This document shows positions 1 through 64,000 of a DNA stretch of 64,000 nt, in pieces. The notes under the pieces were generated by a model. It was given only the letters and a program-made list of their open reading frames with translations. It ran no database searches and was not told where the DNA came from. The stretch comes from Burkholderiales bacterium (GTDB lineage Bacteria; Pseudomonadota; Gammaproteobacteria; Burkholderiales; JBDZVW01). The first letter of the stretch is position 1, and each line of letters opens with the position of its first letter. The stretch is from assembly GCA_035700525.1 (NCBI GenBank), contig DASSON010000073.1, positions 2,266 through 66,265 on the forward strand, given 5' to 3'. The position numbers and the translations under genes were made by a program.

Positions 1-756
<756 letters not shown>

Positions 757-891
757 CGTCGACGGATCCGAGCGCGGCTGGGTCAAAACACAATCGTTCA
801 CACGAGTTCTCCAGGGTGACGAAGTTGGCATCCGCAGCGCCGCGCTCGACGCTCCGGTGCAGGATGAAATCAATAACGCGACGCCGTCGAA

Positions 892-1482
892 TTACGGCGG
901 ATTGATCGGCCCGGTTTCCAGAATCGGCGCCGTTTCGATGTGGCGCACTTCCATCAGATCGACGACGCGCTCCAGCGACAGCGCAATCGTCGCCTGCTCG
1001 AGTTCCGGCAACGTATTCAGTCCACTGGCCAGCGCCTGCTGCAATGGCGACGGCGCATGATCGGCGAGCCGCGCGCCCTCCGCCGTGGGATTGATCCACA
1101 CCACGCGGCGGTCGTTGCGCCCGCGCTCGCGCCGGATCAGATGCTTTTCTTCGAGGCGGTCCAGTATGCCAACCAGTGTGCTCGTGCTGAGGTGAATTTC
1201 ATGACTCAGCGCGGTGACTGTTAATGGCGCATGTTCGACCACCGCCAACAGACAGATCAGTTGCGGTGCGGTGATGCGATGCGTCGCCGCAAGTTGTCGC
1301 GAGTAGAGATCGACACCGCGAATGATCCGTCGTAGCGAGCGCAGGATGCGCAGATCGTAGCGCGGCGCCGGCACTGTCGGCGTATGGCCGTGGTCTTTCA
1401 GCGCAACCACCTGGCTCGCCGATGATTCATCGCCCGGTGCCGCGTCGTGTTCGCCTGGTATCGCGTGGTTTGTGGCGTTCAT
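892..1482 (-). CDS. ectR: MarR-family regulator upstream of ectAB (EctR-like)
   Basis: Winged-helix MarR core (ITAPQLICLLAVVEHAPLTVTALSHEIHLSTSTLVGILDRLEEKHLIRRERGRNDRRVV). ATG at 1482 is preceded by GGAAAGGG. Position is next to ectA. Confidence 0.7.
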   Translation of the reverse strand: MNATNHAIPGEHDAAPGDESSASQVVALKDHGHTPTVPAPRYDLRILRSLRRIIRGVDLYSRQLAATHRITAPQLICLLAVVEHAPLTVTALSHEIHLSTSTLVGILDRLEEKHLIRRERGRNDRRVVWINPTAEGARLADHAPSPLQQALASGLNTLPELEQATIALSLERVVDLMEVRHIETAPILETGPINPP

Positions 1483-1709
1483 GTCGATAGTGCCCTTTCC
1501 TTCCGCGTCAGGGATAAAGATTATACGGACCGATCGCTTTCTGATCAAATCATTTCGATACGAATTATTCTTACTGTAATGAATTTTATCCAGTGAGACG
1601 CGATTGCGCTTCACGACAACGCCCGCCGGCATACATACCACCGTTGCGACGTTGAGCAATCAAAGACTTGCGGTTATAGTCACAAGCAGTCCATTGCGCG
1701 GCAACGTTG

Positions 1710-3503
1710 ATGCGGTCCGCTACTTCGATACCCCGGCATGACCTCAAACTGACGCTCGAGCGTGTGCTCGCTGACCTTGTCGCGGACCGGCTGGTGATGG
1801 CGGAGGATGCCGAACGGCTGACGCGGGATCGGCGCTTTGCGCGTGCCGACGCGCATCCGCTGACGGTCATCGCCGAGCAGAAATGGAAGGATCCGCGCCA
1901 GGCACGCAAGGTATTGCACCTGGAAGCGCTGACGCAGTGGCTGGCGGAGCGCGCCGAGCTGCCATACGTGCACATCGATCCGTTCAAGATCGATTTCGCA
2001 GCCGTCACCGGCATCATGTCCAACGCCTACGCCGCGCGCTACCGCATCCTGCCGATCGAGGTCAACGCGAAGGAAGCGGTGGTTGCGACTTGCGAGCCGT
2101 ACGTGCGGGAATGGGAAGATCAGCTGCGGCAGATCCTGCGGCTCGATATCCGGCGCGTGATCGCGAGTCCGCTCGACATTCAAAGTTACCTGGTCGAGTT
2201 CTACAATCTCGCGCGTTCGGTGAAAGGCGCGAAAGCCGACGATGGCGGCGGCTACAACGACATTGCGAACTTCGAGCAACTGGTGCAGCTCGGCCGCAGC
2301 GGCAAGCTCGACGCCAACGATCAGCATATCGTCCACATCTGCGACTGGCTGCTCAGGTATGCATTCGAGCAGCGCGCCAGCGACATTCATCTCGAGCCGC
2401 GGCGCGACACCGGCAACGTGCGTTTTCGCATCGACGGCACGCTGCACCAGGTCTATCAGATTCCGACGCCGGTGATGGCGGCGATGACCAGCCGCATCAA
2501 GGTACTGGGACGCATGGACGTGGTGGAAAAGCGCCGGCCACAGGACGGCCGCATCAAGACCGTGACGCCCGACAACGATGAAATCGAGTTGCGGCTGTCG
2601 ACGATGCCGACCGCGTTCGGTGAAAAACTGGTAATGCGGATCTTCAACCCGGAGGTGCTGGTCAAGGATTATCGCGAGCTGGGATTTGCCGACAGCGACG
2701 AGAAAAGCTGGCGGCGCATGATCAGTCATCCGAACGGCATCATTCTCGTCACCGGCCCCACCGGCTCGGGCAAGACCACGACGCTCTACTCGACGATGAA
2801 GCAGCTGGCGACCGCCGACGTCAATGTCTGCACCATCGAGGACCCGATCGAAATGGTCGAGCCGCAGTTCAACCAGATGCAGGTGCAGCACAACATCGGT
2901 CTCGATTTCGCGAGCGGCATCCGCACGCTGATGCGCCAGGATCCGGACATCGTGATGGTGGGCGAAATCCGTGACCTGGAAACCGCCGAAATGGCGATCC
3001 AGGCCGCGCTCACCGGCCACCTGGTGCTGTCGACGCTGCATACCAACGACGCGCCGTCGGCGATCACCCGCCTGCTCGACATCGGCGTGCCCTACTACCT
3101 GCTGCAATCGACGATTCTCGGCGTGATGGCGCAGCGGCTGGTGCGCACGCTGTGCCCGCACTGCCGCGAGCGCGCGACACTCGACGACGAGTCGTGGCAG
3201 ATGCTGACGGCGCCATGGAAAGCGAAGAAGCCGGCACAGATCAACGTTGCGGCCGGCTGCCTCGAATGCCGCATGACCGGCTATCACGGACGGATCGGCA
3301 TCTATGAAATGATGGTGATGACGCCAGGATTGCGCAAGCTGATCACGGCCGACATGAATCTCGCGAACCTGCGTGAACAGGCGTACAAGGAAGGCATGAA
3401 GCCGCTGCGGATCAGCGGCGCGATGAAAGTCGCCGCAGGCGTCACCACTGTCGATGAAGTGCTCAAGACGGCGCCGCCGGTACAGGGAGATCGGCGGCAA
3501 TGA
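1710..3503 (+). CDS. GspE/PilB-family secretion ATPase (orphan)
   Basis: Walker A GPTGSGKTTTLY, Walker B/Asp box IVMVGEIRD, His box LSTLHTNDA, C-terminal tetracysteine CPHC...CLEC. No other T2SS/T4P genes nearby. Confidence 0.85.
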   Translation: MRSATSIPRHDLKLTLERVLADLVADRLVMAEDAERLTRDRRFARADAHPLTVIAEQKWKDPRQARKVLHLEALTQWLAERAELPYVHIDPFKIDFAAVTGIMSNAYAARYRILPIEVNAKEAVVATCEPYVREWEDQLRQILRLDIRRVIASPLDIQSYLVEFYNLARSVKGAKADDGGGYNDIANFEQLVQLGRSGKLDANDQHIVHICDWLLRYAFEQRASDIHLEPRRDTGNVRFRIDGTLHQVYQIPTPVMAAMTSRIKVLGRMDVVEKRRPQDGRIKTVTPDNDEIELRLSTMPTAFGEKLVMRIFNPEVLVKDYRELGFADSDEKSWRRMISHPNGIILVTGPTGSGKTTTLYSTMKQLATADVNVCTIEDPIEMVEPQFNQMQVQHNIGLDFASGIRTLMRQDPDIVMVGEIRDLETAEMAIQAALTGHLVLSTLHTNDAPSAITRLLDIGVPYYLLQSTILGVMAQRLVRTLCPHCRERATLDDESWQMLTAPWKAKKPAQINVAAGCLECRMTGYHGRIGIYEMMVMTPGLRKLITADMNLANLREQAYKEGMKPLRISGAMKVAAGVTTVDEVLKTAPPVQGDRRQ

Positions 3504-3509
3504 AGAATC

Positions 3510-3638
3510 GTGAGGGGTGAGGCGTGAGGGGTGAGGAGCAAAATCCCAGCGAAACCAAGCGTCAACTGAAAGTACGCGTTACCCCGTGTTTTTTGCCGTC
3601 CGCTTTTAACTCCTCACACCTCACTCCTCACACCTCAC
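3510..3638. repeat. intergenic inverted repeat built from GTGAGG(G/C) heptamers (REP-like)
   Basis: Arm 3510-3538 is gtgaggggtgaggcgtgaggggtgaggag. Arm 3610-3638 is ctcctcacacctcactcctcacacctcac. They are complementary at 26 of 29 positions with a 71-nt loop, and fill the gap between the gspE-like stop and the next ATG. Confidence 0.6.
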
Positions 3639-3645
3639 ACTAAAA

Positions 3646-4080
3646 ATGAAGCCCATCCCCGCCAATCTCACCCACCGCTTCACATTCACGATCCCGCCAA
3701 CAAAGACGGTTCCGCATCTCTATCCCGAATCCGACATTTTCCGCGCGATGCCGGAAGTGCTCGCGACCGGCTACATGGTGGGATTGCTGGAATGGGCGTG
3801 CGTCGAAGCGATCCGGCCATATCTCGACTGGCCCGGCGAATTGACGCTCGGCACCGGCATCTGCGTTTCGCACGGTGCCGCCACCCCGCCCGGTTTTACG
3901 GTGACCGTTACGACGCGGCTCGAGCGGATTGACGATCGCAAGCTGACTTTCGCGGTATCCGCACACGATGGGGCCGACACCATCTGCGAAGGCACGCATG
4001 AACGCACGCTGGTCGATCGTGCGCGCTTCGACGGCAAGGTGGCCGCGAAATCCGCGAACGCTCCGTTGCAGCAGCAATGA
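3646..4080 (+). CDS. hotdog-fold thioesterase family protein
   Basis: 144 aa. The sequence pattern [19 protein letters not shown]...[15 protein letters not shown]...L.F.V.AHDG resembles small acyl-CoA thioesterases. ATGA overlap with gpmA. Confidence 0.55.
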
Positions 4081-4826
4081 AGAAACTCGTACTGCTCAGA
4101 CACGGCGAAAGCACGTGGAATCACGAGAACCGCTTCACCGGCTGGACCGACGTCGATCTGTCGCAACGCGGCATCGCCGAAGCGCGTCGGGCCGGACGCA
4201 CGCTGAAGCAATCCGGCCTGACATTCGACGTCGCATACACATCCGTTCTCAGGCGCGCGATCCGGACATTGTGGCTGGTGCTTGATGAAATGGATCTGAT
4301 GTGGCTGCCGGTCCACAAGGACTGGCGGCTGAACGAGCGCCACTACGGCGCGCTGCAGGGACTCAACAAGGCGGAGACGGCGGCAAAATTCGGCGATGAA
4401 CAGGTGCACGCATGGCGACGCAGCTACGACGTGCCGCCGCCGGCGCTCACCTCATCCGATCCACGCTTCCCCGGCAGTGATCCGCGCTACCAAAACCTCG
4501 CACCGGAACAAATCCCACTCACCGAGTCGCTGAAAGACACGGTCGCGCGTTTTCTGCCGTACTGGAACGATGCAATCGTGCCCCACCTGTCCGCCGGCAA
4601 ACGCGTAATCATCGCCGCGCACGGCAATTCGCTGCGGGCGCTGGTGAAGCACCTCGACAATATCAGCGATGCCGAAATTCCCGCTCTCAACATCCCGACC
4701 GGAATCCCGCTGGTTTACGAATTAAACGATAATCTGAAACCGGTCAGACACTATTATCTGGACGACGCGGAAGAGGTCGCGCGTGCCACTCAGTCCGTCA
4801 CCGCCCAGGCGAAATCGCGCCCGTAG
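4077..4826 (+). CDS. gpmA: 2,3-bisphosphoglycerate-dependent phosphoglycerate mutase
   Basis: [25 protein letters not shown] and [16 protein letters not shown] signatures; 249 aa. Confidence 0.95.
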
Positions 4827-4857
4827 CACGAAAACCATTGCGGCCGGCCGTGTTGTC

Positions 4858-5025
4858 TCAGCGGTAATACCGGTAGTGGTGGCGGTAATGATAATGCGGA
4901 TAAGTGTAGTAACCCGGTGCCGGGCCAACGTAGACCGCGGGGCCGGCAGGCCCGTAATAGGCCGGAACAATCGCACACCCTGATACCGTCCCGGCAAGCA
5001 GCACAGCAACGATCGCGAATTTCAT
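4858..5025 (-). CDS. small Tyr/Gly/Pro-rich lipoprotein (55 aa, below the ORF-track cutoff)
   Basis: Own translation gives MKFAIVAVLLAGTVSGCAIVPAYYGPAGPAVYVGPAPGYYTYPHYHYRHHYRYYR. Lipobox is LAGTVSG-C and a strong RBS GAAAGGAGAG lies upstream. Confidence 0.5.
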   Translation of the reverse strand: MKFAIVAVLLAGTVSGCAIVPAYYGPAGPAVYVGPAPGYYTYPHYHYRHHYRYYR

Positions 5026-5159
5026 TGCGCTCTCCTTTCAATGTCACGCTTTCATTTTAAAAAGCGCGCATTCGCGATGCTGTAACGGTTTGTAACGTCG
5101 TGTTATCGAATCCCGAATTGCCTGACGTGGCCTATCAATACCGCTGATTGAGCACTGCC

Positions 5160-5191
5160 GATGCCGGCGGCCATGCTCGTCCGCCGGCATC
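5160..5191. terminator. GC-rich hairpin downstream of the Bug gene
   Basis: Perfect 11-bp stem gatgccggcgg / ccgccggcatc with a 10-nt loop, 13 nt past the stop at 5204. No clear U-tract. Confidence 0.35.
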
Positions 5192-5203
5192 GAGACATTC
5201 CAG

Positions 5204-6184
5204 TTACCCTACTTTCGCGCCCGAGAACTTCACCACCTTGCCCCATTTCTCGACCTGCTGCTTGAGGAATTTGGCGAATTCCTGCGGCGAGCTGCCCTTG
5301 GGTTCGGCACCGCGCTTTGCGTAACGCTGCTTCACGTCGGGATCAGCCAGGACCTTGACGACGGCGGCATTGAGTTTGTCGATGATCGGTTGCGGCGTTC
5401 CCTTTGGCGCCACCAGCCCCAGCCACAAATCGGATTCATAACCCGGTACTCCGGCCTCGTCAATCGTCGGCAGGTTCGGCGCAACAGGCGAACGCTTTAG
5501 GCTGGAAACGCCGAGCCCGATCAGCTTGCCCGACTTGATCTGTGCTTCCGCCGTCAACAGTGCATCGAATTCCATCTGCACCTGTCCGGCCAGCACCGCG
5601 GTGCGCATCTGGCCACTGGACTTGTACGGGACGTGGACGACATTGATGCCGGTCATCGCCTTGAACAGTGCCATTGCAAGGTGATAAGGCGTCCCCGAGC
5701 CGGACGACGCAAAGTTCAACTTGCCAGGCTCGGATTTCGCAAGCGCGACCAACTCCTTCACCGTTTTGACGTGAATCGACGGGTTGACCACCAGCACCAG
5801 CGGCATGTCCGCCAATTGCGAAATTGGTACGAAGTCGGTCAGGATATTGTATTGAAGATGCTTGTAGAGCGTTTCGTTGATTGCATGCGTGTTCGATATC
5901 AGCAGCAGCGTGTAGCCATCGGGAGCCGCCTTGGCCACCGCCTCCGAACCAATTTGCGAACCCGCGCCGGGTTTATCTTCCACAATCACCGACTGTCCGA
6001 GCGGTTTCGAAATGTGGCTCGCGACCAGGCGCGCAAAAATATCAGCCGGCCCGCCGGTACCGAACGGGACGATGATCTTTACAGTTTTTGTCGGATAAGA
6101 AGATTGCGCGAACGCTCCGCAGACCATACCCAGCAATACCGCGCCGGCGAACCAGCGCACCAGCGAGAAAATGCCTTTATTCAT
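5204..6184 (-). CDS. Bug-family (TctC-like) tripartite tricarboxylate transporter substrate-binding protein
   Basis: Signal peptide plus YPTKTVKIIVPFGTGGPADIFARL and DGYTLL motifs typical of Bug proteins. Confidence 0.9.
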   Translation of the reverse strand: MNKGIFSLVRWFAGAVLLGMVCGAFAQSSYPTKTVKIIVPFGTGGPADIFARLVASHISKPLGQSVIVEDKPGAGSQIGSEAVAKAAPDGYTLLLISNTHAINETLYKHLQYNILTDFVPISQLADMPLVLVVNPSIHVKTVKELVALAKSEPGKLNFASSGSGTPYHLAMALFKAMTGINVVHVPYKSSGQMRTAVLAGQVQMEFDALLTAEAQIKSGKLIGLGVSSLKRSPVAPNLPTIDEAGVPGYESDLWLGLVAPKGTPQPIIDKLNAAVVKVLADPDVKQRYAKRGAEPKGSSPQEFAKFLKQQVEKWGKVVKFSGAKVG

Positions 6185-6360
6185 TGTGTTCTCCTCCTAT
6201 AGGTGACAGGGACGATAACCGCTACAAACCGGATACCTCAGTCATTCGACAACGATATTTCATTCGCAGCCGCGGCACGAAAACCGACCGTTTCAGTTGC
6301 CACAATCGGGCGCCTTACATGCCGGTCGGAAACGGAATCTTATACAAACGTCAGGCAACG

Positions 6361-7251
6361 TCAAAATATTCCACCAGCTGTCCGGAAGCGTTTCCTGATC
6401 AACTCCACCAGCGTTCCGGCTGCCGCCGAGAGATGACTGCCTCGTCGCGTATACAGCGCCACAGCGTGGGCAATGGACGGTTTCAGCACGATGCCATGCA
6501 AGTCCGGTACTGCCTTCACCAACGAGGCCGAAATGATGGTGCTGAGTCGCGTCTGGCGAACCGTCGCGAGAACGGGTTCGATCGCATTCATTTCCATCGC
6601 GACGTGCGGCGTTATGCCGCCGGCCACGAACGCGGCGTTCAGCAACTGGCGCGAATTATATTCGGGCGTCAGCAAAATCAGACCATGATTGCCTACCTCG
6701 GAAAACGCAATACTGGCTTGACCGAACAATGGATGGTTGCGGCCCACGATGAGCGCCATCGATTCGGCGATCAATTCATCGACCACAATTTGTTCAGGTA
6801 CGGCAGCCGCATGGGCGATGCCGAAATCCAGCTCCCCTTCCTGCAGCAATTTTTTTATCTCGCCCGTCCGCAAACGGAAAAGCGTGATTTTGATGCCGGG
6901 ATAGGTGTTGGTGAATTCCGCAAGAATGGGCGGCAGCAAATACGTACTGAACGACGACAGCACACCGATCGTAAGCTTGCCGACCTTGAGGTCCCCAAGC
7001 TCACGTATCGCATCGAGCGCCGAATCGGCCTCTTTGAGCATCCGTTTGGCGTAGCCCCGGAACAGCTCTCCGGCAGTGGTCAAACGGACGGTGCGCCCCA
7101 CGCGATCGAACAACTGGACACCGATTTCGTCTTCGAGCTGTTTGATCTGGTGAGAAAGCGTCGGCTGGGTAATGTGCAGTCTGTCTGATGCCTGACTGAA
7201 ACTTTGCAATTGCGCGGCAGCCAGAAAATAGCGCAAATGTCGAAATTCCAT
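6361..7251 (-). CDS. LysR-family transcriptional regulator
   Basis: MEFRHLRYFLAAAQLQSFSQASDRLHITQPTLSHQIKQLEDEIGVQLFDR HTH. Start trimmed to the ATG at 7251. Confidence 0.9.
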   Translation of the reverse strand: MEFRHLRYFLAAAQLQSFSQASDRLHITQPTLSHQIKQLEDEIGVQLFDRVGRTVRLTTAGELFRGYAKRMLKEADSALDAIRELGDLKVGKLTIGVLSSFSTYLLPPILAEFTNTYPGIKITLFRLRTGEIKKLLQEGELDFGIAHAAAVPEQIVVDELIAESMALIVGRNHPLFGQASIAFSEVGNHGLILLTPEYNSRQLLNAAFVAGGITPHVAMEMNAIEPVLATVRQTRLSTIISASLVKAVPDLHGIVLKPSIAHAVALYTRRGSHLSAAAGTLVELIRKRFRTAGGIF

Positions 7252-7454
7252 AACGCTACGCGTCCCCTCCAACGGTTGCTTGACGGAGTATAACGTAGCG
7301 GCCGCCTGGACGGCCGCCCTGACACCCAATCGTCGATTGGTTTGCCGGGAGTCTGCCGGGGTCTCATCCGAAACGTCGGAAATCGATGCGACCGCGAAAG
7401 CAGCATCGACCGCCGGCATTCGATTGGGACTGTCCCGCTTTCAGAACAAGCCCG

Positions 7455-7471
7455 TCTATAGGAGATATAGA
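7455..7471. promoter_or_regulatory. possible LysR-type T-N11-A dyad in the divergent intergenic region
   Basis: tctata-ggaga-tataga palindrome between the LysR gene and the Bug gene at 7619. Confidence 0.3.
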
Positions 7472-7618
7472 TGTAAATCATTTGTTTTCGTCCGGGACTG
7501 CCCCTAACCTACGGAACAGCAATCGGGGCCGACGGGCGGGAGCGCCGCACCTCGATGTCAAGGCAAAGGCTCGAACGCACATCGAGCCGGAAGAATCACC
7601 AAATCGACGGAGGCGACA

Positions 7619-8587
7619 GTGAAAAAACTATTCATTCTGGCCGTGACGGGGCTGTTTTCGATAGCGGGATGGAACGCCGCGGCGGCCGAGAATTATCCGC
7701 AAAGACCGATTCGCATGATCGTCCCCGCCTCACCGGGCGGCGGCACCGATTTTGCCGCGCGCCTGATCAACGACCACCTCGCCAAAGTGCTCGGTCAGAG
7801 TGTCGTCATCGAGAACAAGCCGGGTGCCTCCGGCACCATCGGCGCCGCCCAGGTCGCCCATTCCAAACCCGATGGCTACACGGTGCTGATGGCGCAGTCG
7901 ACCAGCATGGTGATTGCCCCTCATATCTACAAAAACCTCAGCTACGATCCTCTCAAGGATTTGACGCCTGTCACGCTGGTTGCGCTGGTACCGAACGTAC
8001 TGGTCGTCAATCCGGGCGTGCATGCAAAGTCGGTCAAGGAGCTGATCGCGCTCGACAAGGCCACGCCCGGCTCGCTCAGCTTCGGCTCCTCCGGCAAAGG
8101 TGCGCCGAGCGATCTGGCAGGCCTGCTGTTCAACAAGATGACCGGCACCCACATGGTGCCGGTGCGTTACAAGGGCGCCGGGCCGTCGGTCAGCGCCCTG
8201 CTTGGCGACCACATTCAGGTCATGTTTCCGCCGATCAACTCGGTGCTGCCGCTCATCAAGAGCGGCAAGCTGAGAGCGCTCGCGCTGACGACCCGCGATC
8301 ACCTGAAGGCCATGCCTGATCTGCCGACCCTTACCGGATCCGGCCTGGCGGGCTACGAAATAAGCTCATGGTTCGGCGTTTTCGCTCCGGCCGGTACGCC
8401 GCAGGCGATTGTGGACAAGCTGTATCAGGCAACGGCCGACGCATTGAAACAACCCAAGGTCGTTGAAACATTCGAAAAGCAGGGGGCTCATCTGGGCGGC
8501 AACACACCGCAGGCGTTCTCCGCTTTCGTGCACAGCGAAAACACGCGGTACGCAACATTCGTAAAAGACTTGAGCGCCCATTTTTGA
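7619..8587 (+). CDS. Bug-family (TctC-like) substrate-binding protein
   Basis: GTG start after GGAGG. YPQRPIRMIVPASPGGGTDFAARL and DGYTVLM motifs. Confidence 0.9.
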   Translation: MKKLFILAVTGLFSIAGWNAAAAENYPQRPIRMIVPASPGGGTDFAARLINDHLAKVLGQSVVIENKPGASGTIGAAQVAHSKPDGYTVLMAQSTSMVIAPHIYKNLSYDPLKDLTPVTLVALVPNVLVVNPGVHAKSVKELIALDKATPGSLSFGSSGKGAPSDLAGLLFNKMTGTHMVPVRYKGAGPSVSALLGDHIQVMFPPINSVLPLIKSGKLRALALTTRDHLKAMPDLPTLTGSGLAGYEISSWFGVFAPAGTPQAIVDKLYQATADALKQPKVVETFEKQGAHLGGNTPQAFSAFVHSENTRYATFVKDLSAHF

Positions 8588-8689
8588 TCGACGCGAGCTG
8601 ATCTTTTCAAACTGCCGGGCTGTTCGCCCACCCGGCGGCAGACGACGATGCATTCATCCCCCGAGCGGGGGAAACCTCGAGGCCCAAAC

Positions 8690-9118
8690 ATGTCCAGTCC
8701 CACTCTTGAACAAGCCAACAAGATCATTGCCGGTGCGCTGACTCACGCACACGAGTCGAAAATCAGGCCGCTCGCAGTTGTCGTGCTCGACGCCAGCGGC
8801 AACATCGTCGCGGCGCAGCGCGAAGACAACGCCAGCATGTTCCGGCTGGACGTTGCGCTCGGCAAAGCCTGGGGGGCGGCGGCGATGGGCTGTTCCAGCC
8901 GCGCGCTGGGCAAGCGCGCAAAGGACAATCCGAACTTCTTCGTCACGCTTGCCGCAACGGCCAGGGGCAAATTTCTGCCGCAAACCGGCGCCGTCCTGAT
9001 CAAGGACGCGGCCGGCAACACACTCGGCGCAGTCGGTGCGAGCGGCGGCACCGGCGACGAAGATGAAGCCTGCTGCATCAGCGGCATCGAAAAAGCCGGC
9101 CTCAAAACCGACGTGTGA
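8690..9118 (+). CDS. GlcG/HbpS-like (DUF336) heme-binding protein
   Basis: LEQANKIIAGAL...VVVLDASGNIVAAQREDNA...GAVGASGGTGDEDEACC pattern. Start trimmed to the ATG at 8690. Confidence 0.75.
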   Translation: MSSPTLEQANKIIAGALTHAHESKIRPLAVVVLDASGNIVAAQREDNASMFRLDVALGKAWGAAAMGCSSRALGKRAKDNPNFFVTLAATARGKFLPQTGAVLIKDAAGNTLGAVGASGGTGDEDEACCISGIEKAGLKTDV

Positions 9119-9189
9119 TAGCGGCGGCAGCGCAGCCGGGTACCTCCGCGAATGATCATCCCACCATTCAATTCATCGACAGGGCAAAC

Positions 9190-9654
9190 ATGACCATGGA
9201 AAGCAAACCGCTGGCACCGACCAAGAACAAGGGTGCCGTCAAGGCAGGAAACGGCACCTTCATCTTCAAGCTCTCCGAACTCGCCGGCATGGACGCGGGT
9301 ATCGGCTATTCGACCGCCTTCGGTCCGGTCATCGAAGGTGAACGGATGCAGGTCGGTCTGATCCGAAAAGAACGGGGTACCGGTGCCAAACCGCACACGC
9401 ATCCCAACGAACAATGGAACTACATCGTGCAAGGCACGCTGCGAGTGCGAATCGCCGACCAGCCGGAACAATTGTGCGGACCGGGCACGTTGCTGTATTT
9501 TCCCGCCGGCATCCCTCACTCAACCGTCGCCACACAGGACGAAGATGTTCTGTTTCTGACCGTAAAAGACCTGTCACACGGTATTCATGGCAAGGCGGTG
9601 GACGGCACGGCAACCGGCGGATACTACGATCCGGGCTTTGAGAAAAAGGACTAG
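9190..9654 (+). CDS. cupin-domain protein
   Basis: Cupin motifs GAKPHTHPNEQWNYIVQG and LLYFPAGIPHS. Confidence 0.7.
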   Translation: MTMESKPLAPTKNKGAVKAGNGTFIFKLSELAGMDAGIGYSTAFGPVIEGERMQVGLIRKERGTGAKPHTHPNEQWNYIVQGTLRVRIADQPEQLCGPGTLLYFPAGIPHSTVATQDEDVLFLTVKDLSHGIHGKAVDGTATGGYYDPGFEKKD

Positions 9655-9700
9655 GTGCATGCCTCTTCCGAAACATTGACGTCCCGCGAGACACAAGGAA

Positions 9701-10600
9701 ATGAGTGCTGCAATCAGAAAGATCGGCTTCATCGGTGTCGGCCACATGGGAAATCCGATGGCGGCACAACTTGTCGCCAAAGGGTTCAGGGTCACGGTGT
9801 ATGACGCCAATCGTGACGCGACGCACGCGTTCATCAACGCGCACGGCGGTGCAGCGGCAGCATCGCTCGCCGAGGTCGGACAAGGCGTCGATGCCGTGAT
9901 TTTCATGCTGCCGGACGGCCATGCCGTCCGCCGCGTGTTGTTCGAAGACGGACTCGCGGCTCATCTCGCATCGGGCGCGGTGGCGATCGACATGGGCACC
10001 TCCGCACCGGCCGACACCATTGCCACCGGGAATCAGCTGGCACCGCACGGCATCAGCTATCTCGATGCACCGGTCATGGGCGGCGTGGTATTCGCGAAGG
10101 ACGCGACACTCGACATCATGGCCGGCGGCGACGCGGCCTTGATCGAGCGCTGCCGGCCACTGTTCGAGGCGATGGGACGCAAGCTTTATGTCTGCGGCAA
10201 ACTCGGCAGCGGCCACGTACTCAAGGCAATGACCAACTACATCAACGCCTGTGCACTGATCAACACGCTCGAGGCGATGGTGATCGGCCGCAAATTCGGC
10301 CTGGACACGGCGATCATGACCGAGGCGATCGACGCGATGTGCAACGGACGCCAGCATCCGATCGTGAAAAAGGTCATCCCGCACGTCGTGACGCGCAAAT
10401 ATGGCACCGGCATGACGATGCAGCTGATCGCGAAGGACGTCGCAATTGCCGTGGACAGCGCGAAAAGCGTCGGCGCCGCGGTACCGCTGGGAGAGAAAAC
10501 AGCCGAACTGTGGGCCGCCGCGTGCAACCAGATTGGCGGCACGCATGACCAGACCGAGATTGTGCGCTACTGGGAACAGGCGAGCGGCACGACGCTTTGA
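9701..10600 (+). CDS. NAD(P)-dependent oxidoreductase, 3-hydroxyisobutyrate dehydrogenase family
   Basis: N-terminal Rossmann motif KIGFIGVGHMGNPMA; 299 aa, typical of the family. Confidence 0.85.
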   Translation: MSAAIRKIGFIGVGHMGNPMAAQLVAKGFRVTVYDANRDATHAFINAHGGAAAASLAEVGQGVDAVIFMLPDGHAVRRVLFEDGLAAHLASGAVAIDMGTSAPADTIATGNQLAPHGISYLDAPVMGGVVFAKDATLDIMAGGDAALIERCRPLFEAMGRKLYVCGKLGSGHVLKAMTNYINACALINTLEAMVIGRKFGLDTAIMTEAIDAMCNGRQHPIVKKVIPHVVTRKYGTGMTMQLIAKDVAIAVDSAKSVGAAVPLGEKTAELWAAACNQIGGTHDQTEIVRYWEQASGTTL

Positions 10601-10725
10601 TCCATTCACGCGGCAGCAAGCGGTCGAGCCTGATGCGGCTCGGCATCACGACTGTTTGAACAACCGCCTTCCGCATTGGAAAACCTTCGCGACGGGCGGC
10701 TCCGGTACTTGAGAGGAGGAACAAC

Positions 10726-11178
10726 ATGACAGCGCACATCAGGAGTCCGAAGGACTTCTGGTCAGGACTGATTTTTGCGGGCCTCGGTGTAGCGTTCGTG
10801 GCGACGGCACGCAACTACCCGCTGGGTAGCGCGCTGCGCATGGGGCCGGCATACTTTCCGACCCTCGTTGGCGGTCTGCTGACGATGCTGGGGCTGGTGC
10901 TGATCGGACGCTCGGCGTTCGTTGCAGGTGAACCGATCGCCCGCATCGGGCTGCGGGCACTGATCCTGGTGCTGGGTGCGCTGGTGCTGTTCGGCTACCT
11001 GCTGGAAATCACCGGGTTGATTCCGGCGATCGCCGCGCTGGTATTCGTGAGCGCGGCCGGCGGACATGAGTTCGAATTCCGGGAAGTGTCGATCCTCACC
11101 GTCGTGCTGGTAGTGATGGCGGTCGGCATCTTCTACTACGGGCTGGGCATGCCGCTGGATCTGGGACCGCGGCTGTGA
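10726..11178 (+). CDS. tctB: tripartite tricarboxylate transporter small membrane subunit TctB
   Basis: 150-aa, four-helix hydrophobic protein overlapping the start of the TctA gene. Confidence 0.8.
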   Translation: MTAHIRSPKDFWSGLIFAGLGVAFVATARNYPLGSALRMGPAYFPTLVGGLLTMLGLVLIGRSAFVAGEPIARIGLRALILVLGALVLFGYLLEITGLIPAIAALVFVSAAGGHEFEFREVSILTVVLVVMAVGIFYYGLGMPLDLGPRL

Positions 11179-12686
11179 GCGATCCGGGACTGTTTCACAA
11201 TCTGATTCTCGGCTTCAGCGTGGCGCTGACGCCGATGAACCTGCTCTACTGTTTCATCGGCTGCCTGCTGGGTACGCTGATCGGTGTGCTGCCGGGCCTC
11301 GGCCCGTTCGCCACCATTGCGATGCTGCTGCCGATCACGTTCAACCTCGGACCGACTTCAGCGCTGATCATGCTCGCCGGCATCTACTACGGCGCCCAGT
11401 ACGGCGGTTCGACCACATCGATACTCGTCAATCTCCCCGGCGAGTCGTCGGCGGTGGTGACCTGTCTGGACGGCTACCAGATGGCGCGCCAGGGGCGCGC
11501 CGGTCCTGCGCTGGCGATTGCGGCGATCGGTTCGTTCTTTGCCGGCACCGTAGGCACGCTGATGATCGTGCTGTTCGCCCCGCCGCTGGCGGCCATTGCA
11601 CTGAAGTTTGGTGCACCCGAGAATTTTTCGCTGATGCTGATGGGCTTGGTGATGGCGGTGGTGCTGGCGCATGGCTCGATCGTCAAGGCCATTTGCATGG
11701 TGTTGCTGGGGATTCTGTTCGGATCGGTCGGCACCGATGTGGACTCGGGGATGGAGCGCTTCACGATGGGGCTGCCCGAGCTCGCCGACGGCATCAGCAT
11801 CGTCGGCGTAGCGCTCGGCATGTTTGGTATTGCCGAGATCATCACCAACCTGGAGTTGAAGGAAAAGCGCGAGATCTTCACCAGCAAGGTCAAGGGCCTG
11901 ATGCCGAGCAGAGAAGATCTCAAGCGTTCGTGGGCACCGATCCTGCGCGGTACGGGCCTCGGCGCGGTATTCGGATTGCTGCCCGGTACGCACTCGATCA
12001 TTGCGTCCTTTACCGCTTATACGGTTGAGAAGAAACTTTCCAAGCACCCGGAGAAATTCGGCACCGGCATGATCGAGGGGGTGGCCGCGCCCGAGTCGGC
12101 AAACAACGCCGCGGCGCAGACCTACTTCATCCCGATGCTGACTTTGGGTATTCCGACCGGGGCGGTAATGGCGCTGATGCTGGGGGCGCTGATGATCCAG
12201 GGCATTACACCGGGACCGCAAGTGATGACCAGCAAGCCGGACCTGTTCTGGGGGCTGATCGTGTCGATGTGGTTCGGCAACCTGATGCTGGTGATTCTCA
12301 ACCTGCCGCTGATCGGCATCTGGATCAAGCTGCTGACCATTCCGTACCGCTTCCTGTTTCCGGCCATCCTGATGTTCTGCTGCATCGGCAGCTATTCGCT
12401 GAACAATGCGCCGATCGACGTCTACATGGCGGGGCTGTTCGGGCTGCTGGGCTATGTGCTGGCAAAGCTCGACTGCGAGCCGGCCCCGCTGCTGCTGGGC
12501 TTCGTACTGGGACCGATGATGGAGGAGAATCTGCGCCGGACACTCGTGATCTCACGTGGCGACCCCAGCGTGCTCATCACGCGTCCGATCAGCGCCGCCT
12601 TCCTGCTGATCGCGGCCGCCGCACTGCTGCTGATCATCGCACCTGCCATGCGCGCGCGGCGCGAGCAGGCTTTCGCGGAAGGCTGA
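11175..12686 (+). CDS. tctA: tripartite tricarboxylate transporter large permease TctA
   Basis: 503 aa, polytopic. GVLPGLGP and NLPGESSAVVT motifs characteristic of TctA. Confidence 0.9.
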   Translation: MSDPGLFHNLILGFSVALTPMNLLYCFIGCLLGTLIGVLPGLGPFATIAMLLPITFNLGPTSALIMLAGIYYGAQYGGSTTSILVNLPGESSAVVTCLDGYQMARQGRAGPALAIAAIGSFFAGTVGTLMIVLFAPPLAAIALKFGAPENFSLMLMGLVMAVVLAHGSIVKAICMVLLGILFGSVGTDVDSGMERFTMGLPELADGISIVGVALGMFGIAEIITNLELKEKREIFTSKVKGLMPSREDLKRSWAPILRGTGLGAVFGLLPGTHSIIASFTAYTVEKKLSKHPEKFGTGMIEGVAAPESANNAAAQTYFIPMLTLGIPTGAVMALMLGALMIQGITPGPQVMTSKPDLFWGLIVSMWFGNLMLVILNLPLIGIWIKLLTIPYRFLFPAILMFCCIGSYSLNNAPIDVYMAGLFGLLGYVLAKLDCEPAPLLLGFVLGPMMEENLRRTLVISRGDPSVLITRPISAAFLLIAAAALLLIIAPAMRARREQAFAEG

Positions 12687-12699
12687 ATACCGTTCTTTG

Positions 12700-13878
12700 C
12701 TACTTGCCGAGCAGCCGCATCCCGCGCTCCAGTCCGTCCAGCGTCAGCGGAAACATGCGGTCGCCCATGATCTGGCGCGTGATGCGAACCGAGTCGTAAT
12801 AGTCCCACGTCGCCTGGTCCTGCGGGTTGATCCAGATCGCGTTCTGATAGATGTCGAGCAGCCGTTCGAGCCACAGCGCACCGGCTTCGTCGTTCATGTG
12901 CTCGACGCTGCCGCCCGGCTGCAGAATTTCCCACGGGCTCATCGTCGCGTCGCCGACCAGGATCAGCTTGTAGTCGTGCGGGTAGGTGTGCAGCACGTCC
13001 CACGTCGCGACACGCTCGGTGCCGCGCCGGCGATTGTCTTTCCATACGCGTTCGTAAACGAAATTATGGAAGTAAAAGTATTCCAAGTGCTTGAACTCGC
13101 TGCGCGCCGCCGAGAAAAGCTGCTCGCAGACTTTCACGTGATCGTCCATCGAGCCGCCGACGTCGAGAAACAGCAGCACCTTCACGCTGTTGTGCCGTTC
13201 CGGCACCATTCGCAGATCGAGCCAGCCGGCGTTTCGCGCGGTGGAGCGGATGGTGTCGTCGAGATCGAGTTCCTCCGCACTGCCGTCGCGCGCGAAGCGC
13301 CGCAGGCGTTTCAGCGCAACCTTGATGTTGCGCGTCCCGACTTCGACCGTGTCGTCGAAATTGCGGAATTCACGCCGGTCCCACACTTTCACCGCGCGGC
13401 GATGACGTGATTCGGACTGGCCGATGCGGATGCCTTCGGGGTTGTAGCCGTAGGCACCGAACGGGCTGGTGCCGGCGGTGCCAATCCATTTGCTGCCGCC
13501 CTGATGCCGGCCTTTCTGTTCCTCCAGCCGTTTCTTCAGGGTTTCCATCAGCTTGTCCCAGCCGCCGAGTGATTCGATGAGCGCCTTTTCCTCGTCGCTC
13601 AACAGCTTCTCGGCCTGCTTGCGCAGCCATTCCTCGGGGAGCTGTGCCAGCAATTCGTCCGGCGCCTCGATGATGCCCTTGAAGTACGCCGAAAACACGC
13701 GGTCGAAACGGTCGAAATGCTTTTCATCCTTGACCAGACACGCGCGCGCGAGGTAATAGAAATCATCGAGGCTGCCCGAGACCACGCGCTTCTGCAGCGC
13801 TTCGAGCAACGTCAGGAATTCCCTGACCGATACCGGAACACCACCCTGCTTCAGCTTCAGGAAGAATTCGATCAGCAT
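12700..13878 (-). CDS. VWA-domain protein (CoxE-like partner of the MoxR ATPase)
   Basis: N-terminus MLIEFFLKLKQGGVPVSVREFLTLLEAL and C-terminal VWA region (LLFLDVGGSMD), typical of the COG3552-type family. Confidence 0.8.
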   Translation of the reverse strand: MLIEFFLKLKQGGVPVSVREFLTLLEALQKRVVSGSLDDFYYLARACLVKDEKHFDRFDRVFSAYFKGIIEAPDELLAQLPEEWLRKQAEKLLSDEEKALIESLGGWDKLMETLKKRLEEQKGRHQGGSKWIGTAGTSPFGAYGYNPEGIRIGQSESRHRRAVKVWDRREFRNFDDTVEVGTRNIKVALKRLRRFARDGSAEELDLDDTIRSTARNAGWLDLRMVPERHNSVKVLLFLDVGGSMDDHVKVCEQLFSAARSEFKHLEYFYFHNFVYERVWKDNRRRGTERVATWDVLHTYPHDYKLILVGDATMSPWEILQPGGSVEHMNDEAGALWLERLLDIYQNAIWINPQDQATWDYYDSVRITRQIMGDRMFPLTLDGLERGMRLLGK

Positions 13879-13879
13879 T

Positions 13880-14392
13880 TCAGACGCCGGCCGGCACCAC
13901 GCCGGACTTCGTCGTTTTGAGAATCGCCCGCCACGCTTTCAGCTTGACATCGAAGCGGATCGCATTCGCCGGGCTCGATGACGGCAACACGATGGTTTCG
14001 TAGCCGCGTGCCGCGAACCACGGTTCCAGCCGGCCGGAAAACTTGCCGTTGAAGCATACGTGGCGCAGGTGCCGCGCACTCCGCAGCGTGGCGGCAAAAT
14101 CATTGTGCCGCGCATTGCGAATCGCGGTATCGAGACTGCCCTCGCGCTCACAGCCGGCGACGACGTCCCACAATCCGATCTTCCGGCTCAGCAGTGCCCG
14201 CAAACGCTCGTCATATTCCATCTCCTGCAGCGGAAGATTCAGCACCGCACCCATGAGTTTCCAGAACTGGTTGCGCGGATGGCCGTAGTATTGCGCTTTT
14301 GCCAGCGACGCCTCGCCGGGGAAGCTGCCGAGCATCAGAATCTCCACGTCGGCATCGATCACCGGCGGAAAACAGGCCAGCTGTTTCGTCAT
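13880..14392 (-). CDS. DNA-deoxyinosine (hypoxanthine) glycosylase, UDG superfamily
   Basis: ILMLGSFPGEASLAKAQYYGHPRNQFWKLMG motif; 170 aa. Confidence 0.7.
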   Translation of the reverse strand: MTKQLACFPPVIDADVEILMLGSFPGEASLAKAQYYGHPRNQFWKLMGAVLNLPLQEMEYDERLRALLSRKIGLWDVVAGCEREGSLDTAIRNARHNDFAATLRSARHLRHVCFNGKFSGRLEPWFAARGYETIVLPSSSPANAIRFDVKLKAWRAILKTTKSGVVPAGV

Positions 14393-14408
14393 GCGCGGCC
14401 CACCATGA

Positions 14409-15251
14409 TCACCTGCGCCGCGACATGAACGCCAGCCGTTCGAACAGATGCACGTCCTGCTCGTTCTTCAGCAGCGCGCCCGCCAGCGGCGGAATGATCC
14501 TGTGCTCGTCGCGGCTGTGCAGTGTCTCCGGCGCAATGTCTTCCGCCATCAGCAGCTTCAGCCAGTCGAGCAGCTCCGACGTGGACGGCTTTTTCTTGAG
14601 ACCAGGCACCTCGCGGATTTCGAAGAACGATTCCAGCGCTTCCGTCAGCAGCGCGCGTTTCAGGTCGGGATAATGCACCGCGACGATCTTTTCCATCGTT
14701 TCGCGGTCGGGAAAACGGATGTAGTGAAAGAAGCAGCGACGCAGAAACGCGTCCGGCAGATCCTTTTCGTTGTTGCTGGTGATGATCACCAGCGGCCGCT
14801 GGCGCGCCCGCACCAGTTCCCGCGTCTCGTAAACATAGAATTCCATGCGATCGAGCTCGCGCAGCAGGTCATTCGGAAATTCGATGTCGGCCTTGTCCAC
14901 TTCGTCGATCAGCAGTACCGCCGGCGTGTCGGACTCGAACGCCTGCCACAGCATGCCGCGAACGATATAGTTGCGGATGTCCTGCACGCGCGCGTCGCCG
15001 AGCTGCGAATCGCGCAGCCGCGACACCGCATCGTACTCGTAGAGGCCATGCTGCGCCTTGGTGGTGGACTTGATGTGCCATTCGAACAGCGGGCGGCCGA
15101 GCGCCCGCGCCACCTCGACCGCCAGCATCGTCTTGCCGGTGCCCGGCTCGCCCTTGACCAGCAGCGGCCGCTCCAGCGTCAGCGCAGCGTTCACCGCCAT
15201 CATCAGATCGTCGGTGGCCACATAATTGTCAGTTCCGGTAAAGCGTGTCAT
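14409..15251 (-). CDS. MoxR-family AAA+ ATPase
   Basis: Walker A GEPGTGKT, Walker B LLIDEVDKA, sensor ITSNNEKDLPDAFLRRC. Confidence 0.9.
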   Translation of the reverse strand: MTRFTGTDNYVATDDLMMAVNAALTLERPLLVKGEPGTGKTMLAVEVARALGRPLFEWHIKSTTKAQHGLYEYDAVSRLRDSQLGDARVQDIRNYIVRGMLWQAFESDTPAVLLIDEVDKADIEFPNDLLRELDRMEFYVYETRELVRARQRPLVIITSNNEKDLPDAFLRRCFFHYIRFPDRETMEKIVAVHYPDLKRALLTEALESFFEIREVPGLKKKPSTSELLDWLKLLMAEDIAPETLHSRDEHRIIPPLAGALLKNEQDVHLFERLAFMSRRR

Positions 15252-15266
15252 GAAATCTCCAATGCG

Positions 15267-17177
15267 CTACTGCTGTTGCATCGCCAGCATCAGCTGGTTG
15301 AGCCGCTTCACGAAACCGGCCGGATCCTCGAGCTGGCCTCCCTCGGCAAGCAGTGCCTGATCGAACAGAATGCCGCCGAGTTCGTCGAAACGCGCCGTGT
15401 CCGACTCATTTTCCAGCCGCTGGATCAGCGGATGGTGCGGATTGATTTCGAGAATCGGCCTGGAAGTGGGCACCTGCTGCCCGGCCGCCTTCAACAGGCG
15501 TTCGAGATGCGCACCCATGTCATGCTCACCCGCGACCAGGCAGGCCGGCGATTCGGTCAGCCGTGTCGTGACGCGCACTTCCTGCACCCGCTCGCCGAGC
15601 GCTTTCGCAATCTTCTCGGTGAGCGCCTTGTGCTCGCCGCTCTCTTTCTCCTGCTCCTTCTTTTCCGCTTCGTCGGCCAGATCGCCGAGATCGAGCTCGC
15701 CTTTCATCACCGACTGCAGCGGCTTGCCGTCGAACTCCATCAGATGCGATGCCACCCATTCATCGACACGGTCATACATCAGCAGCACCTCGATCCCCTT
15801 TTTCCGGAAAATTTCGAGGTGCGGGCTGTTTTTGGCGGCCGCGAATCCGTCTGCGGTGATGTAATAGATTTTCTTCTGCTCCGGCTTCATGCGCGCGACA
15901 TAATCCGCCAGCCCGACATTCTGCTCGTCGGTGTCGGCGTGCGTCGACGCAAAGCGCAACAGTTTCGCGATGCGTTCGCGGTTTGCATGATCCTCGCCGA
16001 CGCCCTCCTTGAACACGCGGCCGAATTCCGTCCAGAACTTCGCGTAGACGTCCTGCTGGTTCTGCACCAGGTCTTCCAGCATGTCCAGCACCCGCTTGAT
16101 CGAGCCGGCGCGCATCGCGTCGATGTCCTTCGATTCCTGCAGAATCTCGCGTGACACGTTGAGCGGCAGGTCGCCGGAATCGATCACGCCGCGCACGAAG
16201 CGCAGGTAGGTCGGCAGCAACTGCTCGGCATCGCCCATGATGAACACGCGCCGCACATAGAGCTTGACGCCGTGGCGGTGCTCGCGGTCCCACAGATCGA
16301 ACGGCGCGTGTGCCGGCAGATACAGCAGCTGGATGTATTCCCTGGCACCCTCGACGCGCGCGTGCGTCCACGCCAGCGGCGCCTCGCTGTCATGCGCGAG
16401 CTGCTTGTAGAATTCGCGGTACTGATCGTCGCTGATGTCGGACTTGGGCCGCGCCCACAGCGCACTGGCCTGATTGACGGTCTCGTCTTCGTCGGTGACG
16501 CGGTTTTCGTTCTTGTCCTTGTCCCACTCTTCCTTTTTCATCACGATCGGCAGCGTGATGTGATCGGAATATTTGCGGATGATCGAACGCAGCCGCCAGC
16601 CGTCCAGCAGATCGTCTTCGCCGTCGCGCAGGTGCAGCGTGACTTCGGTACCGCGTTGCGCGCGTTCGACGTTCTCGATCGTGTATTCGCCGCTGCCGTC
16701 CGATTCCCAGCGCACGCCGGCGTCAGCCGGCAGTCCGGCACGGCGCGTCGTCAGCGTCACCTTGTCGGCGGCAATGAACGACGAATAAAAGCCGACACCG
16801 AACTGGCCGATCAGGTGCGCGTCCTTCGACTGGTCGCCGGTCAATTGCTCGAAAAACTCGCGCGTGCCGGAGCGCGCAATGGTGCCGATGTTCGCAATGA
16901 CCTCTTCGCGCGACATGCCGATGCCGTTGTCCGATATGGTGATGGTATGTGCAGCAGCATCAAAACCGACCCGGATCTTGAGATCGGGATCCGATTCGAA
17001 GAGCGCATTATCGGTGAGCGCCTCGAAACGCAGCTTGTCGCAGGCATCCGACGCGTTCGAGATCAGCTCGCGCAAAAATATTTCCTTGTTGCTGTACAAG
17101 GAATGAATCATCAGATTGAGCAGCTGCTTCACCTCGGCCTGGAAGCCGAGTGTTTCCCTGGCCTGCGCTTCAGCCAT
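15267..17177 (-). CDS. htpG: molecular chaperone HtpG (Hsp90)
   Basis: [33 protein letters not shown] and GQFGVGFYS signatures; 636 aa. Confidence 0.97.
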
Positions 17178-17398
17178 CGATATCTCCCATGCGATAGTTA
17201 ATCCTGGACATTCTCAAAAGACGTTGCGGATCACGGGCCGGACGGCCCGCGAATGCGGTGATTTTAACCTGATCGCCGCGGGATTTCTGCCTTGCGGCAA
17301 CAGATAACACAGGGTGCCGCGGTTTCTGTGACCGGCCGGCCCTCGCCGTTGCCCGGCGGCAACACTTACCGCCACGCAGCTGCTGAAAACGCGAATAC

Positions 17399-18544
17399 TC
17401 AGGAAGTCAGAAAAATTGCCTGTTCCGGGAGGATTGAAAGCGATAGCCGGTCTCCCACGCTCAGGCGCGGCTTGCCGCGAACGTGCTTTACGTCCACCAG
17501 CAATGCGAGCGCTCCGATTCCAACACTGTATCGCGTCGCACTGCCAAGAAATTCGGCCGATCTCACGACGCCGGAGATGGACGCCCCGGACGGTTCACCG
17601 ACGATGTCGATTCCCTGCGGCCGGATGACGAGATTGCCCCTTCCTTCACGGACGCCATCTTCCAAAGGCAGTCGAAAGCCGTCACCGTCCGCAATGAATA
17701 TCAGGCCCGTCGCGGTGCGCTCCGTGCGGCCCGGAATAATGTTCGCCGTTCCCAGGAACCGCGCAACGAACTCGTTGGCCGGATTGTCGTAAACGTCGGC
17801 CGGACTGCCAAGCTGCTGAATGACGCCGCCGGCCATCACGGCGATGCGGTCGCAGATGGTGTTGGCTTCCTCCTGGTCATGGGTGACGAATATCGTGGTG
17901 ATACCGAGACGCCGTTGCAGCTGGAGGATTTCCTGGCGCATTTGAACACGCAGTCCGGCATCCAGATTGGACAGCGGCTCATCGAGCAGCAGCACGCGGG
18001 GCTCGACGGCGATCGTGCGTGCGAGTGCGATGCGCTGCTGCTGGCCGCCGGAAAGCTGCGACGGATAGCGGTTCGCGTACTCCGTCATGCTTACGAGATC
18101 GAGAGCTGCCGTCACGCGCGTCTTGATTTCGGCGCGCGGAACATGCCGCTCTTCAAGGCCGTACGCAACATTCCTCGCCACGCTCAGGTGCGGCCACAGC
18201 GCGTAGTTCTGAAACACCATGCCGACGTCGCGTTGCCATGGCATGCGCCCCGAGATGTCTTCGCCATCGATCAGAATCCGCCCGCGCGGCGCCGGACCGA
18301 AACCGGCAATCGCCCTCAGCAGCGTTGATTTGCCGGAGCCGGACGGCCCCAGGAATGCGAAAAACTCTCCGGGTTCGACCGAAAGATCGATGCCCTTGAG
18401 CACTTCCGTCGCGCCGAAGGACAGCGACAGCTTTTCAATATCGATGCGGACCGGCGAGGTTTGCAGTTTGGCGGCTGCCGATTCCTTCCGGCGTCCGTCC
18501 GTCGACTCGTTTTCCACCAGGACCGGAGATTGGGTGTCTTTCAT
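17399..18544 (-). CDS. ABC transporter ATP-binding protein (FbpC/PotA-like importer ATPase)
   Basis: Walker A GPSGSGKST, signature LSGGQQQRIALAR, Walker B LLLDEPLS, and a C-terminal TOBE-like domain. Start trimmed to the ATG at 18544. Confidence 0.9.
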   Translation of the reverse strand: MKDTQSPVLVENESTDGRRKESAAAKLQTSPVRIDIEKLSLSFGATEVLKGIDLSVEPGEFFAFLGPSGSGKSTLLRAIAGFGPAPRGRILIDGEDISGRMPWQRDVGMVFQNYALWPHLSVARNVAYGLEERHVPRAEIKTRVTAALDLVSMTEYANRYPSQLSGGQQQRIALARTIAVEPRVLLLDEPLSNLDAGLRVQMRQEILQLQRRLGITTIFVTHDQEEANTICDRIAVMAGGVIQQLGSPADVYDNPANEFVARFLGTANIIPGRTERTATGLIFIADGDGFRLPLEDGVREGRGNLVIRPQGIDIVGEPSGASISGVVRSAEFLGSATRYSVGIGALALLVDVKHVRGKPRLSVGDRLSLSILPEQAIFLTS

Positions 18545-18568
18545 GTGAGAGGCTTCCAAAGCATGGGT

Positions 18569-20284
18569 TCATGCCATCTTGCGCCGCGCACCGGCGACCA
18601 GCTGGTGTGACAGGAAGGTCGCCAGACCGACGATGATCACCGCGATAATGCCCAGCGCGGCGCCTGCGCCGCGGCCGGATACGACCTGCATGTAGAGGTA
18701 AATGCCATACGAGATCGGCCCGTCTTCCTGCTTCGACACCAGCATCAGCGTCGCCGACAGTTCAACCGCGGCGGTCGCAAAGCTGGTCACGAACGCCGCC
18801 ACCAGTCCGCCCGACATCAGCGGCGCAACGATCCGCCATATCGTCCTGAGTGACGTTGCACCGATGTTCTGCGAGGCCTCTTCGAGCGACACCGGGACTT
18901 GCTGCAGGCCGGCCACGCACGAACGCAACGCATACGGCAGCCGCCGCACCGCCAATGCGATGACGATGACGCCCCACCACGAGGCCATCGTCTGGTCGGA
19001 AAACGGCATGTTCACGTTGTTGAATGCCCTCAGATAGCCGATGCCGATGACGATGCCGGGGATACCGAGCGCGGCGGTCGCCAGATAATCGAGCCACTTG
19101 CGGCCGATGATGTCGCTGCGCTGCCCGATATAGGCAATCGCAGTTCCGATCAGCACGTCGATCAATGCGGCCAGGCCGGCGTAAAGGATGGTATTGACGA
19201 TAAAGCCGAACGCTGTCGTGAACGCCTGATGATAGTGAGCCAGCGTGTAGCCATTCGGAAGAACCCCGAACGACCAGACGGTTCCAAAAGACAACAGCAG
19301 CAGGGCAACGTGCGGCGCCAGCACAATGACGAGAATGAGCAGTACCACGACATAGCAGGCTGCCGACTCCATCGGGCGCAGGTCGCGCTTGCTGAGGCCG
19401 CCACCGCCTTTCTGTACGGTTGCGTAGTCCTTGCCGCGCATCCCCAGAAACGACACCCACATCGCAAACACCGAAAACGCCACCAGTATGCAGGAGATGA
19501 CATAGCCCATCGGATCGGAAATCCCGATCGAGGTGATCCGAAGATAGGCCTGCGGCGGCAGCATCTTGTTGACGCTCAGCAGCAGAGGCGTGCCAAGATC
19601 GTCGAATACCTTGACGAACACCAGCGACGCGCCGGCGATGAATCCCGGCATCGACAGCGGAAACACGATCTTGCGGAACAGCCGGAAGCCGCTCGAACCC
19701 AGGGTCTGTGCCGCTTCCTCCATCGACCGGTCGATATTGCTCAGGCTCGCCGACAAGTTGATCAGGATGAACGGAAAGTAATGGATGCTGTCGACCAGGA
19801 TGACGCCGTTCAAGCCTTCCATGAACGGGATCGTGAAGCCGAAGTGACTGCGCAGCAGCAGGTTGACGCTGCCATTGGTCCCCAGCAGCAGCCGCAATGC
19901 AACCGCGCCGATGAAGGGCGGCATCAGCAACGGAATGAAGGACAGCGTCTGGATGACGACCGATCCCGAAAAATTGAATCGGCTGGTGAAGTAGGCGAGC
20001 GGCAACGCGAATGCCGAAGCGAGACACACCGACACGCAGGCGACGTAAAGGGAATTGCAGAAGGATTCCCGAAACAGGCTGTTGGAGAAAAAATCGTGGA
20101 AATTGACCAGCGTCAGGCTGCCCGTGTGCGTGTCCTGGAAGGCGACGTAGATCACCTTCAACACCGGAAAAGCCAGGAAGACGATCAGAAACAGCGCGAT
20201 GACAATGTAGACCGCGTACGGCCTCAGAGACGGCAGTTTCAAGCCGTAAGAGGCAACCCGCGAGCTATTCATCCGGACCCGCAC
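18569..20284 (-). CDS. ABC importer permease, duplicated (two-module) FbpB-like
   Basis: 571 aa with two EAA-loop-type permease modules (MEEAAQTLGSSGFRLF and LEEASQNIGATSLRTIW). Confidence 0.9.
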   Translation of the reverse strand: MRVRMNSSRVASYGLKLPSLRPYAVYIVIALFLIVFLAFPVLKVIYVAFQDTHTGSLTLVNFHDFFSNSLFRESFCNSLYVACVSVCLASAFALPLAYFTSRFNFSGSVVIQTLSFIPLLMPPFIGAVALRLLLGTNGSVNLLLRSHFGFTIPFMEGLNGVILVDSIHYFPFILINLSASLSNIDRSMEEAAQTLGSSGFRLFRKIVFPLSMPGFIAGASLVFVKVFDDLGTPLLLSVNKMLPPQAYLRITSIGISDPMGYVISCILVAFSVFAMWVSFLGMRGKDYATVQKGGGGLSKRDLRPMESAACYVVVLLILVIVLAPHVALLLLSFGTVWSFGVLPNGYTLAHYHQAFTTAFGFIVNTILYAGLAALIDVLIGTAIAYIGQRSDIIGRKWLDYLATAALGIPGIVIGIGYLRAFNNVNMPFSDQTMASWWGVIVIALAVRRLPYALRSCVAGLQQVPVSLEEASQNIGATSLRTIWRIVAPLMSGGLVAAFVTSFATAAVELSATLMLVSKQEDGPISYGIYLYMQVVSGRGAGAALGIIAVIIVGLATFLSHQLVAGARRKMA

Positions 20285-20483
20285 CGCTGATGAGCCCTCG
20301 CGAGCACCGCCCGATGCTGTTAATGCATTTCCGGATCATGACGTTGGGATCCAGTACGTCCGGTAAAGTGGGTGCCGCCGCCTGATGAAGGGCACCTCGT
20401 TGCAACGAGGAAAAACGCCCTGCCCGACCGACTCAGGATTCAGCCCGCACCCGATTCGGGCACGAGCCGAACCTTGAAAAAAA

Positions 20484-21833
20484 TCACAGCATCGCTTTGG
20501 CTTTTTTGGCCAGATCTTCCGCCTTGCGGTAGTTTTCGACGACCTTGTTGTCCCAGCCCTTTTCGACTTCGGCCTGGCGTCCCGTGACTTTCACTTTGGC
20601 CGTCTTGCGTTTGACCTTGAAGATTCCATTGAAGCTCGGATCGGCCGCCTGCTTGGCCGACACCGGCACGCCAAACGCGAGCGCCTTGGCCTCGTCGATC
20701 AACTTCTCGGCCTGAGCATTGTGCTTTCCCTTCAGCGCCGCTTCCGCGTCGTCGATTGCCTTCACGGCTGCCTGCAGTTCGGAAAAGCGATAGGTGATCA
20801 TGACATCGTACAAGGAGTTGACGACGTTGTATCGCGATTGCGAGAGCGCCGTGTCGAAATGGGCGCTGGCCTTGATCTGGCCCTCGAACGGGTTCGGAAT
20901 CCCTTCGGGGGCATGCTTGTAGACGTCCTTGTTGATCGGAAGCCGCATCACCTTGGGGTTGAACAGCAGCGCCTGGCCCTCCGGTGAAAGCACGAAATTG
21001 ATGAACGTGTGTGCGGCTGTCGGATGCGGTGCATTGGCGACGACACCGATGGTAGCGGGTTCCAGCGGGGTTTCGCTCAGATAGCTGAATTTGATCGGAA
21101 AGCCCGCGGCCTTGGAGGTAAAACCGAAATAGTCGATGACCAGCCCGATGCCGAATTCGCCGCTATCGACGCCTTCCGGAACACCGAAACTGCGTTCGCT
21201 GATCAGCTTGGCGTTACCGCCTATCTTCTTGATCGTTGCCCAGCCTTTGTCCCAGCCCTGGCTTTGCAGGACCGTTTCGATTTCCATGTGTGTGGTGCCG
21301 GAGCGGGAAGGCGCCGAAATGCCCAAATGCTTGAAGTAGATCGGCTTCGTCAAGTCATCCCACGTCTGCGGCGCCGGCAGCTTGTAGGACTCCAGATAGC
21401 GCGTATTCCACATGAAGCCGTAACCTGACAGCGCGAAGCCAAAAAAATAACCATCCGGATCGTCAATCTGATGGCCGCTGATCTCGGATGCCGTACCTTT
21501 CGTGTCCGGCGCAAACTTCTCGAGCAGCTTGTTTGCCTTCAGAACCTCGAACGCATCGGGCGAAGAAACCCAGAACAGGTCAGTCTTGTTGTTGCCGGCC
21601 GTCTCCTGCAGATACTTCAATCCGGCCGAGGTGCCCTTGTTGATGATGTTTACAGTGATGTCCGGATGCGCTTTCTGGAAGGCCTGTTTGAATACGTTGG
21701 TCTGATCGGCCGCAAACGATGTGACGATCGTGAGTTCCTGACCGGCCGCGATCGCGCCTGTCGCCGCAAACAGCATGCCGCTGATAGCGGCAGCCGCGAA
21801 CACATGCTTCCAGCATCGATGATTCGTTTTCAT
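20484..21833 (-). CDS. ABC importer periplasmic substrate-binding protein (iron/PgtC-like) with a ~100-aa Lys/Ala-rich C-terminal extension
   Basis: Signal peptide, extracellular solute-binding fold pattern, RBS GGAGGGA. The tail runs ...AEAALKGKHNAQAEKLIDEAKALAF...KAEDLAKKAKAML. Confidence 0.8.
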   Translation of the reverse strand: MKTNHRCWKHVFAAAAISGMLFAATGAIAAGQELTIVTSFAADQTNVFKQAFQKAHPDITVNIINKGTSAGLKYLQETAGNNKTDLFWVSSPDAFEVLKANKLLEKFAPDTKGTASEISGHQIDDPDGYFFGFALSGYGFMWNTRYLESYKLPAPQTWDDLTKPIYFKHLGISAPSRSGTTHMEIETVLQSQGWDKGWATIKKIGGNAKLISERSFGVPEGVDSGEFGIGLVIDYFGFTSKAAGFPIKFSYLSETPLEPATIGVVANAPHPTAAHTFINFVLSPEGQALLFNPKVMRLPINKDVYKHAPEGIPNPFEGQIKASAHFDTALSQSRYNVVNSLYDVMITYRFSELQAAVKAIDDAEAALKGKHNAQAEKLIDEAKALAFGVPVSAKQAADPSFNGIFKVKRKTAKVKVTGRQAEVEKGWDNKVVENYRKAEDLAKKAKAML

Positions 21834-21883
21834 TGTGATCCCTCCTTTTGCTTTCGTATATTTCGCTACAAGCCGCGACGATT

Positions 21884-21908
21884 ATAAGCATATTATCATA
21901 TTGCTTAT
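21884..21908. promoter_or_regulatory. AT-rich palindrome upstream of the ABC operon (Fur-box-like)
   Basis: ataagcatattatcatattgcttat. The core attatcatatt matches 9 of 11 positions of the Fur half-site attatcattat. It lies 51-75 nt upstream of the ATG at 21833. Confidence 0.3.
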
Positions 21909-22097
21909 GACAGCGGCGTCAAAACGAAACCGCTTTCAACAGACGTGGCGCGCCGTATTTTTTTCAGAAACCGTTTGATATGAGTTGCTCTGCCCCGGCG
22001 AACTCCGTGTGCCATCTATGGCAGGATGGCTCGGGTCAGGCCGGCGGAATGTCGCTGATCAGCCTCGGTAATCAACTCGATTCGGAGGCTGGGCGCA

Positions 22098-22433
22098 TTA
22101 ACGGTGATCGCCGCTTTCCGACGGCAGCATGCACTCCAGTTCCCGCAGTCGTTGTTCCAGCGCCGCGATGCGATCGAGATAGGTGAGCGCCAGCGCCATG
22201 CCCGGCAGATTGAGATCGAAATCGCTGCGCAGCCGCGACGCAGTGCGCGCCATCCGCAGACAGCGCGCGCTGAACCACGCTTCCGATCCGCTGCCGCTGC
22301 AGCTTTCAAAAATGCCGAACTCGATCAGCTCCGTCAGCTCGACTTCAGTGAGGCCTGACAATTCACGCAATTCGACGAAACTTATCCGGCTCTCTTCGTC
22401 CAGCAGCAATTCGTCATCAAAGTCGCTCATCAT
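22098..22433 (-). CDS. cbpM: chaperone modulator CbpM
   Basis: 111-aa acidic MerR-like fold protein immediately downstream of cbpA (ISFVELRELSGLTEVELTELIEFG...ALALTYLDRIAALEQRL). Confidence 0.8.
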   Translation of the reverse strand: MMSDFDDELLLDEESRISFVELRELSGLTEVELTELIEFGIFESCSGSGSEAWFSARCLRMARTASRLRSDFDLNLPGMALALTYLDRIAALEQRLRELECMLPSESGDHR

Positions 22434-22481
22434 CCTGTCCTCTCATCCATCGAGATTCGTCGCCTATCATTCGAATGCCCG

Positions 22482-23426
22482 CTACGACCAGCGCTTGCGC
22501 GGATTGAAATCGGACGCATCGCGCAAACGCTCGTACAGCCCGCGTTCCGCATCCGACAGCGCCTGCGGCACCGCGATCTGCAGCAGTGCATAAAGGTCGC
22601 CGGCACCCGCGTTACCGGGTTTCGGCAGCCCGCGTCCGGCAATGCGCAATTTCTGCCCGCTCCGCGCGCCGGCCGGAATCTTCACGCGCACCCGACCGTC
22701 GAGCGTCGGCACTTCGGCCGACGTGCCGAGCGCCGCTTCCCATGGCGCAATCGGAACGTCGATGTAAAGATCGTGGCCGTGCGGCTTGAACAGCGGATGC
22801 GGCTTCAGACGAATCGACAGATACAGCGCGCCCGCCGGGCCGCCGTTCATGCCCGGTCCGCCCTTCCCCGGCACGCGCATGCGCTGGCCGTCGGTCACAC
22901 CTTTCGGAATGCGCACGCGTATCGTTTTCGCCTGCCGCGTCAGCCGCCCCTGCGCGTCGACCTCCGGTACCTGCAGATGCAGCTCCGCCTCGGTTCCGCG
23001 GTTGGCCTCGTCGAGCGTCAGATCGATCGCCGCCTCGTAGTCCTCGCCGCGCATCTTGAACTGCGCTCCGCCCGCCGCGTGGCGACCGCCGAACATCTGC
23101 GCCAGAAATTCCGCGAGGTCGGCCTCCGACATGCCCCCGTCATTGAATTGCTGTCCCGACGCATACTGCTGTTCCCAGCCGGGCGGCGGTCTGAAATCCT
23201 GCCCCGGCTGATAGCTGCTGCCGAGATTGTCGTACGCCGCGCGCTTTTCGGGATCCTTCAGCACTTCGTACGCTTCGCCGACTTCCTTGAAGCGTTCCTC
23301 GGCATCCTTTTCCTTCGAGACGTCGGGATGGTACTTGCGTGCCAGCCGCCGATACGCTTTCTTGATATCGTCAGCCGACGCGTCGCGCTCGACGCCGAGA
23401 GTCTTGTAATAGTCCTGATATTTCAT
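22482..23426 (-). CDS. cbpA: curved-DNA-binding protein CbpA (DnaJ-class co-chaperone)
   Basis: J domain [37 protein letters not shown], no Zn finger, C-terminal DnaJ substrate domains. Confidence 0.9.
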
Positions 23427-23587
23427 GCCTGATTATCTTTTTCTGATCATGGCCATTATAAGAGCCGATGACAAAACGGGGGGCTCTCGTTATTTTTCCC
23501 CTCCTCGAATGAGGAGGGGTGGCCGCGTAGCGGACGGGGTGGTACGCAACGCTTGAAAAGACCACCCTCCCGTTTCACTGCTGTTCA

Positions 23588-24829
23588 TTACGGCCTGCGA
23601 AAAACAGCAATCCGGTTCGAGTTGGTGCCGGCACGGTTGTTCACCACACCCCAGATGTTCGCCGTCTTTGTGAACCGCTGGGTATTGATCAGCACCGCCT
23701 CGCAATGGAAGCCCGCACGGATACCGAGCGGCACGACGTAGTCTTCGAGCCTGATTTTCCCGTTGCGTATCTCGCCCACCTCGAACGCGACCACACCACC
23801 GCCGCGCGTCACCCGGAACAGCTCGTCGAACACCCGCCCCATCGCCGCGCACCAGGCGTCGATCGTCCGCGCCATCGTGATCCGCGGCGCAATCTCATCG
23901 AGCGGCAGATCATTGAACCAGCACCGCAGCCAGTTATCATCCGTGTACTGAACGATATCGAGAAACGGCGGTGACGTCACGGTGAGATCAACATGCCCGT
24001 CCGGAATCGTACTGGTACTGCCGGCATCACCGGTGAGAAACATCGCACTCGCTGCCGCGGCTTTCAATTTTACGGTATCGTCGCAGCTCACGTTGCGCAG
24101 CAACCGCTGCGTCTTTTTCAGAATGATCGCTTTCGTGTCACGGTATTCCGGCGTCTGTCCGCGCCGCCGATTGATCCTGGTCTGACTTGCGGCACTGACT
24201 GCCTGATTCGGTGGAAACGTGTACACCGAAAAAAAACCCGGCGAATGTCCGGTCAGCCGGTTGGTCGCGATCATCCTGATCCACGCATCGATCGCGTCCT
24301 CTGCACCAGAATCGCGACGGTCCCGGAGATAGCTCCGCAGCCACGCGACTTCGGATGCAGTGCGTGTCTCGTAAAACATCGACAGATCGCGATCCGGGTG
24401 GACATTCGGATCGTAGTCAAACATCTGCAGGCGGGCAGCCATTTCACCAGAATCAGGAACATCGAGACGCGCGCGCGCCAGAATCATCGACAGCGGATTC
24501 GCGTCATTCGCAACGATGCGCCGTCCCGACAATGCTGCCTCGATGATCGTCGTTCCGCGGCCGCTGAACGGATCGTAAACGATGTCGCCTTCCGCAGTAA
24601 AACGCCTGATGAAATACGCCGGCAACTGCGGCTTGAAGCACGCGCGGTACGATATTTCATGAAGGCTCGACGCCCGCCGCTGCCCCGCTGTCCAGAATTC
24701 GCCGACGACCCGACGGACGGAGTGACCACCGATATCGACACGGTTGGACACCAGCGCCGGCGCGCGAGCCGTTTTTGAAGCGCTCTCCGCATCCCGCACC
24801 AGATCTGAGTCGAATTCCATTGTAGCCAT
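23588..24829 (-). CDS. site-specific DNA methyltransferase (N4-C or N6-A type), orphan
   Basis: AdoMet motif I VYDPFSGRGTTIIEA near residue 95 and catalytic motif IV LTVTSPPF near residue 300. This is the alpha-class order (I, target-recognition region, IV). Confidence 0.85.
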   Translation of the reverse strand: MATMEFDSDLVRDAESASKTARAPALVSNRVDIGGHSVRRVVGEFWTAGQRRASSLHEISYRACFKPQLPAYFIRRFTAEGDIVYDPFSGRGTTIIEAALSGRRIVANDANPLSMILARARLDVPDSGEMAARLQMFDYDPNVHPDRDLSMFYETRTASEVAWLRSYLRDRRDSGAEDAIDAWIRMIATNRLTGHSPGFFSVYTFPPNQAVSAASQTRINRRRGQTPEYRDTKAIILKKTQRLLRNVSCDDTVKLKAAAASAMFLTGDAGSTSTIPDGHVDLTVTSPPFLDIVQYTDDNWLRCWFNDLPLDEIAPRITMARTIDAWCAAMGRVFDELFRVTRGGGVVAFEVGEIRNGKIRLEDYVVPLGIRAGFHCEAVLINTQRFTKTANIWGVVNNRAGTNSNRIAVFRRP

Positions 24830-24989
24830 ACTCGAATTTCGTTTTTTCGTTTCCCGGTGGACGGAACAACTGCTACGGGAAAACGTAATGCATGTTATCG
24901 GATTCGTTCAACAATGCCCATCAACCCATCGCAACAGGCGTCCCGGCACGAGCCGGAGCCACGGGCAAAATTGCTATAATCGGCGTGAC

Positions 24990-25065
24990 GCCCCGGTAGC
25001 TCAGGGGATAGAGCAACCCCCTCCTAAGGGGTAGGTCGGACGTTCGATTCGTCTCCGGGGCGCCA
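24990..25065 (+). tRNA. tRNA-Arg (anticodon CCT)
   Basis: Hand-folded cloverleaf: acceptor GCCCCGG/CCGGGGC, D stem GCTC/GAGC, anticodon stem ACCCC/GGGGT with loop CTCCTAA, T arm GGACG-TTCGATT-CGTCT, encoded CCA. TATAAT at 24975-24980. Confidence 0.95.
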
Positions 25066-25134
25066 AATCAGTTTACACCGATACCCATCCGCCGCGCCGC
25101 AATAAGCCGGCATGTCAACACTCAGACAACCACG

Positions 25135-26061
25135 ATGACAATCAAATTCGAAGGTGTTTACCCTATTCTCGCAACACCGTTCCACGACGATGAAAGCCTC
25201 GATCTCGAGTCGTTCACCCACATGATCAAGTTCATGGCCGACATCGGAGTCGACGGCATCACGGTGCTCGGCGTGCTCGGCGAATCGAACCGCATGCTGG
25301 ATCACGAACGTGAAACATTGATCAAGGCCGCCGTGAATGCCGCCGCGGGACGCATGCCGGTGATCGTCGGCGTCAGTCACCCGGGGACCCATGCCACCGT
25401 GCAGCTCTCGCAGATGGCACAGTCGTCAGGCGCCGCGGCAGTGATGATCGCACCGTCGCAGGAAGCCGTGCCGTCCGACGAGCGCGTCTTCGAATATTTC
25501 CGCCGCGTGGCGCACGCGGTCTCGATTCCGATCGTCGCACAGGATCACCCGGCGTCCACCCACGTCCACTTGCCGCTGCCACTGCTGCTGCGGCTGGTCG
25601 ATGAAATTCCGCAGATCGTTTGCATCAAGGAAGAAGCACCGCCAACACCGGCACGGATCGCCACGCTCATCGGCGGCATGAAGAAGCGGCGCGTGCCGAT
25701 ATTGACGGGACTCGGCTCGCTTTATGGCCTGTTCGATCTCGAACGCGGATCGAGCGGTTTCAATACCGGTTTCGCATTTCCGGAAGCACTGATCGCGATG
25801 GTGAAAGCGACCAAGGGTGGCCGCACTGACGCTGCACGCCGGATTTACAGCCGCTTCCTGCCGCTGATCGTGTTCGAACAGCAGCCCGGCGTCGCGATCC
25901 GCAAGGAAGTGCTGCGACTGCGCGGACTGATCGCATCCAACCGCCTGCGCCATCCCGGCACCGGCATCACGTCCGAAACCGCGCAGCAACTGAAAAGCGT
26001 GATCGAAGCGGTGCTGCCGGGCGTGGATATCACGCAGCCCATCAAGGCGGACCCTTCATGA
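25135..26061 (+). CDS. dihydrodipicolinate synthase/N-acetylneuraminate lyase family aldolase
   Basis: GVYPILATPF...GVDGITVLGVLGE...VCIKEE (Schiff-base Lys context); 308 aa. Confidence 0.85.
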   Translation: MTIKFEGVYPILATPFHDDESLDLESFTHMIKFMADIGVDGITVLGVLGESNRMLDHERETLIKAAVNAAAGRMPVIVGVSHPGTHATVQLSQMAQSSGAAAVMIAPSQEAVPSDERVFEYFRRVAHAVSIPIVAQDHPASTHVHLPLPLLLRLVDEIPQIVCIKEEAPPTPARIATLIGGMKKRRVPILTGLGSLYGLFDLERGSSGFNTGFAFPEALIAMVKATKGGRTDAARRIYSRFLPLIVFEQQPGVAIRKEVLRLRGLIASNRLRHPGTGITSETAQQLKSVIEAVLPGVDITQPIKADPS

Positions 26062-26235
26062 TGGCGTGACGGCGACAAGCCGCTGCTCGCCGCGGCACGC
26101 GGTGCACGATTCCGCGCGCTCGACGCGATGGAAGAATCGAACCTTCTCATGTGTTACCGTATCTGATACCCAGAGCGAAGCACCCTGTCACATCGGGCGC
26201 GGCCGCCCGCGCCCGCTTTAGCGAAAGGAGCTGAA

Positions 26236-26709
26236 ATGGAAACCGGTCTTGCTTCCGCCGCACCGCAGGAAAATCCGATTTTGCGTCAGGTTGTTGCCGG
26301 GTTCGTGGCCGGCTTCGTCGCGGTTCTTCTGTTTCACCAGGGAATGGCAACGATTCTCAATGCGGCGCACTTCGGAACCATCAGGGAATTCCCGACAGGT
26401 TTGACCCACCCGTTTGGCGTGCCGAAGATCTGGTCGCTGGCATTCTGGGGCGGAATCTGGGGAATCGTTTTGGCGCTGATTTTCCTCCGGTTCCCGCAAG
26501 GCGCCGGTTACTGGATCGGCGCGCTGGTCTTCGGAGCGATCGCGCCGTCACTGGTGGCATGGCTGGTGGTGGCGCCGCTGCACGGCCAGCCGGCGGGCCA
26601 CGGCTGGCATGCCGTCGGCGTGATCACCGGGCTGCTGGTGAATGGCGCGTGGGGTATTGGAACCGCGTGGATACTGAACCGCATGATGCGGCCCTTGGCG
26701 TTGCGTTGA
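26236..26709 (+). CDS. hypothetical integral membrane protein
   Basis: 157 aa with about four hydrophobic helices; RBS AAAGGAG is 6 nt upstream. Confidence 0.55.
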   Translation: METGLASAAPQENPILRQVVAGFVAGFVAVLLFHQGMATILNAAHFGTIREFPTGLTHPFGVPKIWSLAFWGGIWGIVLALIFLRFPQGAGYWIGALVFGAIAPSLVAWLVVAPLHGQPAGHGWHAVGVITGLLVNGAWGIGTAWILNRMMRPLALR

Positions 26710-27067
26710 CAGTTCGTCAGCTTCATCGGTCGAGTTAGCCCGAAGGGCTTGCGCGGCACCCTTGTTGTTGAGCCACACTCGAGTGGACCGTTTCCTCGGG
26801 GTTGAACGCCCAGTACGGCGGGACTCCGGGGCGCCGGCCAGTCTGCCCTCGTTGTTCGGACTGCCCCCGCTATCTCCTATCGCCCGCATGCCTCGCGAGG
26901 TGCCAGGCGACGAGCTTCGTTCTGATGAACGTGGCGGCCGTTGCGATGACGACACAAGCCATCAGCGCAACGAACACTGCGCCCACGTCGACCAGCGCTT
27001 CCAGCGCGAGAAGCTGAATATCGGACAGAGCGTTCAGGTTCATTTCGGGGGGGACCCGTCCCCTCGA

Positions 27068-27391
27068 TCACACCGGATTCGTCCCGGGATAGCCGACGTC
27101 GCCCGGGTTTTCGGCGGTATTGACGAGGTAGGCAGTGCACGGTATCAGGTCATGCGCGATGCGTTCCTTGACATACAGGTCGTAGAATGCCCGCGCCTGA
27201 ACGGCAAATTGAAACGGGCCGATGCAATGATCCTTCGGATGCCCGAAGCGGGTGACATGCCGTCGTATGACTATGTAGTGGCCGGGCGCCAGCATTTTTC
27301 TGTCGACGACCCGATAATTGCGTTCGACGCCAGGCGAAGCCAGCACCGCGCTGGCTTCGCTGACAGTAACGGAAGTGGTCGATAGCGTCAT
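27068..27391 (-). CDS. hypothetical protein (107 aa), second gene of the Spy/ZraP-like operon
   Basis: ATG at 27391 preceded by AGGAGA, 13 nt after the upstream stop. No recognisable motif. Confidence 0.5.
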   Translation of the reverse strand: MTLSTTSVTVSEASAVLASPGVERNYRVVDRKMLAPGHYIVIRRHVTRFGHPKDHCIGPFQFAVQARAFYDLYVKERIAHDLIPCTAYLVNTAENPGDVGYPGTNPV

Positions 27392-27404
27392 GGGCGTCTC
27401 CTGA

Positions 27405-27986
27405 TCACCATCTGCCGCCGTGGTCATGTTCCTGGTGTTTGCCATGCCGCCAGTCGTGGTTGGGTCTTTGCAGACGATCCAGCATGAACTGCCGCACCTG
27501 CCCCTGCTGGCCGGCATCCAGGCTGGCATAGAACGCGATCCACTGGTCACGAATTTCATCGCGCACCTGCTGTTGCTGCGATCGCTCCTGATCCATCTGG
27601 TTCGCCAGCGCCTTGAGGTCCACCTGCGGATCACGCAGTTTCTGGATTAGGGTCTGCCGCATCTGCTTGTCGATGTCGCGCTGCTTCATCATGCCCTGCT
27701 TCATTGTGGCGCGGGCTTTCCGCCACAGTGCTTCCTGATTCGCGTTAAGCTTGAGATCGTTATGCAGCCGGCCGAAAACGCTGCGGTGATGCCAGCGGTG
27801 GTGATGCGCCGGCATCGCCGGCGCGGAAGTCGACGCGGACGACGCGGCGGAACCGGAAGCAGAGGAGGAAGCCGCCGTCCCCGGCTCCGCCGCGCCAGCG
27901 GCCGGCATCACGAATGCCGCCACAGGCACAAGCGTCGATGCCGCCAGACAAACTGCCGTAGCCCATTTTGCGTTAATCCTGTTCAT
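27405..27986 (-). CDS. periplasmic Spy/CpxP/ZraP-family protein with His-rich ends
   Basis: Signal peptide, LKLNANQEALW (LTxxQ-like) helix, MPAHHHRWHHRS segment and C-terminal HDWRHGKHQEHDHGG. Start trimmed to the ATG at 27986 (RBS GGGAGAA). Confidence 0.7.
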   Translation of the reverse strand: MNRINAKWATAVCLAASTLVPVAAFVMPAAGAAEPGTAASSSASGSAASSASTSAPAMPAHHHRWHHRSVFGRLHNDLKLNANQEALWRKARATMKQGMMKQRDIDKQMRQTLIQKLRDPQVDLKALANQMDQERSQQQQVRDEIRDQWIAFYASLDAGQQGQVRQFMLDRLQRPNHDWRHGKHQEHDHGGRW

Positions 27987-28175
27987 CTGCGTTCTCCCGT
28001 GGTTGATTGGGACGCGAACATTGTGCGCGCGGCTCAGTTTCTTAATTGTTTCCGCCAAGCATAGTTTGTTACAGATTGTTTCGCAGCCAACTGTCTTGAT
28101 GGGAGCGGGCTAAAATGCCGGCTGGGCTTTTCGGGAGAGAAATCCGGTGTCGCGTTCGCGGCGCTGGTCGCGTTG

Positions 28176-28343
28176 ATGACTGAACCCGTAGCACAGAAGA
28201 TCTTCGTTATTGACGACGACGCGGAGACGCGCCGGCGGATGGCAGCCTGTCTCGGTTGGCACGGCTGCGGGACTCTAGTTGTCGCACCGGTTCGACTGTT
28301 CGAGCTGATGGCCCCGCTTCGGAATGACCGGAGAGTCGCATGA
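28176..28343 (+). pseudogene. truncated response-regulator receiver domain (first ~50 residues only)
   Basis: Own translation gives MTEPVAQKIFVIDDDAETRRRMAACLGWHGCGTLVVAPVRLFELMAPLRNDRRVA*. The KIFVIDDD...R..L pattern is a receiver N-terminus, and the ORF stops 73 nt before the efflux MFP start. Confidence 0.35.
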
Positions 28344-28415
28344 TTAACCATGCGCCTCATTCATCGGAAAGCCGGCGCGGGCAATGTGGCTGTACCTATT
28401 GACGCACTCACTCTC

Positions 28416-29597
28416 ATGAAAAACTTTGTTTGGCGCGCTGCACCCTGGTGTCTGGCACTGTTGTTGGCGGCCTGCGGCGCGAGCAGGGGCCAGGCGCCGA
28501 CATCATCGCCGCCGCTGGTTGGGGTGGTGACCGCGCACGCGCAGAACGTGCCGCTGGTCAAGAATCTGGTGGGGCGCCTGTCCGCATTCCGCAGTGCGGA
28601 CGTGAATGCCCGAGTCGCGGGGGTACTGCTTAAGCGTGCTTACGTCGAAGGCAGCGAAGTGAAGAAAGGACAGCTGCTGTTCGAGATTGATCCACCCCCC
28701 CTGAAAGCGGCGCTGGCCAGCGCCGAGGCACAACTGGCAAAAGACCAGGCCATCCTTGGCCAGGCGCGGGTGGACTTCGCGCGCTACCAGCGGCTGTACC
28801 AGCAAAAATCGATTGCCGAACAGATCTACACCGACCAGAAATTCCTGGTACAGCAAGACGAAGCGACAGTGAAGGTGGATCAGGCCAGCGTGCAAACCGC
28901 GCGCATCAATCTGGGCTACGCCTACGTCACTTCGCCCATAGACGGCCGTGCCGGCCAACAGCAGGTCACCGAGGGCGCCCTCGTGGGCCAGGGCTCCGCA
29001 ACCTTGCTCACGACGGTGAGCCAGCTGGACCCGCTATACGTCAACTTTACCATCAGCGTAAACGATCTCAACGAATTGCAGACAGCTGCGGAACGTGGTG
29101 ACATCCAGCTCACTGAGCCCAACAAGACCACGGTCAAGGTCACGCTGCCGGATGGCACCCCGTACACCGAGCCTGGCACGGTGGACTTTTCTGCACCCAC
29201 GGTCGATCCCTCCACCGGATCGGTCACTTTGCGTGCGCTATTGCCAAACCCGAAGTTCAGGCTGCTTCCGGGTACTTACGTCACTCTACGAATGGCGCTG
29301 GGTGAACGCCACAACGCGTTCCTGATTCCGCAACCTGCCGTGCAGCGCGACATCACGGGTACTTACGTGCTGGTGGTTGACAAGGACGGCAAGGTCACAC
29401 ACCGCAACGTGACCACGGACGGCATGCGAGGGGTCGACTGGGTCGTCACTTCCGGTGTGGCCGCGGGCGATCAGATAATCGTTTCAGGGTTGCAGACGGT
29501 ACAGATCGGCGCGCAAGCCAAAACGGAGCCCTGGCAGCCGCCGGCATCGGCCGCAAAGGCAACGGGCGCTGCAGCCGCAGCCTCTGACAGCAAGTAG
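28416..29597 (+). CDS. RND efflux periplasmic adaptor (MFP), lipoprotein
   Basis: Lipobox LLLAAC-G. The AcrA/MexA-like pattern includes ARVAGVLLKRAYVEGSEVKKGQLLFEIDP. Start trimmed to the ATG at 28416. Confidence 0.9.
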   Translation: MKNFVWRAAPWCLALLLAACGASRGQAPTSSPPLVGVVTAHAQNVPLVKNLVGRLSAFRSADVNARVAGVLLKRAYVEGSEVKKGQLLFEIDPPPLKAALASAEAQLAKDQAILGQARVDFARYQRLYQQKSIAEQIYTDQKFLVQQDEATVKVDQASVQTARINLGYAYVTSPIDGRAGQQQVTEGALVGQGSATLLTTVSQLDPLYVNFTISVNDLNELQTAAERGDIQLTEPNKTTVKVTLPDGTPYTEPGTVDFSAPTVDPSTGSVTLRALLPNPKFRLLPGTYVTLRMALGERHNAFLIPQPAVQRDITGTYVLVVDKDGKVTHRNVTTDGMRGVDWVVTSGVAAGDQIIVSGLQTVQIGAQAKTEPWQPPASAAKATGAAAAASDSK

Positions 29598-29610
29598 CCG
29601 GAATTCCCCC

Positions 29611-32600
29611 ATGTCGAATTTCTTTATCGATCGGCCCATTTTTGCATGGGTGATCGCGATTCTGATCATGCTGGGCGGCGTGCTGGCGATCGGCGATCTC
29701 GGCGTGCAGTCGTACCCGAATATCGCGCCACCGCAAGTTTCGATTGTCGCCCGCTATCCCGGTGCCAGCTCCAGCACGGCCGAAGGCTCGGTGACGGAAG
29801 TGATCGAGCAACAACTCACCGGTATCGACAACTTGCTGTACTTCAATTCGTCCACGAGCTCCAATGGTCGTGTACAGATCACCCTGACGTTCAAGCCCGG
29901 CACCAACCCCGACATCGCTGCGGTGCAGACGCAGAACCAGGTCTCGCGGGCCGAACCGCTGTTACCGCCGGAAGTGCTGGCACAAGGCATTGTTGTCGCC
30001 AAGGCTAACCCGGACACGTTGATGGCCATTGGGCTGCGCTCGGACAACCCCGCCATCAACCGGGATCGTCTGAACGACATCGTCGCTTCGCAGGTGCTGA
30101 ATCCGATTTCACGCATCAACGGCGTCGGGACCACGCGGCAGTTCGGCGCCGAATACGCGATGCGCATCTGGTTGAACCCGGAGAAAATGCATGGCTACGG
30201 CCTGTCAGCGACCGACGTGATCGACGCGTTGCAAGCGCAGAACATTCAAGTAGCGGCTGGCACGCTGGGTGCGGACCCGGCCGTCAAAGGTTGGGGCTTC
30301 ACCGCCAACGTAGCCGGAGAGGGTCTGTTTTCGACGCCGGAGCAGTTTCTCAACATCATCCTGCGTGCCAATTCCGATGGCACCGTGGTGAAACTCGGGG
30401 ATATCGCAACCGCGGACTTCGGGCCGCAAAACTACGGCTTCGACACCGTCTACGACGGCAAGCCGATCGGAGCATTCGCGATCCAGACTCTGCCCGGTGC
30501 CAACGGCCTCGCTGTCGCGAAGGCGGTGCGTGCCGAGATGGCGAAGCTGCAGGTGGGCTTCCCGGAAGGAGTGAGTTGGTTCGTTCCCTATGACACCACC
30601 ACCTTCATCAAGATTTCGATCCGGGATGTGTTGACGACGCTGGTCGAGGCATTGGTGCTGGTGTTCCTGGTGATGCTGGTCTTCTTGCAGAACTTCCGCG
30701 CCACCATCATTCCGGCCATCGTGATCCCGGTGGCGCTGCTGGGAGCGTTCATCGGCATGGATGCGCTTGGGTTCACCGTCAACCAGCTCAGCTTGTTCGG
30801 CATGGTGATGGCGATCGGCATCGTCGTGGACGACGCGATCGTCGTGATCGAGAACATCGAGCGCATCATGACCGAGCAGGGCTTGTCGCCCAAGGAGGCC
30901 GCTCGCAAGGGGATGAAGGAAATCACGGGCGCCGTGGTTGCCATTACTGCAGTGCTGTTGGCGGTGTTCGTGCCTTCGGCGCTGCAGTCGGGCTCGACTG
31001 GCATCATCTATCGTCAGTTTGCCTTGACGATCGCGGTGTCGATGTTCTTCTCGGCGTTTCTTGCACTGACTTTCACGCCGGCTCTGTGCGCAAGCTACCT
31101 GAAACCGGAACACGAACGCAAAAAGAATGTTCTGTTTCGCAAGTTCAACGACCTGTTCGGCTGGACGCATCGCACCTACATCGGCCACGTGGGTCACGCC
31201 GTGCACCATGCTCCGCGCTGGATGATGGTGTTCGTCGTGGTCGCGGTGACGGCTGGATTCCTTTACGTCAAGTTACCGGGCAGTTTCCTGCCGCAGGAAG
31301 ACCAGGGCTACCTGCTGGCGATGGTGCAATTGCCCCCGGGCGCGACCAAGCAACGCAGCGAAGCGGTGATGAATCAGGTATGGGGCGTATTCCAGAAGGA
31401 TCCCGAGATTGCGCACATGATGCAAATCATTGGCTTCAGCCCGGTCGGCTCGGGTGAAAACAACGGCATGGCGTTCATTCAGTTGACGGACTGGAGCAAG
31501 CGCAAGCTCTCTGCCGAACAATTGATTCCACGGCTGAACGCGCAGCTACGCAAAGACATCCGCGATGCGTCGATCGTCGTCGTCAATCTGCCCACGGTGC
31601 ACGGCCTCGGGCAGTTCGGCGGTTTCGACATGTATTTGGAAGATACCGGCGGCCTCGGGCGCACGGCGCTCGACCAGGCGCTCAAAACGGTGCGGGCCAA
31701 GGCCAGGGGAGACAAGGTGCTGGTCAATGTGCGGGCCAACCAGTTGCCGCCGGCGCCGCAGCTCGATTTCAATATTGATCGCGTGCAGGCGGCCTCAATG
31801 GGACTCTCGGCGACCGATGTGGCCAATGCAGCCAGCTTGATGCTCGCGCCCACCCAGGTCGGGCAGATGTTTGCCGAGGGACGCGTCAAGTTCGTGATGT
31901 TGCAGGCAGACGCGCCGTACCGCATGAGCCGCTCGGCATTCAACGATTTTTACACGCCCAGCAGCACACGGAAGAATCCGGACGGCACGCCGGCGATGAT
32001 TCCGATTTCAAGCGTGATCAAGAGTCACTGGGACCTCGTTTCGCCATCACTCTCACGTTTCAACGGGAATCCGGCGATCGAGGTGGTGGGTGATGCCGCC
32101 CCCGGTTTTGCGTCGGGCCAGGCGATGGATGCGATGCAGAACATCGTGGCGCGCGACCTGCCGCATGGCTTCGGCTTCGACTGGGCCGGTGAGTCGTTTC
32201 AGGAAGCTGCGTCGAGCAGCGGTGCCCCCATGCTGATGGCCTTGTCCATTCTGGTGGTGTTTCTGGCGCTTGCAGCCTTGTACGAGAGCTGGTCGGTGCC
32301 GGTTGCGGTGCTACTGATCGTGCCGCTTGCGCTGCTTGGCACCGTACTGTTCACGATGGGGCGCGGCCTTGCCAACGACGTGTTCTTCAAGATCGGCCTG
32401 GTGACGGTGATCGGCCTGGCTGCCAAGAACGCCATTCTGATCATTGAGTATGCCGTCGCGGCACAGGAGGAAGGGAAGACTCTGCGCGAAGCGGTCCTGA
32501 CCGCGGCACGACTGCGCTTCCGCCCCATCTTGATGACCTCGTTCGCGTTCATGCTTGGCGTGTTCCCGCTCTTTATTTCCACCGGTGCCGGCGCCAATGC

Positions 32601-32760
32601 GCGCCACGCCATCGGCACCGGTGTGATCGGCGGCATGCTGTTCGCGACGATTTTCGGGTTGCTGCTGATCCCCGTGTTTTACGTGATTGTGCGGCGGATC
32701 GTTGGCGACAAGCTCGATCGGGCCGGAGCGACGGAAGAAAAGCCGCCGACGAAGGTGTAA
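29611..32760 (+). CDS. HAE1-type RND multidrug efflux permease (AcrB/MexB-like)
   Basis: [23 protein letters not shown] N-terminus; 1049 aa. No OMP gene in this operon. Confidence 0.95.
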   Translation: [1049 protein letters not shown]

Positions 32761-32845
32761 TGGCTCTGCCGGCCGATTGATTTGCGAGACTCTGCGTCTA
32801 TTGGCATCCGCTTGAAAGGCTGAGGCCATCCCTGAATGACATGGG

Positions 32846-33170
32846 TTGCCTTGGGCTTCTCGAATGCGGTTGTTGAGAATCCTTCAGCAGCGAGAAGTTA
32901 CGCGACGCGGGACAACAGTCGTCAGAAAAACCGGGCTGCGTATCGTCGCTGCCACCAACCGCGTGTTACCTCTCGGAGTCCGAAACGGTCGATTTCGTGA
33001 AGATCTTTTTCATCGACCCGCGGCAGGCGTCCCGGTATTGTATTACCGCCTTTGCGACAACGGGAGCGGGCGATTGATGCGATGGGGTGCGACGGCGTGA
33101 ACCAGGAAAGGGGCGCCACTTCGTGGCACCCCGCCTCGCTTGACGCTACTTCGGATCATCCACCCGCCAA
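32846..33170 (+). pseudogene. internal fragment of a sigma54-dependent (NtrC-family) activator AAA+ domain, frameshifted
   Basis: ORF 32846..33100 reads RLLRILQQREVTRRG...LRIVAATNRVL...GRFREDLFHR, which is the conserved sensor region. The next conserved block, VLPPLRQRERAIDAM, appears in another frame. No Walker A/B and no C-terminal HTH are present. Confidence 0.6.
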
Positions 33171-36100
33171 TCAGGTCGTGACCGGCCCGGTTTCGGCTTC
33201 GCCTTCCGGCTCGATTTCCTCGGCGAGGAACAGGTACATCGTCGGCACCACGAACAGCGTGAACAACGTGCCGATGCCGATGCCGGTCGCGATCACCAGG
33301 CCCATGTCGAAACGTCCGACGGCGCCGGCGCCGCTGGCGGTGATCAGCGGCAGCACGCCCAGTACCATCGCCGCCGTGGTCATCAGGATCGGCCGCAGCC
33401 GGATGCCGGCCGCTTCCTCGATCGCTTCGCGCTTGGCCTTGCCCGCGCGCTGCAGGTCGTTCGCGAACTGTACGATCAGGATGCCGTGCTTGCTGATCAG
33501 TCCGATCAGCGTCACCAGTCCGACCTCGGTATAGATGTTGAGCGAAGACAACCCGAGACTGATGAAGATCATCGCGCCGCAGATCGACATCGGCACGCTG
33601 ATCAGCACGATCAGCGGATCACGGAAACTCTCGAACAGCGCCGCCAGCACCAGGAAAATGATGATGATCGAGAAGAAGAACGTCACCAGCAGCGCGCTGC
33701 TTTCCTGCACGTACTGGCGCGACTGCCCGGCGTAGTCGATGGTGTAGCCCGGCGGCATCACCTCCTTCGCCTGCTGTCCGAGCCAGGTGAGCGCCTGGCC
33801 GGTGGTGATGCCGGGCCGGGTCACCGCCGAAATCGTCGCCGCGTTGAGCTGCTGGAAGTGGTTGAGCGTTTCCGGCACGACGGTGGTCTTGAGCGACGCC
33901 ACCGTGGACAGCGGCACCATCGCGCCGCTGCCGGTACGGATGTAGTAGTTTTCCAGTTGCGCGGCGTTGAGGCGGTGACGCTGCTGCACCTGTGGAATGA
34001 CCTTGTAGCTGCGCCCCGAGATGCTGAAGAAGTTGACGTAACCGCCGCCCAGCATCGCGCCCAGGTCCTGGCCGATGTCGCTCATCGTCAGCCCGAGATC
34101 GGCCGCCTTGTTGCGGTCGATGACGATCGTCGTCTGCGGCTTGTCGTACTTCAGATCGTTGTCGACGAAGAAGAACATGCCGCTGGCCTCGGCGCGTTTC
34201 ACCAGCTCCTGCGACACATCGTAGAGGCGCAGGAACGGCTCGGTGGTGCCGAGCACGAACTGCACCGGAAAACCGCGCGCACCGGGCAGCGGCGGAAACG
34301 GAAAGGCCGCCGCCTTCAACCCCGTGATGTCGTTGAGTTCCTTCTGAATGATCGGCTGCACCTGCATCTGGGTGCGGCTGCGCTGGTCCCACGGCTTGAG
34401 CACGATGCCGGCGATCACCGTGTTGAGCCCCTGGTAGCCGTTGATCATGAACAGGTGCGCGTGCTCCGGCAGATTCTTGTAGATGTTGATGATCTGATTC
34501 GAGTAGAGCTCCGTCTGCTGCAGCGTGGCGTTCGGCGCGGCGGTGCCGTTGATCAGCACCACGCCCTGGTCTTCGTCCGGCGCCAGCTCCTTCTTCGATG
34601 TCGCGTACAGGAAATAGATGCTGACCAGCACGATCAGCGCGAACACGGCGGTGACCAGGCGATAATCGAGCACCCCTTTCAGCACGTGCACGTAGCGCAG
34701 CCGCACGCGCTCGAACAACTGGTCGAGGAAGTGCACCAGCCGCTGCTTGCCGCTGTCCTGCTTCAGGAACTTCGAGCACATCATCGGCGACAGCGTCAGC
34801 GCCATGATCGCGGACACCACCACCGCCGCCACCAGCGTGAATGCGAACTCGGTGAACAGCGCACCGGTCAGTCCGCCCATGAAACCGATCGGCAGATAGA
34901 CCGCGATCAGCACGATGGTCATCGCGATGATCGGACTGCCGAGCTCGCGCGCACCAGCCAGCGCCGCCTCGAACGGCGAACTGCCCAGTTCCATGTGGCG
35001 GTGAACGTTCTCCACGACGATGATCGCGTCGTCCACCACCAGCCCGATCGCCAGCACCAGCGCCAGCAGCGTCAGCAGATTGATCGAGTAGCCCAGCACC
35101 AGCATGAACAGAAACGCGCCGATCAGCGACAGCGGCATCGCGATGATCGGAATCAGTGTCGATCGTATCGATCCCAGGAACAGGAAGATGACGATGGTGA
35201 CGATCACCAGCGCCTCGATCAGCGTCTGCAGCACCTCGTGGATCGAGCTGTTGATGTAGTCCGTCGAGTCATAGACGATTTTCGCCTGCAGCCCCTGCGG
35301 CAACTGACTCTGGATCTGTGGAAACACGTGGCGCACGCGGTCGATCACCGTCAGCAGATTGGCGGCCGGCGCCACCTTGATGCCGATGAACACCGCATGC
35401 AGCCCGTCGAATACCACCGACGTGTTGTAGTCTTCCGCGCCCAGCGTGATGTGCGCGACATCGCCGAGACGCACGATGGCCCCGTTCTGCGACTTGACGA
35501 TCAGTTTCTTGAACTCGTCCACCGAATGCACGCCGGTCGACGCGATCAGGTCGACGGTCACCATCTGGCCTTCGGTGCGTCCGACCGCCGAGATGAAATC
35601 ATTCGCCGCCAGCACCTGGCGCACCTGCGCCGCCGACACGCCGTACGCCGCCATCTTGTCCGGCTCCAGCCAGACGCGCATCGCGAACTGGCGGCCGCCA
35701 AGAATTTCAGCCTGCTGCACGCCGTCGACCGTCGACAGTTTCGGCTGCACCACGCGCAGCAGATAATCGGTGACCTTGTTCGACGGCAGCGTATCGCTGT
35801 AGAACGCCATGTACATCGCGTCCGTGGTCTGGCCGATCGACAGCTTGATGGTCGGCTTCAGCGCATCCGGCGGCAACTGGTTGAGCACCGAATTGACCTG
35901 GGCGCTGATCTCGGTCATCGCCTTGTTGGCGTCATAGTTGAGCCGCAGGTTGGCGGTGATCGTCGACAGGCCCTGCGTGCTCGACGACTGCAGGTAATCG
36001 ATGCCGTTCGCCTGCGCGATCGCGTTTTCCAGCGGCGTGGTGATGAAGCCGGCGACGAGATCAGGGCTGGCGCCGGTGTAGATAGTGGTGACCGTGATGA

Positions 36101-36230
36101 CAGCGTTCTCGGTCTTCGGATACTGGGTCACCGGCAGCAGGTTCAATGACCGCAGGCCGAGCACCAGGATCAGCAGACTGATGACGGTCGCCAGTACCGG
36201 CCGCTTGACGAAGATGTCGGTAAATTTCAC
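33171..36230 (-). CDS. RND multidrug efflux permease (MdtB/MdtC-like)
   Basis: MKFTDIFVKRPVLATVISLLILVLG N-terminus; 1019 aa, 12-TM RND architecture. Confidence 0.95.
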   Translation of the reverse strand: MKFTDIFVKRPVLATVISLLILVLGLRSLNLLPVTQYPKTENAVITVTTIYTGASPDLVAGFITTPLENAIAQANGIDYLQSSSTQGLSTITANLRLNYDANKAMTEISAQVNSVLNQLPPDALKPTIKLSIGQTTDAMYMAFYSDTLPSNKVTDYLLRVVQPKLSTVDGVQQAEILGGRQFAMRVWLEPDKMAAYGVSAAQVRQVLAANDFISAVGRTEGQMVTVDLIASTGVHSVDEFKKLIVKSQNGAIVRLGDVAHITLGAEDYNTSVVFDGLHAVFIGIKVAPAANLLTVIDRVRHVFPQIQSQLPQGLQAKIVYDSTDYINSSIHEVLQTLIEALVIVTIVIFLFLGSIRSTLIPIIAMPLSLIGAFLFMLVLGYSINLLTLLALVLAIGLVVDDAIIVVENVHRHMELGSSPFEAALAGARELGSPIIAMTIVLIAVYLPIGFMGGLTGALFTEFAFTLVAAVVVSAIMALTLSPMMCSKFLKQDSGKQRLVHFLDQLFERVRLRYVHVLKGVLDYRLVTAVFALIVLVSIYFLYATSKKELAPDEDQGVVLINGTAAPNATLQQTELYSNQIINIYKNLPEHAHLFMINGYQGLNTVIAGIVLKPWDQRSRTQMQVQPIIQKELNDITGLKAAAFPFPPLPGARGFPVQFVLGTTEPFLRLYDVSQELVKRAEASGMFFFVDNDLKYDKPQTTIVIDRNKAADLGLTMSDIGQDLGAMLGGGYVNFFSISGRSYKVIPQVQQRHRLNAAQLENYYIRTGSGAMVPLSTVASLKTTVVPETLNHFQQLNAATISAVTRPGITTGQALTWLGQQAKEVMPPGYTIDYAGQSRQYVQESSALLVTFFFSIIIIFLVLAALFESFRDPLIVLISVPMSICGAMIFISLGLSSLNIYTEVGLVTLIGLISKHGILIVQFANDLQRAGKAKREAIEEAAGIRLRPILMTTAAMVLGVLPLITASGAGAVGRFDMGLVIATGIGIGTLFTLFVVPTMYLFLAEEIEPEGEAETGPVTT

Positions 36231-36237
36231 GATGAAC

Positions 36238-37371
36238 CTATGATTTGTCGGCAGGCATCGGCGCCGGATTGTTCGTCGGCTGCACCCTGTTGTTGATCGT
36301 CACCGGGCTGCCGTTGCGGAGTTTGATCTGGCCGCTGGTGACGACCTGTTCACCGGCCTTGACGCCTTTTTCGATGGCGACCTGGTCGCCGCGCGTCTCG
36401 CCGGTCGTCACGAAGCGCTGTTGTGCGATCAGTTGCGGATGGCCTTTGCCATCCTTGCCCTTGTCCTCGATCACGTAGACCGTGTCCCCATACGGATTGT
36501 AGGTGACCGCGGTCTGCGGCAGCGTGACGACATTCTGTTGCTGCGGCAGCTCCACCGCGACGGTGCCGAACATTCCCGGCGCGAGCTTGTGCTCGGCATT
36601 GGCGAGTTTGGCCTCGACCGCGAAATTACGAGTGGCAGGATCGATCTTCGGATTGATCGCGGTGATCGTGCCGCCGAATTTGACGTTCGGATAGGCATTG
36701 GTGGTCAGCGTGATCGGCTGGCCGACACGGGTCTTGCTCAGATCCTGCTGCGGCAGCGAGAAATCGGCGTAGAGCGGATCCAGTGCCTGCAGCGTGACGA
36801 TGTTGGCGCCCGCGGCAACGTATTGCCCGACATCGACCTGGCGAATGCCGAGCCGGCCCGAAAACGGCGCGCGTATGGTCTTCTTCGCCACCAGCGCCGC
36901 CTGCTGATCCGCCTGCGCCCGCGCGTTGTCGAGCTGGCTGCGATCGGTGTCAACCTGCGCCTGCGATGCGATGCGGCGCGCCAGCAGGCCGCGGTCGCGA
37001 TCATAATTGATCTGCGCCAGCTTGACCTGTGCCTGCAGGCCGCGCAGCTTCGCCCTGTCGGCATCCGCTTCGAGCTGCACCAGCACCGTTCCCGCCTTGA
37101 CCGCGTCGCCGGACTTGAAGTCGATCTGCTTGACGATGCCGGCCACTTCGGTCGTGACATCGACCCCTTGCACCGCGCGCAAACTCGCCACCGAGTGCAG
37201 TTCCGGGCTCCATGTCGCCACCGTTGCCTTTTGGGCGGTCACCGCTTGCGACGGGATCGGCATGCTCGCCATGTACTTGGCGATCATGTGCGACTTGAAC
37301 AGATCCCATCCGAAAATGCCGCCGAACACGATCGCCACCGCGATCAACATGATGATCATGCGTTTTGCCAT
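36238..37371 (-). CDS. RND efflux periplasmic adaptor (MFP)
   Basis: N-terminal anchor MAKRMIIMLIAVAIVFGG, then HlyD-type lipoyl and barrel motifs. Start trimmed to the ATG at 37371. Confidence 0.9.
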   Translation of the reverse strand: MAKRMIIMLIAVAIVFGGIFGWDLFKSHMIAKYMASMPIPSQAVTAQKATVATWSPELHSVASLRAVQGVDVTTEVAGIVKQIDFKSGDAVKAGTVLVQLEADADRAKLRGLQAQVKLAQINYDRDRGLLARRIASQAQVDTDRSQLDNARAQADQQAALVAKKTIRAPFSGRLGIRQVDVGQYVAAGANIVTLQALDPLYADFSLPQQDLSKTRVGQPITLTTNAYPNVKFGGTITAINPKIDPATRNFAVEAKLANAEHKLAPGMFGTVAVELPQQQNVVTLPQTAVTYNPYGDTVYVIEDKGKDGKGHPQLIAQQRFVTTGETRGDQVAIEKGVKAGEQVVTSGQIKLRNGSPVTINNRVQPTNNPAPMPADKS

Positions 37372-37399
37372 AACCGACTCTTTTTGTGTATGTCCCGAT

Positions 37400-38998
37400 T
37401 TATTGATGCACGGATGAATTTGAAGCCGCGGTGGCGGAAACGGGTGTCGCAGCCGCCGTACCGCCGGCAGCGCTCCACCAGCCGCCGCCCAGCGCCTGGA
37501 ACAGCGCGGCGGTGTCCTGGTAACGCGTGCCGAGTGCCTCGACATAGCCGATCCGCGCCTGCTGGTACTGGCGTTCCGCCAGCAGGATCGCGAGATAGCT
37601 CGAGGCGCCGGCCTTGTACTGCTCGCGGGAAAGCGCGAGACTTTCACCGGAGGCCTTCATTGCCTGCGATTGCGCCGACAGTGCCTGCGCGTCATGCTCG
37701 AGCGCGCGCAGCACGTCGGCAACCTGCTGAAACGCGGTCAGTACCGTCTGCTTGTAATTCGCCGCCGTCTGTTCATAAGCGGCGACCGCCGCGCGTTTCT
37801 TCGCGCGCAGCGTGCCGCCCTGAAAGATCGGCGCCATCAGATTGGCGCCCAGATTCCAGATCGCTCCGCCGGGACCAAACAGATCGTTCACCTTGTTGGC
37901 GGCCTGTCCGTACGATCCGGAAATGCTGATGTTCGGATAAAGCGCCGCGGTCGCCACGCCGACCTGCGCACTGGCCGCGTGCAATGCACTTTCCGACGCG
38001 CGAATGTCGGGCCGTTGCCGCACCAGTTCGGAAGGCAGTGTCAGCGGCAGCTTCTGCGGCAGCGTCAATGCGCCAATGTCGAAATCGGCCATCTTCAATT
38101 CGGCCGGAAACTGGCCGGTCAGCGTCGCCAGTGCGTGCCGGGTCTGCGACACGCGCTGCTCCAGCGGCGGCAATGTCGCACGGGTCAGCGCCAGTTGTGA
38201 TTGCGCACTCAGCACGTCGGCATAGGCGGCGGCACCGAGTGCGACCTGCTGCTTGACCAGCTTCACCTGTTCCGCCTCGGCGGAAATGATTTCACGCGTT
38301 GCCGCAATCTGTGCCCGCAGCGCCGCCTCGTTGATCGCCGCGGTGACCACATTCGATGCCAGCGTCAGATAGGTTGCCTGCAATTCATAGCGCTGGAAAT
38401 CGACCTGTGCCTGCAGCCCTTCCAGCGTGCGCCGCGTGCCGCCGAAAACGTCGAAGTCGTAAGCGACGTTGACCGACGCGGTATAAAGATTGAAGACACC
38501 GCCCAGCCCGCCGGCGCCGCCGCCGAATGTGGCGCCGTTGACCTTTTCGCGCGCGGCCGACGCTCCAACATTCAGCGACGGATAGAGCGCGCCGGAACCG
38601 GCCTTGAAGTTTTCCTCCGATTCGCGCAACGCCGCCTGCGCCGCAGTGACCGTCGGACTGTCCTTGAACGCGCGCTCGATCAGCCCGTTGAGCTCGGACG
38701 AATGGAACAGCGCCCACCACTGCTGCGGGATTTTCTGCACCTGCGTGAACGTCTGGGCCTTGCCACCGTGGCCCGGCGTGGCGCGCGTGGTGTCGGCAAT
38801 CGGCTGGTGCGTATATTGCGTGACATCCGGCGCCGCCGGCTGCCTGAAATCCGGACCAACGGCGCAGCCACCGAATACCGCCGTGGCCACGGACAGCACG
38901 ATGCCGGCTGCGGCGCGGCGCCTGGAAAAGGGAGTGTCTTGCGTCAAACCGAAGGTTTTCTGTTTGCGGTTCACCGAAGCTCCGATCTGAAAGTTCAT
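37400..38998 (-). CDS. NodT-family outer-membrane efflux lipoprotein
   Basis: Lipobox VFGG-C and duplicated TolC-type repeats. The ATG at 38998 overlaps the TetR stop as ATGA. Confidence 0.9.
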   Translation of the reverse strand: MNFQIGASVNRKQKTFGLTQDTPFSRRRAAAGIVLSVATAVFGGCAVGPDFRQPAAPDVTQYTHQPIADTTRATPGHGGKAQTFTQVQKIPQQWWALFHSSELNGLIERAFKDSPTVTAAQAALRESEENFKAGSGALYPSLNVGASAAREKVNGATFGGGAGGLGGVFNLYTASVNVAYDFDVFGGTRRTLEGLQAQVDFQRYELQATYLTLASNVVTAAINEAALRAQIAATREIISAEAEQVKLVKQQVALGAAAYADVLSAQSQLALTRATLPPLEQRVSQTRHALATLTGQFPAELKMADFDIGALTLPQKLPLTLPSELVRQRPDIRASESALHAASAQVGVATAALYPNISISGSYGQAANKVNDLFGPGGAIWNLGANLMAPIFQGGTLRAKKRAAVAAYEQTAANYKQTVLTAFQQVADVLRALEHDAQALSAQSQAMKASGESLALSREQYKAGASSYLAILLAERQYQQARIGYVEALGTRYQDTAALFQALGGGWWSAAGGTAAATPVSATAASNSSVHQ

Positions 38999-39699
38999 CC
39001 GCGCACCACGGAACGACGTGCGGACGCACTGTTTTTCGTGCCTGCCGCGGCTTTTTTGCAGGCGGCGATCCCGTTGACCAGCACGTCGCAGCACTGGCTG
39101 GCATAGCGCTCCGGATTGTCGGTGAAGCGGACTTCCGGCAGATAACGGATCACGTCACGCCACAGAAAGAATGTGACGTTCGCCGACAGCAGCATGCCGG
39201 CGACGATCGCCGGATCGAGATTTTTCCGCACGTCGCCGCAGCGCTGGCTTTCGCGCACGTGTTCGACCAGCTGCGAAAAATTGCGGCCGAATACGCGCTC
39301 GGCCAACTGATGGCCACGGCGCTGCCCGTTGTCCAGCACTTCACGCATCACCAGCCGCGTGCGGCGCTCGTCCTCGAACAGGGTTTCCATGTGCCCACGC
39401 GAAAAGCGGGTCAGCCGCGCCCCGAGCCGGCCGCGCCCCGCAAAACCGGCCTCGACCAGCGGGCCGAAGTTCGAGCACGCGCCGCGCAGCACTTCGATAT
39501 AGAGCGCTTCCTTGGAACTGAAGTGATGGAAGATATTGGCCTTGCTGACCCCGGCGCGCGCGGCGATCGCGTTCATCGACACCGCATCATAGCCACGCGT
39601 CGAAAACAGCTGGCGCGCGGCGAAAAGTATCTTCTGTTCACGCGAACCCTGCCGCGGGCTCTTGCTTTTGGTTTTTTCGGTCACGTTCCGGGGACGCAA
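38995..39699 (-). CDS. TetR-family transcriptional repressor
   Basis: HTH AARQLFSTRGYDAVSMNAIAARAGVSKANIFHHFSSKEALY. Start uncertain (TTG at 39699 or GTG at 39684). Confidence 0.9.
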   Translation of the reverse strand: MRPRNVTEKTKSKSPRQGSREQKILFAARQLFSTRGYDAVSMNAIAARAGVSKANIFHHFSSKEALYIEVLRGACSNFGPLVEAGFAGRGRLGARLTRFSRGHMETLFEDERRTRLVMREVLDNGQRRGHQLAERVFGRNFSQLVEHVRESQRCGDVRKNLDPAIVAGMLLSANVTFFLWRDVIRYLPEVRFTDNPERYASQCCDVLVNGIAACKKAAAGTKNSASARRSVVRG

Positions 39700-39815
39700 G
39701 GCGATATAAAAACCGACCGGTCGGTCGGTAAACGCGGCATTCTACGCGCGCTTGCAACCGTTGCCAAGAGAATATTTATTCCGGAATCCGGCAGCGGGAA
39801 CACGAGTCCGCGAAA

Positions 39816-40178
39816 TCAGGTGATGGAATGTATCGCGTAGAACGCGGCGCCCAATGCGCCAATGCCGACACAGATCGCCGTCAGCGCCAATACCTGCGCG
39901 GCTTTCAGCCGACGGTCAATGCGCTCACCCTGCGCCTGCAGGTCGAGCGCCAGTTTACGTACCTGTTCCGCGACTTCGGCAATCAGCCGGGAATTCTGCG
40001 CACAGGATTCCTGCAATGTGACAGCCATTGCATCGGCATCATCGGCAGCGCTGCGTCCGCCCTGGGCGGGCTGGCCCGCGGTCTGGTTTCTGACCGCCTG
40101 CCACATCGCGAACATGTCGCCGGCGGTGGTGATGACGGATGACAGCGCCTTGATGACAGGAATGACCTGGATCGCCAT
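39816..40178 (-). CDS. hypothetical tail-anchored coiled-coil protein
   Basis: 120 aa; central helical region and a single C-terminal TM segment (VLALTAICVGIGALGAAFYAI). Confidence 0.45.
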   Translation of the reverse strand: MAIQVIPVIKALSSVITTAGDMFAMWQAVRNQTAGQPAQGGRSAADDADAMAVTLQESCAQNSRLIAEVAEQVRKLALDLQAQGERIDRRLKAAQVLALTAICVGIGALGAAFYAIHSIT

Positions 40179-40442
40179 GGTTTCCTTCCTTTTCGTGAAT
40201 CGCCCACTCTGCGGTTGCGGATATGTTTATGCTATAGTTCGCGCAGCGGCCGTGCCCGGCTCATCGGCCCTGCGCTGAATTCGTTCACTGAACAGCGCTG
40301 TCACGATGTAAAAAAGAAACTGCCGCAATGGAACGGAAATCATCACCGATATCACTTCAAACCGTTCATCGAGGATGTGTCCCGCGCCAACGACATCCCG
40401 TTTTCCATTCTCCCATTTGACAACGATATTCGATTAAATGCC

Positions 40443-41657
40443 ATGAGCGATACTGTTGAGCGGATGCTTCGCGAGTACGGAAAAAATACCGATGTCTGCT
40501 TCCGCGTCGTGACCCGCAACGGACGCGCCTATCAGAACCGGGATGGCGACCCGCACGTCACAGTGATCTTCAAGAACCGCCAGGCCGAAACCCGGGTCGC
40601 GCTGTTCGGACACATCGGGATGCTCGAATCCTATTTCGACCAGTCGCTCGACATCGAGGGTGATTTGCGGATGTTGTTTCGCGCCGGCATGGATACCGGC
40701 TTCGACGACCGGCCCAATCCACTGATTGCGATTCGCAATCGCTGGCACGAATTCCGCTTCAGCAACCGCACCGTCGCACAGGCCAAGGCCAACGCCGAAT
40801 TCCATTATAACGTCGGCACCGAGTTCTACCGCTACTGGCTCGACAACCCGTACATGATGTACACCTGCGCCTACTGGAAGGAAGGCACCGAAACACTGGA
40901 GCAGGCGCAGCAGAACAAGATCGAGCATGTCTGCCGCAAGCTGCGGCTGCAGCCGGGCGATGATGTGGTCGATCTCGGCTGCGGCTGGGGTGGATTCCTG
41001 TTCTATGCGAACGAGCGCTACGGCACCGTCGGCACCGGTATCAACACTGCGACCGAGCAGGTCGTGAACATGCAGAAAGAAATCGAGCGCCGCAAGCTGC
41101 AGGACAAGATCAAAGTGGTCGAAGCCGATTACCGTGAAGTGTCCGGCCAGTTCGACAAGGTGTGCTCGATCGGTTCACTGGAGCATGCCGGCCGCGACCA
41201 GCTCGACGAGGTGGTGAAGGCACACGCCGACTGGCTCAAGCCCGGCGGCATCGGGCTGCTGCACTTCATCGGCCACGTCAATCATTATCAGACCGAGTTC
41301 TACATCCGCAAGCACATTTTCCCGGGCGGCTGGATCCCGAGTCTGTCGCAGACGATCAACGCGATGGAGCGCGCCGGCCTCGAGATTCTCGACATCGAAA
41401 ACCTGCGCCGCCACTACGCGCTCACCCTTGACTGCTGGGCGGAACGCTTCGATCGCCAATGGGAAAAAATCCGCGAACTCAATCCGAAGGTGTTCACCGA
41501 ACATTTCCGCCGCAACTGGCGCACCTACCTGCTTTCCTGCGCGGAAATGTTTCGTTCGAAAAACGGCCGCACCAACCTGTTCCAGATCGCATTCAGCAAG
41601 GGCAACACCGGCTATGATTACCCAATGAGCCGCGCCCATCTCTATCGACAGGGGTGA
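40443..41657 (+). CDS. cyclopropane-fatty-acyl-phospholipid synthase-family SAM methyltransferase
   Basis: AHYNVGTEFYRYWLD...MMYTCAYW...VVDLGCGWGGF...SIGSLEHAG motifs. Start trimmed to the ATG at 40443. Confidence 0.85.
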   Translation: MSDTVERMLREYGKNTDVCFRVVTRNGRAYQNRDGDPHVTVIFKNRQAETRVALFGHIGMLESYFDQSLDIEGDLRMLFRAGMDTGFDDRPNPLIAIRNRWHEFRFSNRTVAQAKANAEFHYNVGTEFYRYWLDNPYMMYTCAYWKEGTETLEQAQQNKIEHVCRKLRLQPGDDVVDLGCGWGGFLFYANERYGTVGTGINTATEQVVNMQKEIERRKLQDKIKVVEADYREVSGQFDKVCSIGSLEHAGRDQLDEVVKAHADWLKPGGIGLLHFIGHVNHYQTEFYIRKHIFPGGWIPSLSQTINAMERAGLEILDIENLRRHYALTLDCWAERFDRQWEKIRELNPKVFTEHFRRNWRTYLLSCAEMFRSKNGRTNLFQIAFSKGNTGYDYPMSRAHLYRQG

Positions 41658-41727
41658 ACGGGACGATACCAACGCAAGTCGGGCGGGCGCAGAGCGCGTA
41701 ACCCGACGCGGCCACCCGCCGCATGCC

Positions 41728-43101
41728 GTGTCGGGCGGCAGACGTATGAGGAGGCAGGCCCCTATCGTTACCTACGACGAAAAAAAGCAGCAGCTCGCGG
41801 CGCAGCTCGCCGGACGAAACGGCGGCGCGCCGCTCGCACTTGCGAAAGACACGTCCAACCTGTTTCGCGATCGCGAGCCGGCGCTGAAGCGCCATCTCGA
41901 CGTGCGCCATTTCAACCAGGTGCTGCGGGTCGACGCGGCACAGGGCTGGATAGAAGCGGAAGGCATGACGCGCTACGCCGACCTGGTGGATGCCGCTTTG
42001 AAGCACAACGTCATGCCGGCGGTGGTGCCGGAGCTGAAATCGATCACGCTCGGCGGTGCGGTCGCCGGTGTCGGCATCGAAGCGTCATCGTTCAAGTACG
42101 GTCTGGTACACGAAACCGTGCAGGAAATCGAAATCCTGCTCGGAGACGGCCGTATTGTGTCCGCGGCACCGGACAACGAACATAGCGAGCTGTTCTACGG
42201 CTTTCCGAACTCCTACGGCACGCTCGGCTATGCGTTGAAAGTCAAAGCGCTGGCGATTCCGGTCAAGCCGTACGTAGCGCTGCAGCACGTCCGCCACAGC
42301 GATGCCACTGCCTACTTCGAAGATCTGGCGCAACACTGCGCGCCGGATGCCGACTTTGTCGATGGCACGGTGTTCGGCCCGGACGAAATGTACATCACGA
42401 TCGGCCGCTTCTGCGATGATGCGCCGCGCGTCAGCGACTATACGTTCGAACATATTTATTACCGCTCGATCCGCGAACGCCGGGAAGACTGGCTGACAGC
42501 GCGCGACTTTATCTGGCGCTGGGACACCGACTGGTTCTGGTGCTCGAAAAACCTTTACGTGCAGACCCCGCTGATCCGCCGCCTCGTCGGCCGCAACCAC
42601 CTCAATTCCACCACCTATACGAAAGTGATGCGCTGGAACAGCAAGTGGGGGCTGATGGCGCGGCTCAACCGGCTGCGCGGCCTGCACACGGAGGCGGTCA
42701 TCCAGGACGTCGATATCCCGATCGATCGCGCCGCCGAATTTTTCGATTTCTTCTGCCGTGAAATCGGTATCCTGCCGTTGTGGATCTGCCCGATCCATGC
42801 ACGGCGCGACGATGTGCGCTTCGATCTCTACCCGATGGACGCCGACAAGCTCTACGTCAACTTCGGCTTCTGGGATGTAGTGACAAAACGCGAACCCTTC
42901 CCGACCGGCTTCCACAATCGCAAGATCGAACGCAAGGTCGCCGAACTCGGCGGCATCAAGTCGCTCTATTCCGATTCCTACTACGAGCCGGACGAATTCT
43001 GGGAAAACTACAACAAGCCGGCGTACGACGCGTTGAAGGAAAAATACGATCCGGGCGGCGCGCTGCAGGGTCTGTACGACAAGTGCGTGCTGCGGCGGTA
43101 A
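41728..43101 (+). CDS. FAD-binding (PCMH-type, DWF1/DHCR24-like) oxidoreductase
   Basis: FAD-binding segment SITLGGAVAGVGIEASSFKYGLVHE; ~450 aa. Start is either GTG at 41728 or ATG at 41746. Confidence 0.8.
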   Translation: MSGGRRMRRQAPIVTYDEKKQQLAAQLAGRNGGAPLALAKDTSNLFRDREPALKRHLDVRHFNQVLRVDAAQGWIEAEGMTRYADLVDAALKHNVMPAVVPELKSITLGGAVAGVGIEASSFKYGLVHETVQEIEILLGDGRIVSAAPDNEHSELFYGFPNSYGTLGYALKVKALAIPVKPYVALQHVRHSDATAYFEDLAQHCAPDADFVDGTVFGPDEMYITIGRFCDDAPRVSDYTFEHIYYRSIRERREDWLTARDFIWRWDTDWFWCSKNLYVQTPLIRRLVGRNHLNSTTYTKVMRWNSKWGLMARLNRLRGLHTEAVIQDVDIPIDRAAEFFDFFCREIGILPLWICPIHARRDDVRFDLYPMDADKLYVNFGFWDVVTKREPFPTGFHNRKIERKVAELGGIKSLYSDSYYEPDEFWENYNKPAYDALKEKYDPGGALQGLYDKCVLRR

Positions 43102-43104
43102 AGC

Positions 43105-44634
43105 TCAGCCGCCAGCCGCAATCGCAATACCCTTGAACCGGCCGCGCCATGCGGCCGGTCCGCTGGTGTGGACAGACTGTCCGTCCGCGCTCACGGCCAC
43201 CGTCACCGGCATGTCTTCGACCGTGAACTCGCGGATCGCCTCCATGCCCAGATCGTCGAACGCGACGATGCGCGCATCGCGGATTGCACGCGACACCAGG
43301 TACGCGGCGCCGCCGACCGCAATCAGATAAACCGCGCCATGGCGCCGGATGGCGTCGATCGCCTCGGGACCGCGTTCCGCCTTGCCGATCATGCCGAGCA
43401 ATCCTGTTTCACCCAGCATCATTTCGGTAAAGCTGTCCATGCGCGTCGACGTGGTCGGACCCGCGGGCCCCACCGCCTCGCCGGCGACCGGGTCCACCGG
43501 CCCGACGTAGTAAATGAAGCGATTGCGGAAATCCACTTCCGGCGGCAAGCCCTCGCCGCGCGCCAGCCGGTCGTGGATGCGCTTGTGCGCGGCATCGCGC
43601 CCGGTCAGGATGCGGCCGGACAGCAGCAGCCGCTGGCTGGGCTGCCATTGCCGCACCATTGCCGGCGTCACTTGTGATAGATCGACGCGCAGTGCATCCG
43701 CGCCGGGTGTCCACGCGATGTCGGGCCAATCCGCGATACGCGGCGGAGCAAATCGTGCCGGACCGCTGCCGTCGAGCGTGAAATGCAGATGGCGCGTCGC
43801 GGCGCAGTTCGGAATCAGCGCCACCGGCAATGACGCGGCATGCGTCGGATAGTCGCGGACTTTCACGTCGAGCACCGTGGTCAGGCCGCCCAGTCCCTGG
43901 GCGCCGATACCGAGCGCATTGACACGGTTGTAAATTTCGAGCCGAAGCTCTTCGATTCGCGTACGCGGACCGCGCGCAGCAAGCTGCGGCAGGTCGATCG
44001 GCTCCATCAGTGCTTCCTTCGCCAGCAGCATCGCCTTCTCGGCGCTGCCGCCGATGCCGACGCCGAGCATGCCGGGCGGACACCAGCCGGCGCCGAGTTT
44101 CGGCACCGTCTCCACCACCCAGTCGGCAACGCTGTCGGCGGGATTGAGCACCGCGAACTGCGCCTTGTTTTCGGAGCCGCCGCCCTTCGCGGCTACCGTG
44201 ACCGAAAGCTTATCGCCGGCAACGATGCGAGTGTGAATCACCGCCGGCGCGTTGTCGCCGGTATTGCGCCGAGCGCCGGCAGGGTCATCCACGATCGACG
44301 CCCGCAACGGATTGTGCGCATCGGTCCACGCGCGCCGCACGCCTTCATTGACCATCGCCTCCGGATCATGCGCCGCATCCCAGCGCACGTTCATGCCGAT
44401 TTCCAGAAAGACATTTACCACACCAGTGTCCTGGCACATCGGACGGCCGCCTTCAGCGCACAGCCGCGAGTTGACCAGGATCTGCGCGATCGCATCGCGC
44501 GCGGCGGGCGATTTTTCAGATTCGTACGCAGCCGCCAGCGCACGAACGAAGTCGGGCGGATGGTAGCAGGCGATGTATTGCAAAGCGTCGCTGACGCTTT
44601 GCACCAGGTCTTCCTCTTTAATGACGGTCGCCAC
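43105..44634 (-). CDS. class I (Fe-S) fumarate hydratase
   Basis: RPMCQDTGVVNVFLEIG and the fused alpha/beta subunit architecture; 509 aa. Confidence 0.9.
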   Translation of the reverse strand: MATVIKEEDLVQSVSDALQYIACYHPPDFVRALAAAYESEKSPAARDAIAQILVNSRLCAEGGRPMCQDTGVVNVFLEIGMNVRWDAAHDPEAMVNEGVRRAWTDAHNPLRASIVDDPAGARRNTGDNAPAVIHTRIVAGDKLSVTVAAKGGGSENKAQFAVLNPADSVADWVVETVPKLGAGWCPPGMLGVGIGGSAEKAMLLAKEALMEPIDLPQLAARGPRTRIEELRLEIYNRVNALGIGAQGLGGLTTVLDVKVRDYPTHAASLPVALIPNCAATRHLHFTLDGSGPARFAPPRIADWPDIAWTPGADALRVDLSQVTPAMVRQWQPSQRLLLSGRILTGRDAAHKRIHDRLARGEGLPPEVDFRNRFIYYVGPVDPVAGEAVGPAGPTTSTRMDSFTEMMLGETGLLGMIGKAERGPEAIDAIRRHGAVYLIAVGGAAYLVSRAIRDARIVAFDDLGMEAIREFTVEDMPVTVAVSADGQSVHTSGPAAWRGRFKGIAIAAGG

Positions 44635-44682
44635 GATGAATTCCCGATGATTATGTGCTTAATTTACTGCGAAGACACCATG

Positions 44683-44866
44683 AAAAGCAAAATCAAAAGC
44701 GATAACCGCAGAGACGCAGAGGAAACACAGAGAAGAGCGATAACCGCAAAGACGCAAAGGAAAACCAAATCAGAAATTCTTTGCGGATTTTCTTTGCGCC
44801 TTCGGTTGCAGTTGCTTTTGATCTGCTTTCCCTTGGCGTTCTTGGCGCCTTGGCGGTATAGCTTTT
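44683..44866. repeat. composite intergenic repeat: tandem 38-bp units plus an inverted diverged copy
   Basis: gcgataaccgcagagacgcagaggaaa starts at 44699 and gcgataaccgcaaagacgcaaaggaaa at 44737. The right half (ctttgcgccttcggttgc ... ccttggcgttcttggcgccttggcggtatagc) is their imperfect reverse complement. Confidence 0.55.
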
Positions 44867-44879
44867 ACCCCCGTGTCAC

Positions 44880-46094
44880 TCACTGCGGCATGGCCTTATC
44901 CAGCGACGCGAGGAACTGATCCGCCGACTGGAACCCGATCACGCGCGGCTTCACCTCCTTGCCATTCCGGTCGAAGAAAATAATGCCCGGCGGACCAAAC
45001 AGCCGGAAGCGCGCGAGCAGTGCCTTGTCGTCGGCGTTGTTGGCGGTAACGTCGGCCTGCAGCAACATTGCATTCGCGAGCCTCGCCTGCACGCGCGGAT
45101 CGCTGAACGTAAAGCGCTCCATCTCCTTGCATGAAACGCACCAGTCCGCGTAGAAGTCGAGCATCGCATAGCGACCATGCGCGGCGGCAAGCTGTGCATC
45201 GAGATCGGATACGCTTTTAATCCGCTGGAACGGCAGCCGCACCGGTTCAGCCGCAGCGCCACCTCCGCGCAGAATCGCGAGCGGCTGCAGCGGATCGCGG
45301 CTGCCCGCAAGCACGCCAACCAGCAGCGCGACTCCGGCGGCCAGCACGATCACGCCGACGCCCTTGCCCAGGCGACGCACGCCGGACGCCACGACCGGCA
45401 ACGGGTCGAGCGCACGCAGATACATCGATCCGACAATCAGCACTGCCGCCAGCACCAGCATCACCCACAGTCCGCCGAACCGGGACGGCGTCGCCACATC
45501 ATTGATTGTTCCGGACACCGCGGACGCCAGCGGTTGCGCGTCCGCCGACGGCGCGGCCGTTGCAACAGCCGCCGGCAAATCGAGATCGAATGTTTTTTCG
45601 AGCGGGACGTAGCACACGCCCTTCGGCTCGTTGCACCCCTGCCACGTCGCGTGCAGCGCGAGCTGCGCGGCGGCGGCAGATGCGCGCTTCAGCGCAATGC
45701 GCACCGTGAATGGCTGGCGATAGATTTCCATGGGACCGAAAGCCGGATCATTTTTCATCACCCCCTTCGGCAGATCGACGCCGGCGATCGTGACGCCGCC
45801 CGGCTTCAGCACCTTGAAGTGGATGCGGTCATGGTACAGGTAGTAATCCTTCGCCGGCGTGAAGCGGGCGATCAGCGTATTCGCATCCTTTACCGTGATC
45901 GCGAGCTTGAACGCCTGCTCCGGCGGCAGCAATTCGTCCGTGCTGTTGTTGCCGCCCAGCCATTGCTCGAGACCGGCGACCCGGATGATGCCCGGCGCAG
46001 CCGTCTCACCTGCGTGCGGCACATGATCCGCCGCGCTTGCCGCCGCGGCAAAGCACAGCGTCGCCAGCAGCACCACTGAAATCCGAATTTTCAT
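44880..46094 (-). CDS. DsbD-like thiol:disulfide interchange protein lacking most of the membrane core
   Basis: Signal peptide, DsbD-alpha domain (WQGCNEPKGVCYVP), only two hydrophobic helices, then a DsbD-gamma thioredoxin domain (MLDFYADWCVSCKEMERFTFSDPRV). Start trimmed to the ATG at 46094. Confidence 0.75.
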   Translation of the reverse strand: MKIRISVVLLATLCFAAAASAADHVPHAGETAAPGIIRVAGLEQWLGGNNSTDELLPPEQAFKLAITVKDANTLIARFTPAKDYYLYHDRIHFKVLKPGGVTIAGVDLPKGVMKNDPAFGPMEIYRQPFTVRIALKRASAAAAQLALHATWQGCNEPKGVCYVPLEKTFDLDLPAAVATAAPSADAQPLASAVSGTINDVATPSRFGGLWVMLVLAAVLIVGSMYLRALDPLPVVASGVRRLGKGVGVIVLAAGVALLVGVLAGSRDPLQPLAILRGGGAAAEPVRLPFQRIKSVSDLDAQLAAAHGRYAMLDFYADWCVSCKEMERFTFSDPRVQARLANAMLLQADVTANNADDKALLARFRLFGPPGIIFFDRNGKEVKPRVIGFQSADQFLASLDKAMPQ

Positions 46095-46152
46095 TCCGTT
46101 CATGCTTGCTCGATGATGCGCCGCCAATGCGGCACGAAACCAATGCTCATTA

Positions 46153-48486
46153 CTATAACTCCACCCGGCGCAGCCGCAGCGCGTTGCCGATCACCGACAC
46201 CGAGCTGAAACTCATCGCGGCGCCGGCAATGATCGGCGACAGCAGCAGTCCGAACGCCGGAAACAGCACGCCGGCCGCCAAGGGGATGCCCAGCGCATTG
46301 TAAACGAACGCGAAGAACAGGTTCTGACGGATGTTGCGCATCGTTTTATGTGATAGTCGCCGTGCTTTCGCGATGCTGCGTAAATCGCCCTTCACCAGCA
46401 CCACGCGCGCACTCTCCATCGCCACGTCGGTGCCGCTGCCCATCGCGATGCCGACCTGCGCCTGCGCCAGTGCTGGCGCGTCATTGATGCCGTCACCGGC
46501 CATCGCAACGATCCTGCCTTCAGCCTGCAGGCGCTTCACGATTTCATACTTGTCCTGCGGCAGCACCTCGGCGTGAATTTCATCAATGCCGAGCTCGTGC
46601 CCGATTGCTTCCGCGGTCGCACGGTTGTCGCCCGTCAGCATCACGATGCGCAACCCCGCTTGCTTGAGGATATGCACCGCTTCCGGTGTTGACGCCTTGA
46701 TCGGATCAGCGACGCTCACCAGCCCCGCAGCTTTACCGTCCACCGCTACCAGCATCGCCGTCTCGCCTTGGCGGCGCAGAGCATCCGCCGTCTGCGCCAG
46801 GTCGTCGGTCGCGATCCCGTTATCCTGCATCATCCGGCGATTTCCCACCAGCACGATGCGATCCGCAACCGTGCCGCGCACACCCTTGCCGGTGATCGAT
46901 TCGAAATCGGCAGCCGCATCGGGTCTGATATCGCGTTCCGCGGCGCCGGCAACGATCGCTGCGGCCAATGGATGCTCGCTCGCATTCTCGATGCTGGCGA
47001 CAAGCCGCAGCAACTCGTGCTCGTCAAATCCGTCAACGGTTCGGACCGTACGCAGCCGCGGCCTGCCCTCAGTCAGCGTGCCGGTCTTGTCCACCACCAG
47101 CGTATCGACCCGCTCCATTACTTCCAGCGCCTCGGCGTCCTTGATCAGCACACCCTCGCGCGCGCCGCGCCCGACCCCGACCATTACCGCAATCGGCGTC
47201 GCCAGGCCCAGCGCGCACGGGCAGGCAATGATCAGCACTGACACCGCCGCGACCAGTCCGTGCACCAGCACCGGCTCGGGTCCGATCGATACCCATACGA
47301 TCAGTGTCACGATCGCAGCCAGCACCACGCCCGGCACGAACCACGACGACACGGTATCGGCGAGCCGCTGAATCGGCGCCCGCGAGCGGCTGGCGTGCAC
47401 CACCAGATCGGTGATGCGCGCGAGCAGCGTATCGGCGCCGACTTTCTCGGCTTTCATGATGAATGCGCCGGTCTGATTGACGGTGCCCGCGGTCACCGCA
47501 TCGCCGTCCGATTTCGTGACCGGCAGCGGCTCCCCGGTCACCATCGATTCGTCGATCACCGAAGCGCCTTCCAGCACCGAACCATCGACCGGCACTTTCT
47601 CTCCGGGCCGGACACGCAGCCGGTCTCCGGCATGCACATTGTCGAGTGCGACATCTTCCTCGTTGCCATTTTCAGCAATGCGCCGCGCGGTGGTCGGCGC
47701 CAGCCCGAGCAGCGCCTTGATCGCGCCCGACGTGCGCGAGCGCGCGCGCAATTCCAGCATCTGGCCCAACAGCACCAGCGTGATGATCGCCGCCGCGGCC
47801 TCGAAGTAGATCGGCAGCATGCCGTGCGTCTTGAACGATTGCGGCAACATACCTGGAAACAGCAGCACGAACAGGCTGAACAGATAGGCTGCGGCGACAC
47901 CGAGCCCGATCAGACTCCACATATTGAGCGCGAGTGTGCGGTACGAGCGCCACGCGCGCACGAAGAACGGCGCGCCGCCCCATAGCACGACCGGGGTCGC
48001 AAGCACGAATTGCAGCCAGTCGAACGGCGCCGCTCCGAGCCAGTCGCGAAAGCGCACACCCGGAATCATGTCGCCCATCGCCAGCACCAGCACCAGCAGC
48101 GGAATGGTCAGCGCCACGCCAATCCGGAAACGCCGCGTCATCGACGTCAGTTCCGGATCCTCCTGCTGTTCGAGAGACGGCGTGCGCGGCTCCAATGCCA
48201 TGCCGCAGATCGGACAGGACCCGGGCCCGGACCGCACGATCTGCGGATGCATCGGACAGGTGTACTCGATTGCCGGTGCGGTCGGCAGCATCGGCTCCAG
48301 CGCCATCCCGCACTTCGGACAGTCGCCCGGTTTGTCCTGCACGATCTCCGGATGCATCGGACAGGTATAGGCGGCTTTACCAGCCGGGACGGACGATTTC
48401 GAATTGCCGGCTGCCGGCAGGTCATGGCAACGCGCGCACGCTTTTTGCGCGGTGGCGGAATGTTTCATTCGGCGTTTTGGTTCCAC
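46153..48486 (-). CDS. copA: copper(/silver)-translocating P1B-type ATPase
   Basis: CPC motif [13 protein letters not shown], phosphorylation site [15 protein letters not shown]. Two N-terminal CPMHP(E/Q)IV...CP(K/I)CGMALEP metal-binding modules replace a GMTCxxC HMA domain. Start is GTG at 48486 or ATG at 48468. Confidence 0.93.
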
Positions 48487-48515
48487 GATGGCGCTCCACG
48501 CAATATACGCGAGTG

Positions 48516-48565
48516 ATCGTATACCCCATGCCAGTATACGTCAAATACCTATATAGGGTATATAG
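48516..48565. promoter_or_regulatory. candidate ATPase promoter with two dyads
   Basis: On the minus strand, TTGACG (48544-48539), a 17-nt spacer, then TACGAT (48521-48516). Dyad cgtatac-N9-gtatacg (48518-48540) fills the spacer. A perfect ctatata-ggg-tatatag dyad (48549-48565) lies just upstream. Confidence 0.35.
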
Positions 48566-48618
48566 CCGCCCCAGCGTCGCGTCAGGCATGCAGATTCACC
48601 ATGCGCGCGCAACCCGGT

Positions 48619-49578
48619 TCATTTACCTGCGAGCCGCATGGCAAGTGCTGCCGCATAGCCAAGAGCGAACCCCGCGGCCGGCCCTACCAGCCAGCCTTTC
48701 AAGATGCCCATGACGACCGGCCACTGCACCGTATCACGCCCGCGCGCGAGGCCGGCGCCGGCCATGGCACCGATGAGCGCCTGGTTCATCGATGTGAAAT
48801 AGCCGAAACCTACCGCCGCCAGCACCACCAGCGCCTGCACGCCCTGCGCCGCGGTAGCCATCGTGAGATCCATCTTTACCACGTCGAAAGCGACTCGTTC
48901 CAGTAAAGGCTTGCCCCACGTGATGACGCCGAGCGCCAGACCTAATCCACCGACCAGCCCGGCAACGAAAACGCCAAACAGGTTCGTGGTCAGAAAAACA
49001 GCCGTGGCGTTGGAGACATCGTTGGCGCCCATCGTAAGTGAAGCCAGTGCTCCGACCGCGACCAGCGCGCCGGTAACGAACGCGACATGCCCGCCGCGCG
49101 CCTGAAACCATGGCAAATGGTCCAGAAGCCGGGTAAATGCGAACCCCAACGCCAGTGCGGCCAGCGGCGCTATCGCCCACAGCACGGCCAGCCGCGCAAT
49201 GGTGTCCCAGCGAACTGGCAGGCCCAGCGCCAGCCCTACGCCCGCGATCGAAAACACCAGAATTTGAATGGTGGACGTCGGAATGCGCAATGCGTTGAAG
49301 ATCGTGGTGAGCACAAACGCCGCGCCGACAACGGCAAGCGCCGCACCGAGACTGATGCGCTGCGCGCGAATGATGCCGTGCCCCACGGTGGCGAGCACGC
49401 CATGACTCAGAAAAGTGGCCCCAAGCAAGGTCAGAATCGCCATCAGCACAAGCGCCGGCCACAGGCGGATTGTCTTTGCCGCATAAGGCATGCCCATGCA
49501 GGCACCGGTGTAGTGCGCACCCATGCTCCAGGCGAATCCGAACGCCACTACAACCAAGGCCCATGCGACGCTCGACAT
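48619..49578 (-). CDS. PiT/PHO4-family permease (short form)
   Basis: Second-half signature GANDVSNA is present. The first-half signature is degenerate (SMGAHYTGA). 319 aa, polytopic. Confidence 0.8.
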   Translation of the reverse strand: MSSVAWALVVVAFGFAWSMGAHYTGACMGMPYAAKTIRLWPALVLMAILTLLGATFLSHGVLATVGHGIIRAQRISLGAALAVVGAAFVLTTIFNALRIPTSTIQILVFSIAGVGLALGLPVRWDTIARLAVLWAIAPLAALALGFAFTRLLDHLPWFQARGGHVAFVTGALVAVGALASLTMGANDVSNATAVFLTTNLFGVFVAGLVGGLGLALGVITWGKPLLERVAFDVVKMDLTMATAAQGVQALVVLAAVGFGYFTSMNQALIGAMAGAGLARGRDTVQWPVVMGILKGWLVGPAAGFALGYAAALAMRLAGK

Positions 49579-50046
49579 CTACCGGCCCTGCTTCGCTTTC
49601 CGAATCGCCTGATCGAGGACAGCATGATGCTCATCATGCCGCACGACGAATTCCTTCAGCGACGGCACCACCGATTTTTCGCACCATTCATGAAGCCGGG
49701 CGCGTTCTTCGCGCGGACCCGGACTGTAATGCTTCCTGATAGCAAGCAACGCTCCCTTACGCGCAGCGTTCGCAGATCGAACCGCAATCCGCCGCGCTTC
49801 GGATTCAGGCAGGCCCGGAATAACTTCGCTTCGGATATGTAGCATCAATCCTCGCATGTCGCCGACGGTGCTTCTTGTTCTGTCGATGATCGAAGGATCA
49901 TACTGCGCACAGTAAAATGCAAAATTATCTGCAACGTCCGCCCTCTCCAAAATTCGCACGAGCCTTTCATCATCGGCGGCAAAAGCGGGCGCCCAGACGA
50001 GAACGATGAGCGTTGCGCTCAATCCGGTTTTTGCCCGGCATTTCAT
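49579..50046 (-). CDS. hypothetical secreted alpha-helical protein
   Basis: Signal peptide MKCRAKTGLSATLIVLVWAPAFA. GGAG lies 6 nt upstream of the ATG at 50046. The stop abuts the PiT ATG. Confidence 0.55.
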   Translation of the reverse strand: MKCRAKTGLSATLIVLVWAPAFAADDERLVRILERADVADNFAFYCAQYDPSIIDRTRSTVGDMRGLMLHIRSEVIPGLPESEARRIAVRSANAARKGALLAIRKHYSPGPREERARLHEWCEKSVVPSLKEFVVRHDEHHAVLDQAIRKAKQGR

Positions 50047-50077
50047 TATCATCTCCGCATAATGAAGGTAGATCCGG

Positions 50078-51835
50078 CTACTGTCCGCCGACGTTGACGA
50101 TTCCGACCATGCCCGCACCGAAGTGACCCGGTTCGTGGCAACCATATCCGATTTTCATCGGCTTGTCCGGAAATCGCCAGGTGATGGATTTCGTTGCGCC
50201 CGGCGCGATGCTGATGCCGTTCGCATCATCGTGCATCGCCATGCCGGGCATTTTCTTCATCATTGCCTGCATCTCGGCTTCGTGTTCTTTCTGCTCCGTG
50301 GCGTCGCCGATCACGAATTCATGCCTGATCCTGCCGGTATTGGTCACTTCGAACCGGACGACTTCCCCGGGTTTGACCGTGATCGCAGCCGGACTGAAAC
50401 GCATGGCATCCTGTGCTTTTATCCTCACCACCCGATCATGCGCGCCTGGAACTGCAGGACTTCCAAAACTGAACTGCGATCCATGTTGATGCCCGATGCC
50501 GCCCATGTCGTGTCCGGAATCATGAGCAGCCTTCGCCCCCGCCGCGCCAAGCGCCGACAGATATGCCACGGTCCCCTTCGGATGCTTGTACCATCCGGGA
50601 TCACGATAATCGCCAGGCGCAAGATTTTCGCGAACCTTCACCATCGTAAACATTCCGCCCATCTCGATCGAGCCAAACGGCCCCTTGCCGGTCATCATCG
50701 GCAGCGTGTTCTCGGGAAGTGGCATGCCCATCTGCGCCATTTCCGCCATGTCAGCCATGCCGTTCTGTCCCATCAGCATGTAGTCGGGCAGCAATGACTG
50801 GATTTTCTTTTCCGTGTCCTTCATGTCCACCCCGATCATATTCGGGATGCCGTGGCCCATCGAATTCATCGTATGGTGAGAGCGATGGCAATGAAACGCC
50901 CAATCCCCTGGATTGTCGGCGATGAACTCGATGACCTGCACACTCCCCACCGGCACGTTCCAGGTTGTCGCCGGCCATTGCGCGGACTCGGGGAACCAGC
51001 CACCGTCGTTGCCGGTGATCCTGAACGAGTGCCCGTGCAGATGCATCGGGTGGCTGTCCATGCTCAGGTTGCCGATACGGATGCGTACCCGCTCGCCCAG
51101 CCGCACCGGCAGCGGCGCGGTGCCGGGAAACACCCGACTATTCAAGGTAAAGATGTTGAAGTCGGTCATCACGCTGGGATCGGGGCGCGCGGTGCCGGGA
51201 TGGATCGCCCACTCATGCAGCATGATGCAGTAGTCGCGGTCGATCTTCGGCCCCAGCGGCTCCCTGGGATGCGCGATGAAAAAGCCCATCATACCCATCG
51301 CCATCTGCACCATTTCATCCGAATGCGGGTGATACATGAAGCTTCCGTGCTGCTTCATGGTGAACTCGTAGACGAAAGTCTTGCCCGGCGGGATGTGCGG
51401 CTGGGTCAGTCCGCCCACGCCGTCCATGCCGTTGGGAACGAAGATGCCATGCCAGTGCACTGTGGTGTGTTCCGGCAGCTTATTCGTCACCAGGATACGT
51501 ACCCGGTCGCCCTCCACCACCTCGATCGTCGGCCCCGGCGTCTGGCCGTTGTAGCCCCAGCAATTGACCATCATGCCCGGCGCGAATTCGCGCTTCACCG
51601 GCTCGGCAATCAGGTGAAACTGTTTTACGCCATTCACCATTTTCCATGACAGCGTACGGCCATTTGGTGTCACCACCGAAAGGTACTCACCGTTTCCGGC
51701 CGCAGGTGGCCGCGTCGCGGCAGCTTTCGCATACGGTGCCGCCTCTTTCGCGGACACATGCTGCGCCCTCAATAAACCGGTCGAACCCGCCAGCGCAGCC
51801 AGGCTCGACAACAACATTTCGCGTCTGGTCACCAT
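50078..51835 (-). CDS. Tat-exported multicopper oxidase fused to a C-terminal cupredoxin (CopI-like) domain
   Basis: Twin-arginine signal MVTRREMLLSSLAALAG. MCO motifs HWHG, HPMHLHGH, HCHRSHH. The C-terminal ~120 aa carry type-1 Cu ligands (RHEF...GCHEPGHFGAGM) and a Met/His loop EHEAEMQAMMKKMPGMAMHDD. Confidence 0.9.
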   Translation of the reverse strand: MVTRREMLLSSLAALAGSTGLLRAQHVSAKEAAPYAKAAATRPPAAGNGEYLSVVTPNGRTLSWKMVNGVKQFHLIAEPVKREFAPGMMVNCWGYNGQTPGPTIEVVEGDRVRILVTNKLPEHTTVHWHGIFVPNGMDGVGGLTQPHIPPGKTFVYEFTMKQHGSFMYHPHSDEMVQMAMGMMGFFIAHPREPLGPKIDRDYCIMLHEWAIHPGTARPDPSVMTDFNIFTLNSRVFPGTAPLPVRLGERVRIRIGNLSMDSHPMHLHGHSFRITGNDGGWFPESAQWPATTWNVPVGSVQVIEFIADNPGDWAFHCHRSHHTMNSMGHGIPNMIGVDMKDTEKKIQSLLPDYMLMGQNGMADMAEMAQMGMPLPENTLPMMTGKGPFGSIEMGGMFTMVKVRENLAPGDYRDPGWYKHPKGTVAYLSALGAAGAKAAHDSGHDMGGIGHQHGSQFSFGSPAVPGAHDRVVRIKAQDAMRFSPAAITVKPGEVVRFEVTNTGRIRHEFVIGDATEQKEHEAEMQAMMKKMPGMAMHDDANGISIAPGATKSITWRFPDKPMKIGYGCHEPGHFGAGMVGIVNVGGQ

Positions 51836-51836
51836 G

Positions 51837-53321
51837 TCAGTGCCCTCCATGCCGATGTTCGGATGCTCCTGCCGACCGCGGCTGCGGCTGGGGCCGTGGC
51901 GAAGCTTCGGGTTGTGTCGCCGCCGGCGGCACTTCTGCCTTTACCGGAAGCGGGCCGCCGATTGCCTGCTCCAGCGACGCATGTGCCAGCCAATAATCGC
52001 GCAGTGCACCGATGTAGCCGCGTCCCGCGTCGATTTCGGCCTGCTTAGTGCGCAGCAGCTCGTAGACTCCGACCAGCATGCCGTTGTAATAGCGGTAGGA
52101 AAGTTTCACCAGTTTCTGGTTGAGCGGCAGGATCGCGTGACGGTAGTGCCGCACGGTCTGCTCGTCGATCAGAAGTTTTGCTCGCGCTTCACGTACCTGG
52201 GAGCGGATGTCTACAGCCAATGCGTCGCGCTCCTTCTCCTGTTGGCGCAGCAGCGCTTCCAGCCGCGCGATGCGCGCCTGTCCCTGGTCGAAGATCGGTA
52301 ACCCGATCGACAAGTCAGGACCGGTGACTGTCGCGCCTTCGGCATCGCGCTCACGGCTCACACCCACCGCCACGTCGCCCACGTAACGGTAGTCGCGCGT
52401 GTAGCCGAGTGCGTAACGCAATGTCTCGACCGACTTGCCCATCGCAGCGAGATCAAGGCGATTATCGATGGCATAGTCTTCAAGACTCCCCGGATCGGGC
52501 AACGCCGCCGGCACGTCCGGTAGCCGCATGGGCAGTGAGTACTGTATGTCCTTGCCCCACAACCCCATGATGCGAGTAAGCGCTTCGCGATCGCGCTCCA
52601 ATTGCTCCCGGGCCCGCACCACATCGAGGGCGGCCTGCGCGTAGAACGCCTGCTCGCGCGTCTGGTCCAGCCGGCTGATGTTGCCCGCCTGGAACTGCCG
52701 CACCGCGATTTCCGCCGTCGCCTCCGCGGCCTTGGCCGCGGTCCGATTCATCTCCACCAATTGCGCATCGGACACGGCGGTGTAGTAGGCGGATTTCACC
52801 TCGGCGGCAAGCTTGAGCACGGCATGGGCAGTCTGCAGTTTAGTCTGATCGAAGTTGCCCTGCTCGACCTTCATGCGCGGCGTGCGCGTGAGAACGCCGA
52901 AAAAATCCTGTACCACGCCGAACTCACGCCCGGTGCCACCGCCACCCGTGCGCACCTGGGCACTGAACACCGGATTCGCGAGCAGACCCGACTGCACCAG
53001 ATCGGCCTGCGAGACGCCCAGCTCTTCATACTTCGCCTGCAGCACGGCGTTTCGCAGCAGCGCGATCTGCACTGCGCTGTCTACGCTCAGCGGCTGCGCG
53101 AGCAGCCTCCCGACCGCCGCCTGCGCCGCCTGATCGTCAGCCGTGTTGCGGTTCCACTGCACTTTCTGCGGCAGGCGTGAAGCCACCGCTTGCCGCACGT
53201 CCGAAAAACCGGCATCTTTCGGCACTACGGTGGTGCAGCCGCCGAGCGCTGTCGCGGCCAGAATGATTGTGCTGGCAGCTCTGATCGAAGACCGGACACG
53301 CGGCTTTCGGTTGTTGGCCAT
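51837..53321 (-). CDS. TolC/NodT-family outer-membrane lipoprotein (no RND or MFP partner in the operon)
   Basis: Lipobox ALGG-C, two TolC repeats, Pro-rich His-ended tail. The stop is 1 nt from the oxidase ATG. Start trimmed to the ATG at 53321 (RBS GGGGAAA). Confidence 0.85.
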   Translation of the reverse strand: MANNRKPRVRSSIRAASTIILAATALGGCTTVVPKDAGFSDVRQAVASRLPQKVQWNRNTADDQAAQAAVGRLLAQPLSVDSAVQIALLRNAVLQAKYEELGVSQADLVQSGLLANPVFSAQVRTGGGGTGREFGVVQDFFGVLTRTPRMKVEQGNFDQTKLQTAHAVLKLAAEVKSAYYTAVSDAQLVEMNRTAAKAAEATAEIAVRQFQAGNISRLDQTREQAFYAQAALDVVRAREQLERDREALTRIMGLWGKDIQYSLPMRLPDVPAALPDPGSLEDYAIDNRLDLAAMGKSVETLRYALGYTRDYRYVGDVAVGVSRERDAEGATVTGPDLSIGLPIFDQGQARIARLEALLRQQEKERDALAVDIRSQVREARAKLLIDEQTVRHYRHAILPLNQKLVKLSYRYYNGMLVGVYELLRTKQAEIDAGRGYIGALRDYWLAHASLEQAIGGPLPVKAEVPPAATQPEASPRPQPQPRSAGASEHRHGGH

Positions 53322-53333
53322 GATTTTCCCCAC

Positions 53334-53708
53334 TTAATGCTGCATGTGCTGCATCTGACCGTGGCCCACGTCCGGCATATTCTCCATCCCCGGCATGTTT
53401 TTCATGTCGCCCCGTTTCGATTTGTTCGAGCTGGCCGGCTTACCTTCCATGCTCTTCATATCGCCCATGCCTGGCATGTTGTGCATGCCTTGCATTCGAT
53501 GATCTCCGGAAGTCGCATTGCTTCGGGAATTGGCCATCGCGCCGGAATCGGCAACGAAATTCCGATAATCGGAAAACACATCCGAATAGGAAGCGGCCGG
53601 TGCAACCGGCGCGTTGGGATCGGCCGGGCTTTCCGCCGCCGATAAAGCGGCCTGCGTGGCCATCGCGCACGCCAGCGTCGCGCCAACGGCAATGTGCTTG
53701 CATTTCAT
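53334..53708 (-). CDS. secreted Met/His-rich protein
   Basis: Signal peptide. The last ~55 residues contain 12 Met in M-x-x-M/H spacing (HRMQGMHNMPGMGDMKSMEG...GDMKNMPGMENMPDVGHGQMQHMQH). Confidence 0.65.
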   Translation of the reverse strand: MKCKHIAVGATLACAMATQAALSAAESPADPNAPVAPAASYSDVFSDYRNFVADSGAMANSRSNATSGDHRMQGMHNMPGMGDMKSMEGKPASSNKSKRGDMKNMPGMENMPDVGHGQMQHMQH

Positions 53709-53841
53709 TGTTCAATCCTCGTCTCAAGAACCGGCGCGCGCATTGCGGTTACCGGTTGATATCCGGAATTCGGCCTGCACCGGGAAACGCATTCAGCCGG
53801 CCGAAACCCGGCTCTCCGGAACCGCAAGGGTCCCGGCAAAA

Positions 53842-54207
53842 TCAGGCGAGGAAAGCTACCGGAGGCCGGTAGAAAGAAGCAGAAATGAAAGAAACGAAGG
53901 AAACTTCGAAGTCCGGCAGCATGACAGGATGGTAATCCGTGTCTCGCGCCACTGTCGGTGTATTCGGCACATAGGCCGCAGTGCAGACCGCGCAAAGGTT
54001 GCACAGTGCACACTCCTGGCTTTGCGTCCCGGTATGATGCGCGCCGTGTTTCGTGTGCGAAACCGAAGCATGCGTCACACCATCCGTGGGCACCATCGAT
54101 GATGCTTCGTGCGGACACGCCACGCCGGCGGCCATCGCTGCGCCTTGTAGCGGCAGCAAGAATGCAACAGCCAGCAGGATGGCCAAACGTAGGCCGTAGC
54201 TACGCAT
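53842..54207 (-). CDS. secreted Cys/His-rich protein, CzcI/CopL-like (paralog 2)
   Basis: Signal peptide, His cluster HTKHGAHH, CALCNLCAVC, C-terminal ...FYRPPVAFLA. Same layout as 55577..55939. Confidence 0.55.
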   Translation of the reverse strand: MRSYGLRLAILLAVAFLLPLQGAAMAAGVACPHEASSMVPTDGVTHASVSHTKHGAHHTGTQSQECALCNLCAVCTAAYVPNTPTVARDTDYHPVMLPDFEVSFVSFISASFYRPPVAFLA

Positions 54208-54410
54208 GGAGCGGCATGTTACGTCCACGTATCCGGACCGTCAAGACAAGGAACGTCTTGATGCAGCAGCGTATCAACGGATGCGCCGACTGCGGTCAAT
54301 GGGGCTCCCATGCCGACCACCCGTAAATAATGCGAGCGCGTCCAGTACACCATCATCCGTCTGCCCGATATAAAGCAGCCTGGCCGCAACAATGTTCACT
54401 CATTGGTCCT

Positions 54411-54896
54411 TTATGCCTTGGGCGCCCACTTGGCGTCCACCGCAGATTGTATCCTGGCAGCGTCGGTTACACCCTTTTGAACCAGGGTGTAGGCGATCTC
54501 GGCCGTGCCGCGACAGACCTCACAATTCACCGCCATTTCGTCTTCAAAGCATTGCAGGTTGGAACGATGGGCACCACGATTCTCGCAGCCACACCAGCAA
54601 TAAAGCTGATTGAGCGTTGCCGGAATCTGCGTCGCCACCCAGTAGGCATGCCGGACTTCGGGTCGGCTGAACCGGTTCGGATTCAATACACGGGAGGCAT
54701 CCGAGCGGCCGCCCGGAATGATGCGCAACCCGTCGGAACGCAGCATGCCAACCTTCCATTCCGAAGCCTGCACACTTTGCGCGTTTGCGCGCACGGTTAT
54801 TCCAAGTCCTACCGCGCCCGCGGCCAGCACTGTACTCGCGAGCGCAGAACGCAGAAGTCTGCGACGCTTCGGATCGGGCAATTGAAAACGTTTCAT
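54411..54896 (-). CDS. PCYCGC-motif family protein with a Tat-type signal
   Basis: MKRFQLPDPKRRRLLRSALA signal. YCWCGCENRG...CFEDEMAVNCEVC cysteine pattern. Start trimmed to the ATG at 54896. Confidence 0.7.
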   Translation of the reverse strand: MKRFQLPDPKRRRLLRSALASTVLAAGAVGLGITVRANAQSVQASEWKVGMLRSDGLRIIPGGRSDASRVLNPNRFSRPEVRHAYWVATQIPATLNQLYCWCGCENRGAHRSNLQCFEDEMAVNCEVCRGTAEIAYTLVQKGVTDAARIQSAVDAKWAPKA

Positions 54897-54986
54897 ATAC
54901 GTCCCCATTATTGATATCACGCTAAAAATAACCGCACGCCACGGCGAAAATACCGATCGCCGCGGCATGCGGCCACACTGCGGACT

Positions 54987-55373
54987 TTATTTCGACTGCT
55001 GCGGCTTTATCTTGTCGGCGTATTTGACGAGGATTTTACCCATCGCCTCCATCATCTCGCCGTGCATCCGCATCGCGAGCGCTTCGTCCCCGGTAGGGAA
55101 GCGGCCCATCATTGGACACCCGCCGCCCATCATCCCCATCATTCCACCCATCATGCCGCGGCCCATCATCCCGTTACCCATCATGCCGTTACCCATCATG
55201 CCGTTACCCATATTGCCCATCATTTGGGCGTTCATTCCCGGCATGGCTTTCGTGCCTTGCTCACTCTGCGGATGATGATGCGTGGATGCCTCACCTTCCG
55301 CCGCAAGGCTCCATCCGCTTGTTCCGACAAGAACCGCAGCAAGCAATACCGGGTACAGTTTTTTCGCGTTCAT
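54987..55373 (-). CDS. secreted Met/Gly-rich protein with GNGMM repeats
   Basis: Strong RBS AAGGAG and a signal peptide. 25 Met in 128 aa by my count, in MPGMNAQMMGNMGNGMMGNGMMGNGMMGRGMMGGMMGMMGGGCPMMG. Confidence 0.7.
   Translation of the reverse strand: MNAKKLYPVLLAAVLVGTSGWSLAAEGEASTHHHPQSEQGTKAMPGMNAQMMGNMGNGMMGNGMMGNGMMGRGMMGGMMGMMGGGCPMMGRFPTGDEALAMRMHGEMMEAMGKILVKYADKIKPQQSK
55162..55210. repeat. 15-bp tandem repeat inside the Met/Gly-rich gene
   Basis: cccatcatcccgtta / cccatcatgccgtta / cccatcatgccgtta, then a degenerate fourth unit. It encodes the GNGMM units. Confidence 0.8.
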
Positions 55374-55576
55374 ATCAATCTCCTTGAATCAGATTACCAG
55401 GCTCGATCCAGCGACCTCTGGACAACGCCACAGGAAGATGACGCCGCCTGTCATACCTCGAACAATAGGACAGCACACGCCCTTGTTTGCGCCAGATGTT
55501 CGGTGAAATTTGGTAAAGTAGCGCCCGCAGCGGGCTGCGCACGATCAGACCGCCAAATGGCGTCCATGAAAGAGGA

Positions 55577-55939
55577 TTACGCGACGAGCGGAGGCCGTTG
55601 CAACTGTTCCGGAATGAACAGCGACATGCGATGATCAACCAACGAGTGGTATACGGCAGAAAACTCCAACAGGGGCGGCAACGATGCCGGGGCCGGGATC
55701 GCTGCTCCGGTACAGGAAAGGCTGCATGCTCCGCCGTGGCAAGCAGGCGACATCGGCGCCGTCCGGCCACTGCAATCGGAGTGATCGCCGACCTGGTCAC
55801 ATGGGACGGCTCGTACCCCGTCGGCCATTGCCGCCGTCCGGGACGACTGCGCATGACATGGCATCGCCGTCGCGGCAAAACCGGCAACCGGCGGCCATGC
55901 GATCAGGACCAGCATCACCAGATGAATGACGAACTTCAC
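55577..55939 (-). CDS. secreted Cys/His-rich protein, CzcI/CopL-like (paralog 1)
   Basis: GTG start, signal peptide MKFVIHLVMLVLIAWPPVAGFA, seven Cys (PCHA, PCDQ, DCSG, ACHGGACSLSC), C-terminal ...EQLQRPPLVA. TATAAT (55954-55949) lies only ~10 nt upstream of the start. Confidence 0.55.
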   Translation of the reverse strand: MKFVIHLVMLVLIAWPPVAGFAATAMPCHAQSSRTAAMADGVRAVPCDQVGDHSDCSGRTAPMSPACHGGACSLSCTGAAIPAPASLPPLLEFSAVYHSLVDHRMSLFIPEQLQRPPLVA

Positions 55940-56147
55940 GGCGCAATCATTATAGCAACTTCGGCTGCTGCCAAATCAATCCACCGCAACTGCGCGGCGG
56001 ATGCGATTCGACATCCACTGCGCATTACGATCGCCCGCTGCGCCGCGCCGAGGGACGCGGCGCAGCGACAATCGGGACTCGGCATGCCGGACACCAGGCC
56101 ACCCGCCACCAGCATGGCTGGCGAGTGCGATCAGCGGGGGCTGTGAC

Positions 56148-56993
56148 ATGACCAGGCAGATTTTTCAGCTTTACCCCTCGCAAACCGAAGGGCTGCCGCT
56201 GGAAGGGATGTACCTCGAGAGCCGACTGCACCAACTGGGCAGCAGCGAAACGCCTTTCGTCTATGGAAATTTCATTTCCAGTCTCGACGGGCGCATTGCA
56301 TTGATGGACACCGCCGGCGCTACCGGCTACCTGCCCGACGAACTCGGCAACCCCGACGATTTCCGGCTCTTTCTCGAACTGGAAGCACAGGCTGATTGCC
56401 TGATCACGCACGGAGGATATCTGCGGGCCATCGCTGCGGGGCGCCTCGACGACATTCTCCAGGTAGGCACCACGAAAGAAACGCGCGACCTCGCAGCGTG
56501 GCGCCGCACACAAGGCTTGAGCGAGCAGCCCGCAGTCGTGATCGCCAGCGCGAGCCTCGACTTTGTTGTGCCGGAATCGGTTGAGAGGCATCGCCAGAAG
56601 GTGTACATCGCCACCGGAAACGAAGCGGACCCGGTTCGAGTACGGCATTTCGAGCGAAAGGGTTATGAGATCATCCGGGCCGGGCACGACAGGATGGTCG
56701 AGGGAGGCCCTCTGGTGCGTGCCGTGGGAAGGCTCGGATACAAAAGCCTTTACCTCCTTACCGGCCCCCGCATGCTGCAGACCATGCTGCACGATCGGGT
56801 GCTGTCACGGCTCTATGTCACGATCGTGCATCACGTCATCGGCGGAGAAGCGTTTCACACGCTCACGCTGGGACCACAACTGCGGCAGGCGGGCCGCCTG
56901 CATCTGCGCTCGCTCTACCACGATCCGGCTTCTGAATCACACGCCGGCCAGTGGTTCGCGCAGTTCGAACCCGCGGTGCCACGCGATCCCTGA
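56148..56993 (+). CDS. RibD C-terminal-domain (dihydrofolate reductase-like) family protein
   Basis: NFISSLDGRIAL...DFRLFLELEAQADCLITHGGYLR...GGPLV pattern. Start trimmed to the ATG at 56148. Confidence 0.65.
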   Translation: MTRQIFQLYPSQTEGLPLEGMYLESRLHQLGSSETPFVYGNFISSLDGRIALMDTAGATGYLPDELGNPDDFRLFLELEAQADCLITHGGYLRAIAAGRLDDILQVGTTKETRDLAAWRRTQGLSEQPAVVIASASLDFVVPESVERHRQKVYIATGNEADPVRVRHFERKGYEIIRAGHDRMVEGGPLVRAVGRLGYKSLYLLTGPRMLQTMLHDRVLSRLYVTIVHHVIGGEAFHTLTLGPQLRQAGRLHLRSLYHDPASESHAGQWFAQFEPAVPRDP

Positions 56994-57007
56994 GCAATGC
57001 GGTCCGG

Positions 57008-58258
57008 CTAGCCACTCTTTGAGGTGATCCTCGCGGAGGGTGCTGGCGTAACCGGCGAATCTTCTTCCGGCGGGCGTACCTTCCTGAACATGGCGAGCAA
57101 CAGCAGATCGTAGACACCTTTCACAACGCCGGCCGCCACCAGCGGCCATCCGAACGTGGAGACGCCAAGGAGGTACCCGGACAGGAATGGACTGGCGGCC
57201 GCAGCCAGGCTGCGCGGAACGGAGGTAATGCTCGCCGCGGCGGGGCGCTCGGCCGGCGACACGATCGCCATCACGTAAGAGCTTCGAGTCGGCACATCCA
57301 TCTGTGACAGCGCGCTTCGGACGAACAGCAGTGCGACCGCCCCAATCACGTTGGGCATGAACGGGATCAATATCAGGCAAAAATTTGAAGGCAGATGCGT
57401 GAACACCATCGTGTTCACCAATCCAATTCGATTGGCAATACGCACCGCGACGAGATAAGAAAACGCGGCGAGCAACCCGGTCCAGAAAAAAATGCCGCCT
57501 GCCGCAGCCGACGATATGCCAAAGCGCTGATACAGCCACAGCGCCAGCATCGATTGCACGATCAAGCCGCCGCCGAACGCGTCAAGACTGAAAAGGGCGG
57601 CGAGCATGTAAACCATCTTCTTCGATTTCTCCAGCGGCGCCCTCGGTTGTTGCGCATCCGCACCCAGCGTTGCCGGCAGGCCGCGGTAGACAAAAGCCGC
57701 CATGCACGCAAGCAACGCGTACAGTATGAACATCCACCGAATCATCGCTATCGTCGACAAACCCGTGACCGGCACCAGTATCGTGGGCAATGCTGCGGCA
57801 AGAGCCCCCAGCGCAGCGACCAGGGAACCCACCAGGCTGTAATTCGCGAACGTCGCCGTGCGCTTCCTGTCATCCACGACGCGGGAAAGTGTGGCGTGCT
57901 CCAGCGGCAGGAAAACACTGACGTCACCGCTGGACGGATTCAGTGTTCCGACCAGCGCAATCGCAAGCAAGGGCCAGAAGTCGTTCAGAAACGCAAACCC
58001 AAGCCCCGTGCAGGCCATCAGTATCGCGGCCCCGACCAGCAATGCACGATAGTGATAACGATACGCGTAAAGCCCCACCCCAAGTGTCAGCAGACCTGAG
58101 CCGGACAGTGTGGCAGTGGCAATGATGCCGACCTGGAGCGGGCTGAATCCGAGTTTGAGCAGATACAGCGGAAGCAGCAGACTGATGTAGCCGTCTCCGA
58201 AGGCGCGCAGCCCTCTCGCGGCCAGCAGACGAACGACGTGGGGAGAGTTCACGTTCAC
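57008..58258 (-). CDS. MFS transporter
   Basis: 416 aa, 12 predicted helices, N-terminal LRAFGDGYISLLLPLYL motif. Confidence 0.85.
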   Translation of the reverse strand: MNVNSPHVVRLLAARGLRAFGDGYISLLLPLYLLKLGFSPLQVGIIATATLSGSGLLTLGVGLYAYRYHYRALLVGAAILMACTGLGFAFLNDFWPLLAIALVGTLNPSSGDVSVFLPLEHATLSRVVDDRKRTATFANYSLVGSLVAALGALAAALPTILVPVTGLSTIAMIRWMFILYALLACMAAFVYRGLPATLGADAQQPRAPLEKSKKMVYMLAALFSLDAFGGGLIVQSMLALWLYQRFGISSAAAGGIFFWTGLLAAFSYLVAVRIANRIGLVNTMVFTHLPSNFCLILIPFMPNVIGAVALLFVRSALSQMDVPTRSSYVMAIVSPAERPAAASITSVPRSLAAAASPFLSGYLLGVSTFGWPLVAAGVVKGVYDLLLLAMFRKVRPPEEDSPVTPAPSARITSKSG

Positions 58259-58417
58259 AGCGACCCCATCACCCGTTCACCGGACTCCGCGCAGCAATCA
58301 CAATTACGCACGGCACGAGTCATGTTCGTGGGCTTTGCAGGCAATTCATTATTTCGAAGAAACGCTGAATTCTTCAAAGGGAATCAGGCGAGACACGGAC
58401 TTTACATCTACCGGCGT

Positions 58418-59428
58418 TCAGAACGCAGGCTGCATCACCCGCAGCACTGGTTTCTCATTGACGTTCTCCAGCGGCAAATAGACTTGGTGCGTGCCCGGAT
58501 CCACGGCAATCGTGTGCGCCTTCGCGGCGACGCGGGCCTTCCACATCTTCCGAATCGAATTTCCAGTAACCCGGAAAACGGTCACCACACCACTCTCGCT
58601 GGCAACGTAGAGCAGCGACAGACCAGGATCAAAGGCCAGCACATCAGGCGCGTTGCCCACCGGCTTCGTTGCCAGAACACGCTTGCTCTGCATATCGAAA
58701 ACCAGCAGCCTTGCATTGCCTTCACAGGCGATGAAAGCCAGCCTGCCGTCCGGTTCGATAAGCAGGCCGTGATTATGATCGGCCCCCGGCAACCGATGGC
58801 GGGTAACAATCCGGTCCGTGGCAGGGTCGATTTCCACCAGATCGTCTCGTGTTTGCACATTCACGAAAATGTGCCCGGAGACCAGATCGTACTGCGTGTT
58901 GCCAGCCTCGCCGCTCAACGGAATGGTGGCGATGCGCCGGTTGCCTTGAACGTCGATTACGGTTTCCGTGCCGCCCGCTTCGTCGGATACATAGAGTTTG
59001 CGCGCCGACGGAACGTAGGCCATGCCGTCGGGGTAGTCTCCGCCGGGGATCGCAGCAATCACGTTGAAGCTCGTTTCATCGATCACCGCGACGTCATTGC
59101 GCCCGGTGGCGGATGCATAGACCCGGCCCAGCGACGGAATCACAAGCACGCCATGGACCTTGCTTACACCGGATATGTCGGCCACGACCTTACGAGTGCG
59201 TGTGTTGACCACAGTGATCGAACTGTCACCCAAATGCGCAATAAATAAAAGGCGTTTTGCCTCATCATAGCCTTGGTAGTCGAAGCGGGTGGCGCGACCA
59301 TGGAGCGGAATATCCGCCGCTGTACGAAGCCGAAAGGCTTCTGTCGCAGCCGAAACTGCATGTGCGTTGAACAACGAGCCGACTAAAACAATGAAAATCA
59401 GAGTTGAGGCAATGTCCGTGATCTTCAT
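58418..59428 (-). CDS. secreted YVTN/YncE-type beta-propeller repeat protein
   Basis: Signal peptide and repeated ...V.VID... / ...P.G.A... blades (SITVVNTRTRKVV, DVAVIDETSFNVI, ETVIDVQGNRRI). Start is ATG at 59428 or 59443. Confidence 0.75.
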   Translation of the reverse strand: MKITDIASTLIFIVLVGSLFNAHAVSAATEAFRLRTAADIPLHGRATRFDYQGYDEAKRLLFIAHLGDSSITVVNTRTRKVVADISGVSKVHGVLVIPSLGRVYASATGRNDVAVIDETSFNVIAAIPGGDYPDGMAYVPSARKLYVSDEAGGTETVIDVQGNRRIATIPLSGEAGNTQYDLVSGHIFVNVQTRDDLVEIDPATDRIVTRHRLPGADHNHGLLIEPDGRLAFIACEGNARLLVFDMQSKRVLATKPVGNAPDVLAFDPGLSLLYVASESGVVTVFRVTGNSIRKMWKARVAAKAHTIAVDPGTHQVYLPLENVNEKPVLRVMQPAF

Positions 59429-59505
59429 CACGGTCCGGTCCATCGCGGAAGAGGCCCTCCGGCTCGTCAATTCGAGTATCGAACGGCCGCGGGCAGACGT
59501 ATGGT

Positions 59506-59913
59506 TCAACCGTGCCGCAAAGATGCAATCAGCGGGCATTTCATTGCACCACGCGCGGAGCCGCATCGGCCTACCAGTTGGCTGAGCGCAAACTGGATAC
59601 GCCGCAGATGAGCCAGCTTCTCGCGCACATCACGAAGCTTGCGCTCGGCCAGGCGGCGGGCCTCGTCGCAATGGGTGCCATCCTCCAGCTTCAGCAACTC
59701 GCTTACCTCGTCCAGACTGAACCCCAGTCGCTGCCCGGCCTTGATGAACCCCAGGCGCGCAAGATCCGCCTGACCGTAGCGACGGATACCGCCCGCAGGT
59801 CGCTGAGGCTTTGGCATCAGACCCTTGCGCTGATAGAAGCGAACGGTTTCGACGTTGACTCCTGCTGCATCCGCCAACGCGCCAACGGTAAGGCTGTCCG
59901 GTGCGCTCTTCAT
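59506..59913 (-). CDS. merR: Hg(II)-responsive transcriptional regulator MerR
   Basis: [40 protein letters not shown]...[10 protein letters not shown]...[13 protein letters not shown] carries the three Hg-ligand Cys. Start trimmed to the ATG at 59913. Confidence 0.93.
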
Positions 59914-59918
59914 TCCGC

Positions 59919-59949
59919 TTGACCCCGTACTTGTGTACGGAAGTAACTT
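59919..59949 (+). promoter_or_regulatory. mer operator/promoter (PmerT with 19-bp spacer)
   Basis: TTGACC (59919-24), dyad CCGTAC-ttgt-GTACGG (59925-40), TAACTT (59944-49). This is nearly the Tn21/Tn501 merO layout. Confidence 0.8.
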
Positions 59950-59955
59950 TACTCC

Positions 59956-60324
59956 ATGGCATTGGATCGCACCAACCTGAGTAACCGTGCGACGGGACAC
60001 AGCGCACTGCTGACCGGCGGGCTCGCCGCGATCCTCGCCTCCACCTGCTGTCTGGGACCGCTGCTGCTGGTCATGCTTGGCTTTTCGGGAGCATGGATCG
60101 GCAACCTGACTGCGCTCGAACCCTATCGCCCGATCTTCATCGGTGTGGCCGTGACGTCCCTGCTCTTCGCCTCGTGGCAAATCTGGGGGACCGCCGTCTG
60201 TGCTTCAGGAAAAGCATGTGCGAGCCTGCGAGCCGCACGATTCTACAAGCTGCTGTTCGGCGTAGTGACCGTGCTGGCGCTCATTGCCCTTGGCTATCCA
60301 TACGTTGCTCCTTTGTTCTATTGA
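59956..60324 (+). CDS. merT: mercuric ion transport protein MerT
   Basis: [41 protein letters not shown] with the CC pair, plus a second Cys pair CASGKAC. Confidence 0.93.
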
Positions 60325-60334
60325 GGAACTCGCC

Positions 60335-60628
60335 ATGAAACGCTCTCTTGCCGCCCTCGTTTTTATTGCCTTCTCCGGCCTCGCGTTCAATACATCGGCT
60401 ATGACGAAAACAGTTACCTTGTCGGTACCAGGCATGACCTGTCCGGTGTGCCCGATCACCGTGAAGAAAGCGTTGATGAAGGTCAATGGTGTCAGTGGGG
60501 TGGTGGTCAACTATGACAAAAAGCAAACCGTGGTTACGTTCGATGATGTCAAGACCACGGCCGAAGCCCTGACGCGCGCGACCATAAAGGCGGGCTATCC
60601 GTCAACGCTGGCGGGGAGTAGGAAATGA
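60335..60628 (+). CDS. merP: periplasmic mercuric ion binding protein MerP
   Basis: Signal peptide, then VTLSVPGMTCPVCPITVKKAL (GMTCxxC HMA fold). RBS GAGGAA. Confidence 0.93.
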   Translation: MKRSLAALVFIAFSGLAFNTSAMTKTVTLSVPGMTCPVCPITVKKALMKVNGVSGVVVNYDKKQTVVTFDDVKTTAEALTRATIKAGYPSTLAGSRK

Positions 60629-60837
60629 CTTCCGTGATTCTGGAATCGGTCGTGACATGCCCTGAGTGTGGGTATGTCAGGGCCGAAACGATGCCCAAGG
60701 ACGCCTGTCAGTGGTTCTACGAGTGCGAGCAATGTCACACGCTGCTCAAGCCCAAGCCAGGTGATTGCTGCGTGTTCTGCTCTTACGGCTCGATGCCGTG
60801 CCCGCCCTGCCAAACGCACTGCAGTTGCTGCGGTTGA
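60625..60837 (+). CDS. small Cys-rich GDCCVxC-motif protein
   Basis: 70 aa with 13 Cys (CPEC, CQWFYECEQC, GDCCVFC, CPPC, HCSCCG). ATGA overlap with the merP stop. Confidence 0.7.
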   Translation: MTSVILESVVTCPECGYVRAETMPKDACQWFYECEQCHTLLKPKPGDCCVFCSYGSMPCPPCQTHCSCCG

Positions 60838-60958
60838 TCGCGCCGGCTGCACCACTGCGGTCATGCGCCACTCGTAGCCGACGCACTGGATCAGGGACTC
60901 AGCGCCGGGCTATTCATGTCGCGAAAGCGACCGCCGGCGGAGTTCCTCGCACGGCGGC

Positions 60959-62272
60959 TCAGAGCGGATGGACTCGCGGATGTGTCTCTTCCCCCCAACG
61001 CCACAGGATAAATCCGGAGACGAGCATCGCACACGCGACGAACCAAAAGCCGCTTTCCAGCGCACCAGTAGCAGCTGCGGCAAAGCCCATGCCGAGCGCG
61101 CCGAAGCCGTAGCCGAGGTCGCGCCAGAGACGATAGACGCCAAGCGCCGATCCGCGCCAGCCCGGATGAGCGATATCGGCGACGGCAGCGATCAGGTTCG
61201 GATACAGCATCGCCATGCCGAGTCCGCTCAGTGCGGCGCAGAATGACCACCACTCCACGCGCTGAAAGATCGGCATCAGCGCCACTCCGGCACCACTCAG
61301 CCACATGCCCGACACGTTGAGCGCATGGCGTCCAATCCGGTCGGAGAGTTTGCCGGCAAAAAGCTGGCCGCCGCCCCAGACGAATCCGTAGCAGCCGACG
61401 ATCCAACCAATATGAGCCACACTGACTCCATGGCGGTGAAGATAGACCGGATAGAAAACCCATACCAGTGCGTCGACGAATTTTTCGACCAATCCCGCCT
61501 GACTGAGTGCAAACAAGCGCCGGTCGCGCCACGACACCAGACTGAAAACTTCTCGTCCGCTCAGCTTGTTCGAGGCCATATCCGCGTCCGTCGTATGCTG
61601 TCTGATTTCAGCCAGTGCCCACGGACGGGTATCTCGTACCCGGGTGACGCACAGCACCAGAGCCGGAAACATCACAGCAACGCCGAACAACGCCAGACCG
61701 TCGCGCGGGCCGAGCCTCGCTGCAAGATAGCCGGTAACGATGCCCGCGATCGTCATGCCCACGTAGCCGGAAAATTCATTGAGTCCGACCGTCACACCGC
61801 GCTCATCAGGCCGCGTCACATCGAGCATCGCGGTCACGGTCATCGACCATGTCAGCCCCTGATTGACACCCAGCAGGACCGTCGCGGCGACAATCCAGTT
61901 CCAGCCTGTTCCCCACAGCACCATCGCCGGAATTGGCAGCGCGCACAGCCAGCCCAGCAGCAGCACGCGCTTGCGGCCGACGTGCTCCGAGAGCTCGCCA
62001 CCGAAGAAATTGACCACCCCCTTGACGAAACCGAACGCGGCGACGAAAGTCGTGAGCAGCACGAAGGAACCGCGCGGCACGCCGAACTCGCTTTCGGCAA
62101 GCGCCGGCACCACTGTGCGCATCATGCCGATCGCGCATCCCACCAGAAAGACCTGCAGCAGCAGCTGCAGGAACGGCTCGAGGTTCTCGCGTATGCCGTG
62201 CCGCAGTTCCGCCGCCTGAACTACGCCGCGCGGCACCGTTTCAAGCGGCGATATTGGTCGCGATGATTTCAT
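60959..62272 (-). CDS. MFS transporter
   Basis: 437 aa, polytopic. The ORF-track start overlaps the upstream gene by 32 nt; an alternative GTG at 62236 would remove the overlap. Confidence 0.8.
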   Translation of the reverse strand: MKSSRPISPLETVPRGVVQAAELRHGIRENLEPFLQLLLQVFLVGCAIGMMRTVVPALAESEFGVPRGSFVLLTTFVAAFGFVKGVVNFFGGELSEHVGRKRVLLLGWLCALPIPAMVLWGTGWNWIVAATVLLGVNQGLTWSMTVTAMLDVTRPDERGVTVGLNEFSGYVGMTIAGIVTGYLAARLGPRDGLALFGVAVMFPALVLCVTRVRDTRPWALAEIRQHTTDADMASNKLSGREVFSLVSWRDRRLFALSQAGLVEKFVDALVWVFYPVYLHRHGVSVAHIGWIVGCYGFVWGGGQLFAGKLSDRIGRHALNVSGMWLSGAGVALMPIFQRVEWWSFCAALSGLGMAMLYPNLIAAVADIAHPGWRGSALGVYRLWRDLGYGFGALGMGFAAAATGALESGFWFVACAMLVSGFILWRWGEETHPRVHPL

Positions 62273-62975
62273 CCATATTCGCCGGCCGCGGTGGAATCTC
62301 GCGAGTCACGTATTCGATGAACGCGTCCCGGTCGGCGATCGCCAGCGCCGGATTCCAGCGCCGCTCGAATCCCAGGGTCGAGGACGGCTTGCCGGAAAGC
62401 CCTGCACCGCAGGCGCTGCCGGCCTGGTGCGCCGGGAAAAGCTCGATGATGTCGGGCAGCGGCAGCAGCTTGTGCCGCAGCGTATCGAACAGCACGCCTG
62501 CCATTTCGCGCTCGCGCCCGGCAAGATCCGGCCGCCCGGTGGCACCGACGAAAAGTGTGTCGCCGGTGAGCACGAACCACGGCTCGTCGCCGCGCCGCCG
62601 GTCGGTGACCAGCAACGAGGCGCTGTCGGGCGTATGTCCCGGCGTATGCAGTACGCGAAGCACGACATTGCCCGCCTCGATAACCTGGCCGTCGTGCAGC
62701 GGTTCGAAATCGAACTGCACCACCCCGACATCACTTTCGTGCAGGCAGTATGGCGCGCCCATTTGCGCGGCGAGCCGACGCCCGCCCGAATAATGATCGG
62801 CGTGGACGTGGGTATCGATGACATGGGTGATTTGCGCGTTCGCGTGCTTTGCCTGTTCGACGAACCAGCCCTCGTCGCCGGCGACAACGTCCACTGCAAC
62901 CGCCTTGCCCAGGCCGCCGCAGCCGAAAAAATAGGACAAGGTCGAACCCCTGCCGGCAAGCTGTTTGAAAAACAT
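62241..62975 (-). CDS. MBL-fold hydrolase, persulfide dioxygenase (ETHE1/Blh)-like
   Basis: THVHADHYSGG and HTPGHTPDS metal-binding motifs. RBS AGGAGG before the ATG at 62975. Confidence 0.85.
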   Translation of the reverse strand: MFFKQLAGRGSTLSYFFGCGGLGKAVAVDVVAGDEGWFVEQAKHANAQITHVIDTHVHADHYSGGRRLAAQMGAPYCLHESDVGVVQFDFEPLHDGQVIEAGNVVLRVLHTPGHTPDSASLLVTDRRRGDEPWFVLTGDTLFVGATGRPDLAGREREMAGVLFDTLRHKLLPLPDIIELFPAHQAGSACGAGLSGKPSSTLGFERRWNPALAIADRDAFIEYVTREIPPRPANMDEIIATNIAA

Positions 62976-62985
62976 CGGCCACCTC

Positions 62986-63648
62986 CTATCGGCTTCCGGT
63001 CTCCAGCGGAAGGCCGCGCGCCTGCCATTCCGCGACGCCATCATCCAGACGTGATACGCGATAGCCGCGCTTGTGGAGCAGTGCCGCCGCGTCACGCGCC
63101 ATCATGCAGAACGGTCCACGGCAATAAGCCACGACCGGCTTGCCCCTGGGTATTTCGCCGAGGCGTTTCTTCAGTTCTTCGAGCGGAATCGATCGCGCGT
63201 ACGGCAGGTGGCTGGCTGCAAATTCTTCCTCCGGACGCACGTCGAGCACCACCACGTCGCCCGCCCTCGCCCATCGCAGAATGGTTCGCCGATCGACGCC
63301 GCGCAGATCGTCTCCCGCCGTGACCAACTGCTGCAGCGCCGCCTGCAATTCCAGCAGCCGCTCCTCGGCGAGCCCGCGCAGGTCCACCCACAGCCGGGCG
63401 ACTTCCGGGTCGGCCAGCCGGTAGAACACATATTTCCCTTCCCTGCGCGCGTCCACCACGCGCGCTGCGCGTAGCGCCTTGAGGTGGGCGCTCGCGAGCT
63501 TCACGCTGATGTCGGCCTGGGCGGCAAGCGTCTCGACCCGTTTTTCGGATTGGCACAGCAATTCGATGAGCTCGAGCCGCTTCGGACTGGCGAGCGCTTT
63601 ACTGACACGGCTGACCTGCTCGTAGAGAAGATTCTTCGCTTCACGCAT
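62986..63648 (-). CDS. ArsR/SmtB-family regulator fused to a rhodanese domain
   Basis: N-terminal wHTH ALASPKRLELIELLCQSEKRVETLAAQADISVKLASAHLKALRAA. C-terminal rhodanese with active-site loop AYCRGPFC. Confidence 0.85.
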   Translation of the reverse strand: MREAKNLLYEQVSRVSKALASPKRLELIELLCQSEKRVETLAAQADISVKLASAHLKALRAARVVDARREGKYVFYRLADPEVARLWVDLRGLAEERLLELQAALQQLVTAGDDLRGVDRRTILRWARAGDVVVLDVRPEEEFAASHLPYARSIPLEELKKRLGEIPRGKPVVAYCRGPFCMMARDAAALLHKRGYRVSRLDDGVAEWQARGLPLETGSR

Positions 63649-63656
63649 GACTGATA

Positions 63657-63684
63657 TAATAATCTAACGGCCTTTAGATTATTA
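63657..63684. promoter_or_regulatory. perfect 11-bp inverted repeat, candidate ArsR-type operator
   Basis: taataatctaa-cggcct-ttagattatta, starting 9 nt upstream of the regulator ATG (63648) and facing the divergent EamA gene. Confidence 0.5.
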
Positions 63685-63879
63685 GTCTAGAAGCGCTCGA
63701 AGTCAAGGCATGATAGGCTCCGCTAGGCACGCCAGGTACGGTGATCACTGCACATTTTGGCACAAAGCATGAAAAATCGACGCCACGCTCCGAATGCGGC
63801 ATTCTGCAAGAGTTGGTCGCGGCGGCTCACACGAGACGTGCATCTGCCCCCCTGAGGGGAAGGTAAGCGCTGATCCTGG

Positions 63880-64000
63880 ATGAATCATCTGTCTAATCGG
63901 GGTGTGCTCGCCGCGCTTGGCGCGGCGGCGTTGTTCGGCGCCGGCACTCCGCTGGCGAAACTTCTGCTGGGCTCGGTGGATCCCTGGTTGCTGGCGGGGC
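63880..64000 (+). CDS. EamA/DMT-family transporter, N-terminal part (runs off the right edge)
   Basis: Own translation gives MNHLSNRGVLAALGAAALFGAGTPLAKLLLGSVDPWLLAG, a typical EamA first helix. Confidence 0.6.
   Translation, partial: MNHLSNRGVLAALGAAALFGAGTPLAKLLLGSVDPWLLAG

Follow-up and report, generated by a model that had tools for sequence, protein, structure and literature searches.

A probable copper-defence island with two candidate CutF/CruR-type leader ORFs in an uncultured Burkholderiales bacterium

Among the described systems closest to the locus reported here is the cutFOG operon of Rhodobacter capsulatus, which comprises the leader CutF, the MCO CutO, and the chaperone CutG (PMC9973294, bioRxiv 10.1101/2025.02.05.636593). 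CutF-like ORFs have been defined as encoding fewer than 150 aa with a signal peptide, a Cys/His motif of the form CXXC or CXXXC, and PP within the last 15 residues, followed by a same-strand gene at most 1000 nt downstream; strong stalling proved hard to demonstrate even for CutF (PMC9973294). CopL of the Xanthomonas copLAB system falls in the CutF-like superfamily, while CzcI, which has been discussed as a metal-sensing regulator, lacks a C-terminal Pro motif (PMC9973294). In Bordetella pertussis, CruR of the CruR-BfrG system is a DUF2946 upstream ORF in which a conserved spacer separates CXXC from R(A)PP, the C-terminal arrest motif, and once copper has relieved stalling, it shuts off a copper-uptake TonB-dependent transporter via Rho; in such leaders, the distance from Cys motif to arrest motif is conserved (PMC9426467). 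The “MCO operon” of Sinorhizobium meliloti CCNWSX0020 encodes an Omp, a CueO-like MCO, an azurin-like blue copper protein, and a Cu chaperone, is reported to be copper-induced, and has been linked to copper tolerance (reviewed in PMC6266702).

The 64,000-nt window of Burkholderiales DNA that was analysed here (GCA_035700525.1, DASSON010000073.1:2266-66265) carries nine tightly spaced, co-directional ORFs at 48619–55939, designated g1 to g9 in transcription order; these and all features given below lie on the minus strand. A preliminary description had listed nine co-directional minus-strand genes, and the ORFs are present as listed, with products roughly as named. On an identical JGI metagenome contig, genes called independently are the same nine, likewise ordered, and they match the revised likely starts of g3 (54896), g4 (54207), g6 (53321), and g8 (50046). 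The copper string extends past g9 in the same direction, with a CopA-type P1B ATPase (g10, 46153–48468) and a DsbD-like gene (g11, 44880–46103). Family scans of the nine products placed g3, g6, g7, and g9 in families and g4 weakly, and yielded no library match for g1, g2, g5, and g8; the products are uncharacterised, as had been proposed, in several cases (g2, g3, g5, and g8). Export signals were assessed by eye. With a rough probability of 60%, we read the locus, which comes from an uncultured Burkholderiales bacterium, as a copper-defence island in which g1 and g4 are CutF/CruR-type leaders accompanied by the effectors described below. What the analysis shows is gene content, protein families, conserved neighbourhoods, leader motifs and their spacing, and predicted RNA geometry.

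The two small ORFs g1 (55577–55939; 120 aa; CHGGACSLSC, QRPPLVA-stop) and g4 (53842–54207; 121 aa; CALCNLCAVC, YRPPVAFLA-stop) belong to one family, famA, whose profile, built from relatives, recovers them at E values of 4e-17 and 2e-24, respectively. Both show the CutF-like combination of length, Cys motif, late PP, and a downstream same-strand gene, at gaps of 203 nt after g1 and 133 nt after g4. Their N-termini are hydrophobic by eye (VKFVIHLVMLVLIAWPPVAGFAA and MRSYGLRLAILLAVAFLLPLQGAAMA) and align with those of relatives. The Cys motif and RPP are separated by 38 residues in each, and by 37–40 residues in most famA members carrying both motifs. Nearly all members of the family end in [E/D/H/Q]RPP, 2–6 more residues, and a stop, and RPP is near-universal across 46 relatives. 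Matches of g4 to DUF2946 (19.7 bits vs. the Pfam PF11162 cutoff of 23.7) and to CzcI NF045614 (19.3 bits vs. a cutoff of 100) are weak, both at E ~1e-3, and relatives straddle the PF11162 cutoff (26.3, 21.2, and 17.7 bits). Pfam and NCBIfam scans returned no match for g1, neither to PF11162 nor to CzcI NF045614, and no CopL-named model was matched by either ORF in the library scan at E ≤ 0.1. The pair had been described as CzcI/CopL-like proteins, but the features above are better read as those of CutF/CruR-type leader ORFs (PMC9973294, PMC9426467); judged from sequence, g1 and g4 are probably translated copper-sensing leader peptides rather than copper-handling proteins.

The earlier division of the string in two, with a small Cys-rich paralog at the head of either module, survives with its heads read as leaders instead of CzcI/CopL-like proteins. 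Promoter-like hexamers lie directly upstream of g1 (55946–55974; TTGGCA-17-AATGAT), where a perfect TATAAT also ends ~10 nt before the GTG start, and 8 nt before the ATG start of g4 (54216–54244; TTGACG-17-TAACAT), and a terminator-like hairpin (GCGGCCAGGCTGC then TTTATATCGG; 54375–54387) follows just after the g3 stop codon. All of these promoter-like and terminator-like sites are consensus matches of a kind that is not enriched over shuffles across the region. There appear to be three transcription units: g1–g3, g4–g9, and copA with the DsbD-like gene.

The reported absence of cus, pco/cop, and cue partners from the window was borne out by tblastn and family scans. CusB, CusF, DUF411/CopG, P-II, and CsoR were not found by tblastn of the window, the CusA query matched just the multidrug pumps at 23% identity, and two RND systems at 28–39 kb score as multidrug pumps, under the CusA/CzcA cutoff. 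CopB, CopC, CopD, and two-component genes were absent from the ORFs scanned, and the string contains no regulator gene and has none beside it, neither a two-component nor a MerR gene being found in its flanks. If g1 and g4 are copper-sensing translated leaders, this would account for the missing regulator.

Folding predictions differ between the two leaders. At the g4–g5 junction (53709–53870), a long stem is predicted (MFE -75.9 kcal/mol, z = -2.4) in which an anti-SD, UCCUCG (53852–53847), placed 8–13 nt past the Pro-Pro codons of g4 (53865–53860), would pair with the g5 SD, CGAGGA (53721–53716); all predicted partners of this SD lie within the g4 3′ end. Taken alone, its pairing is not above shuffles (0.71 vs. 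0.65). Across 46 related loci, SD pairing averages 0.68 vs. 0.58 in shuffles (p = 3e-7), and the mean fraction of SD partners in the 3′ end of the leader ORF is 0.72 vs. 0.29 (p = 9e-9), p-values that overstate independence because the loci share phylogeny. The partner is centred 6–15 nt after the PP codons in ~29 of the 46. Support for the predicted SD shielding at g4–g5 is comparative, drawn from many loci together. The 203-nt g1–g2 intergenic region (55374–55576) has no significant structure (z = +0.75), and folding gave neither an anti-SD near the PP codons nor an SD-shielding structure, so that another mechanism is more likely there, possibly Rho-dependent attenuation; a C>G stretch (55752–55467) runs from the 3′ part of g1 into this spacer.

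Behind the first leader, g2 (54987–55373; 128 aa) encodes a secreted Met/Gly-rich protein that belongs to no library family; its GGCPMM motif is conserved and its C-terminus is helical (..MHGEMMEAMGKIL.KYADKI), and ~107 representative relatives match over its full length at E ≤ 1e-3. The product of g3 (54411–54896; 161 aa) has a twin-arginine leader, a YCWCGC motif, and three further Cys, and belongs to the PCYCGC family (PF13798, 30.8 bits vs. a cutoff of 25), scoring just under the cutoff of the NCBIfam CYCXC equivalog (84.8 vs. 90 bits). No solved structural relative of g3 was found. In soil metagenomes, the set g1-g2-g3 is found again, and g1-like and PCYCGC genes recur together, adjoining DsbD and MCO genes.

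The second leader heads what is, as far as sequence can tell, a variant of a widespread module consisting of a DUF2946-like ORF, famB, a TolC-like channel, and a two-domain MCO (g4–g7). The famB member g5 (53334–53708; 124 aa; profile E 7e-10) is a small secreted protein with a Met/His-rich tail that matched no Pfam family; famB genes occupy the same position directly 5′ of the TolC-like gene in ~57 loci. A divergent TolC-family outer-membrane lipoprotein with a His-rich C-terminal tail is encoded by g6 (51837–53321; 494 aa; OEP/TolC 102.5 bits, lipobox LGGC), for which no PDB sequence matched at E ≤ 0.001. Depending on the g6 start chosen, g5 and g6 overlap by 14 nt or directly abut, and g6 and g7 overlap by 14 nt.

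Family scans and structure matches describe g7 (50078–51850; 590 aa) as a Tat-exported MCO followed by a Met-rich segment and a CopI-like cupredoxin; the MCO-cupredoxin fusion noted earlier is thus present, and its oxidase can be refined to the two-domain type. MCO Pfam domains span residues 88–197 and 229–333, and the protein aligns in a single stretch to the two-domain MCOs 2zwn and 3g5w. The best-fitting structures are the two-domain MCOs 3gdc, 2zwn, and 3g5w (rmsd 3.3–3.6 Å), with 28–32% identity over core residues 60–330. Invariant ligands for type 1, 2, and 3 Cu are H132, H134, H174, H176, H267, H270, H272, H320, C321, H322, H326, and M331. Against TIGR01480 it scores below the cutoff (172 vs. 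479 bits), unlike a Pco/Cop three-domain CopA. The C-terminal domain carries the type-1 site pattern C-x4-H-x4-M and scores best with the NCBIfam CopI models, at 83–86 bits and under their cutoffs of 200 and 280; it is a CopI-like domain only.

Genes of the g6 and g7 types are immediate neighbours in 78 of the 80 species loci, which span several phyla, and profiles place famA (g4-like) and famB (g5-like) genes directly upstream of the pair in ~57. PGAP annotates the order in relatives as DUF2946, hypothetical, TolC family, copper oxidase, cupredoxin, and copper-binding protein. The cupredoxin is a separate gene in 46 of the 80 loci, fused to the oxidase in 6, and absent in 28, and the oxidase occurs on 373 plasmid records. 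In relatives, the module usually continues with the cupredoxin and then CusF; among 52 related loci with full flanks, CusF is present in 38 and CusAB lies within 10 kb in 8, and the window itself holds no CusF homologue. Other neighbours in related loci are cupredoxin, CopCD, DUF411, CopA ATPase, CsoR, and heavy-metal two-component systems.

Downstream of the oxidase, g8 (49579–50046; 155 aa) encodes a secreted all-helical orphan with invariant C46, C122, H70, H137, and H141, whose predicted structure (pLDDT 86.7) has no fold match. Its family is rare (27 clusters only), and its homologues always sit at the 3′ ends of copper clusters. The start of g9 (48619–49578; 319 aa) abuts the g8 stop codon; its product is a short PiT/PHO4-family permease (PF01384, 128 bits vs. 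33.7) that falls short of the CysP sulfate-permease equivalog (108 vs. 400 bits). The inclusion of this permease in a copper system was not supported: in all other contexts examined, PiT-like relatives lack a link to copper. The ATPase g10 has two N-terminal HMBD motifs and E1-E2_ATPase and TIGR01511 matches (the latter 597 bits vs. 397). Two CsoR-box-like palindromes overlap promoter-like hexamers in the copA promoter region (48516–48562); with the box pattern taken from PMC5057107, these are the only two matches in 64 kb, where 0.28 are expected. The DsbD-like g11 retains the alpha and gamma domains and the last two transmembrane helices only, while a relative in another locus (L101) has 644 aa and the full transmembrane core. 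Without the DsbD membrane core, a redox link from g11 to g3 may be broken.

For the copper-defence island, the inferred part covers copper sensing and stalling, the export through g6, and whatever biochemistry is ascribed to g2, g3, g5, g8, and g9. The Cys motif of a nascent, co-translationally exported leader peptide would bind copper in the periplasm, upon which the ribosome would pause at the C-terminal RPP motif. On g4, the paused ribosome would cover the anti-SD in the last codons, freeing the g5 ribosome-binding site, and translational coupling at g5/g6 and g6/g7 would pass the signal to the TolC-like channel and the oxidase. The oxidase would oxidise periplasmic Cu(I), with the fused CopI-like cupredoxin and Met-rich segment as a copper relay, and the g6 channel with its partner g5 would dispose of copper over the outer membrane, no RND pump being linked to them. 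The Met/Gly-rich g2 and Tat-exported PCYCGC protein g3 would act on periplasmic copper by buffering or redox processing, while CopA, controlled by an unlinked CsoR, would clear copper from the cytoplasm. An accessory role in the copper cluster would fall to g8, and g9 would be either an anion permease or a passenger specific to the lineage.

Solved structures of two-domain oxidases are trimers, and we know of no description of a constant pairing with a TolC-like gene for them. A bolder and doubtful extension is that the TolC-like channel, the two-domain oxidase, and famB form an RND-independent outer-membrane copper-disposal machine, in which a trimeric oxidase, here with a cupredoxin of its own, docks on or feeds a trimeric channel. 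If true, a copper sensor in the form of a nascent peptide, instead of a transcription factor, would switch this machine on, and here two such sensors would act in tandem on two modules.

That the modules occur separately elsewhere would also suit an accidental mosaic assembled by island accretion, with g1 and g4 decaying or functionless, regulation in trans by an unlinked CopRS, CueR, or CsoR, and g8 and g9 as passengers. The apparent control of copA by an unlinked CsoR, the degenerate look of g11, and PiT relatives without copper linkage agree with this, yet we consider it unlikely. The famA motifs, spacing, and position are kept across many genera, which would not be expected of functionless ORFs, and the anti-SD geometry is conserved. 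Moreover, g8 is recurrent at copper clusters, and the overlapping or abutting genes g5/g6, g6/g7, and g8/g9 indicate co-expression.

Poorer still are the prospects of the integrated, largely novel nine-gene periplasmic system originally envisaged, in which all nine genes cooperate and the CzcI-like products are stable metal-binding or regulatory proteins. Co-directional, tightly spaced genes, an identical order on several metagenome contigs, the weak matches of g4 to CzcI and DUF2946 models, and the discussion of CzcI as a metal-sensing regulator (PMC9973294) speak for it. However, the contigs with the full order are all 100% identical to this sequence. Across the 80 species-level loci with oxidase relatives, tblastn recovered only g6 and g7 from the nine, and profile searches additionally g4-like and g5-like genes, so that the famA-famB-TolC-MCO part alone recurs, and g1–g3, g8, and g9 are each distributed separately elsewhere. 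Terminator-like and promoter-like sites also intervene between g3 and g4, and g1 and g4 carry RPP at a fixed 38-residue spacing, in contrast to CzcI, which has no C-terminal Pro motif (PMC9973294). The original interpretation is partly supported; the locus reads as a mosaic of copper-defence modules recurring elsewhere, not as one nine-gene system. An oxidase module for Fe(II), Mn(II), phenolics, or cuproenzyme maturation or supply, with the TolC-like protein in another export role, is very improbable: one close homologue (P0017) is labelled a manganese oxidase by JGI and the PDB two-domain MCOs are described as laccases, but related loci have copper-type neighbours (CusF in 38 of 52), g7 has a Met-rich segment, and copper induction and a tie to copper tolerance are reported for the S. 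meliloti operon, which has this layout (PMC6266702).

The copper-defence island shares its core layout with the CCNWSX0020 MCO operon, and homology between them is deduced from that layout and from congeneric relatives rather than from that strain's own sequence. An outer-membrane efflux (OEP) family gene, g6, lies immediately 5′ of the oxidase, matching the arrangement of such a gene with a ~425-aa copper oxidase, and a cupredoxin follows, a layout also present in the annotation of Sinorhizobium pSinB and of Ralstonia and Burkholderia replicons. Unlike that operon, the cupredoxin is fused to the C-terminus of g7 (a state found in 6 of 80 loci), and in place of the downstream CusF-like chaperone, absent from the window, stand g8 and the PiT-like permease. 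The core fold and all Cu ligands of g7 resemble those of mgLAC 2zwn, Nitrosomonas europaea 3g5w, and Arthrobacter 3gdc, to which g7 adds a ~110-residue Met-rich extension and the fused cupredoxin; its C-terminal type-1 site domain resembles CopI of Rubrivivax gelatinosus, far under CopI cutoffs. CusCFBA of Escherichia coli and the Czc RND systems with CzcI likewise combine an outer-membrane-factor lipoprotein, headed by a small Cys/His-rich ORF, with methionine-rich periplasmic proteins, but the window lacks CusA, CusB, and CusF, and g1 and g4 differ from CzcI in their C-terminal Pro motif. As in copLAB, where the cis-acting CopL is needed for copper-regulated expression, a small ORF positioned to act in cis lies upstream of a copper oxidase, although the oxidase of copLAB, CopA, has three MCO domains and its partner CopB is no TolC-family protein.

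The leaders resemble CruR in their CXXC-type motif, conserved spacer, and C-terminal arrest-like motif (RPP here, RAPP there), and g1 further in the long intergenic region (203 nt vs. 162 nt in CruR-BfrG) and the C>G stretch from the ORF into the spacer. As the downstream genes here are defence genes, unlike the target of CruR, copper would have to act on them with the opposite sign. With cutFOG, the locus shares a small, putatively Sec-exported ORF that carries a Cys motif, ends in a Pro-rich motif, and heads an operon with a Tat-exported MCO and without a regulator protein. It differs in its gene order, in which the leader is followed by famB, the TolC-like channel, and the oxidase only in third place, in the two-domain type of its MCO and the cupredoxin fused to it, in the lack of CutG, in a predicted anti-SD that lies within the last codons of the leader ORF, and in carrying two leaders in tandem in one locus.

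The nine copper-type genes at 48619–55939 are recurrent modules assembled in a lineage-specific way, one of them matching a genetically known module, and not the single nine-gene system proposed in the preliminary description. The string itself stands. ORF listing gives nine consecutive minus-strand ORFs across this interval (g1–g9, in transcription order), and independent gene calls of an identical JGI soil-metagenome contig return the same order, with a P-type ATPase and then a DsbD-like gene (copA and g11 here) after the nine. Library scans showed the product annotations made from the sequence alone to be largely correct. The g3 product matches PCYCGC (PF13798) above threshold and carries a twin-arginine leader, g6 belongs to the OEP/TolC family and has a lipobox, g9 falls in the PHO4/PiT family, and g7 encodes a multicopper oxidase (MCO) followed by a C-terminal cupredoxin for which CopI models score best, yet far under their cutoffs. 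Matches of g4 to DUF2946 and CzcI were weak and sub-threshold, and g1, g2, g5, and g8 gave no matches in these scans.

The reported lack of the usual partners was confirmed by tblastn of the window, which found no CusB, CusF, DUF411, P-II, or CsoR; a CusA query matched only two RND pumps at 28–39 kb, with 23% identity. These RND systems were rejected as hidden Cus systems, as their pumps score as multidrug type. The region 28350–39699 holds two multidrug-type efflux systems unrelated to the copper string, one on the plus strand (adaptor and pump) and one on the minus strand (outer-membrane factor, adaptor, pump, and TetR regulator). Genes flanking the string, which encode a RibD_C protein, an MFS-like protein, a fumarase, and others, include no copper regulator, and near-identical DNA was not found among plasmids.

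Relatives of the g7 oxidase number in the thousands at ~65–70% identity, are distributed across Proteobacteria, Planctomycetota, Verrucomicrobiota, Geobacter, and other groups, and occur on 373 plasmid records. In a comparison set of 80 species-level loci carrying oxidase relatives, a TolC-like gene lies immediately 5′ of the oxidase gene in 78. Searches of these 80 loci with tblastn recovered g6, g7, and the ATPase only; the remaining seven of the nine products went undetected. The small proteins required iterated profiles, for which upstream ORFs were first read across related loci. One family (famA; ~120–165 aa; signal peptide, central His/Cys-rich part, and a C-terminus of the form ...RPP...) is encoded upstream in ~57 loci, and its profile recovers both g4 (E 2e-24) and g1 (E 4e-17). 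A second family of secreted proteins or lipoproteins (famB; ~75–130 aa, motif DP.DP.A.VP..Y.S.F.GY...W+..N), which has no Pfam family, is encoded directly before the TolC-like gene in ~57 loci. The g5 product is a member (E 7e-10) whose C-terminal half has turned Met/His-rich; g5 was unusable as a profile seed and was placed in famB only via a profile seeded from a relative.

On Burkholderia, Sinorhizobium, and Ralstonia replicons, PGAP annotates this module in the order DUF2946, hypothetical, TolC family, copper oxidase, cupredoxin, copper-binding protein. Cultured carriers of the famA–famB–TolC–MCO module include Paraburkholderia, Cupriavidus, Ensifer, and Ralstonia wenshanensis. The copper-induced "MCO operon" of S. 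meliloti CCNWSX0020 comprises an Omp, a CueO-like MCO, an azurin-like protein, and a chaperone (review PMC6266702), and the described layout matches that of the g4–g7 module, putatively the same operon. CusAB is found within 10 kb in just 8 of 52 loci with full flanks, and therefore an RND pump does not usually accompany the TolC-like gene. The C-terminus of g6 (51837–51950, minus strand) is a Pro-rich, His-containing tail (...SEHRHGGH) outside the OEP domains, which could be a metal-binding extension. A PDB sequence search with g6 gave no match, and a literature search on a TolC–MCO mechanism gave nothing specific. A Tn5 tolC mutant of B. liaoningense that is sensitive to several metals (PMC5057107) was set aside as evidence, as the identity of that tolC with the MCO-adjacent gene is not established.

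On sequence and predicted structure, the g7 core (residues 60–330) is a two-domain MCO. Two Pfam cupredoxin domains are separated by ~30 residues, the protein aligns in one stretch with 2zwn and 3g5w, which are themselves two-domain enzymes, and all canonical copper ligands are invariant across 35 homologues. In the AF2 model, pLDDT is ~75–95 in the core and averages 59.8 over the full length. The core is followed by a ~110-residue Met-rich segment and then the cupredoxin, both poorly modelled, and structure comparison was limited to the core since models of these two parts are unreliable. The well-fitting structures are 3gdc, 2zwn, and 3g5w (rmsd 3.3–3.6 Å, 28–32% identity), while three-domain MCOs superpose with an rmsd of ~20 Å.

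The two famA genes of the window, g1 and g4, resemble leader ORFs that regulate copper genes, two of which have been studied experimentally. CutF of R. capsulatus, the first product of cutFOG, combines a Sec signal with a CxxxC motif and, at its C-terminus, a Pro-rich arrest-like motif. [quoted passage not shown] The other, CruR of B. pertussis, has CXXC and RAPP at a fixed spacing and acts via Rho-dependent termination (PMC9426467). CutF-like genes are defined as encoding <150 aa with a signal peptide and PP among the final 15 residues, and as being followed on the same strand by another gene; their commonest neighbours are OEP genes, and CzcI is without the Pro motif (PMC9973294). Both g1 and g4 have the sequence features of a CutF-like protein, the signal peptide being a putative one judged from a hydrophobic N-terminus. 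Across 46 relatives, the C-terminus is nearly always [E/D/H/Q]RPP plus 2–6 residues. Between the end of the Cys motif and the RPP Arg lie 38 residues in both g1 and g4, and 37–40 in most family members with both motifs. The Pro-Pro codons are at 55594–55589 in g1 and 53865–53860 in g4. The Pfam DUF2946 cutoff cuts through this family: g4 falls under it (19.7 vs 23.7 bits), g1 has no match, and relatives lie on both sides.

Predicted RNA geometry at the g4–g5 junction is consistent with such control. In the MFE fold (z = −2.4), UCCUCG (53852–53847) pairs with the g5 Shine-Dalgarno sequence CGAGGA (53721–53716). This anti-Shine-Dalgarno element sits in the Phe-Leu-Ala codons of g4, 8–13 nt past the second Pro codon, such that a ribosome paused at Pro-Pro is predicted to cover it. 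Taken alone, Shine-Dalgarno pairing at the window junction is indistinguishable from shuffles (0.71 vs 0.65). Over 46 related loci, with famB start codons picked by rule, pairing is 0.68 vs 0.58 in shuffles (Wilcoxon p = 3e-7, which is optimistic as the loci are related). The fraction whose predicted partner falls within the final 45 nt of famA has a mean of 0.72 and a median of 0.94, and is 0.29 in shuffles (p = 9e-9, again optimistic given relatedness of the 46 loci). The centre of the partner falls 6–15 nt after the PP codons in ~29 of the 46 loci, which represent different genera with different tail sequences. In the predicted fold, the Tyr-Arg-Pro-Pro-Val codons of g4 (53857–53873, minus strand) form a perfect 7-bp hairpin, CUACCGG-CCU-CCGGUAG. 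No Shine-Dalgarno-shielding structure comparable to that at g4–g5 was found in the 203-nt g1–g2 spacer. A C>G stretch running from the 3′ half of g1 into this spacer resembles one described for CruR; the g4 3′ end shows the same skew, and therefore the skew does not discriminate between mechanisms.

Promoter-like hexamers occur directly 5′ of g1, g4, and copA, and a terminator-like hairpin follows g3; these are consensus matches with no enrichment over shuffles, and their positions accord with three transcription units. Within the promoter-like hexamers of g1 (55946–55974) and g4 (54216–54244), both on the minus strand, the −10 elements end 8–10 nt before the start codons, and no Shine-Dalgarno sequence is visible before g1, which hints that both mRNAs are leaderless or near-leaderless. 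Downstream, the g5/g6 junction is a direct abutment or a 14-nt overlap, according to which start codon is taken for g6; the g6/g7 overlap is 14 nt, and the g9 ATG abuts the g8 stop codon. These junctions are consistent with translational coupling.

The upstream genes g1–g2–g3 belong to another recurrent arrangement. Relatives of g3 (50–78% identity) were found in 34 metagenome loci, several of which contain, in this order, DsbD, a g1-like ORF, small ORFs that vary, PCYCGC, a P-II-like gene, and a Tat-MCO; the g1-like ORFs share the pattern MKF...LIAWLPILGY...PEPxQRPP. At the variable position, L110 and L095 encode a Met/Gly protein resembling g2, and other loci a small membrane protein. In Geobacter, a PCYCGC gene adjoins P-II, CusA, and CusB. 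The P-II-like small protein, absent from the window, is repeatedly encoded right after or beside PCYCGC genes in copper clusters (L097 3636–3953, L098 4717–5112, L110 4564–4899, and L004 959–1285). The g2 family is small (~107 representatives of 1.84 billion at E ≤ 1e-3); its members, ~100–130 aa long, have in common a GGCPMM motif and a C-terminal helix that is conserved, and g2 is a putative Cu(I)-buffering Met protein. The NCBIfam description of the g3 family includes selenoproteins; a PDB sequence search with g3 gave no match, and a literature search on PCYCGC gave nothing specific. We infer that g3 acts in the periplasm as a Cys-based protein, either binding copper or in redox chemistry.

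A CsoR box from B. liaoningense, TATACCCnnnnnGGGTATA (PMC5057107), was searched with ≤3 mismatches allowed. The 64 kb contain two matches (0.28 expected), each with 2 mismatches, and these are adjacent palindromes in the copA promoter (48520–48562) that overlap its promoter-like hexamers; no csoR gene is present within the 64-kb window. The DsbD-like g11 product (44880–46103, minus strand; 407 aa) keeps the DsbD alpha (N-terminal) and gamma (thioredoxin) domains and only the last two transmembrane helices, and is missing the core with both catalytic cysteines. A relative in L101 is 644 aa long and retains the complete core together with the two membrane cysteines. The window copy may be a degenerate gene, or encode a tethered redox protein needing another electron donor.

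The orphan g8 is rare (27 clusters in 5.8 billion sequences), and in every context read it lies at the 3′ end of a copper cluster, either after TolC–MCO–cupredoxin–CusF (with or without DUF411 and cytochrome b) or after CopA–CopB. Its model is confident and all-helical (pLDDT 86.7), two Cys and three His are invariant, and a fold search of the PDB gave no match with E<1. A Nuo/Mrp-like set of membrane subunits only (Oxidored_q4, NADHdh, q3, q2, and three Proton_antipo) repeatedly comes after copper islands with g8 homologues, as in L090 (10607–17902), L091 (9375–16547), L092 (11839–12611), and L093 (3309–8661); a LuxR-type gene and a relaxase in two of these loci suggest a mobile element.

The permease g9 belongs to a family of short PiT permeases with >2000 clusters. 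Four contexts of relatives were examined, comprising a RepC plasmid, an ars operon in Salinisphaera, and housekeeping regions; none is copper-linked, and therefore a role as a conserved Cu-phosphate exporter of the system was dropped. Within the window, abutment to g8 is the only tie of g9 to copper. In Salinisphaera sp. LB1 (L128 4923–8954), a 76%-identical permease is encoded right after an arsR-arsC-arsH-arsB operon, which hints that this short subfamily travels with metal(loid) resistance genes generally.

Taking together gene content, family assignments, module recurrence, leader-ORF features, and predicted RNA geometry, we propose a model in which the nascent g4 peptide, and probably the g1 peptide too, would sense periplasmic copper. 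A pause on RPP would free the g5 ribosome-binding site, and translational coupling would bring up both the TolC-like channel and the fused oxidase-cupredoxin. Cu(I) would be turned into Cu(II) by the oxidase, the channel and famB protein would remove copper across the outer membrane, copper buffering or processing may fall to g2 and g3, and a CsoR-controlled CopA would clear the cytoplasm. The role of the channel in copper removal is the most tentative step. No partner pump is encoded, and contact with the oxidase is hypothetical. Two-domain MCOs and TolC-family channels are alike trimers in solved structures, and a direct channel–oxidase complex between trimeric partners is therefore conceivable.

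If the leader-ORF reading is true, CutF/CruR control extends to this locus and ~50 related loci, and a nascent exported peptide would sense periplasmic metal for a very widespread, plasmid-borne copper-resistance module; such clusters without regulators would thereby be explained. Genes annotated as "DUF2946/hypothetical" should not be counted among copper-binding effectors. Two further observations are worth follow-up: a TolC-family channel is almost always encoded beside a two-domain copper oxidase, usually with no RND pump near, and three unnamed families (famB, the g2 Met/Gly proteins, and the g8 helical proteins) are consistent companions in copper clusters.

The locus is most probably regulated by the CutF/CruR-type mechanism described in 2022–2025. 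It departs from the common module layout in that its cupredoxin is fused to the oxidase. Fusion was rejected as the common form, since an explicit ORF check, used because tblastn alignments ran through in-frame stop codons, found the cupredoxin fused in only 6 of the 80 loci, encoded by a separate gene in 46, and absent from 28. The window also departs from that layout in lacking CusF, which is present in 38 of the 52 full-flank loci. The locus is set apart by two tandem putative leader sensors, a fused oxidase-cupredoxin, and the replacement of CusF by g8 and a PiT permease.

Follow-up and report, generated by a model that had tools for sequence, protein, structure and literature searches.

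A multicopper oxidase fused to a CopI-like cupredoxin and encoded beside a TolC-family lipoprotein in a copper-associated gene cluster

Related copper oxidase systems

[quoted passage not shown] The operon is copper-induced and its omp is required for copper tolerance (PMC4932525, PMC6266702): copper raises omp expression 646-fold and cueO expression 243-fold, and an omp mutant is copper-hypersensitive (PMC4932525). We analysed a 64,000-nt window, the whole stretch of DNA under study, and found the same gene order in it as in plasmid counterparts from Sinorhizobium, Agrobacterium, Ralstonia, Methylobacterium and Marivivens; for CCNWSX0020 the comparison draws on its published gene order together with the plasmid locus of S. 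meliloti LMB1. These plasmids encode a small exported protein, a TolC-family lipoprotein, a ‘copper oxidase’ of roughly 430–450 amino acids and a cupredoxin, the last two being 48–56% identical to our query over 91% of its length. In the plasmids an in-frame stop splits the oxidase from the cupredoxin, whereas the query is one polypeptide, and its cupredoxin part is therefore expected to be exported by Tat rather than by a Sec-type signal of its own. The plasmids also carry a gene for a CusF-like ‘copper-binding protein’, in place of which our locus has genes for a 155-aa protein and a PiT-like permease.

The cupredoxin part resembles CopI of Rubrivivax gelatinosus, a periplasmic green cupredoxin for copper tolerance with the same H/C/H/M centre. 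Both have an internal His/Met-rich loop (KAHAQEMRAMPDMQHAD in R. gelatinosus) and a His-rich N-terminal stretch (PMC13308877). Free CopI is a stand-alone, Sec-exported protein, while the domain studied here shares one polypeptide chain with an O2-reducing oxidase.

Archaeal MCO4 (Nmar_1354, PDB 9CCK) shares the overall plan of a two-domain MCO core, an unstructured linker and a C-terminal type-1 (T1) cupredoxin, with a T1–T1 distance of 13.5 Å (PMC11761707). Its core is homologous to that of the query (E = 6.6e-21) and was also matched in a fold search. The MCO4 lineage, which oxidises hydroxylamine, has been described as confined to ammonia-oxidising archaea, whereas our host is a MAG of betaproteobacterial type. 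In the query, moreover, the added domain is of CopI type and has further His/Met copper sites, in a copper-resistance setting. The query fusion arose independently of MCO4, from adjacent genes.

Among two-domain MCOs, type-B enzymes (Arthrobacter 3GDC) have two cupredoxin domains and a domain-2 T1 Cys, as in the query, which differs from them in its Tat signal, its Met-rich tail of roughly 95 residues and its obligate TolC-like pairing. The core also superposes on the type-C enzymes mgLAC (2ZWN) and N. europaea 3G5W. Like PcoA/PcoB and CopA/CopB, the locus places the gene for a periplasmic, Tat-exported copper oxidase beside one for an outer-membrane protein in a copper-resistance operon. Nevertheless, PcoA and CopA have three domains and the query two (it fails copper_res_A, at 172 bits versus 479), and upstream of it lies the gene for its outer-membrane partner, a member of the TolC family, whereas CopB/PcoB is a beta-barrel encoded downstream of the oxidase.

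Architecture and conservation of the fused protein

The fusion ORF (50078..51835; features lie on the minus strand unless stated) encodes 585 amino acids, or 590 from an alternative upstream ATG at 51850. Its ATG at 51835 lies 1 nt past the stop codon of the TolC-like gene at 51839–51837 (minus strand: ...ggc cac TGA c ATG gtg...), bearing out an earlier note on this sequence, and is preceded by GGAGG 8 nt upstream; the oxidase is translationally coupled to the lipoprotein gene. The Tat signal and four copper motifs claimed in the same note were all located: a signal peptide (MVTRREMLL...AQHVSA; 51749..51835), HWH at residues 127–129, HPH at 169–171, HxxHxH at 262–267 and HCHxxxHxxxxM at 315–326. 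These motifs and the twin arginines R4 and R5 are invariant in 50 family members. Pfam resolves the architecture into Cu-oxidase_3 (83–192), Cu-oxidase_2 (224–328) and Copper-bind/Cupredoxin_1 (465–582), each above its curated cut-off.

The oxidase core consists of two domains in type-B order. As delimited by Pfam, alignment and AF2 modelling, it spans residues 55 to 330 approximately (50846..51673), with HWH and YHPH in domain 1 and HPMHLH and HCHRSHHTMNSM in domain 2; the T1 cysteine, Cys316, lies in domain 2, and domain 1 has none. The core aligns co-linearly with 2zwn, 3g5w and 3gdc, and its AF2 model fits these structures at 3.2–4.1 Å rmsd over 264–277 columns, versus 17–20 Å for three-domain MCOs. 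In sequence, domain 1 comes closest to 6VOW and 6VOX, both of them three-domain MCOs. An identity as an ordinary three-domain CopA or CueO was rejected, the CopA/PcoA model scoring 172 bits against a cut-off of 479 and the CueO model 94 against 525. The core is followed by a Met-rich tail (residues 331–425; 50561..50845) that ends at a conserved GTVAY and has 14 methionines among the 71 residues 330–400. Many of these methionines and the MGGMFT strand are invariant in the alignment of 50 members; pLDDT is low in the tail except for strand 396–402. The oxidase thus retains every T1, T2 and T3 ligand together with a conserved tail.

The junction and linker (residues 426–466; 50438..50560) read LSALGAAGAKA followed by the His-rich AHDSGHDMGGIGHQHG. 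In alignment this segment matches stand-alone CopI relatives over their signal peptide and His/Met-rich N-terminus. Judged from the sequence, LSALGAAGAKA with its AxA looks like a remnant of CopI’s own signal peptide. An unfused relative (P0126) is 92% identical up to Y425, diverges immediately afterwards and ends ELKK-stop. In AF2 the linker has a pLDDT of 24–46, and the full-length model is of low confidence past residue 330; the pLDDT of the cupredoxin domain is 90.4.

This domain (residues 467–585 plus stop; 50078..50437) is identified by Pfam Copper-bind and by CopI NCBIfam models. It contains the T1 copper ligands and Met/His-rich loop that the earlier note had described, namely H505, C566, H571 and M576 (GCHEPGHFGAGM) and, at residues 515–533, EQKEHEAEMQAMMKKMPGMAMHDD. 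Its best NCBIfam matches are two CopI models (E values of 4e-25 and 7e-29), with scores under both curated cut-offs (88.5 versus 200 and 100.8 versus 280), and its fold matches auracyanin, azurin and AcoP. All three CopI copper sites are kept, that is, the H/C/H/M centre, the internal His/Met loop and the His-rich N-terminal stretch, by the features that define CopI (PMC13308877).

The in-frame fusion is genuine, not the outcome of a frameshift error, and purifying selection acts on it. Its ORF is uninterrupted across the window, an identical 590-aa ORF was called on contigs of four separately assembled JGI metagenome samples, and the 585-aa form is found on Logan contigs. In a diverged second lineage (L021), the MCO C-terminal motif runs in frame into CopI, with junction and downstream genes as in the query; because the fusion sits at the edge of a contig, no more than 10 residues of its oxidase are visible. 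The two lineages are separated by a dS of about 0.55–0.67, with dN/dS of 0.18 in the cupredoxin part and 0.39 in the linker. The fusion is nonetheless rare: our survey found it in none of 79 species-representative loci and in none of the 7 plasmid records inspected out of 16 candidates. A separate CopI-like cupredoxin ORF lies 3' of the MCO gene in 68 of the 79 loci; since CopI is usually a separate next gene, the fusion alone is the new element.

Proposed origin and role of the fusion

We consider it rather probable that the locus is a copper-detoxification operon in which a deletion joined the oxidase to CopI, giving a Cu(I) oxidase of the periplasm to which a domain for copper capture and electron relay is tethered. 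Such a deletion would have removed the last four codons of the oxidase, the intergenic spacer and the first part of the region encoding the CopI signal peptide, welding both proteins into one polypeptide. The product would be exported folded through Tat and, by analogy with the two-domain MCO family, would assemble as a homotrimer. The neighbouring CopA ATPase would supply the periplasm with Cu(I), which the flexible His/Met segments of the tethered CopI and the Met-rich tail of the oxidase may capture and which would be oxidised there. The electron would then pass from the T1 copper of CopI to that of the oxidase, to the trinuclear cluster and on to O2, a relay mirroring that of the pendant cupredoxin in archaeal MCO4 (Nmar_1354). 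Copper would most probably leave across the outer membrane through the lipoprotein, as proposed for S. meliloti Omp.

Given the proposed relay, the fusion would act as a ‘Rosetta stone’, which suggests that the two-domain oxidase is CopI’s redox partner in the many operons with separate genes. A rare fusion would in this way hint at the joint working of CopI and this oxidase. Reportedly, CopI is important mainly when conditions are microaerobic or anaerobic (PMC13308877, PMC4600104), and an oxidase that depends on O2 would be least useful then; the two may therefore operate side by side and not as successive steps. A further point against the proposed reading is that the nearest stand-alone CopI (L022, 76% identity) neighbours a three-domain PcoA-type oxidase, not a two-domain one.

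It is unlikely, though worth weighing, that the two proteins were joined by an accident that has been tolerated. The CopI domain would then serve, like free CopI, as a periplasmic copper buffer or oxidant independent of the oxidase, or would be freed by proteolysis at the retained AKA/A, which resembles a signal-peptidase site, the tether being without mechanistic meaning. The rarity of the fusion fits this reading and implies that the tether is dispensable. Chance fusions should also be easy, because in many plasmids the MCO and cupredoxin genes share a frame and are only 12–42 nt and a single stop apart. The linker evolves faster than the domain, the cupredoxin is missing from one of the three subunits in Nmar_1354 crystals (PMC11761707), and CopI-like domains have also been joined to CopD, a P-type ATPase fragment and one other large protein, suggesting a generic ‘copper-handling add-on’. 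However, two lineages have kept the fused state over the above synonymous divergence with the cupredoxin strongly constrained, and the strongly conserved order of MCO then CopI already argues for a functional link. The residual hydrophobic stretch would, moreover, probably be too short for a membrane-inserted signal peptide. We favour the tethered oxidase.

The TolC-family lipoprotein and the surrounding genes

The upstream gene (51837..53321) encodes 494 amino acids from its ATG, a TolC-family outer-membrane efflux protein (OEP) and predicted lipoprotein (LGG-C29). It matches PF02321 in two repeats (102.5 bits), its lipobox Cys is kept in 8 of 8 homologues, and its C-terminal tail is Pro-rich, ending EHRHGGH. 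The label ‘NodT/TolC-type’ in the earlier note is correct at the level of the Pfam OEP family but fails at subfamily level (NodT, 34 versus 210; TolC, 51 versus 225). Surveying the adjacency, we found an OEP homologue directly 5' of the MCO gene in 60 of 61 loci. In a further comparison, it was present in 13 of 14 loci with sufficient upstream flank, the exception being Jettenia (L006). Together with the S. meliloti, Ralstonia, Agrobacterium and Methylobacterium plasmids and the published operon (PMC4932525, PMC6266702), this count establishes that OEP–MCO adjacency is not peculiar to our locus and represents a conserved, already described operon type. The order of small exported protein, TolC-like OEP, MCO and CopI-like cupredoxin is widespread. 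The earlier note had the channel either borrow partners from elsewhere or act with the oxidase in place of a CopB-type protein; the near-obligate pairing across phyla favours an oxidase-tied role for the OEP.

The OEP could instead be an ordinary outer-membrane factor for an MFP-RND or ABC pump encoded elsewhere, placed in the operon for co-regulation only; we regard this as improbable. TolC-family channels need a periplasmic adaptor to open. As had been claimed, RND and MFP genes are absent from the co-directional gene string. The window does include two multidrug-type RND systems, some 13–23 kb away, and one MFP-RND pair (28350..32760, plus strand, about 19 kb away) is without its own outer-membrane factor gene and might borrow the OEP. 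RND genes also occur within a few kb of OEP–MCO in L005 and in Geobacter L008, the latter with CusB too. Across many genera, however, the OEP stands next to the oxidase mostly without an adjoining pump gene, and the host genome (84% complete) has no CusA/CzcA-type pump at the family cut-off. The protein is far from the NodT and TolC subfamilies, with a family-specific lipobox and a tail ending GH, and the hypersensitivity of the S. meliloti omp mutant (PMC4932525) likewise speaks against a borrowed channel.

Among the co-directional genes are those for a CopA P-type ATPase and a PiT-like permease. The former (46153..48486) is a CopA-type Cu(I) P1B-ATPase with HMBD repeats (PF19335; TIGR01511, 597 bits against a cut-off of 397), and a CopA ATPase gene is also found 3' of the fusion in L021. 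The PiT/PHO4-family permease (48619..49578; PF01384, 128 bits) has a start that abuts the preceding stop.

It is very unlikely that the oxidase is a MoxA-type Mn(II) oxidase, or another metallo- or phenol oxidase, with the OEP helping to place enzyme or product at the surface. A family member 67–71% identical to the query (P0020) is labelled ‘manganese oxidase’ by JGI. The moxCBA operon of Pedomicrobium follows the same order, from a small protein through a TolC-like protein to an MCO. One phylogeny groups MoxA with non-Mn MCOs (PMC8218464). By contrast, the context is copper-specific throughout, with the CopA ATPase, CopI, Met-rich proteins and, in relatives, CusF. The Met-rich tail beside the T1 site resembles that of CueO. 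Genetic evidence in S. meliloti points to copper (PMC4932525), and a folded trimeric oxidase would not be expected to traverse a TolC duct. An assembly or sequencing artefact joining two separate genes is scarcely credible: although the NCBI annotation of what is probably the same contig has just a 142-aa cupredoxin product (P0124), this is an in-frame sub-sequence from an internal Met, as expected from an annotation split of the same ORF, which is unbroken across independent assemblies and has the same in-frame junction in the second lineage.

Small exported proteins flank the coupled pair. The gene after the fusion (49579..50046) encodes a 155-aa exported protein called in all JGI contigs; a 188-aa reading of that ORF (49579..50145) has no Pfam or NCBIfam match. 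Nor does the 124-aa exported Met/His-rich protein (53334..53708) encoded 12 nt 5' of the OEP ATG, a slot that in L005, L008 and L023 is filled by small genes for exported proteins or lipoproteins, several of which have Met/His-rich tails. By ORF and synteny, the module opens with a Cys/His-rich exported protein (DUF2946/CopL-like; 53842..54228). At the homologous position, Ralstonia wenshanensis has a ‘DUF2946 family protein’ followed by a hypothetical protein, TolC, copper oxidase and cupredoxin, and in L022 a homologue roughly 75% similar, as read from the sequence, precedes the stand-alone CopI. A promoter-like site lies at 54244–54216.

Architecture of the oxidase-cupredoxin fusion

The minus strand of the window carries, from 51835 to 50078, an open reading frame (ORF) for a 585-aa protein joining a multicopper oxidase (MCO) to a CopI-like cupredoxin; an alternative ATG at 51850, 15 nt upstream, would give 590 aa. 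Directly upstream on the same strand lies the gene for a 494-aa TolC-family lipoprotein, OEP (53321..51837). At the junction (minus strand, ...GGC CAC TGA c ATG GTG...) a single nucleotide separates the OEP stop codon from the oxidase ATG, with GGAGG 8 nt before the latter. Using Pfam, as the earlier note had proposed, we assigned residues 83-192 to Cu-oxidase_3 (134 bits), 224-328 to Cu-oxidase_2 (113 bits) and 465-582 to Copper-bind/Cupredoxin_1. The observation of an MCO-cupredoxin fusion coupled to a TolC-like gene is confirmed, including its coordinates, the Tat signal, the four copper motifs and the C-terminal cupredoxin with its Cys/His/Met ligands and Met/His loop, while the interpretation placed on it in that note is, overall, partly supported. 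A promoter and terminator scan gave no signal above shuffled expectation that would define the operon limits.

The MCO superfamily is defined by four His-rich motifs (HxH, HxH, HxxHxH and HCHxxxHxxxxM) that provide the T1, T2 and T3 copper ligands. In the fusion protein these are H127/H129, H169/H171, H262/H265/H267 and H315-C316-H317...H321...M326, all of which are invariant in 50 homologues, as is the twin-arginine pair in the family alignment. The core (approximately residues 55-330) gave a co-linear, complete alignment over residues 76-329 with the two-domain enzymes mgLAC (2ZWN), Nitrosomonas europaea blue copper oxidase (3G5W) and an Arthrobacter oxidase (3GDC), whereas three-domain MCOs (6VOW, 4F7K) aligned in two separated pieces, their middle domain having no counterpart in the query. 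An AlphaFold2 (AF2) model of the oxidase built from 50 family members was confident across the core and superposed on 3GDC, 2ZWN and 3G5W with an rmsd of 3.2-4.1 Å over 264-277 columns (Foldseek TMt 0.67-0.75), compared with 17-20 Å for matches to three-domain enzymes. Domain 1 contains the motifs HWH and YHPH, and domain 2 contains HPMHLH and FHCHRSHHTMNSM (FHCH). At the positions of YHPH and FHCH in the query, the type-C representatives 2ZWN and 3G5W carry YHCH and FHDH/IHDH, respectively. As FHCH lies in domain 2 of the query and YHCH in domain 1 of type-C enzymes, the T1 copper is placed in domain 2, and the oxidase is thus a two-domain MCO of type-B order. By analogy with its solved relatives, it would be a homotrimer in which the trinuclear clusters lie between adjacent subunits.

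Beyond the T1 Met, the oxidase continues into a Met-rich tail of ~95 residues; residues 330-400 (71 in all) include 14 Met, and many of these do not vary within the family. It is well established that such a Met-rich feature is associated with Cu(I) handling in CueO, which the tail resembles in this respect. The enzyme itself is not a three-domain CueO or PcoA, a reading ruled out by the domain count together with curated cut-offs: it scored 171.8 bits against a cut-off of 478.95 for CopA/PcoA (TIGR01480, copper_res_A) and 94.3 against 525 for CueO (NF008205).

CopI proteins are characterized by a green His-Cys-His-Met centre, a conserved internal His/Met-rich segment, which is crucial to copper resistance in R. 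gelatinosus, and a variable His-rich N-terminal site (PMC13308877). All three are present in the fusion. The centre consists of H505, C566, H571 and M576; in an alignment of 41 CopI-like sequences the first is invariant and the others are conserved in at least 90%. The internal segment is EQKEHEAEMQAMMKKMPGMAMHDD (residues 513-536), with 6 Met and 2 His in residues 506-540, and H79 and M83 (domain numbering) are nearly invariant among CopI-like sequences. Ahead of the fold lies AHDSGHDMGGIGHQHG, whose counterpart in the alignment with stand-alone relatives is their His/Met-rich N-terminus. When the fusion, MCO and CopI homologues were aligned jointly with MAFFT, the CopI sequences were placed on MCO domain 2, with 15-26% identity to the query; owing to this misalignment, the oxidase and the CopI domain were modelled separately. 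The latter, modelled alone, reached a pLDDT of 90.4 and has a fold resembling auracyanin, azurin and the green cupredoxin AcoP. Two CopI models were the best NCBIfam matches of the last 130 residues, at scores below their equivalog cut-offs (NF047895, 88.5 bits versus 200; NF051440, 100.8 versus 280), and stand-alone cupredoxins that follow the same oxidase family in other genomes also miss these cut-offs. We therefore name the domain CopI-like, rather than a certified orthologue.

CopD-type membrane proteins also carry a CopI-like domain at their C-terminal end (64% and 56% identity; among proteins P0134, P0135, P0200 and P0178), and such domains are likewise joined to a P-type ATPase fragment and to the N-terminus of a 553-aa protein, the rest of which has no Pfam match. 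Judged from these sequences, CopI appears to behave as a modular add-on for copper-handling proteins.

Origin and rarity of the fusion

The earlier note had allowed that a sequencing frameshift might have merged two separate genes. The identical fusion ORF is present on contigs of four separately assembled JGI metagenomes, as well as on Logan contigs, and the fusion stands. An unfused relative (P0126) shares 92% identity over 246 residues and aligns as far as Y425, after which it reads ELKK-stop, with the next gene 48 nt on. The window instead continues beyond Y425 with LSALGAAGAKA-AHDSGHD..., a stretch that matches the hydrophobic core, AxA site and His/Met-rich start of stand-alone CopI precursors (70-77% identical). 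On the simplest reading, a deletion would have run from the last four codons of the oxidase into the signal-peptide coding region of copI. The fusion also implies that the CopI part, normally Sec-exported unfolded, is now Tat-exported within a folded protein.

A second fusion lineage was found at a contig edge of another Burkholderiales metagenome-assembled genome (L021; GCA_035707545.1), where YRHPKGTMAY-PLAVVATAAA-SDSMHG... runs in frame with no stop and, a caveat for this locus, only 10 oxidase residues are visible. In both this locus and the window, CopA ATPase and DsbD_N-thioredoxin genes lie downstream of the fusion. Between the two, dS is ~0.55-0.67; the cupredoxin part has a dN/dS of 0.18, which indicates purifying selection on the fused domain, and the linker one of 0.39.

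Elsewhere, the fusion is rare. Among full-length homologues, each of the best 120 is an unfused protein, 420-460 aa long and at most 71% identical. A word-indexed search with residues 440-585 against proteins of 322-1024 aa, which needed exact 5-mers, returned the query's own cluster and nothing else. No MCO-CopI fusion was present among the best 150 of 2733 HMMER matches to the CopI domain in 1.84 billion representatives, which did include CopD-CopI and other fusions, and the survey of loci suggested in the earlier note gave 0 of 79 species-representative loci. Sixteen plasmid records yielded one tblastn piece spanning both halves; in all seven that were inspected an in-frame stop rules out a fusion, and the remaining nine are annotated as two genes. 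The seven inspected loci (L023-L029) are from Ralstonia (two), S. meliloti, S. americanum, Agrobacterium, Methylobacterium and Marivivens, and in each the oxidase and cupredoxin share a frame and lie one stop apart; the gap between the genes is 12-42 nt in five annotated plasmid records. From this arrangement, a single mutation could fuse the two with the whole signal peptide kept.

Public annotation seems to split the fusion and thereby hide its architecture: a 142-aa NCBI/nr product (P0124; window 50078..50506) has an internal Met of the 585-aa ORF as its start, and its contig of 69,873 bp, on which OEP is also encoded, is probably the present one. MCO-CopI fusions may thus be under-counted.

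The closest stand-alone CopI (76% identity) was found on a Logan contig (L022; SRR28167104, 173..2137), between a DUF2946/CopL-like gene and a three-domain PcoA-type oxidase. The DUF2946/CopL-like gene is, by eye, ~75% similar to window 53842..54228. The CopI domain of the window may derive from a resident copI beside which an OEP-oxidase cassette landed.

The operon family and its outer-membrane component

The gene order TolC-like, two-domain copper oxidase and CopI-like cupredoxin on one strand, as in S. meliloti, is found in the window with the last two genes merged. Among relatives with the same order, a separate CopI-like gene lies ~100-400 nt downstream of the oxidase in 11 loci from 10 genomes, and in 68 of 79 loci the 1.5 kb downstream contain a CopI-type motif in an ORF of its own, a count biased upwards because the query contained CopI. 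The adjacency of MCO and TolC-like genes, the other survey suggested in the earlier note, is close to universal: where the upstream flank is visible (61 loci), an OEP homologue (26-44% identity) lies directly upstream on the same strand in 60, a count not biased by the query. The pairing likewise occurs in the homologous loci L005 and L008 (Geobacter), and in Candidatus Jettenia the oxidase is alone. Plasmids of Ralstonia wenshanensis, S. meliloti, Agrobacterium, Methylobacterium nodulans and Marivivens encode, in turn, a TolC family protein, a copper oxidase, a cupredoxin or plastocyanin/azurin family protein and a copper-binding protein, with an upstream hypothetical-protein gene in four of the five (preceded in Ralstonia by a DUF2946 gene; the PLSDB table has none for Methylobacterium). 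The OEP-MCO-cupredoxin operon is therefore known and widespread, and the fusion alone is new. The Pedomicrobium moxCBA operon presumably has the same layout.

The closest published operon is that of S. meliloti CCNWSX0020, in which copper induces omp 646-fold and cueO 243-fold and an omp mutant is hypersensitive to copper (PMC4932525); the model put forward for this operon is that copper is first oxidised and then exported across the outer membrane (PMC4932525, PMC6266702).

The earlier note had described OEP as a NodT/TolC-type lipoprotein. Its two PF02321 repeats (102.5 bits versus a cut-off of 22) and lipobox (ATALGG-C29) agree with this description, and a lipobox-like Cys, judged by pattern, is present in all eight homologues; OEP itself falls outside the curated NodT (TIGR01845, 33.9 bits versus 210.05) and TolC (TIGR01844, 51.3 versus 225.15) subfamilies. 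The window's other outer-membrane factor (OMF; 37400..39094) scores 439.5 on the NodT model. The C-terminus of OEP (51837..51930) is a Pro/Ala-rich, probably disordered tail ending in His (EHRHGGH), and five of the eight homologues (L005, L008, L023 and L026 among the set) end in ..GGH, ..QGH or ..QSH. The tail could be a copper-binding or partner-docking element specific to the OEP family.

As the earlier note had stated, the operon has no pump or adaptor: Pfam and NCBIfam found no membrane-fusion protein (MFP) or RND gene in the co-directional string 44880..55939. Two multidrug-type systems lie elsewhere in the window, namely an MFP-RND pair (MexX/AcrA-like adaptor and permease) without its own OMF gene on the plus strand (28350..32760) and a complete NodT-type OMF, MFP and RND set on the minus strand (33171..39094). 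It is possible that OEP is borrowed by an MFP-RND pump encoded elsewhere; RND genes, accompanied by CusB in L008, lie a few kb from the OEP-oxidase pair in L005 and L008. Against this, the near-obligate pairing of this divergent OEP with the oxidase, seen across genera, points to a role bound up with the oxidase module. With no CusA or CzcA above the family cut-off in the 84%-complete genome, a Cus-type partner is improbable; nor is OEP a plausible secretion route for the oxidase, which is exported folded by Tat and presumably oligomeric. Paired with the oxidase in nearly all loci, OEP is a widespread copper-resistance element carried on plasmids.

A possible route for copper oxidation and export

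Several bacteria, some of them pathogens, have CopI as a major factor for copper tolerance in the periplasm (PMC7558416, PMC13308877). The selectively maintained fusion, together with the conserved order of oxidase then CopI, nominates the two-domain oxidase as the CopI partner. A structural precedent is Nmar_1354 (MCO4; 9CCK), in which an unstructured linker joins a two-domain MCO to a pendant cupredoxin at the C-terminus, with a T1-T1 distance of 13.5 Å; according to the same paper, its lineage and architecture occur in ammonia-oxidising archaea alone (PMC11761707). The fusion shows that this combination also arose in bacteria.

We propose, with somewhat better than even confidence, that the fusion protein assembles as a trimer and captures Cu(I) on its His/Met segments; electrons would pass from the T1 copper of CopI to that of the oxidase and on to the trinuclear cluster and O2, and the oxidised copper would leave through OEP. 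A bolder reading, with a good deal less than even confidence, is that CopI is throughout the operon family the dedicated Cu(I)-capturing electron donor of a trimeric type-B oxidase and that the two, with a small Met/His-rich protein and the adaptor-less OEP, make up a pump-independent 'oxidise-and-vent' machine that clears periplasmic copper across the outer membrane, a convergent bacterial counterpart of archaeal MCO4. Alternatively, CopI and the O2-dependent oxidase could be parallel rather than serial defences: CopI is reported to be most important under oxygen scarcity (PMC4600104, PMC13308877), while the maintained fusion and gene order point to a partnership. The fusion offers a single-polypeptide model in which a CopI-oxidase partnership can be tested. 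It is a gene-fusion version of a known operon and not a new system, a 'Rosetta stone' that makes both the CopI partner and the function of the operon testable, and if the 'oxidise-and-vent' reading is true, it reveals the physiological wiring of the whole operon family.

Where relatives carry a CusF-like 'copper-binding protein', the window (48619..50046) encodes a 155-aa exported protein and a PiT/PHO4-family permease, both of which are missing from the second fusion lineage. The small gene before OEP (window 53334..53708; L005 4216..4530; L008 4056..4397) codes for a protein that is exported, in many cases as a lipoprotein. The Rhizobiaceae versions are without a Met-rich part; the others have a Met/His-rich C-terminal part of similar composition that BLAST does not align between genera.

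Follow-up and report, generated by a model that had tools for sequence, protein, structure and literature searches.

A merA-less mer cassette carries a conserved, cysteine-rich GDCCVxC gene that may encode a cytosolic acceptor for imported Hg(II)

The window, by which we mean the whole 64,000-nucleotide stretch of Burkholderiales DNA analyzed here, contains a mer locus in which merR, a mer operator, merT and merP are joined by a fourth gene, encoding a small GDCCVxC-domain protein, and from which merA is missing (Table 1). We propose that this locus is a complete mer cassette in its own right, able to work in the absence of MerA, and, with a confidence that we would put at about even, that the GDCCVxC protein accepts or buffers in the cytosol the Hg(II) that MerT delivers. 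Import of Hg(II) without its reduction is, by textbook account, toxic, and reductase-less merRTP modules have been dismissed as defective for this reason. The kind of module is itself known, in that Tn5563-type merR-merT-merP with a gene of the family NF041374 is catalogued yet uncharacterised. The analysis shows here that merA-less cassettes carry a conserved, coupled fourth gene, which is also found fused to Hg importers. This turns a puzzle into a testable hypothesis, that of a second, non-volatilising form of bacterial mercury handling. If the hypothesis is true, a MerA-free route would explain the abundance and conservation of supposedly defective merRTP transposons and chromosomal cassettes. 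It would also bear on the interpretation of metagenomic merA surveys, on mercury retention in biomass, and on the actual function of Tn5563-like elements on clinical Pseudomonas, Klebsiella and related plasmids.

All four genes of the cassette are intact, and none scores below its curated cut-off. MerR, which is encoded divergently from merT and matches the Pfam families MerR_1, MerR-DNA-bind and MerR, has all three Hg-ligand cysteines, in the contexts THC, GRC and KCP. MerT is assigned by its profile matches as the inner-membrane Hg(II) importer and keeps both the CC pair in TM1 and the C-x5-C of the cytoplasmic loop; MerP, the periplasmic Hg(II)-binding protein, carries GMTCPVC. The merR–merT intergenic region is 42 bp long, and 6 nt separate the end of the −10 element from the merT ATG. 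A sigma-70 scan of the mer promoter region called no promoter, which is expected because the scanner permits only 16–18 bp spacers. The stop codon of merP and the start codon of the GDCCVxC gene share an ATGA overlap, with a GGAG/AGGA Shine-Dalgarno just upstream, and through this overlap the GDCCVxC gene is, as read from the sequence, translationally coupled to merP. A terminator scan of the non-coding gap behind the GDCCVxC gene found no intrinsic-terminator-like site. The MFS gene beyond the gap is a neighbor that bounds the cassette and is no part of it, and across related loci it has no conserved neighbor status. More widely, the cassette is set, in the window, in a metal island of Cu/Ag type, where genes for a P-type ATPase, a multicopper oxidase and an outer-membrane efflux protein also lie.

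A preliminary description of this DNA had anticipated much of this layout. It had called merR, merT and merP canonical, as their scores over cut-off with TIGR02051, NF010314 and TIGR02052 confirm, and its 19-bp-spacer operator can be read directly from the sequence. The 70-aa, 13-Cys protein that it placed behind the ATGA overlap stood up to a check of the sequence, and the non-coding DNA that it saw before a convergent MFS gene is exactly 121 bp long. Its remark that no merA or remnant of one is visible is likewise borne out, in that a tblastn search of the window with a Tn21-type MerA gave no match at E <= 1e-3.

Table 1. Features of the mer cassette and its downstream boundary, in window coordinates.
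Feature	Position	Strand	Basis and description
merR	59506-59913	-	TIGR02051, 160.2 bits (cut-off 150.85); 135 aa
mer operator/promoter	59919-59949	+	Read from sequence; −35 TTGACC at 59919-59924; −10 TAACTT at 59944-59949; 19-bp spacer at 59925-59943 containing the dyad CCGTAC-N4-GTACGG (half-sites 59925-59930 and 59935-59940)
merT	59956-60324	+	NF010314, 152 bits (cut-off 150); PF02411, 130.8 bits; 122 aa
merP	60335-60628	+	TIGR02052, 112.1 bits (cut-off 92.55); Pfam HMA domain; 97 aa
GDCCVxC-domain gene	60625-60837	+	NF041374, 101.8 bits (cut-off 40); 70 aa, 13 Cys
Non-coding gap	60838-60958	.	121 bp, between the GDCCVxC gene and the convergent MFS gene
MFS transporter	60959-62272	-	PF07690, 148.9 bits; 437 aa; convergent

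The small protein belongs to NF041374, “GDCCVxC domain-containing (seleno)protein”, as a full-length member (E = 1.7e-29, profile positions 1–57 of 58). Its GDCCVFC motif occupies residues 46–52, and its cysteines lie at positions 12, 15, 28, 34, 37, 48, 49, 52, 59, 62, 66, 68 and 69. Nine cysteines are invariant in an alignment of 101 family members (C12, C15, C28, C34, C37, C48, C49, C52 and C59), and the window protein has all nine; a C-terminal CC is present in 74 of the 101. Clustering of the family gives over 5,100 groups at 90% identity and 3,098 at 50%, and the gene is found in at least 599 species genomes and on 352 plasmids, including plasmids of Pseudomonas, Klebsiella, Aeromonas and Enterobacter. 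Given the size of this family and the invariance of the nine cysteines among the aligned members, the small reading frame is no chance ORF. Despite the “(seleno)” in the family name, the window gene has no in-frame TGA and is the all-Cys form. Two TGA-bearing hits that we examined as candidate selenocysteine members proved degenerate or frameshifted.

Searches with the small protein matched no Pfam family and NF041374 alone in NCBIfam, and in neither collection was there a match to metallothionein, HMA or TRASH profiles. An AlphaFold2 model (mean pLDDT 83) confidently predicts a small fold whose initial beta-hairpin part is zinc-ribbon-like. Candidates for a solved homologue were rejected both by sequence and by fold: a PDB profile search reached at best E = 0.06, with zinc-knuckle noise (rubredoxin knuckles), and Foldseek against the PDB reached at best E = 1.2, the top weak matches all being zinc ribbons. 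NF041374 is, then, already named as a family yet uncharacterised. A literature search for “GDCCVxC” found no use of the term in the papers open to search, in agreement with the preliminary description, which knew of no biochemical characterisation of these proteins.

Dozens of genomes, and plasmids as well, have the order merR / merT-merP-GDCCVxC with no merA. This order is found on an Acidovorax plasmid (L099) and, within a Tn3-family transposon, on a P. aeruginosa plasmid (L100/L102); for a Paraburkholderia plasmid (L101), whose gene table is incomplete, merP and the GDCCVxC gene alone are listed. Among 80 related loci, searched with flanks of up to 10 kb on each side, none has a true MerA, and in about 40 of them merT plus merP, merTP or merF lies directly upstream of the GDCCVxC gene. 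The gene accompanies differing Hg importers, then, be they MerT with MerP, a MerTP fusion or MerF. Of about 52 junctions between importer and GDCCVxC gene, 25 measure exactly −4 nt, and nearly all fall between −13 and +8 nt. The CC pair of TM1 and the loop C-x(4-6)-C are both kept in 44 of 45 GDCCVxC-linked MerT proteins, and also in 39 of 39 that are merA-linked. Retention of these motifs in the GDCCVxC-linked proteins argues that import and the cytoplasmic hand-off site are under selection.

A sequence of events can be proposed for such a cassette. First, MerR would sense Hg(II) and switch on the promoter with the 19-bp spacer. Second, MerP would capture Hg(II) in the periplasm. Third, MerT would move the ion through the membrane, using its CC pair and the cytoplasmic C-x5-C loop. 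Fourth, the coupled GDCCVxC protein would receive it from MerT in the cytoplasm. We read this protein as a zinc-ribbon-like scaffold whose CC-x-C site lies internally and whose C-terminal CC is flexible; it could act as a thiol-rich acceptor, serving as metallochaperone or buffer. In genomes with MerA, the GDCCVxC protein could feed the reductase; in those that lack it, this one included, the metal would either stay bound or move on to cellular thiols, with no volatilisation. The benefit would be expected at low environmental doses, with none near the MIC. In this proposal, binding of Hg(II), hand-off from MerT and the benefit to the cell are what we infer; the identities of the genes, the operator, their coupling, conservation and distribution and the domain fusions are shown by the sequence data. 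A wider idea, which we regard as possible and hold with a good deal less confidence, is that GDCCVxC proteins define a widespread MerA-free route for Hg(II), in which a thiol-rich acceptor is coupled to CC-pair importers, possibly with further processing.

The domain has a life outside mer. In an even sample of 400 genomes from the window's class (the class sample), only 13 of 78 GDCCVxC loci adjoin merT and the other 65 lie elsewhere, and for this reason we regard the domain as broader than mer and not mercury-specific. Stand-alone copies are found after CopA-type ATPases or amid unrelated genes. We surveyed fusions among representatives of the family at 50% identity. Here, a C-terminal GDCCVxC domain is fused to MerC (P0250, PF03203 43.1 bits, over cut-off), to MerT-like segments of two TM helices, the first of which has a CC pair (P0161 and P0241, whose MerT scores lie below cut-off), to an HMA domain (P0154) and to a PAS-GGDEF diguanylate cyclase (P0185), and tandem GDCCVxC domains also occur (P0123). 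The importer fusions place the domain where the cytoplasmic tail of MerT, MerF or MerC would receive metal. The GGDEF fusion shows that the domain can serve in signalling too. As an observation in its own right, the PAS-GGDEF fusion counts against the Hg-acceptor reading and points to sensing.

One alternative builds on this breadth: GDCCVxC could be a general module for thiophilic metals (Cu, Ag, Cd, Zn) or for redox sensing, which in the window would have a regulatory or signalling role and would be no Hg sink. The many class-sample loci away from merT, the stand-alone copies behind CopA-type ATPases and in unrelated contexts, the diguanylate cyclase fusion and the Cu/Ag-type island around the cassette would all suit such a module. 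Nevertheless, it seems unlikely to be the explanation here, because neither a DNA-binding nor an enzymatic domain is present in the protein, because the domain is tightly and recurrently coupled, and even physically fused, to Hg importers, and because the regulator in the window is matched at equivalog level to the Hg(II)-responsive MerR and its operator is canonical.

A second alternative concerns a reductase supplied from elsewhere in the genome. The source assembly amounts to 3.02 Mb in 221 contigs and is 84% complete. The genome-wide search for merA that the preliminary description had suggested, made here with two MerA models and tblastn, found none over cut-off in this 84%-complete assembly. 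The best TIGR02053 score was 353 bits (cut-off 454), and the best NF010311 score was 255 (cut-off 600). The C-terminal CC pair is missing from all of the top candidates, which were set aside as paralogous flavoproteins. One, split between contigs C97 and C24, is a DedA-fused PRK06370-type FAD oxidoreductase, and another, on C146, is a second PRK06370-type oxidoreductase (NF004992, 773 bits); the other matches are a glutathione reductase on C23 and lipoamide-dehydrogenase-type proteins. In the same 84%-complete genome, searches for merB and merC and tblastn searches for merD, merE and merF were negative, and merT and the GDCCVxC gene are each present in a single copy. Because the assembly is incomplete, some doubt over the absence of merA remains. 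In G149, a genome from the same order that is closed and 100% complete, merT adjoins a GDCCVxC gene and no MerA scores over cut-off.

The distribution of the two genes across genomes bears on the same alternative. In the class sample, GDCCVxC scores over cut-off in 69 genomes and MerA likewise in 68, with both in 7 (odds ratio 0.5, p = 0.11); MerA is absent from 62 of the 69 GDCCVxC-positive genomes, closed genomes included. Of 63 merT loci in this sample, 39 adjoin merA, 13 adjoin GDCCVxC and none adjoins both. MerA is found anywhere in the genome in only 2 of the 13 genomes in which merT adjoins GDCCVxC, and no GDCCVxC locus (0 of 78) lies within 20 kb of merA. A phylum sample of 391 genomes has GDCCVxC in 116, MerA in 26 and both in 11, so that MerA is absent from 105 of the 116 carriers. 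In both samples, which have some genomes in common and contain relatives that are not independent, about 90% of GDCCVxC carriers are without MerA. For the survey of merTP-GDCCVxC operons that the preliminary description had also suggested, the outcome in the class sample is that none of the 13 loci adjoins merA and that 2 of their genomes have MerA at all. Provision of merA in trans, which it had offered as one possibility, cannot account for such loci in general, given how few of the merT-GDCCVxC genomes, and of all carriers, have MerA.

Strict mutual exclusivity of merA and GDCCVxC, which held in the class sample, is broken in the phylum sample by five genomes of one other family, where GDCCVxC follows merA on the same strand at a distance of 0.45–1.3 kb. 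In these operons the order is merT-merP or merF, merA, an optional merB, a CopZ_Nterm_CC metallochaperone-like protein (NF047645) and GDCCVxC. The MerA of L168, one of the five, matches its profile from position 87 of 560 onward and is without the N-terminal HMA domain (NmerA). The lengths of the other four ORFs, 476–483 aa when counted from the first start codon, suggest that these also are without NmerA. Since the gene accompanies MerA without NmerA in these operons, a role for the GDCCVxC protein as a trans-acting stand-in for NmerA would fit, and its position behind an NmerA-less merA and beside another predicted metallochaperone suits a chaperone role. Because the gene also sits downstream of merA in full operons, it is no simple replacement of MerA. 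The preliminary description, which had located the small gene “where merA should be,” was right that the operon of the window has no merA; its wording overstates replacement, given the complete operons of this one family.

The alternative, stated fully, is that merA or an unrecognised Hg(II) reductase acts in trans and that the small protein is a chaperone that feeds the reductase, replacing the N-terminal domain of MerA. Several points could accommodate this: the assembly is fragmented and incomplete, binning of genomes often loses plasmids, GDCCVxC follows NmerA-less merA in the five genomes, and the two MerA-like FAD-disulfide oxidoreductases on C146 and C97/C24 have no substrate assigned. 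Moreover, Tn5563a is often found on the same plasmid as a complete mer operon (PMC10488154), and the L102 plasmid likewise has a Tn5563a-like element alongside a complete mer operon. Against this stand the MerA-model scores well under cut-off, the PRK06370-type, glutathione reductase or lipoamide dehydrogenase identity of candidates that are without the C-terminal CC pair, and the absence of MerA from most carriers in both samples, closed genomes among them. We consider a reductase in trans quite improbable for the window.

The history of the cassette can be approached through a MerT tree (122 columns). The MerT of the window falls in a clade of 16 rows, all 16 of them GDCCVxC-linked (80% support), with end branches of 0.1–0.9 changes per site. 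A position within so diversified a clade argues that the cassette architecture is old and does not stem from a fresh deletion. Over the whole tree, the labels merA-linked and GDCCVxC-linked are clustered, with 13–14 changes of label versus about 31 in shuffles. The two kinds of row also interleave, with at least five forced switches, and a single ancient merA-less lineage was set aside in view of these switches, on a tree whose resolution, with 122 columns, is poor. The preliminary description had named a recent deletion scar as evidence that would speak against a distinct kind of mer cassette; none was found, and many lineages have kept the same architecture. That the locus is a degenerate remnant, from which merA was recently deleted and in which the rest is decaying with the small ORF as a passenger, draws on the published view of Tn5563a as a defective merRTP operon and a deletion derivative of Tn5044 (PMC4447125, PMC10488154) and on the switches in the MerT tree, but this reading is largely refuted by the conservation data and seems to us highly improbable, in that the four genes are intact, no MerA fragment is present in the window, the gene order with its overlap junctions is conserved in about half of the 80 related loci, the cysteines of MerT are retained, and the window MerT belongs to a diversified, all-GDCCVxC clade. 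The cassette is probably a working form of mercury handling without reduction and no broken operon.

The Tn5563 merRTP module of Pseudomonas Tn3-family transposons was reportedly described by Yeo et al. in 1998. We take the transposon of L100 to be Tn5563a, on the basis of its gene content alone and not of a comparison with the published sequence. This Tn5563a-like element (L100/L102) has the same four-gene order without merA as the window, its MerT groups with other GDCCVxC-linked MerT proteins on the tree, and the small protein of the window is about 61% identical to its Pseudomonas counterpart. The two differ in setting: the window copy is chromosomal-looking and lies in a metal island, whereas the other lies in a Tn3-family transposon, and no transposase or resolvase was found among the large ORFs scanned at 46–64 kb of the window. 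In published accounts, the annotated genes of the Tn5563a module are merR, merT and merP, and the fourth gene is unmentioned (PMC4447125, PMC10488154). With whole Tn5563a, the Hg(II) MIC fell at least 2-fold in six hosts and rose in two Pseudomonas strains (PMC4447125). Because the element was introduced as a whole transposon, we take the fourth gene to have been present in these tests, and because the MIC fell in six hosts and rose in two only, sequestration would give no MIC-level resistance. The Cys-rich sink offered in the preliminary description is to this extent weakened in its resistance version by the Tn5563a MICs (PMC4447125), which bear on MIC-level doses. Tn5563a has been found in 16 of 45 related plasmids and contigs, a spread that was called “surprising” (PMC10488154), and a MerA/MerB census leaves merTP-only operons untreated (PMC8261052).

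With the operons of Tn21 and Tn501 (merR-merT-merP-(merC/merF)-merA-merD-merE), the window cassette shares MerR, the 19-bp spacer with its dyad, MerT, MerP and the Hg-binding cysteines. It differs in having no merA, merD or merE, in carrying the GDCCVxC gene at its distal end, and in the shortness of its merR–merT intergenic region, in which the −10 element ends close to the merT ATG. In the role that we propose for it, the GDCCVxC protein resembles NmerA (the HMA domain at the N-terminus of MerA) and also MerH, a Hg chaperone of Sulfolobus with a TRASH domain. Each would be a small cytosolic, cysteine-bearing acceptor that traffics Hg(II), whereas in fold and sequence the window protein, with no match to HMA or any other Pfam family, is unrelated to both. 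It is also like the SmtA/BmtA metallothioneins in being small, cytosolic and cysteine-rich (13 of 70 residues) and a plausible buffer for thiophilic metals. In contrast to these, with which it has no sequence or family match, it has a predicted ordered, zinc-ribbon-like fold and an invariant spacing of its cysteines, and its gene lies in the operon of an importer.

The assembly that contains the window encodes a MerA-like FAD-disulfide oxidoreductase fused to a DedA/TVP38 membrane domain (L001), whose gene is split over two contig ends and whose product lacks a C-terminal CC pair. Many class-sample genomes have comparable open frames of ~710–760 amino acids among their sub-cut-off MerA matches. 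The ORF upstream of the fusion gene is one that we take, judging by eye, to resemble an arsenosugar-type radical-SAM protein.

Elsewhere, the GDCCVxC gene does accompany merA. Five genomes, all in one family (G756, G750, G609, G593 and G418; loci L168–L172), have full mer operons, which combine a MerA that lacks, or in four of the five probably lacks, its N-terminal domain with the GDCCVxC gene and, in some cases, MerB. These operons also encode a 145-amino-acid CopZ_Nterm_CC protein (“putative iron-sulfur cluster-binding metallochaperone,” NF047645), so that two different small Cys-rich proteins follow merA. In another MerA-bearing genome, G087, the central part of the GDCCVxC copy, including the GDCCVxC motif itself, is out of frame, and the frame is restored afterwards; the copy is either pseudogenic or misassembled.

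The family also occurs in other settings. P0185, a family representative of 793 amino acids, is a PAS–PAS–GGDEF diguanylate cyclase that carries a complete C-terminal GDCCVxC domain (104 bits), a fusion suggesting that metal or redox cues can enter c-di-GMP signaling through the domain. In several unrelated loci, the GDCCVxC gene is adjoined by a gene for a class I SAM-dependent methyltransferase, which in Runella lies immediately 5′ of merTP in the same operon and in Paraburkholderia lies downstream and is convergent.

Coordinates of genes discussed in the text
Feature	Location	Strand	Remark
DedA–oxidoreductase gene	C97:15179-17302 + C24:11587-11874		split over two contig ends
Methyltransferase beside GDCCVxC gene	L104 3755-4402; L101 6266-6880; L072; L084		
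GDCCVxC copy of G087	L167 251-442 (C38)		
Beta-propeller gene (secreted, YncE/cytochrome-D1-like)	58418-59428	-	directly downstream of merR, same strand
MFS transporter	60959-62272	-	
Metallo-beta-lactamase-fold protein	62241-63095	-	
ArsR-family regulator fused to rhodanese domain	62986-63648	-	

Within the window, only 42 bp separate merR from merT (59913-59956), and the sequence shows 6 nt between the -10 hexamer and the merT ATG. Because of this geometry, the merT transcript would be almost or fully leaderless, and the same is probably true of merR. The spacing is identical, at 42 bp, in the related cassette of an Acidovorax plasmid (L099), whose neighborhood also includes an annotated “cytochrome D1 domain-containing protein.” In its listed extent, the beta-propeller ORF beside merR in the window overlaps that gene; its likely start is the methionine of MKITDIAS, near 59428. 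On the other side, three consecutive minus-strand genes (60959-63648), encoding the ArsR–rhodanese, metallo-beta-lactamase-fold and MFS proteins, converge on the mer cassette, and as a set they look like a BigR/Blh-type unit responsive to sulfide or persulfide.
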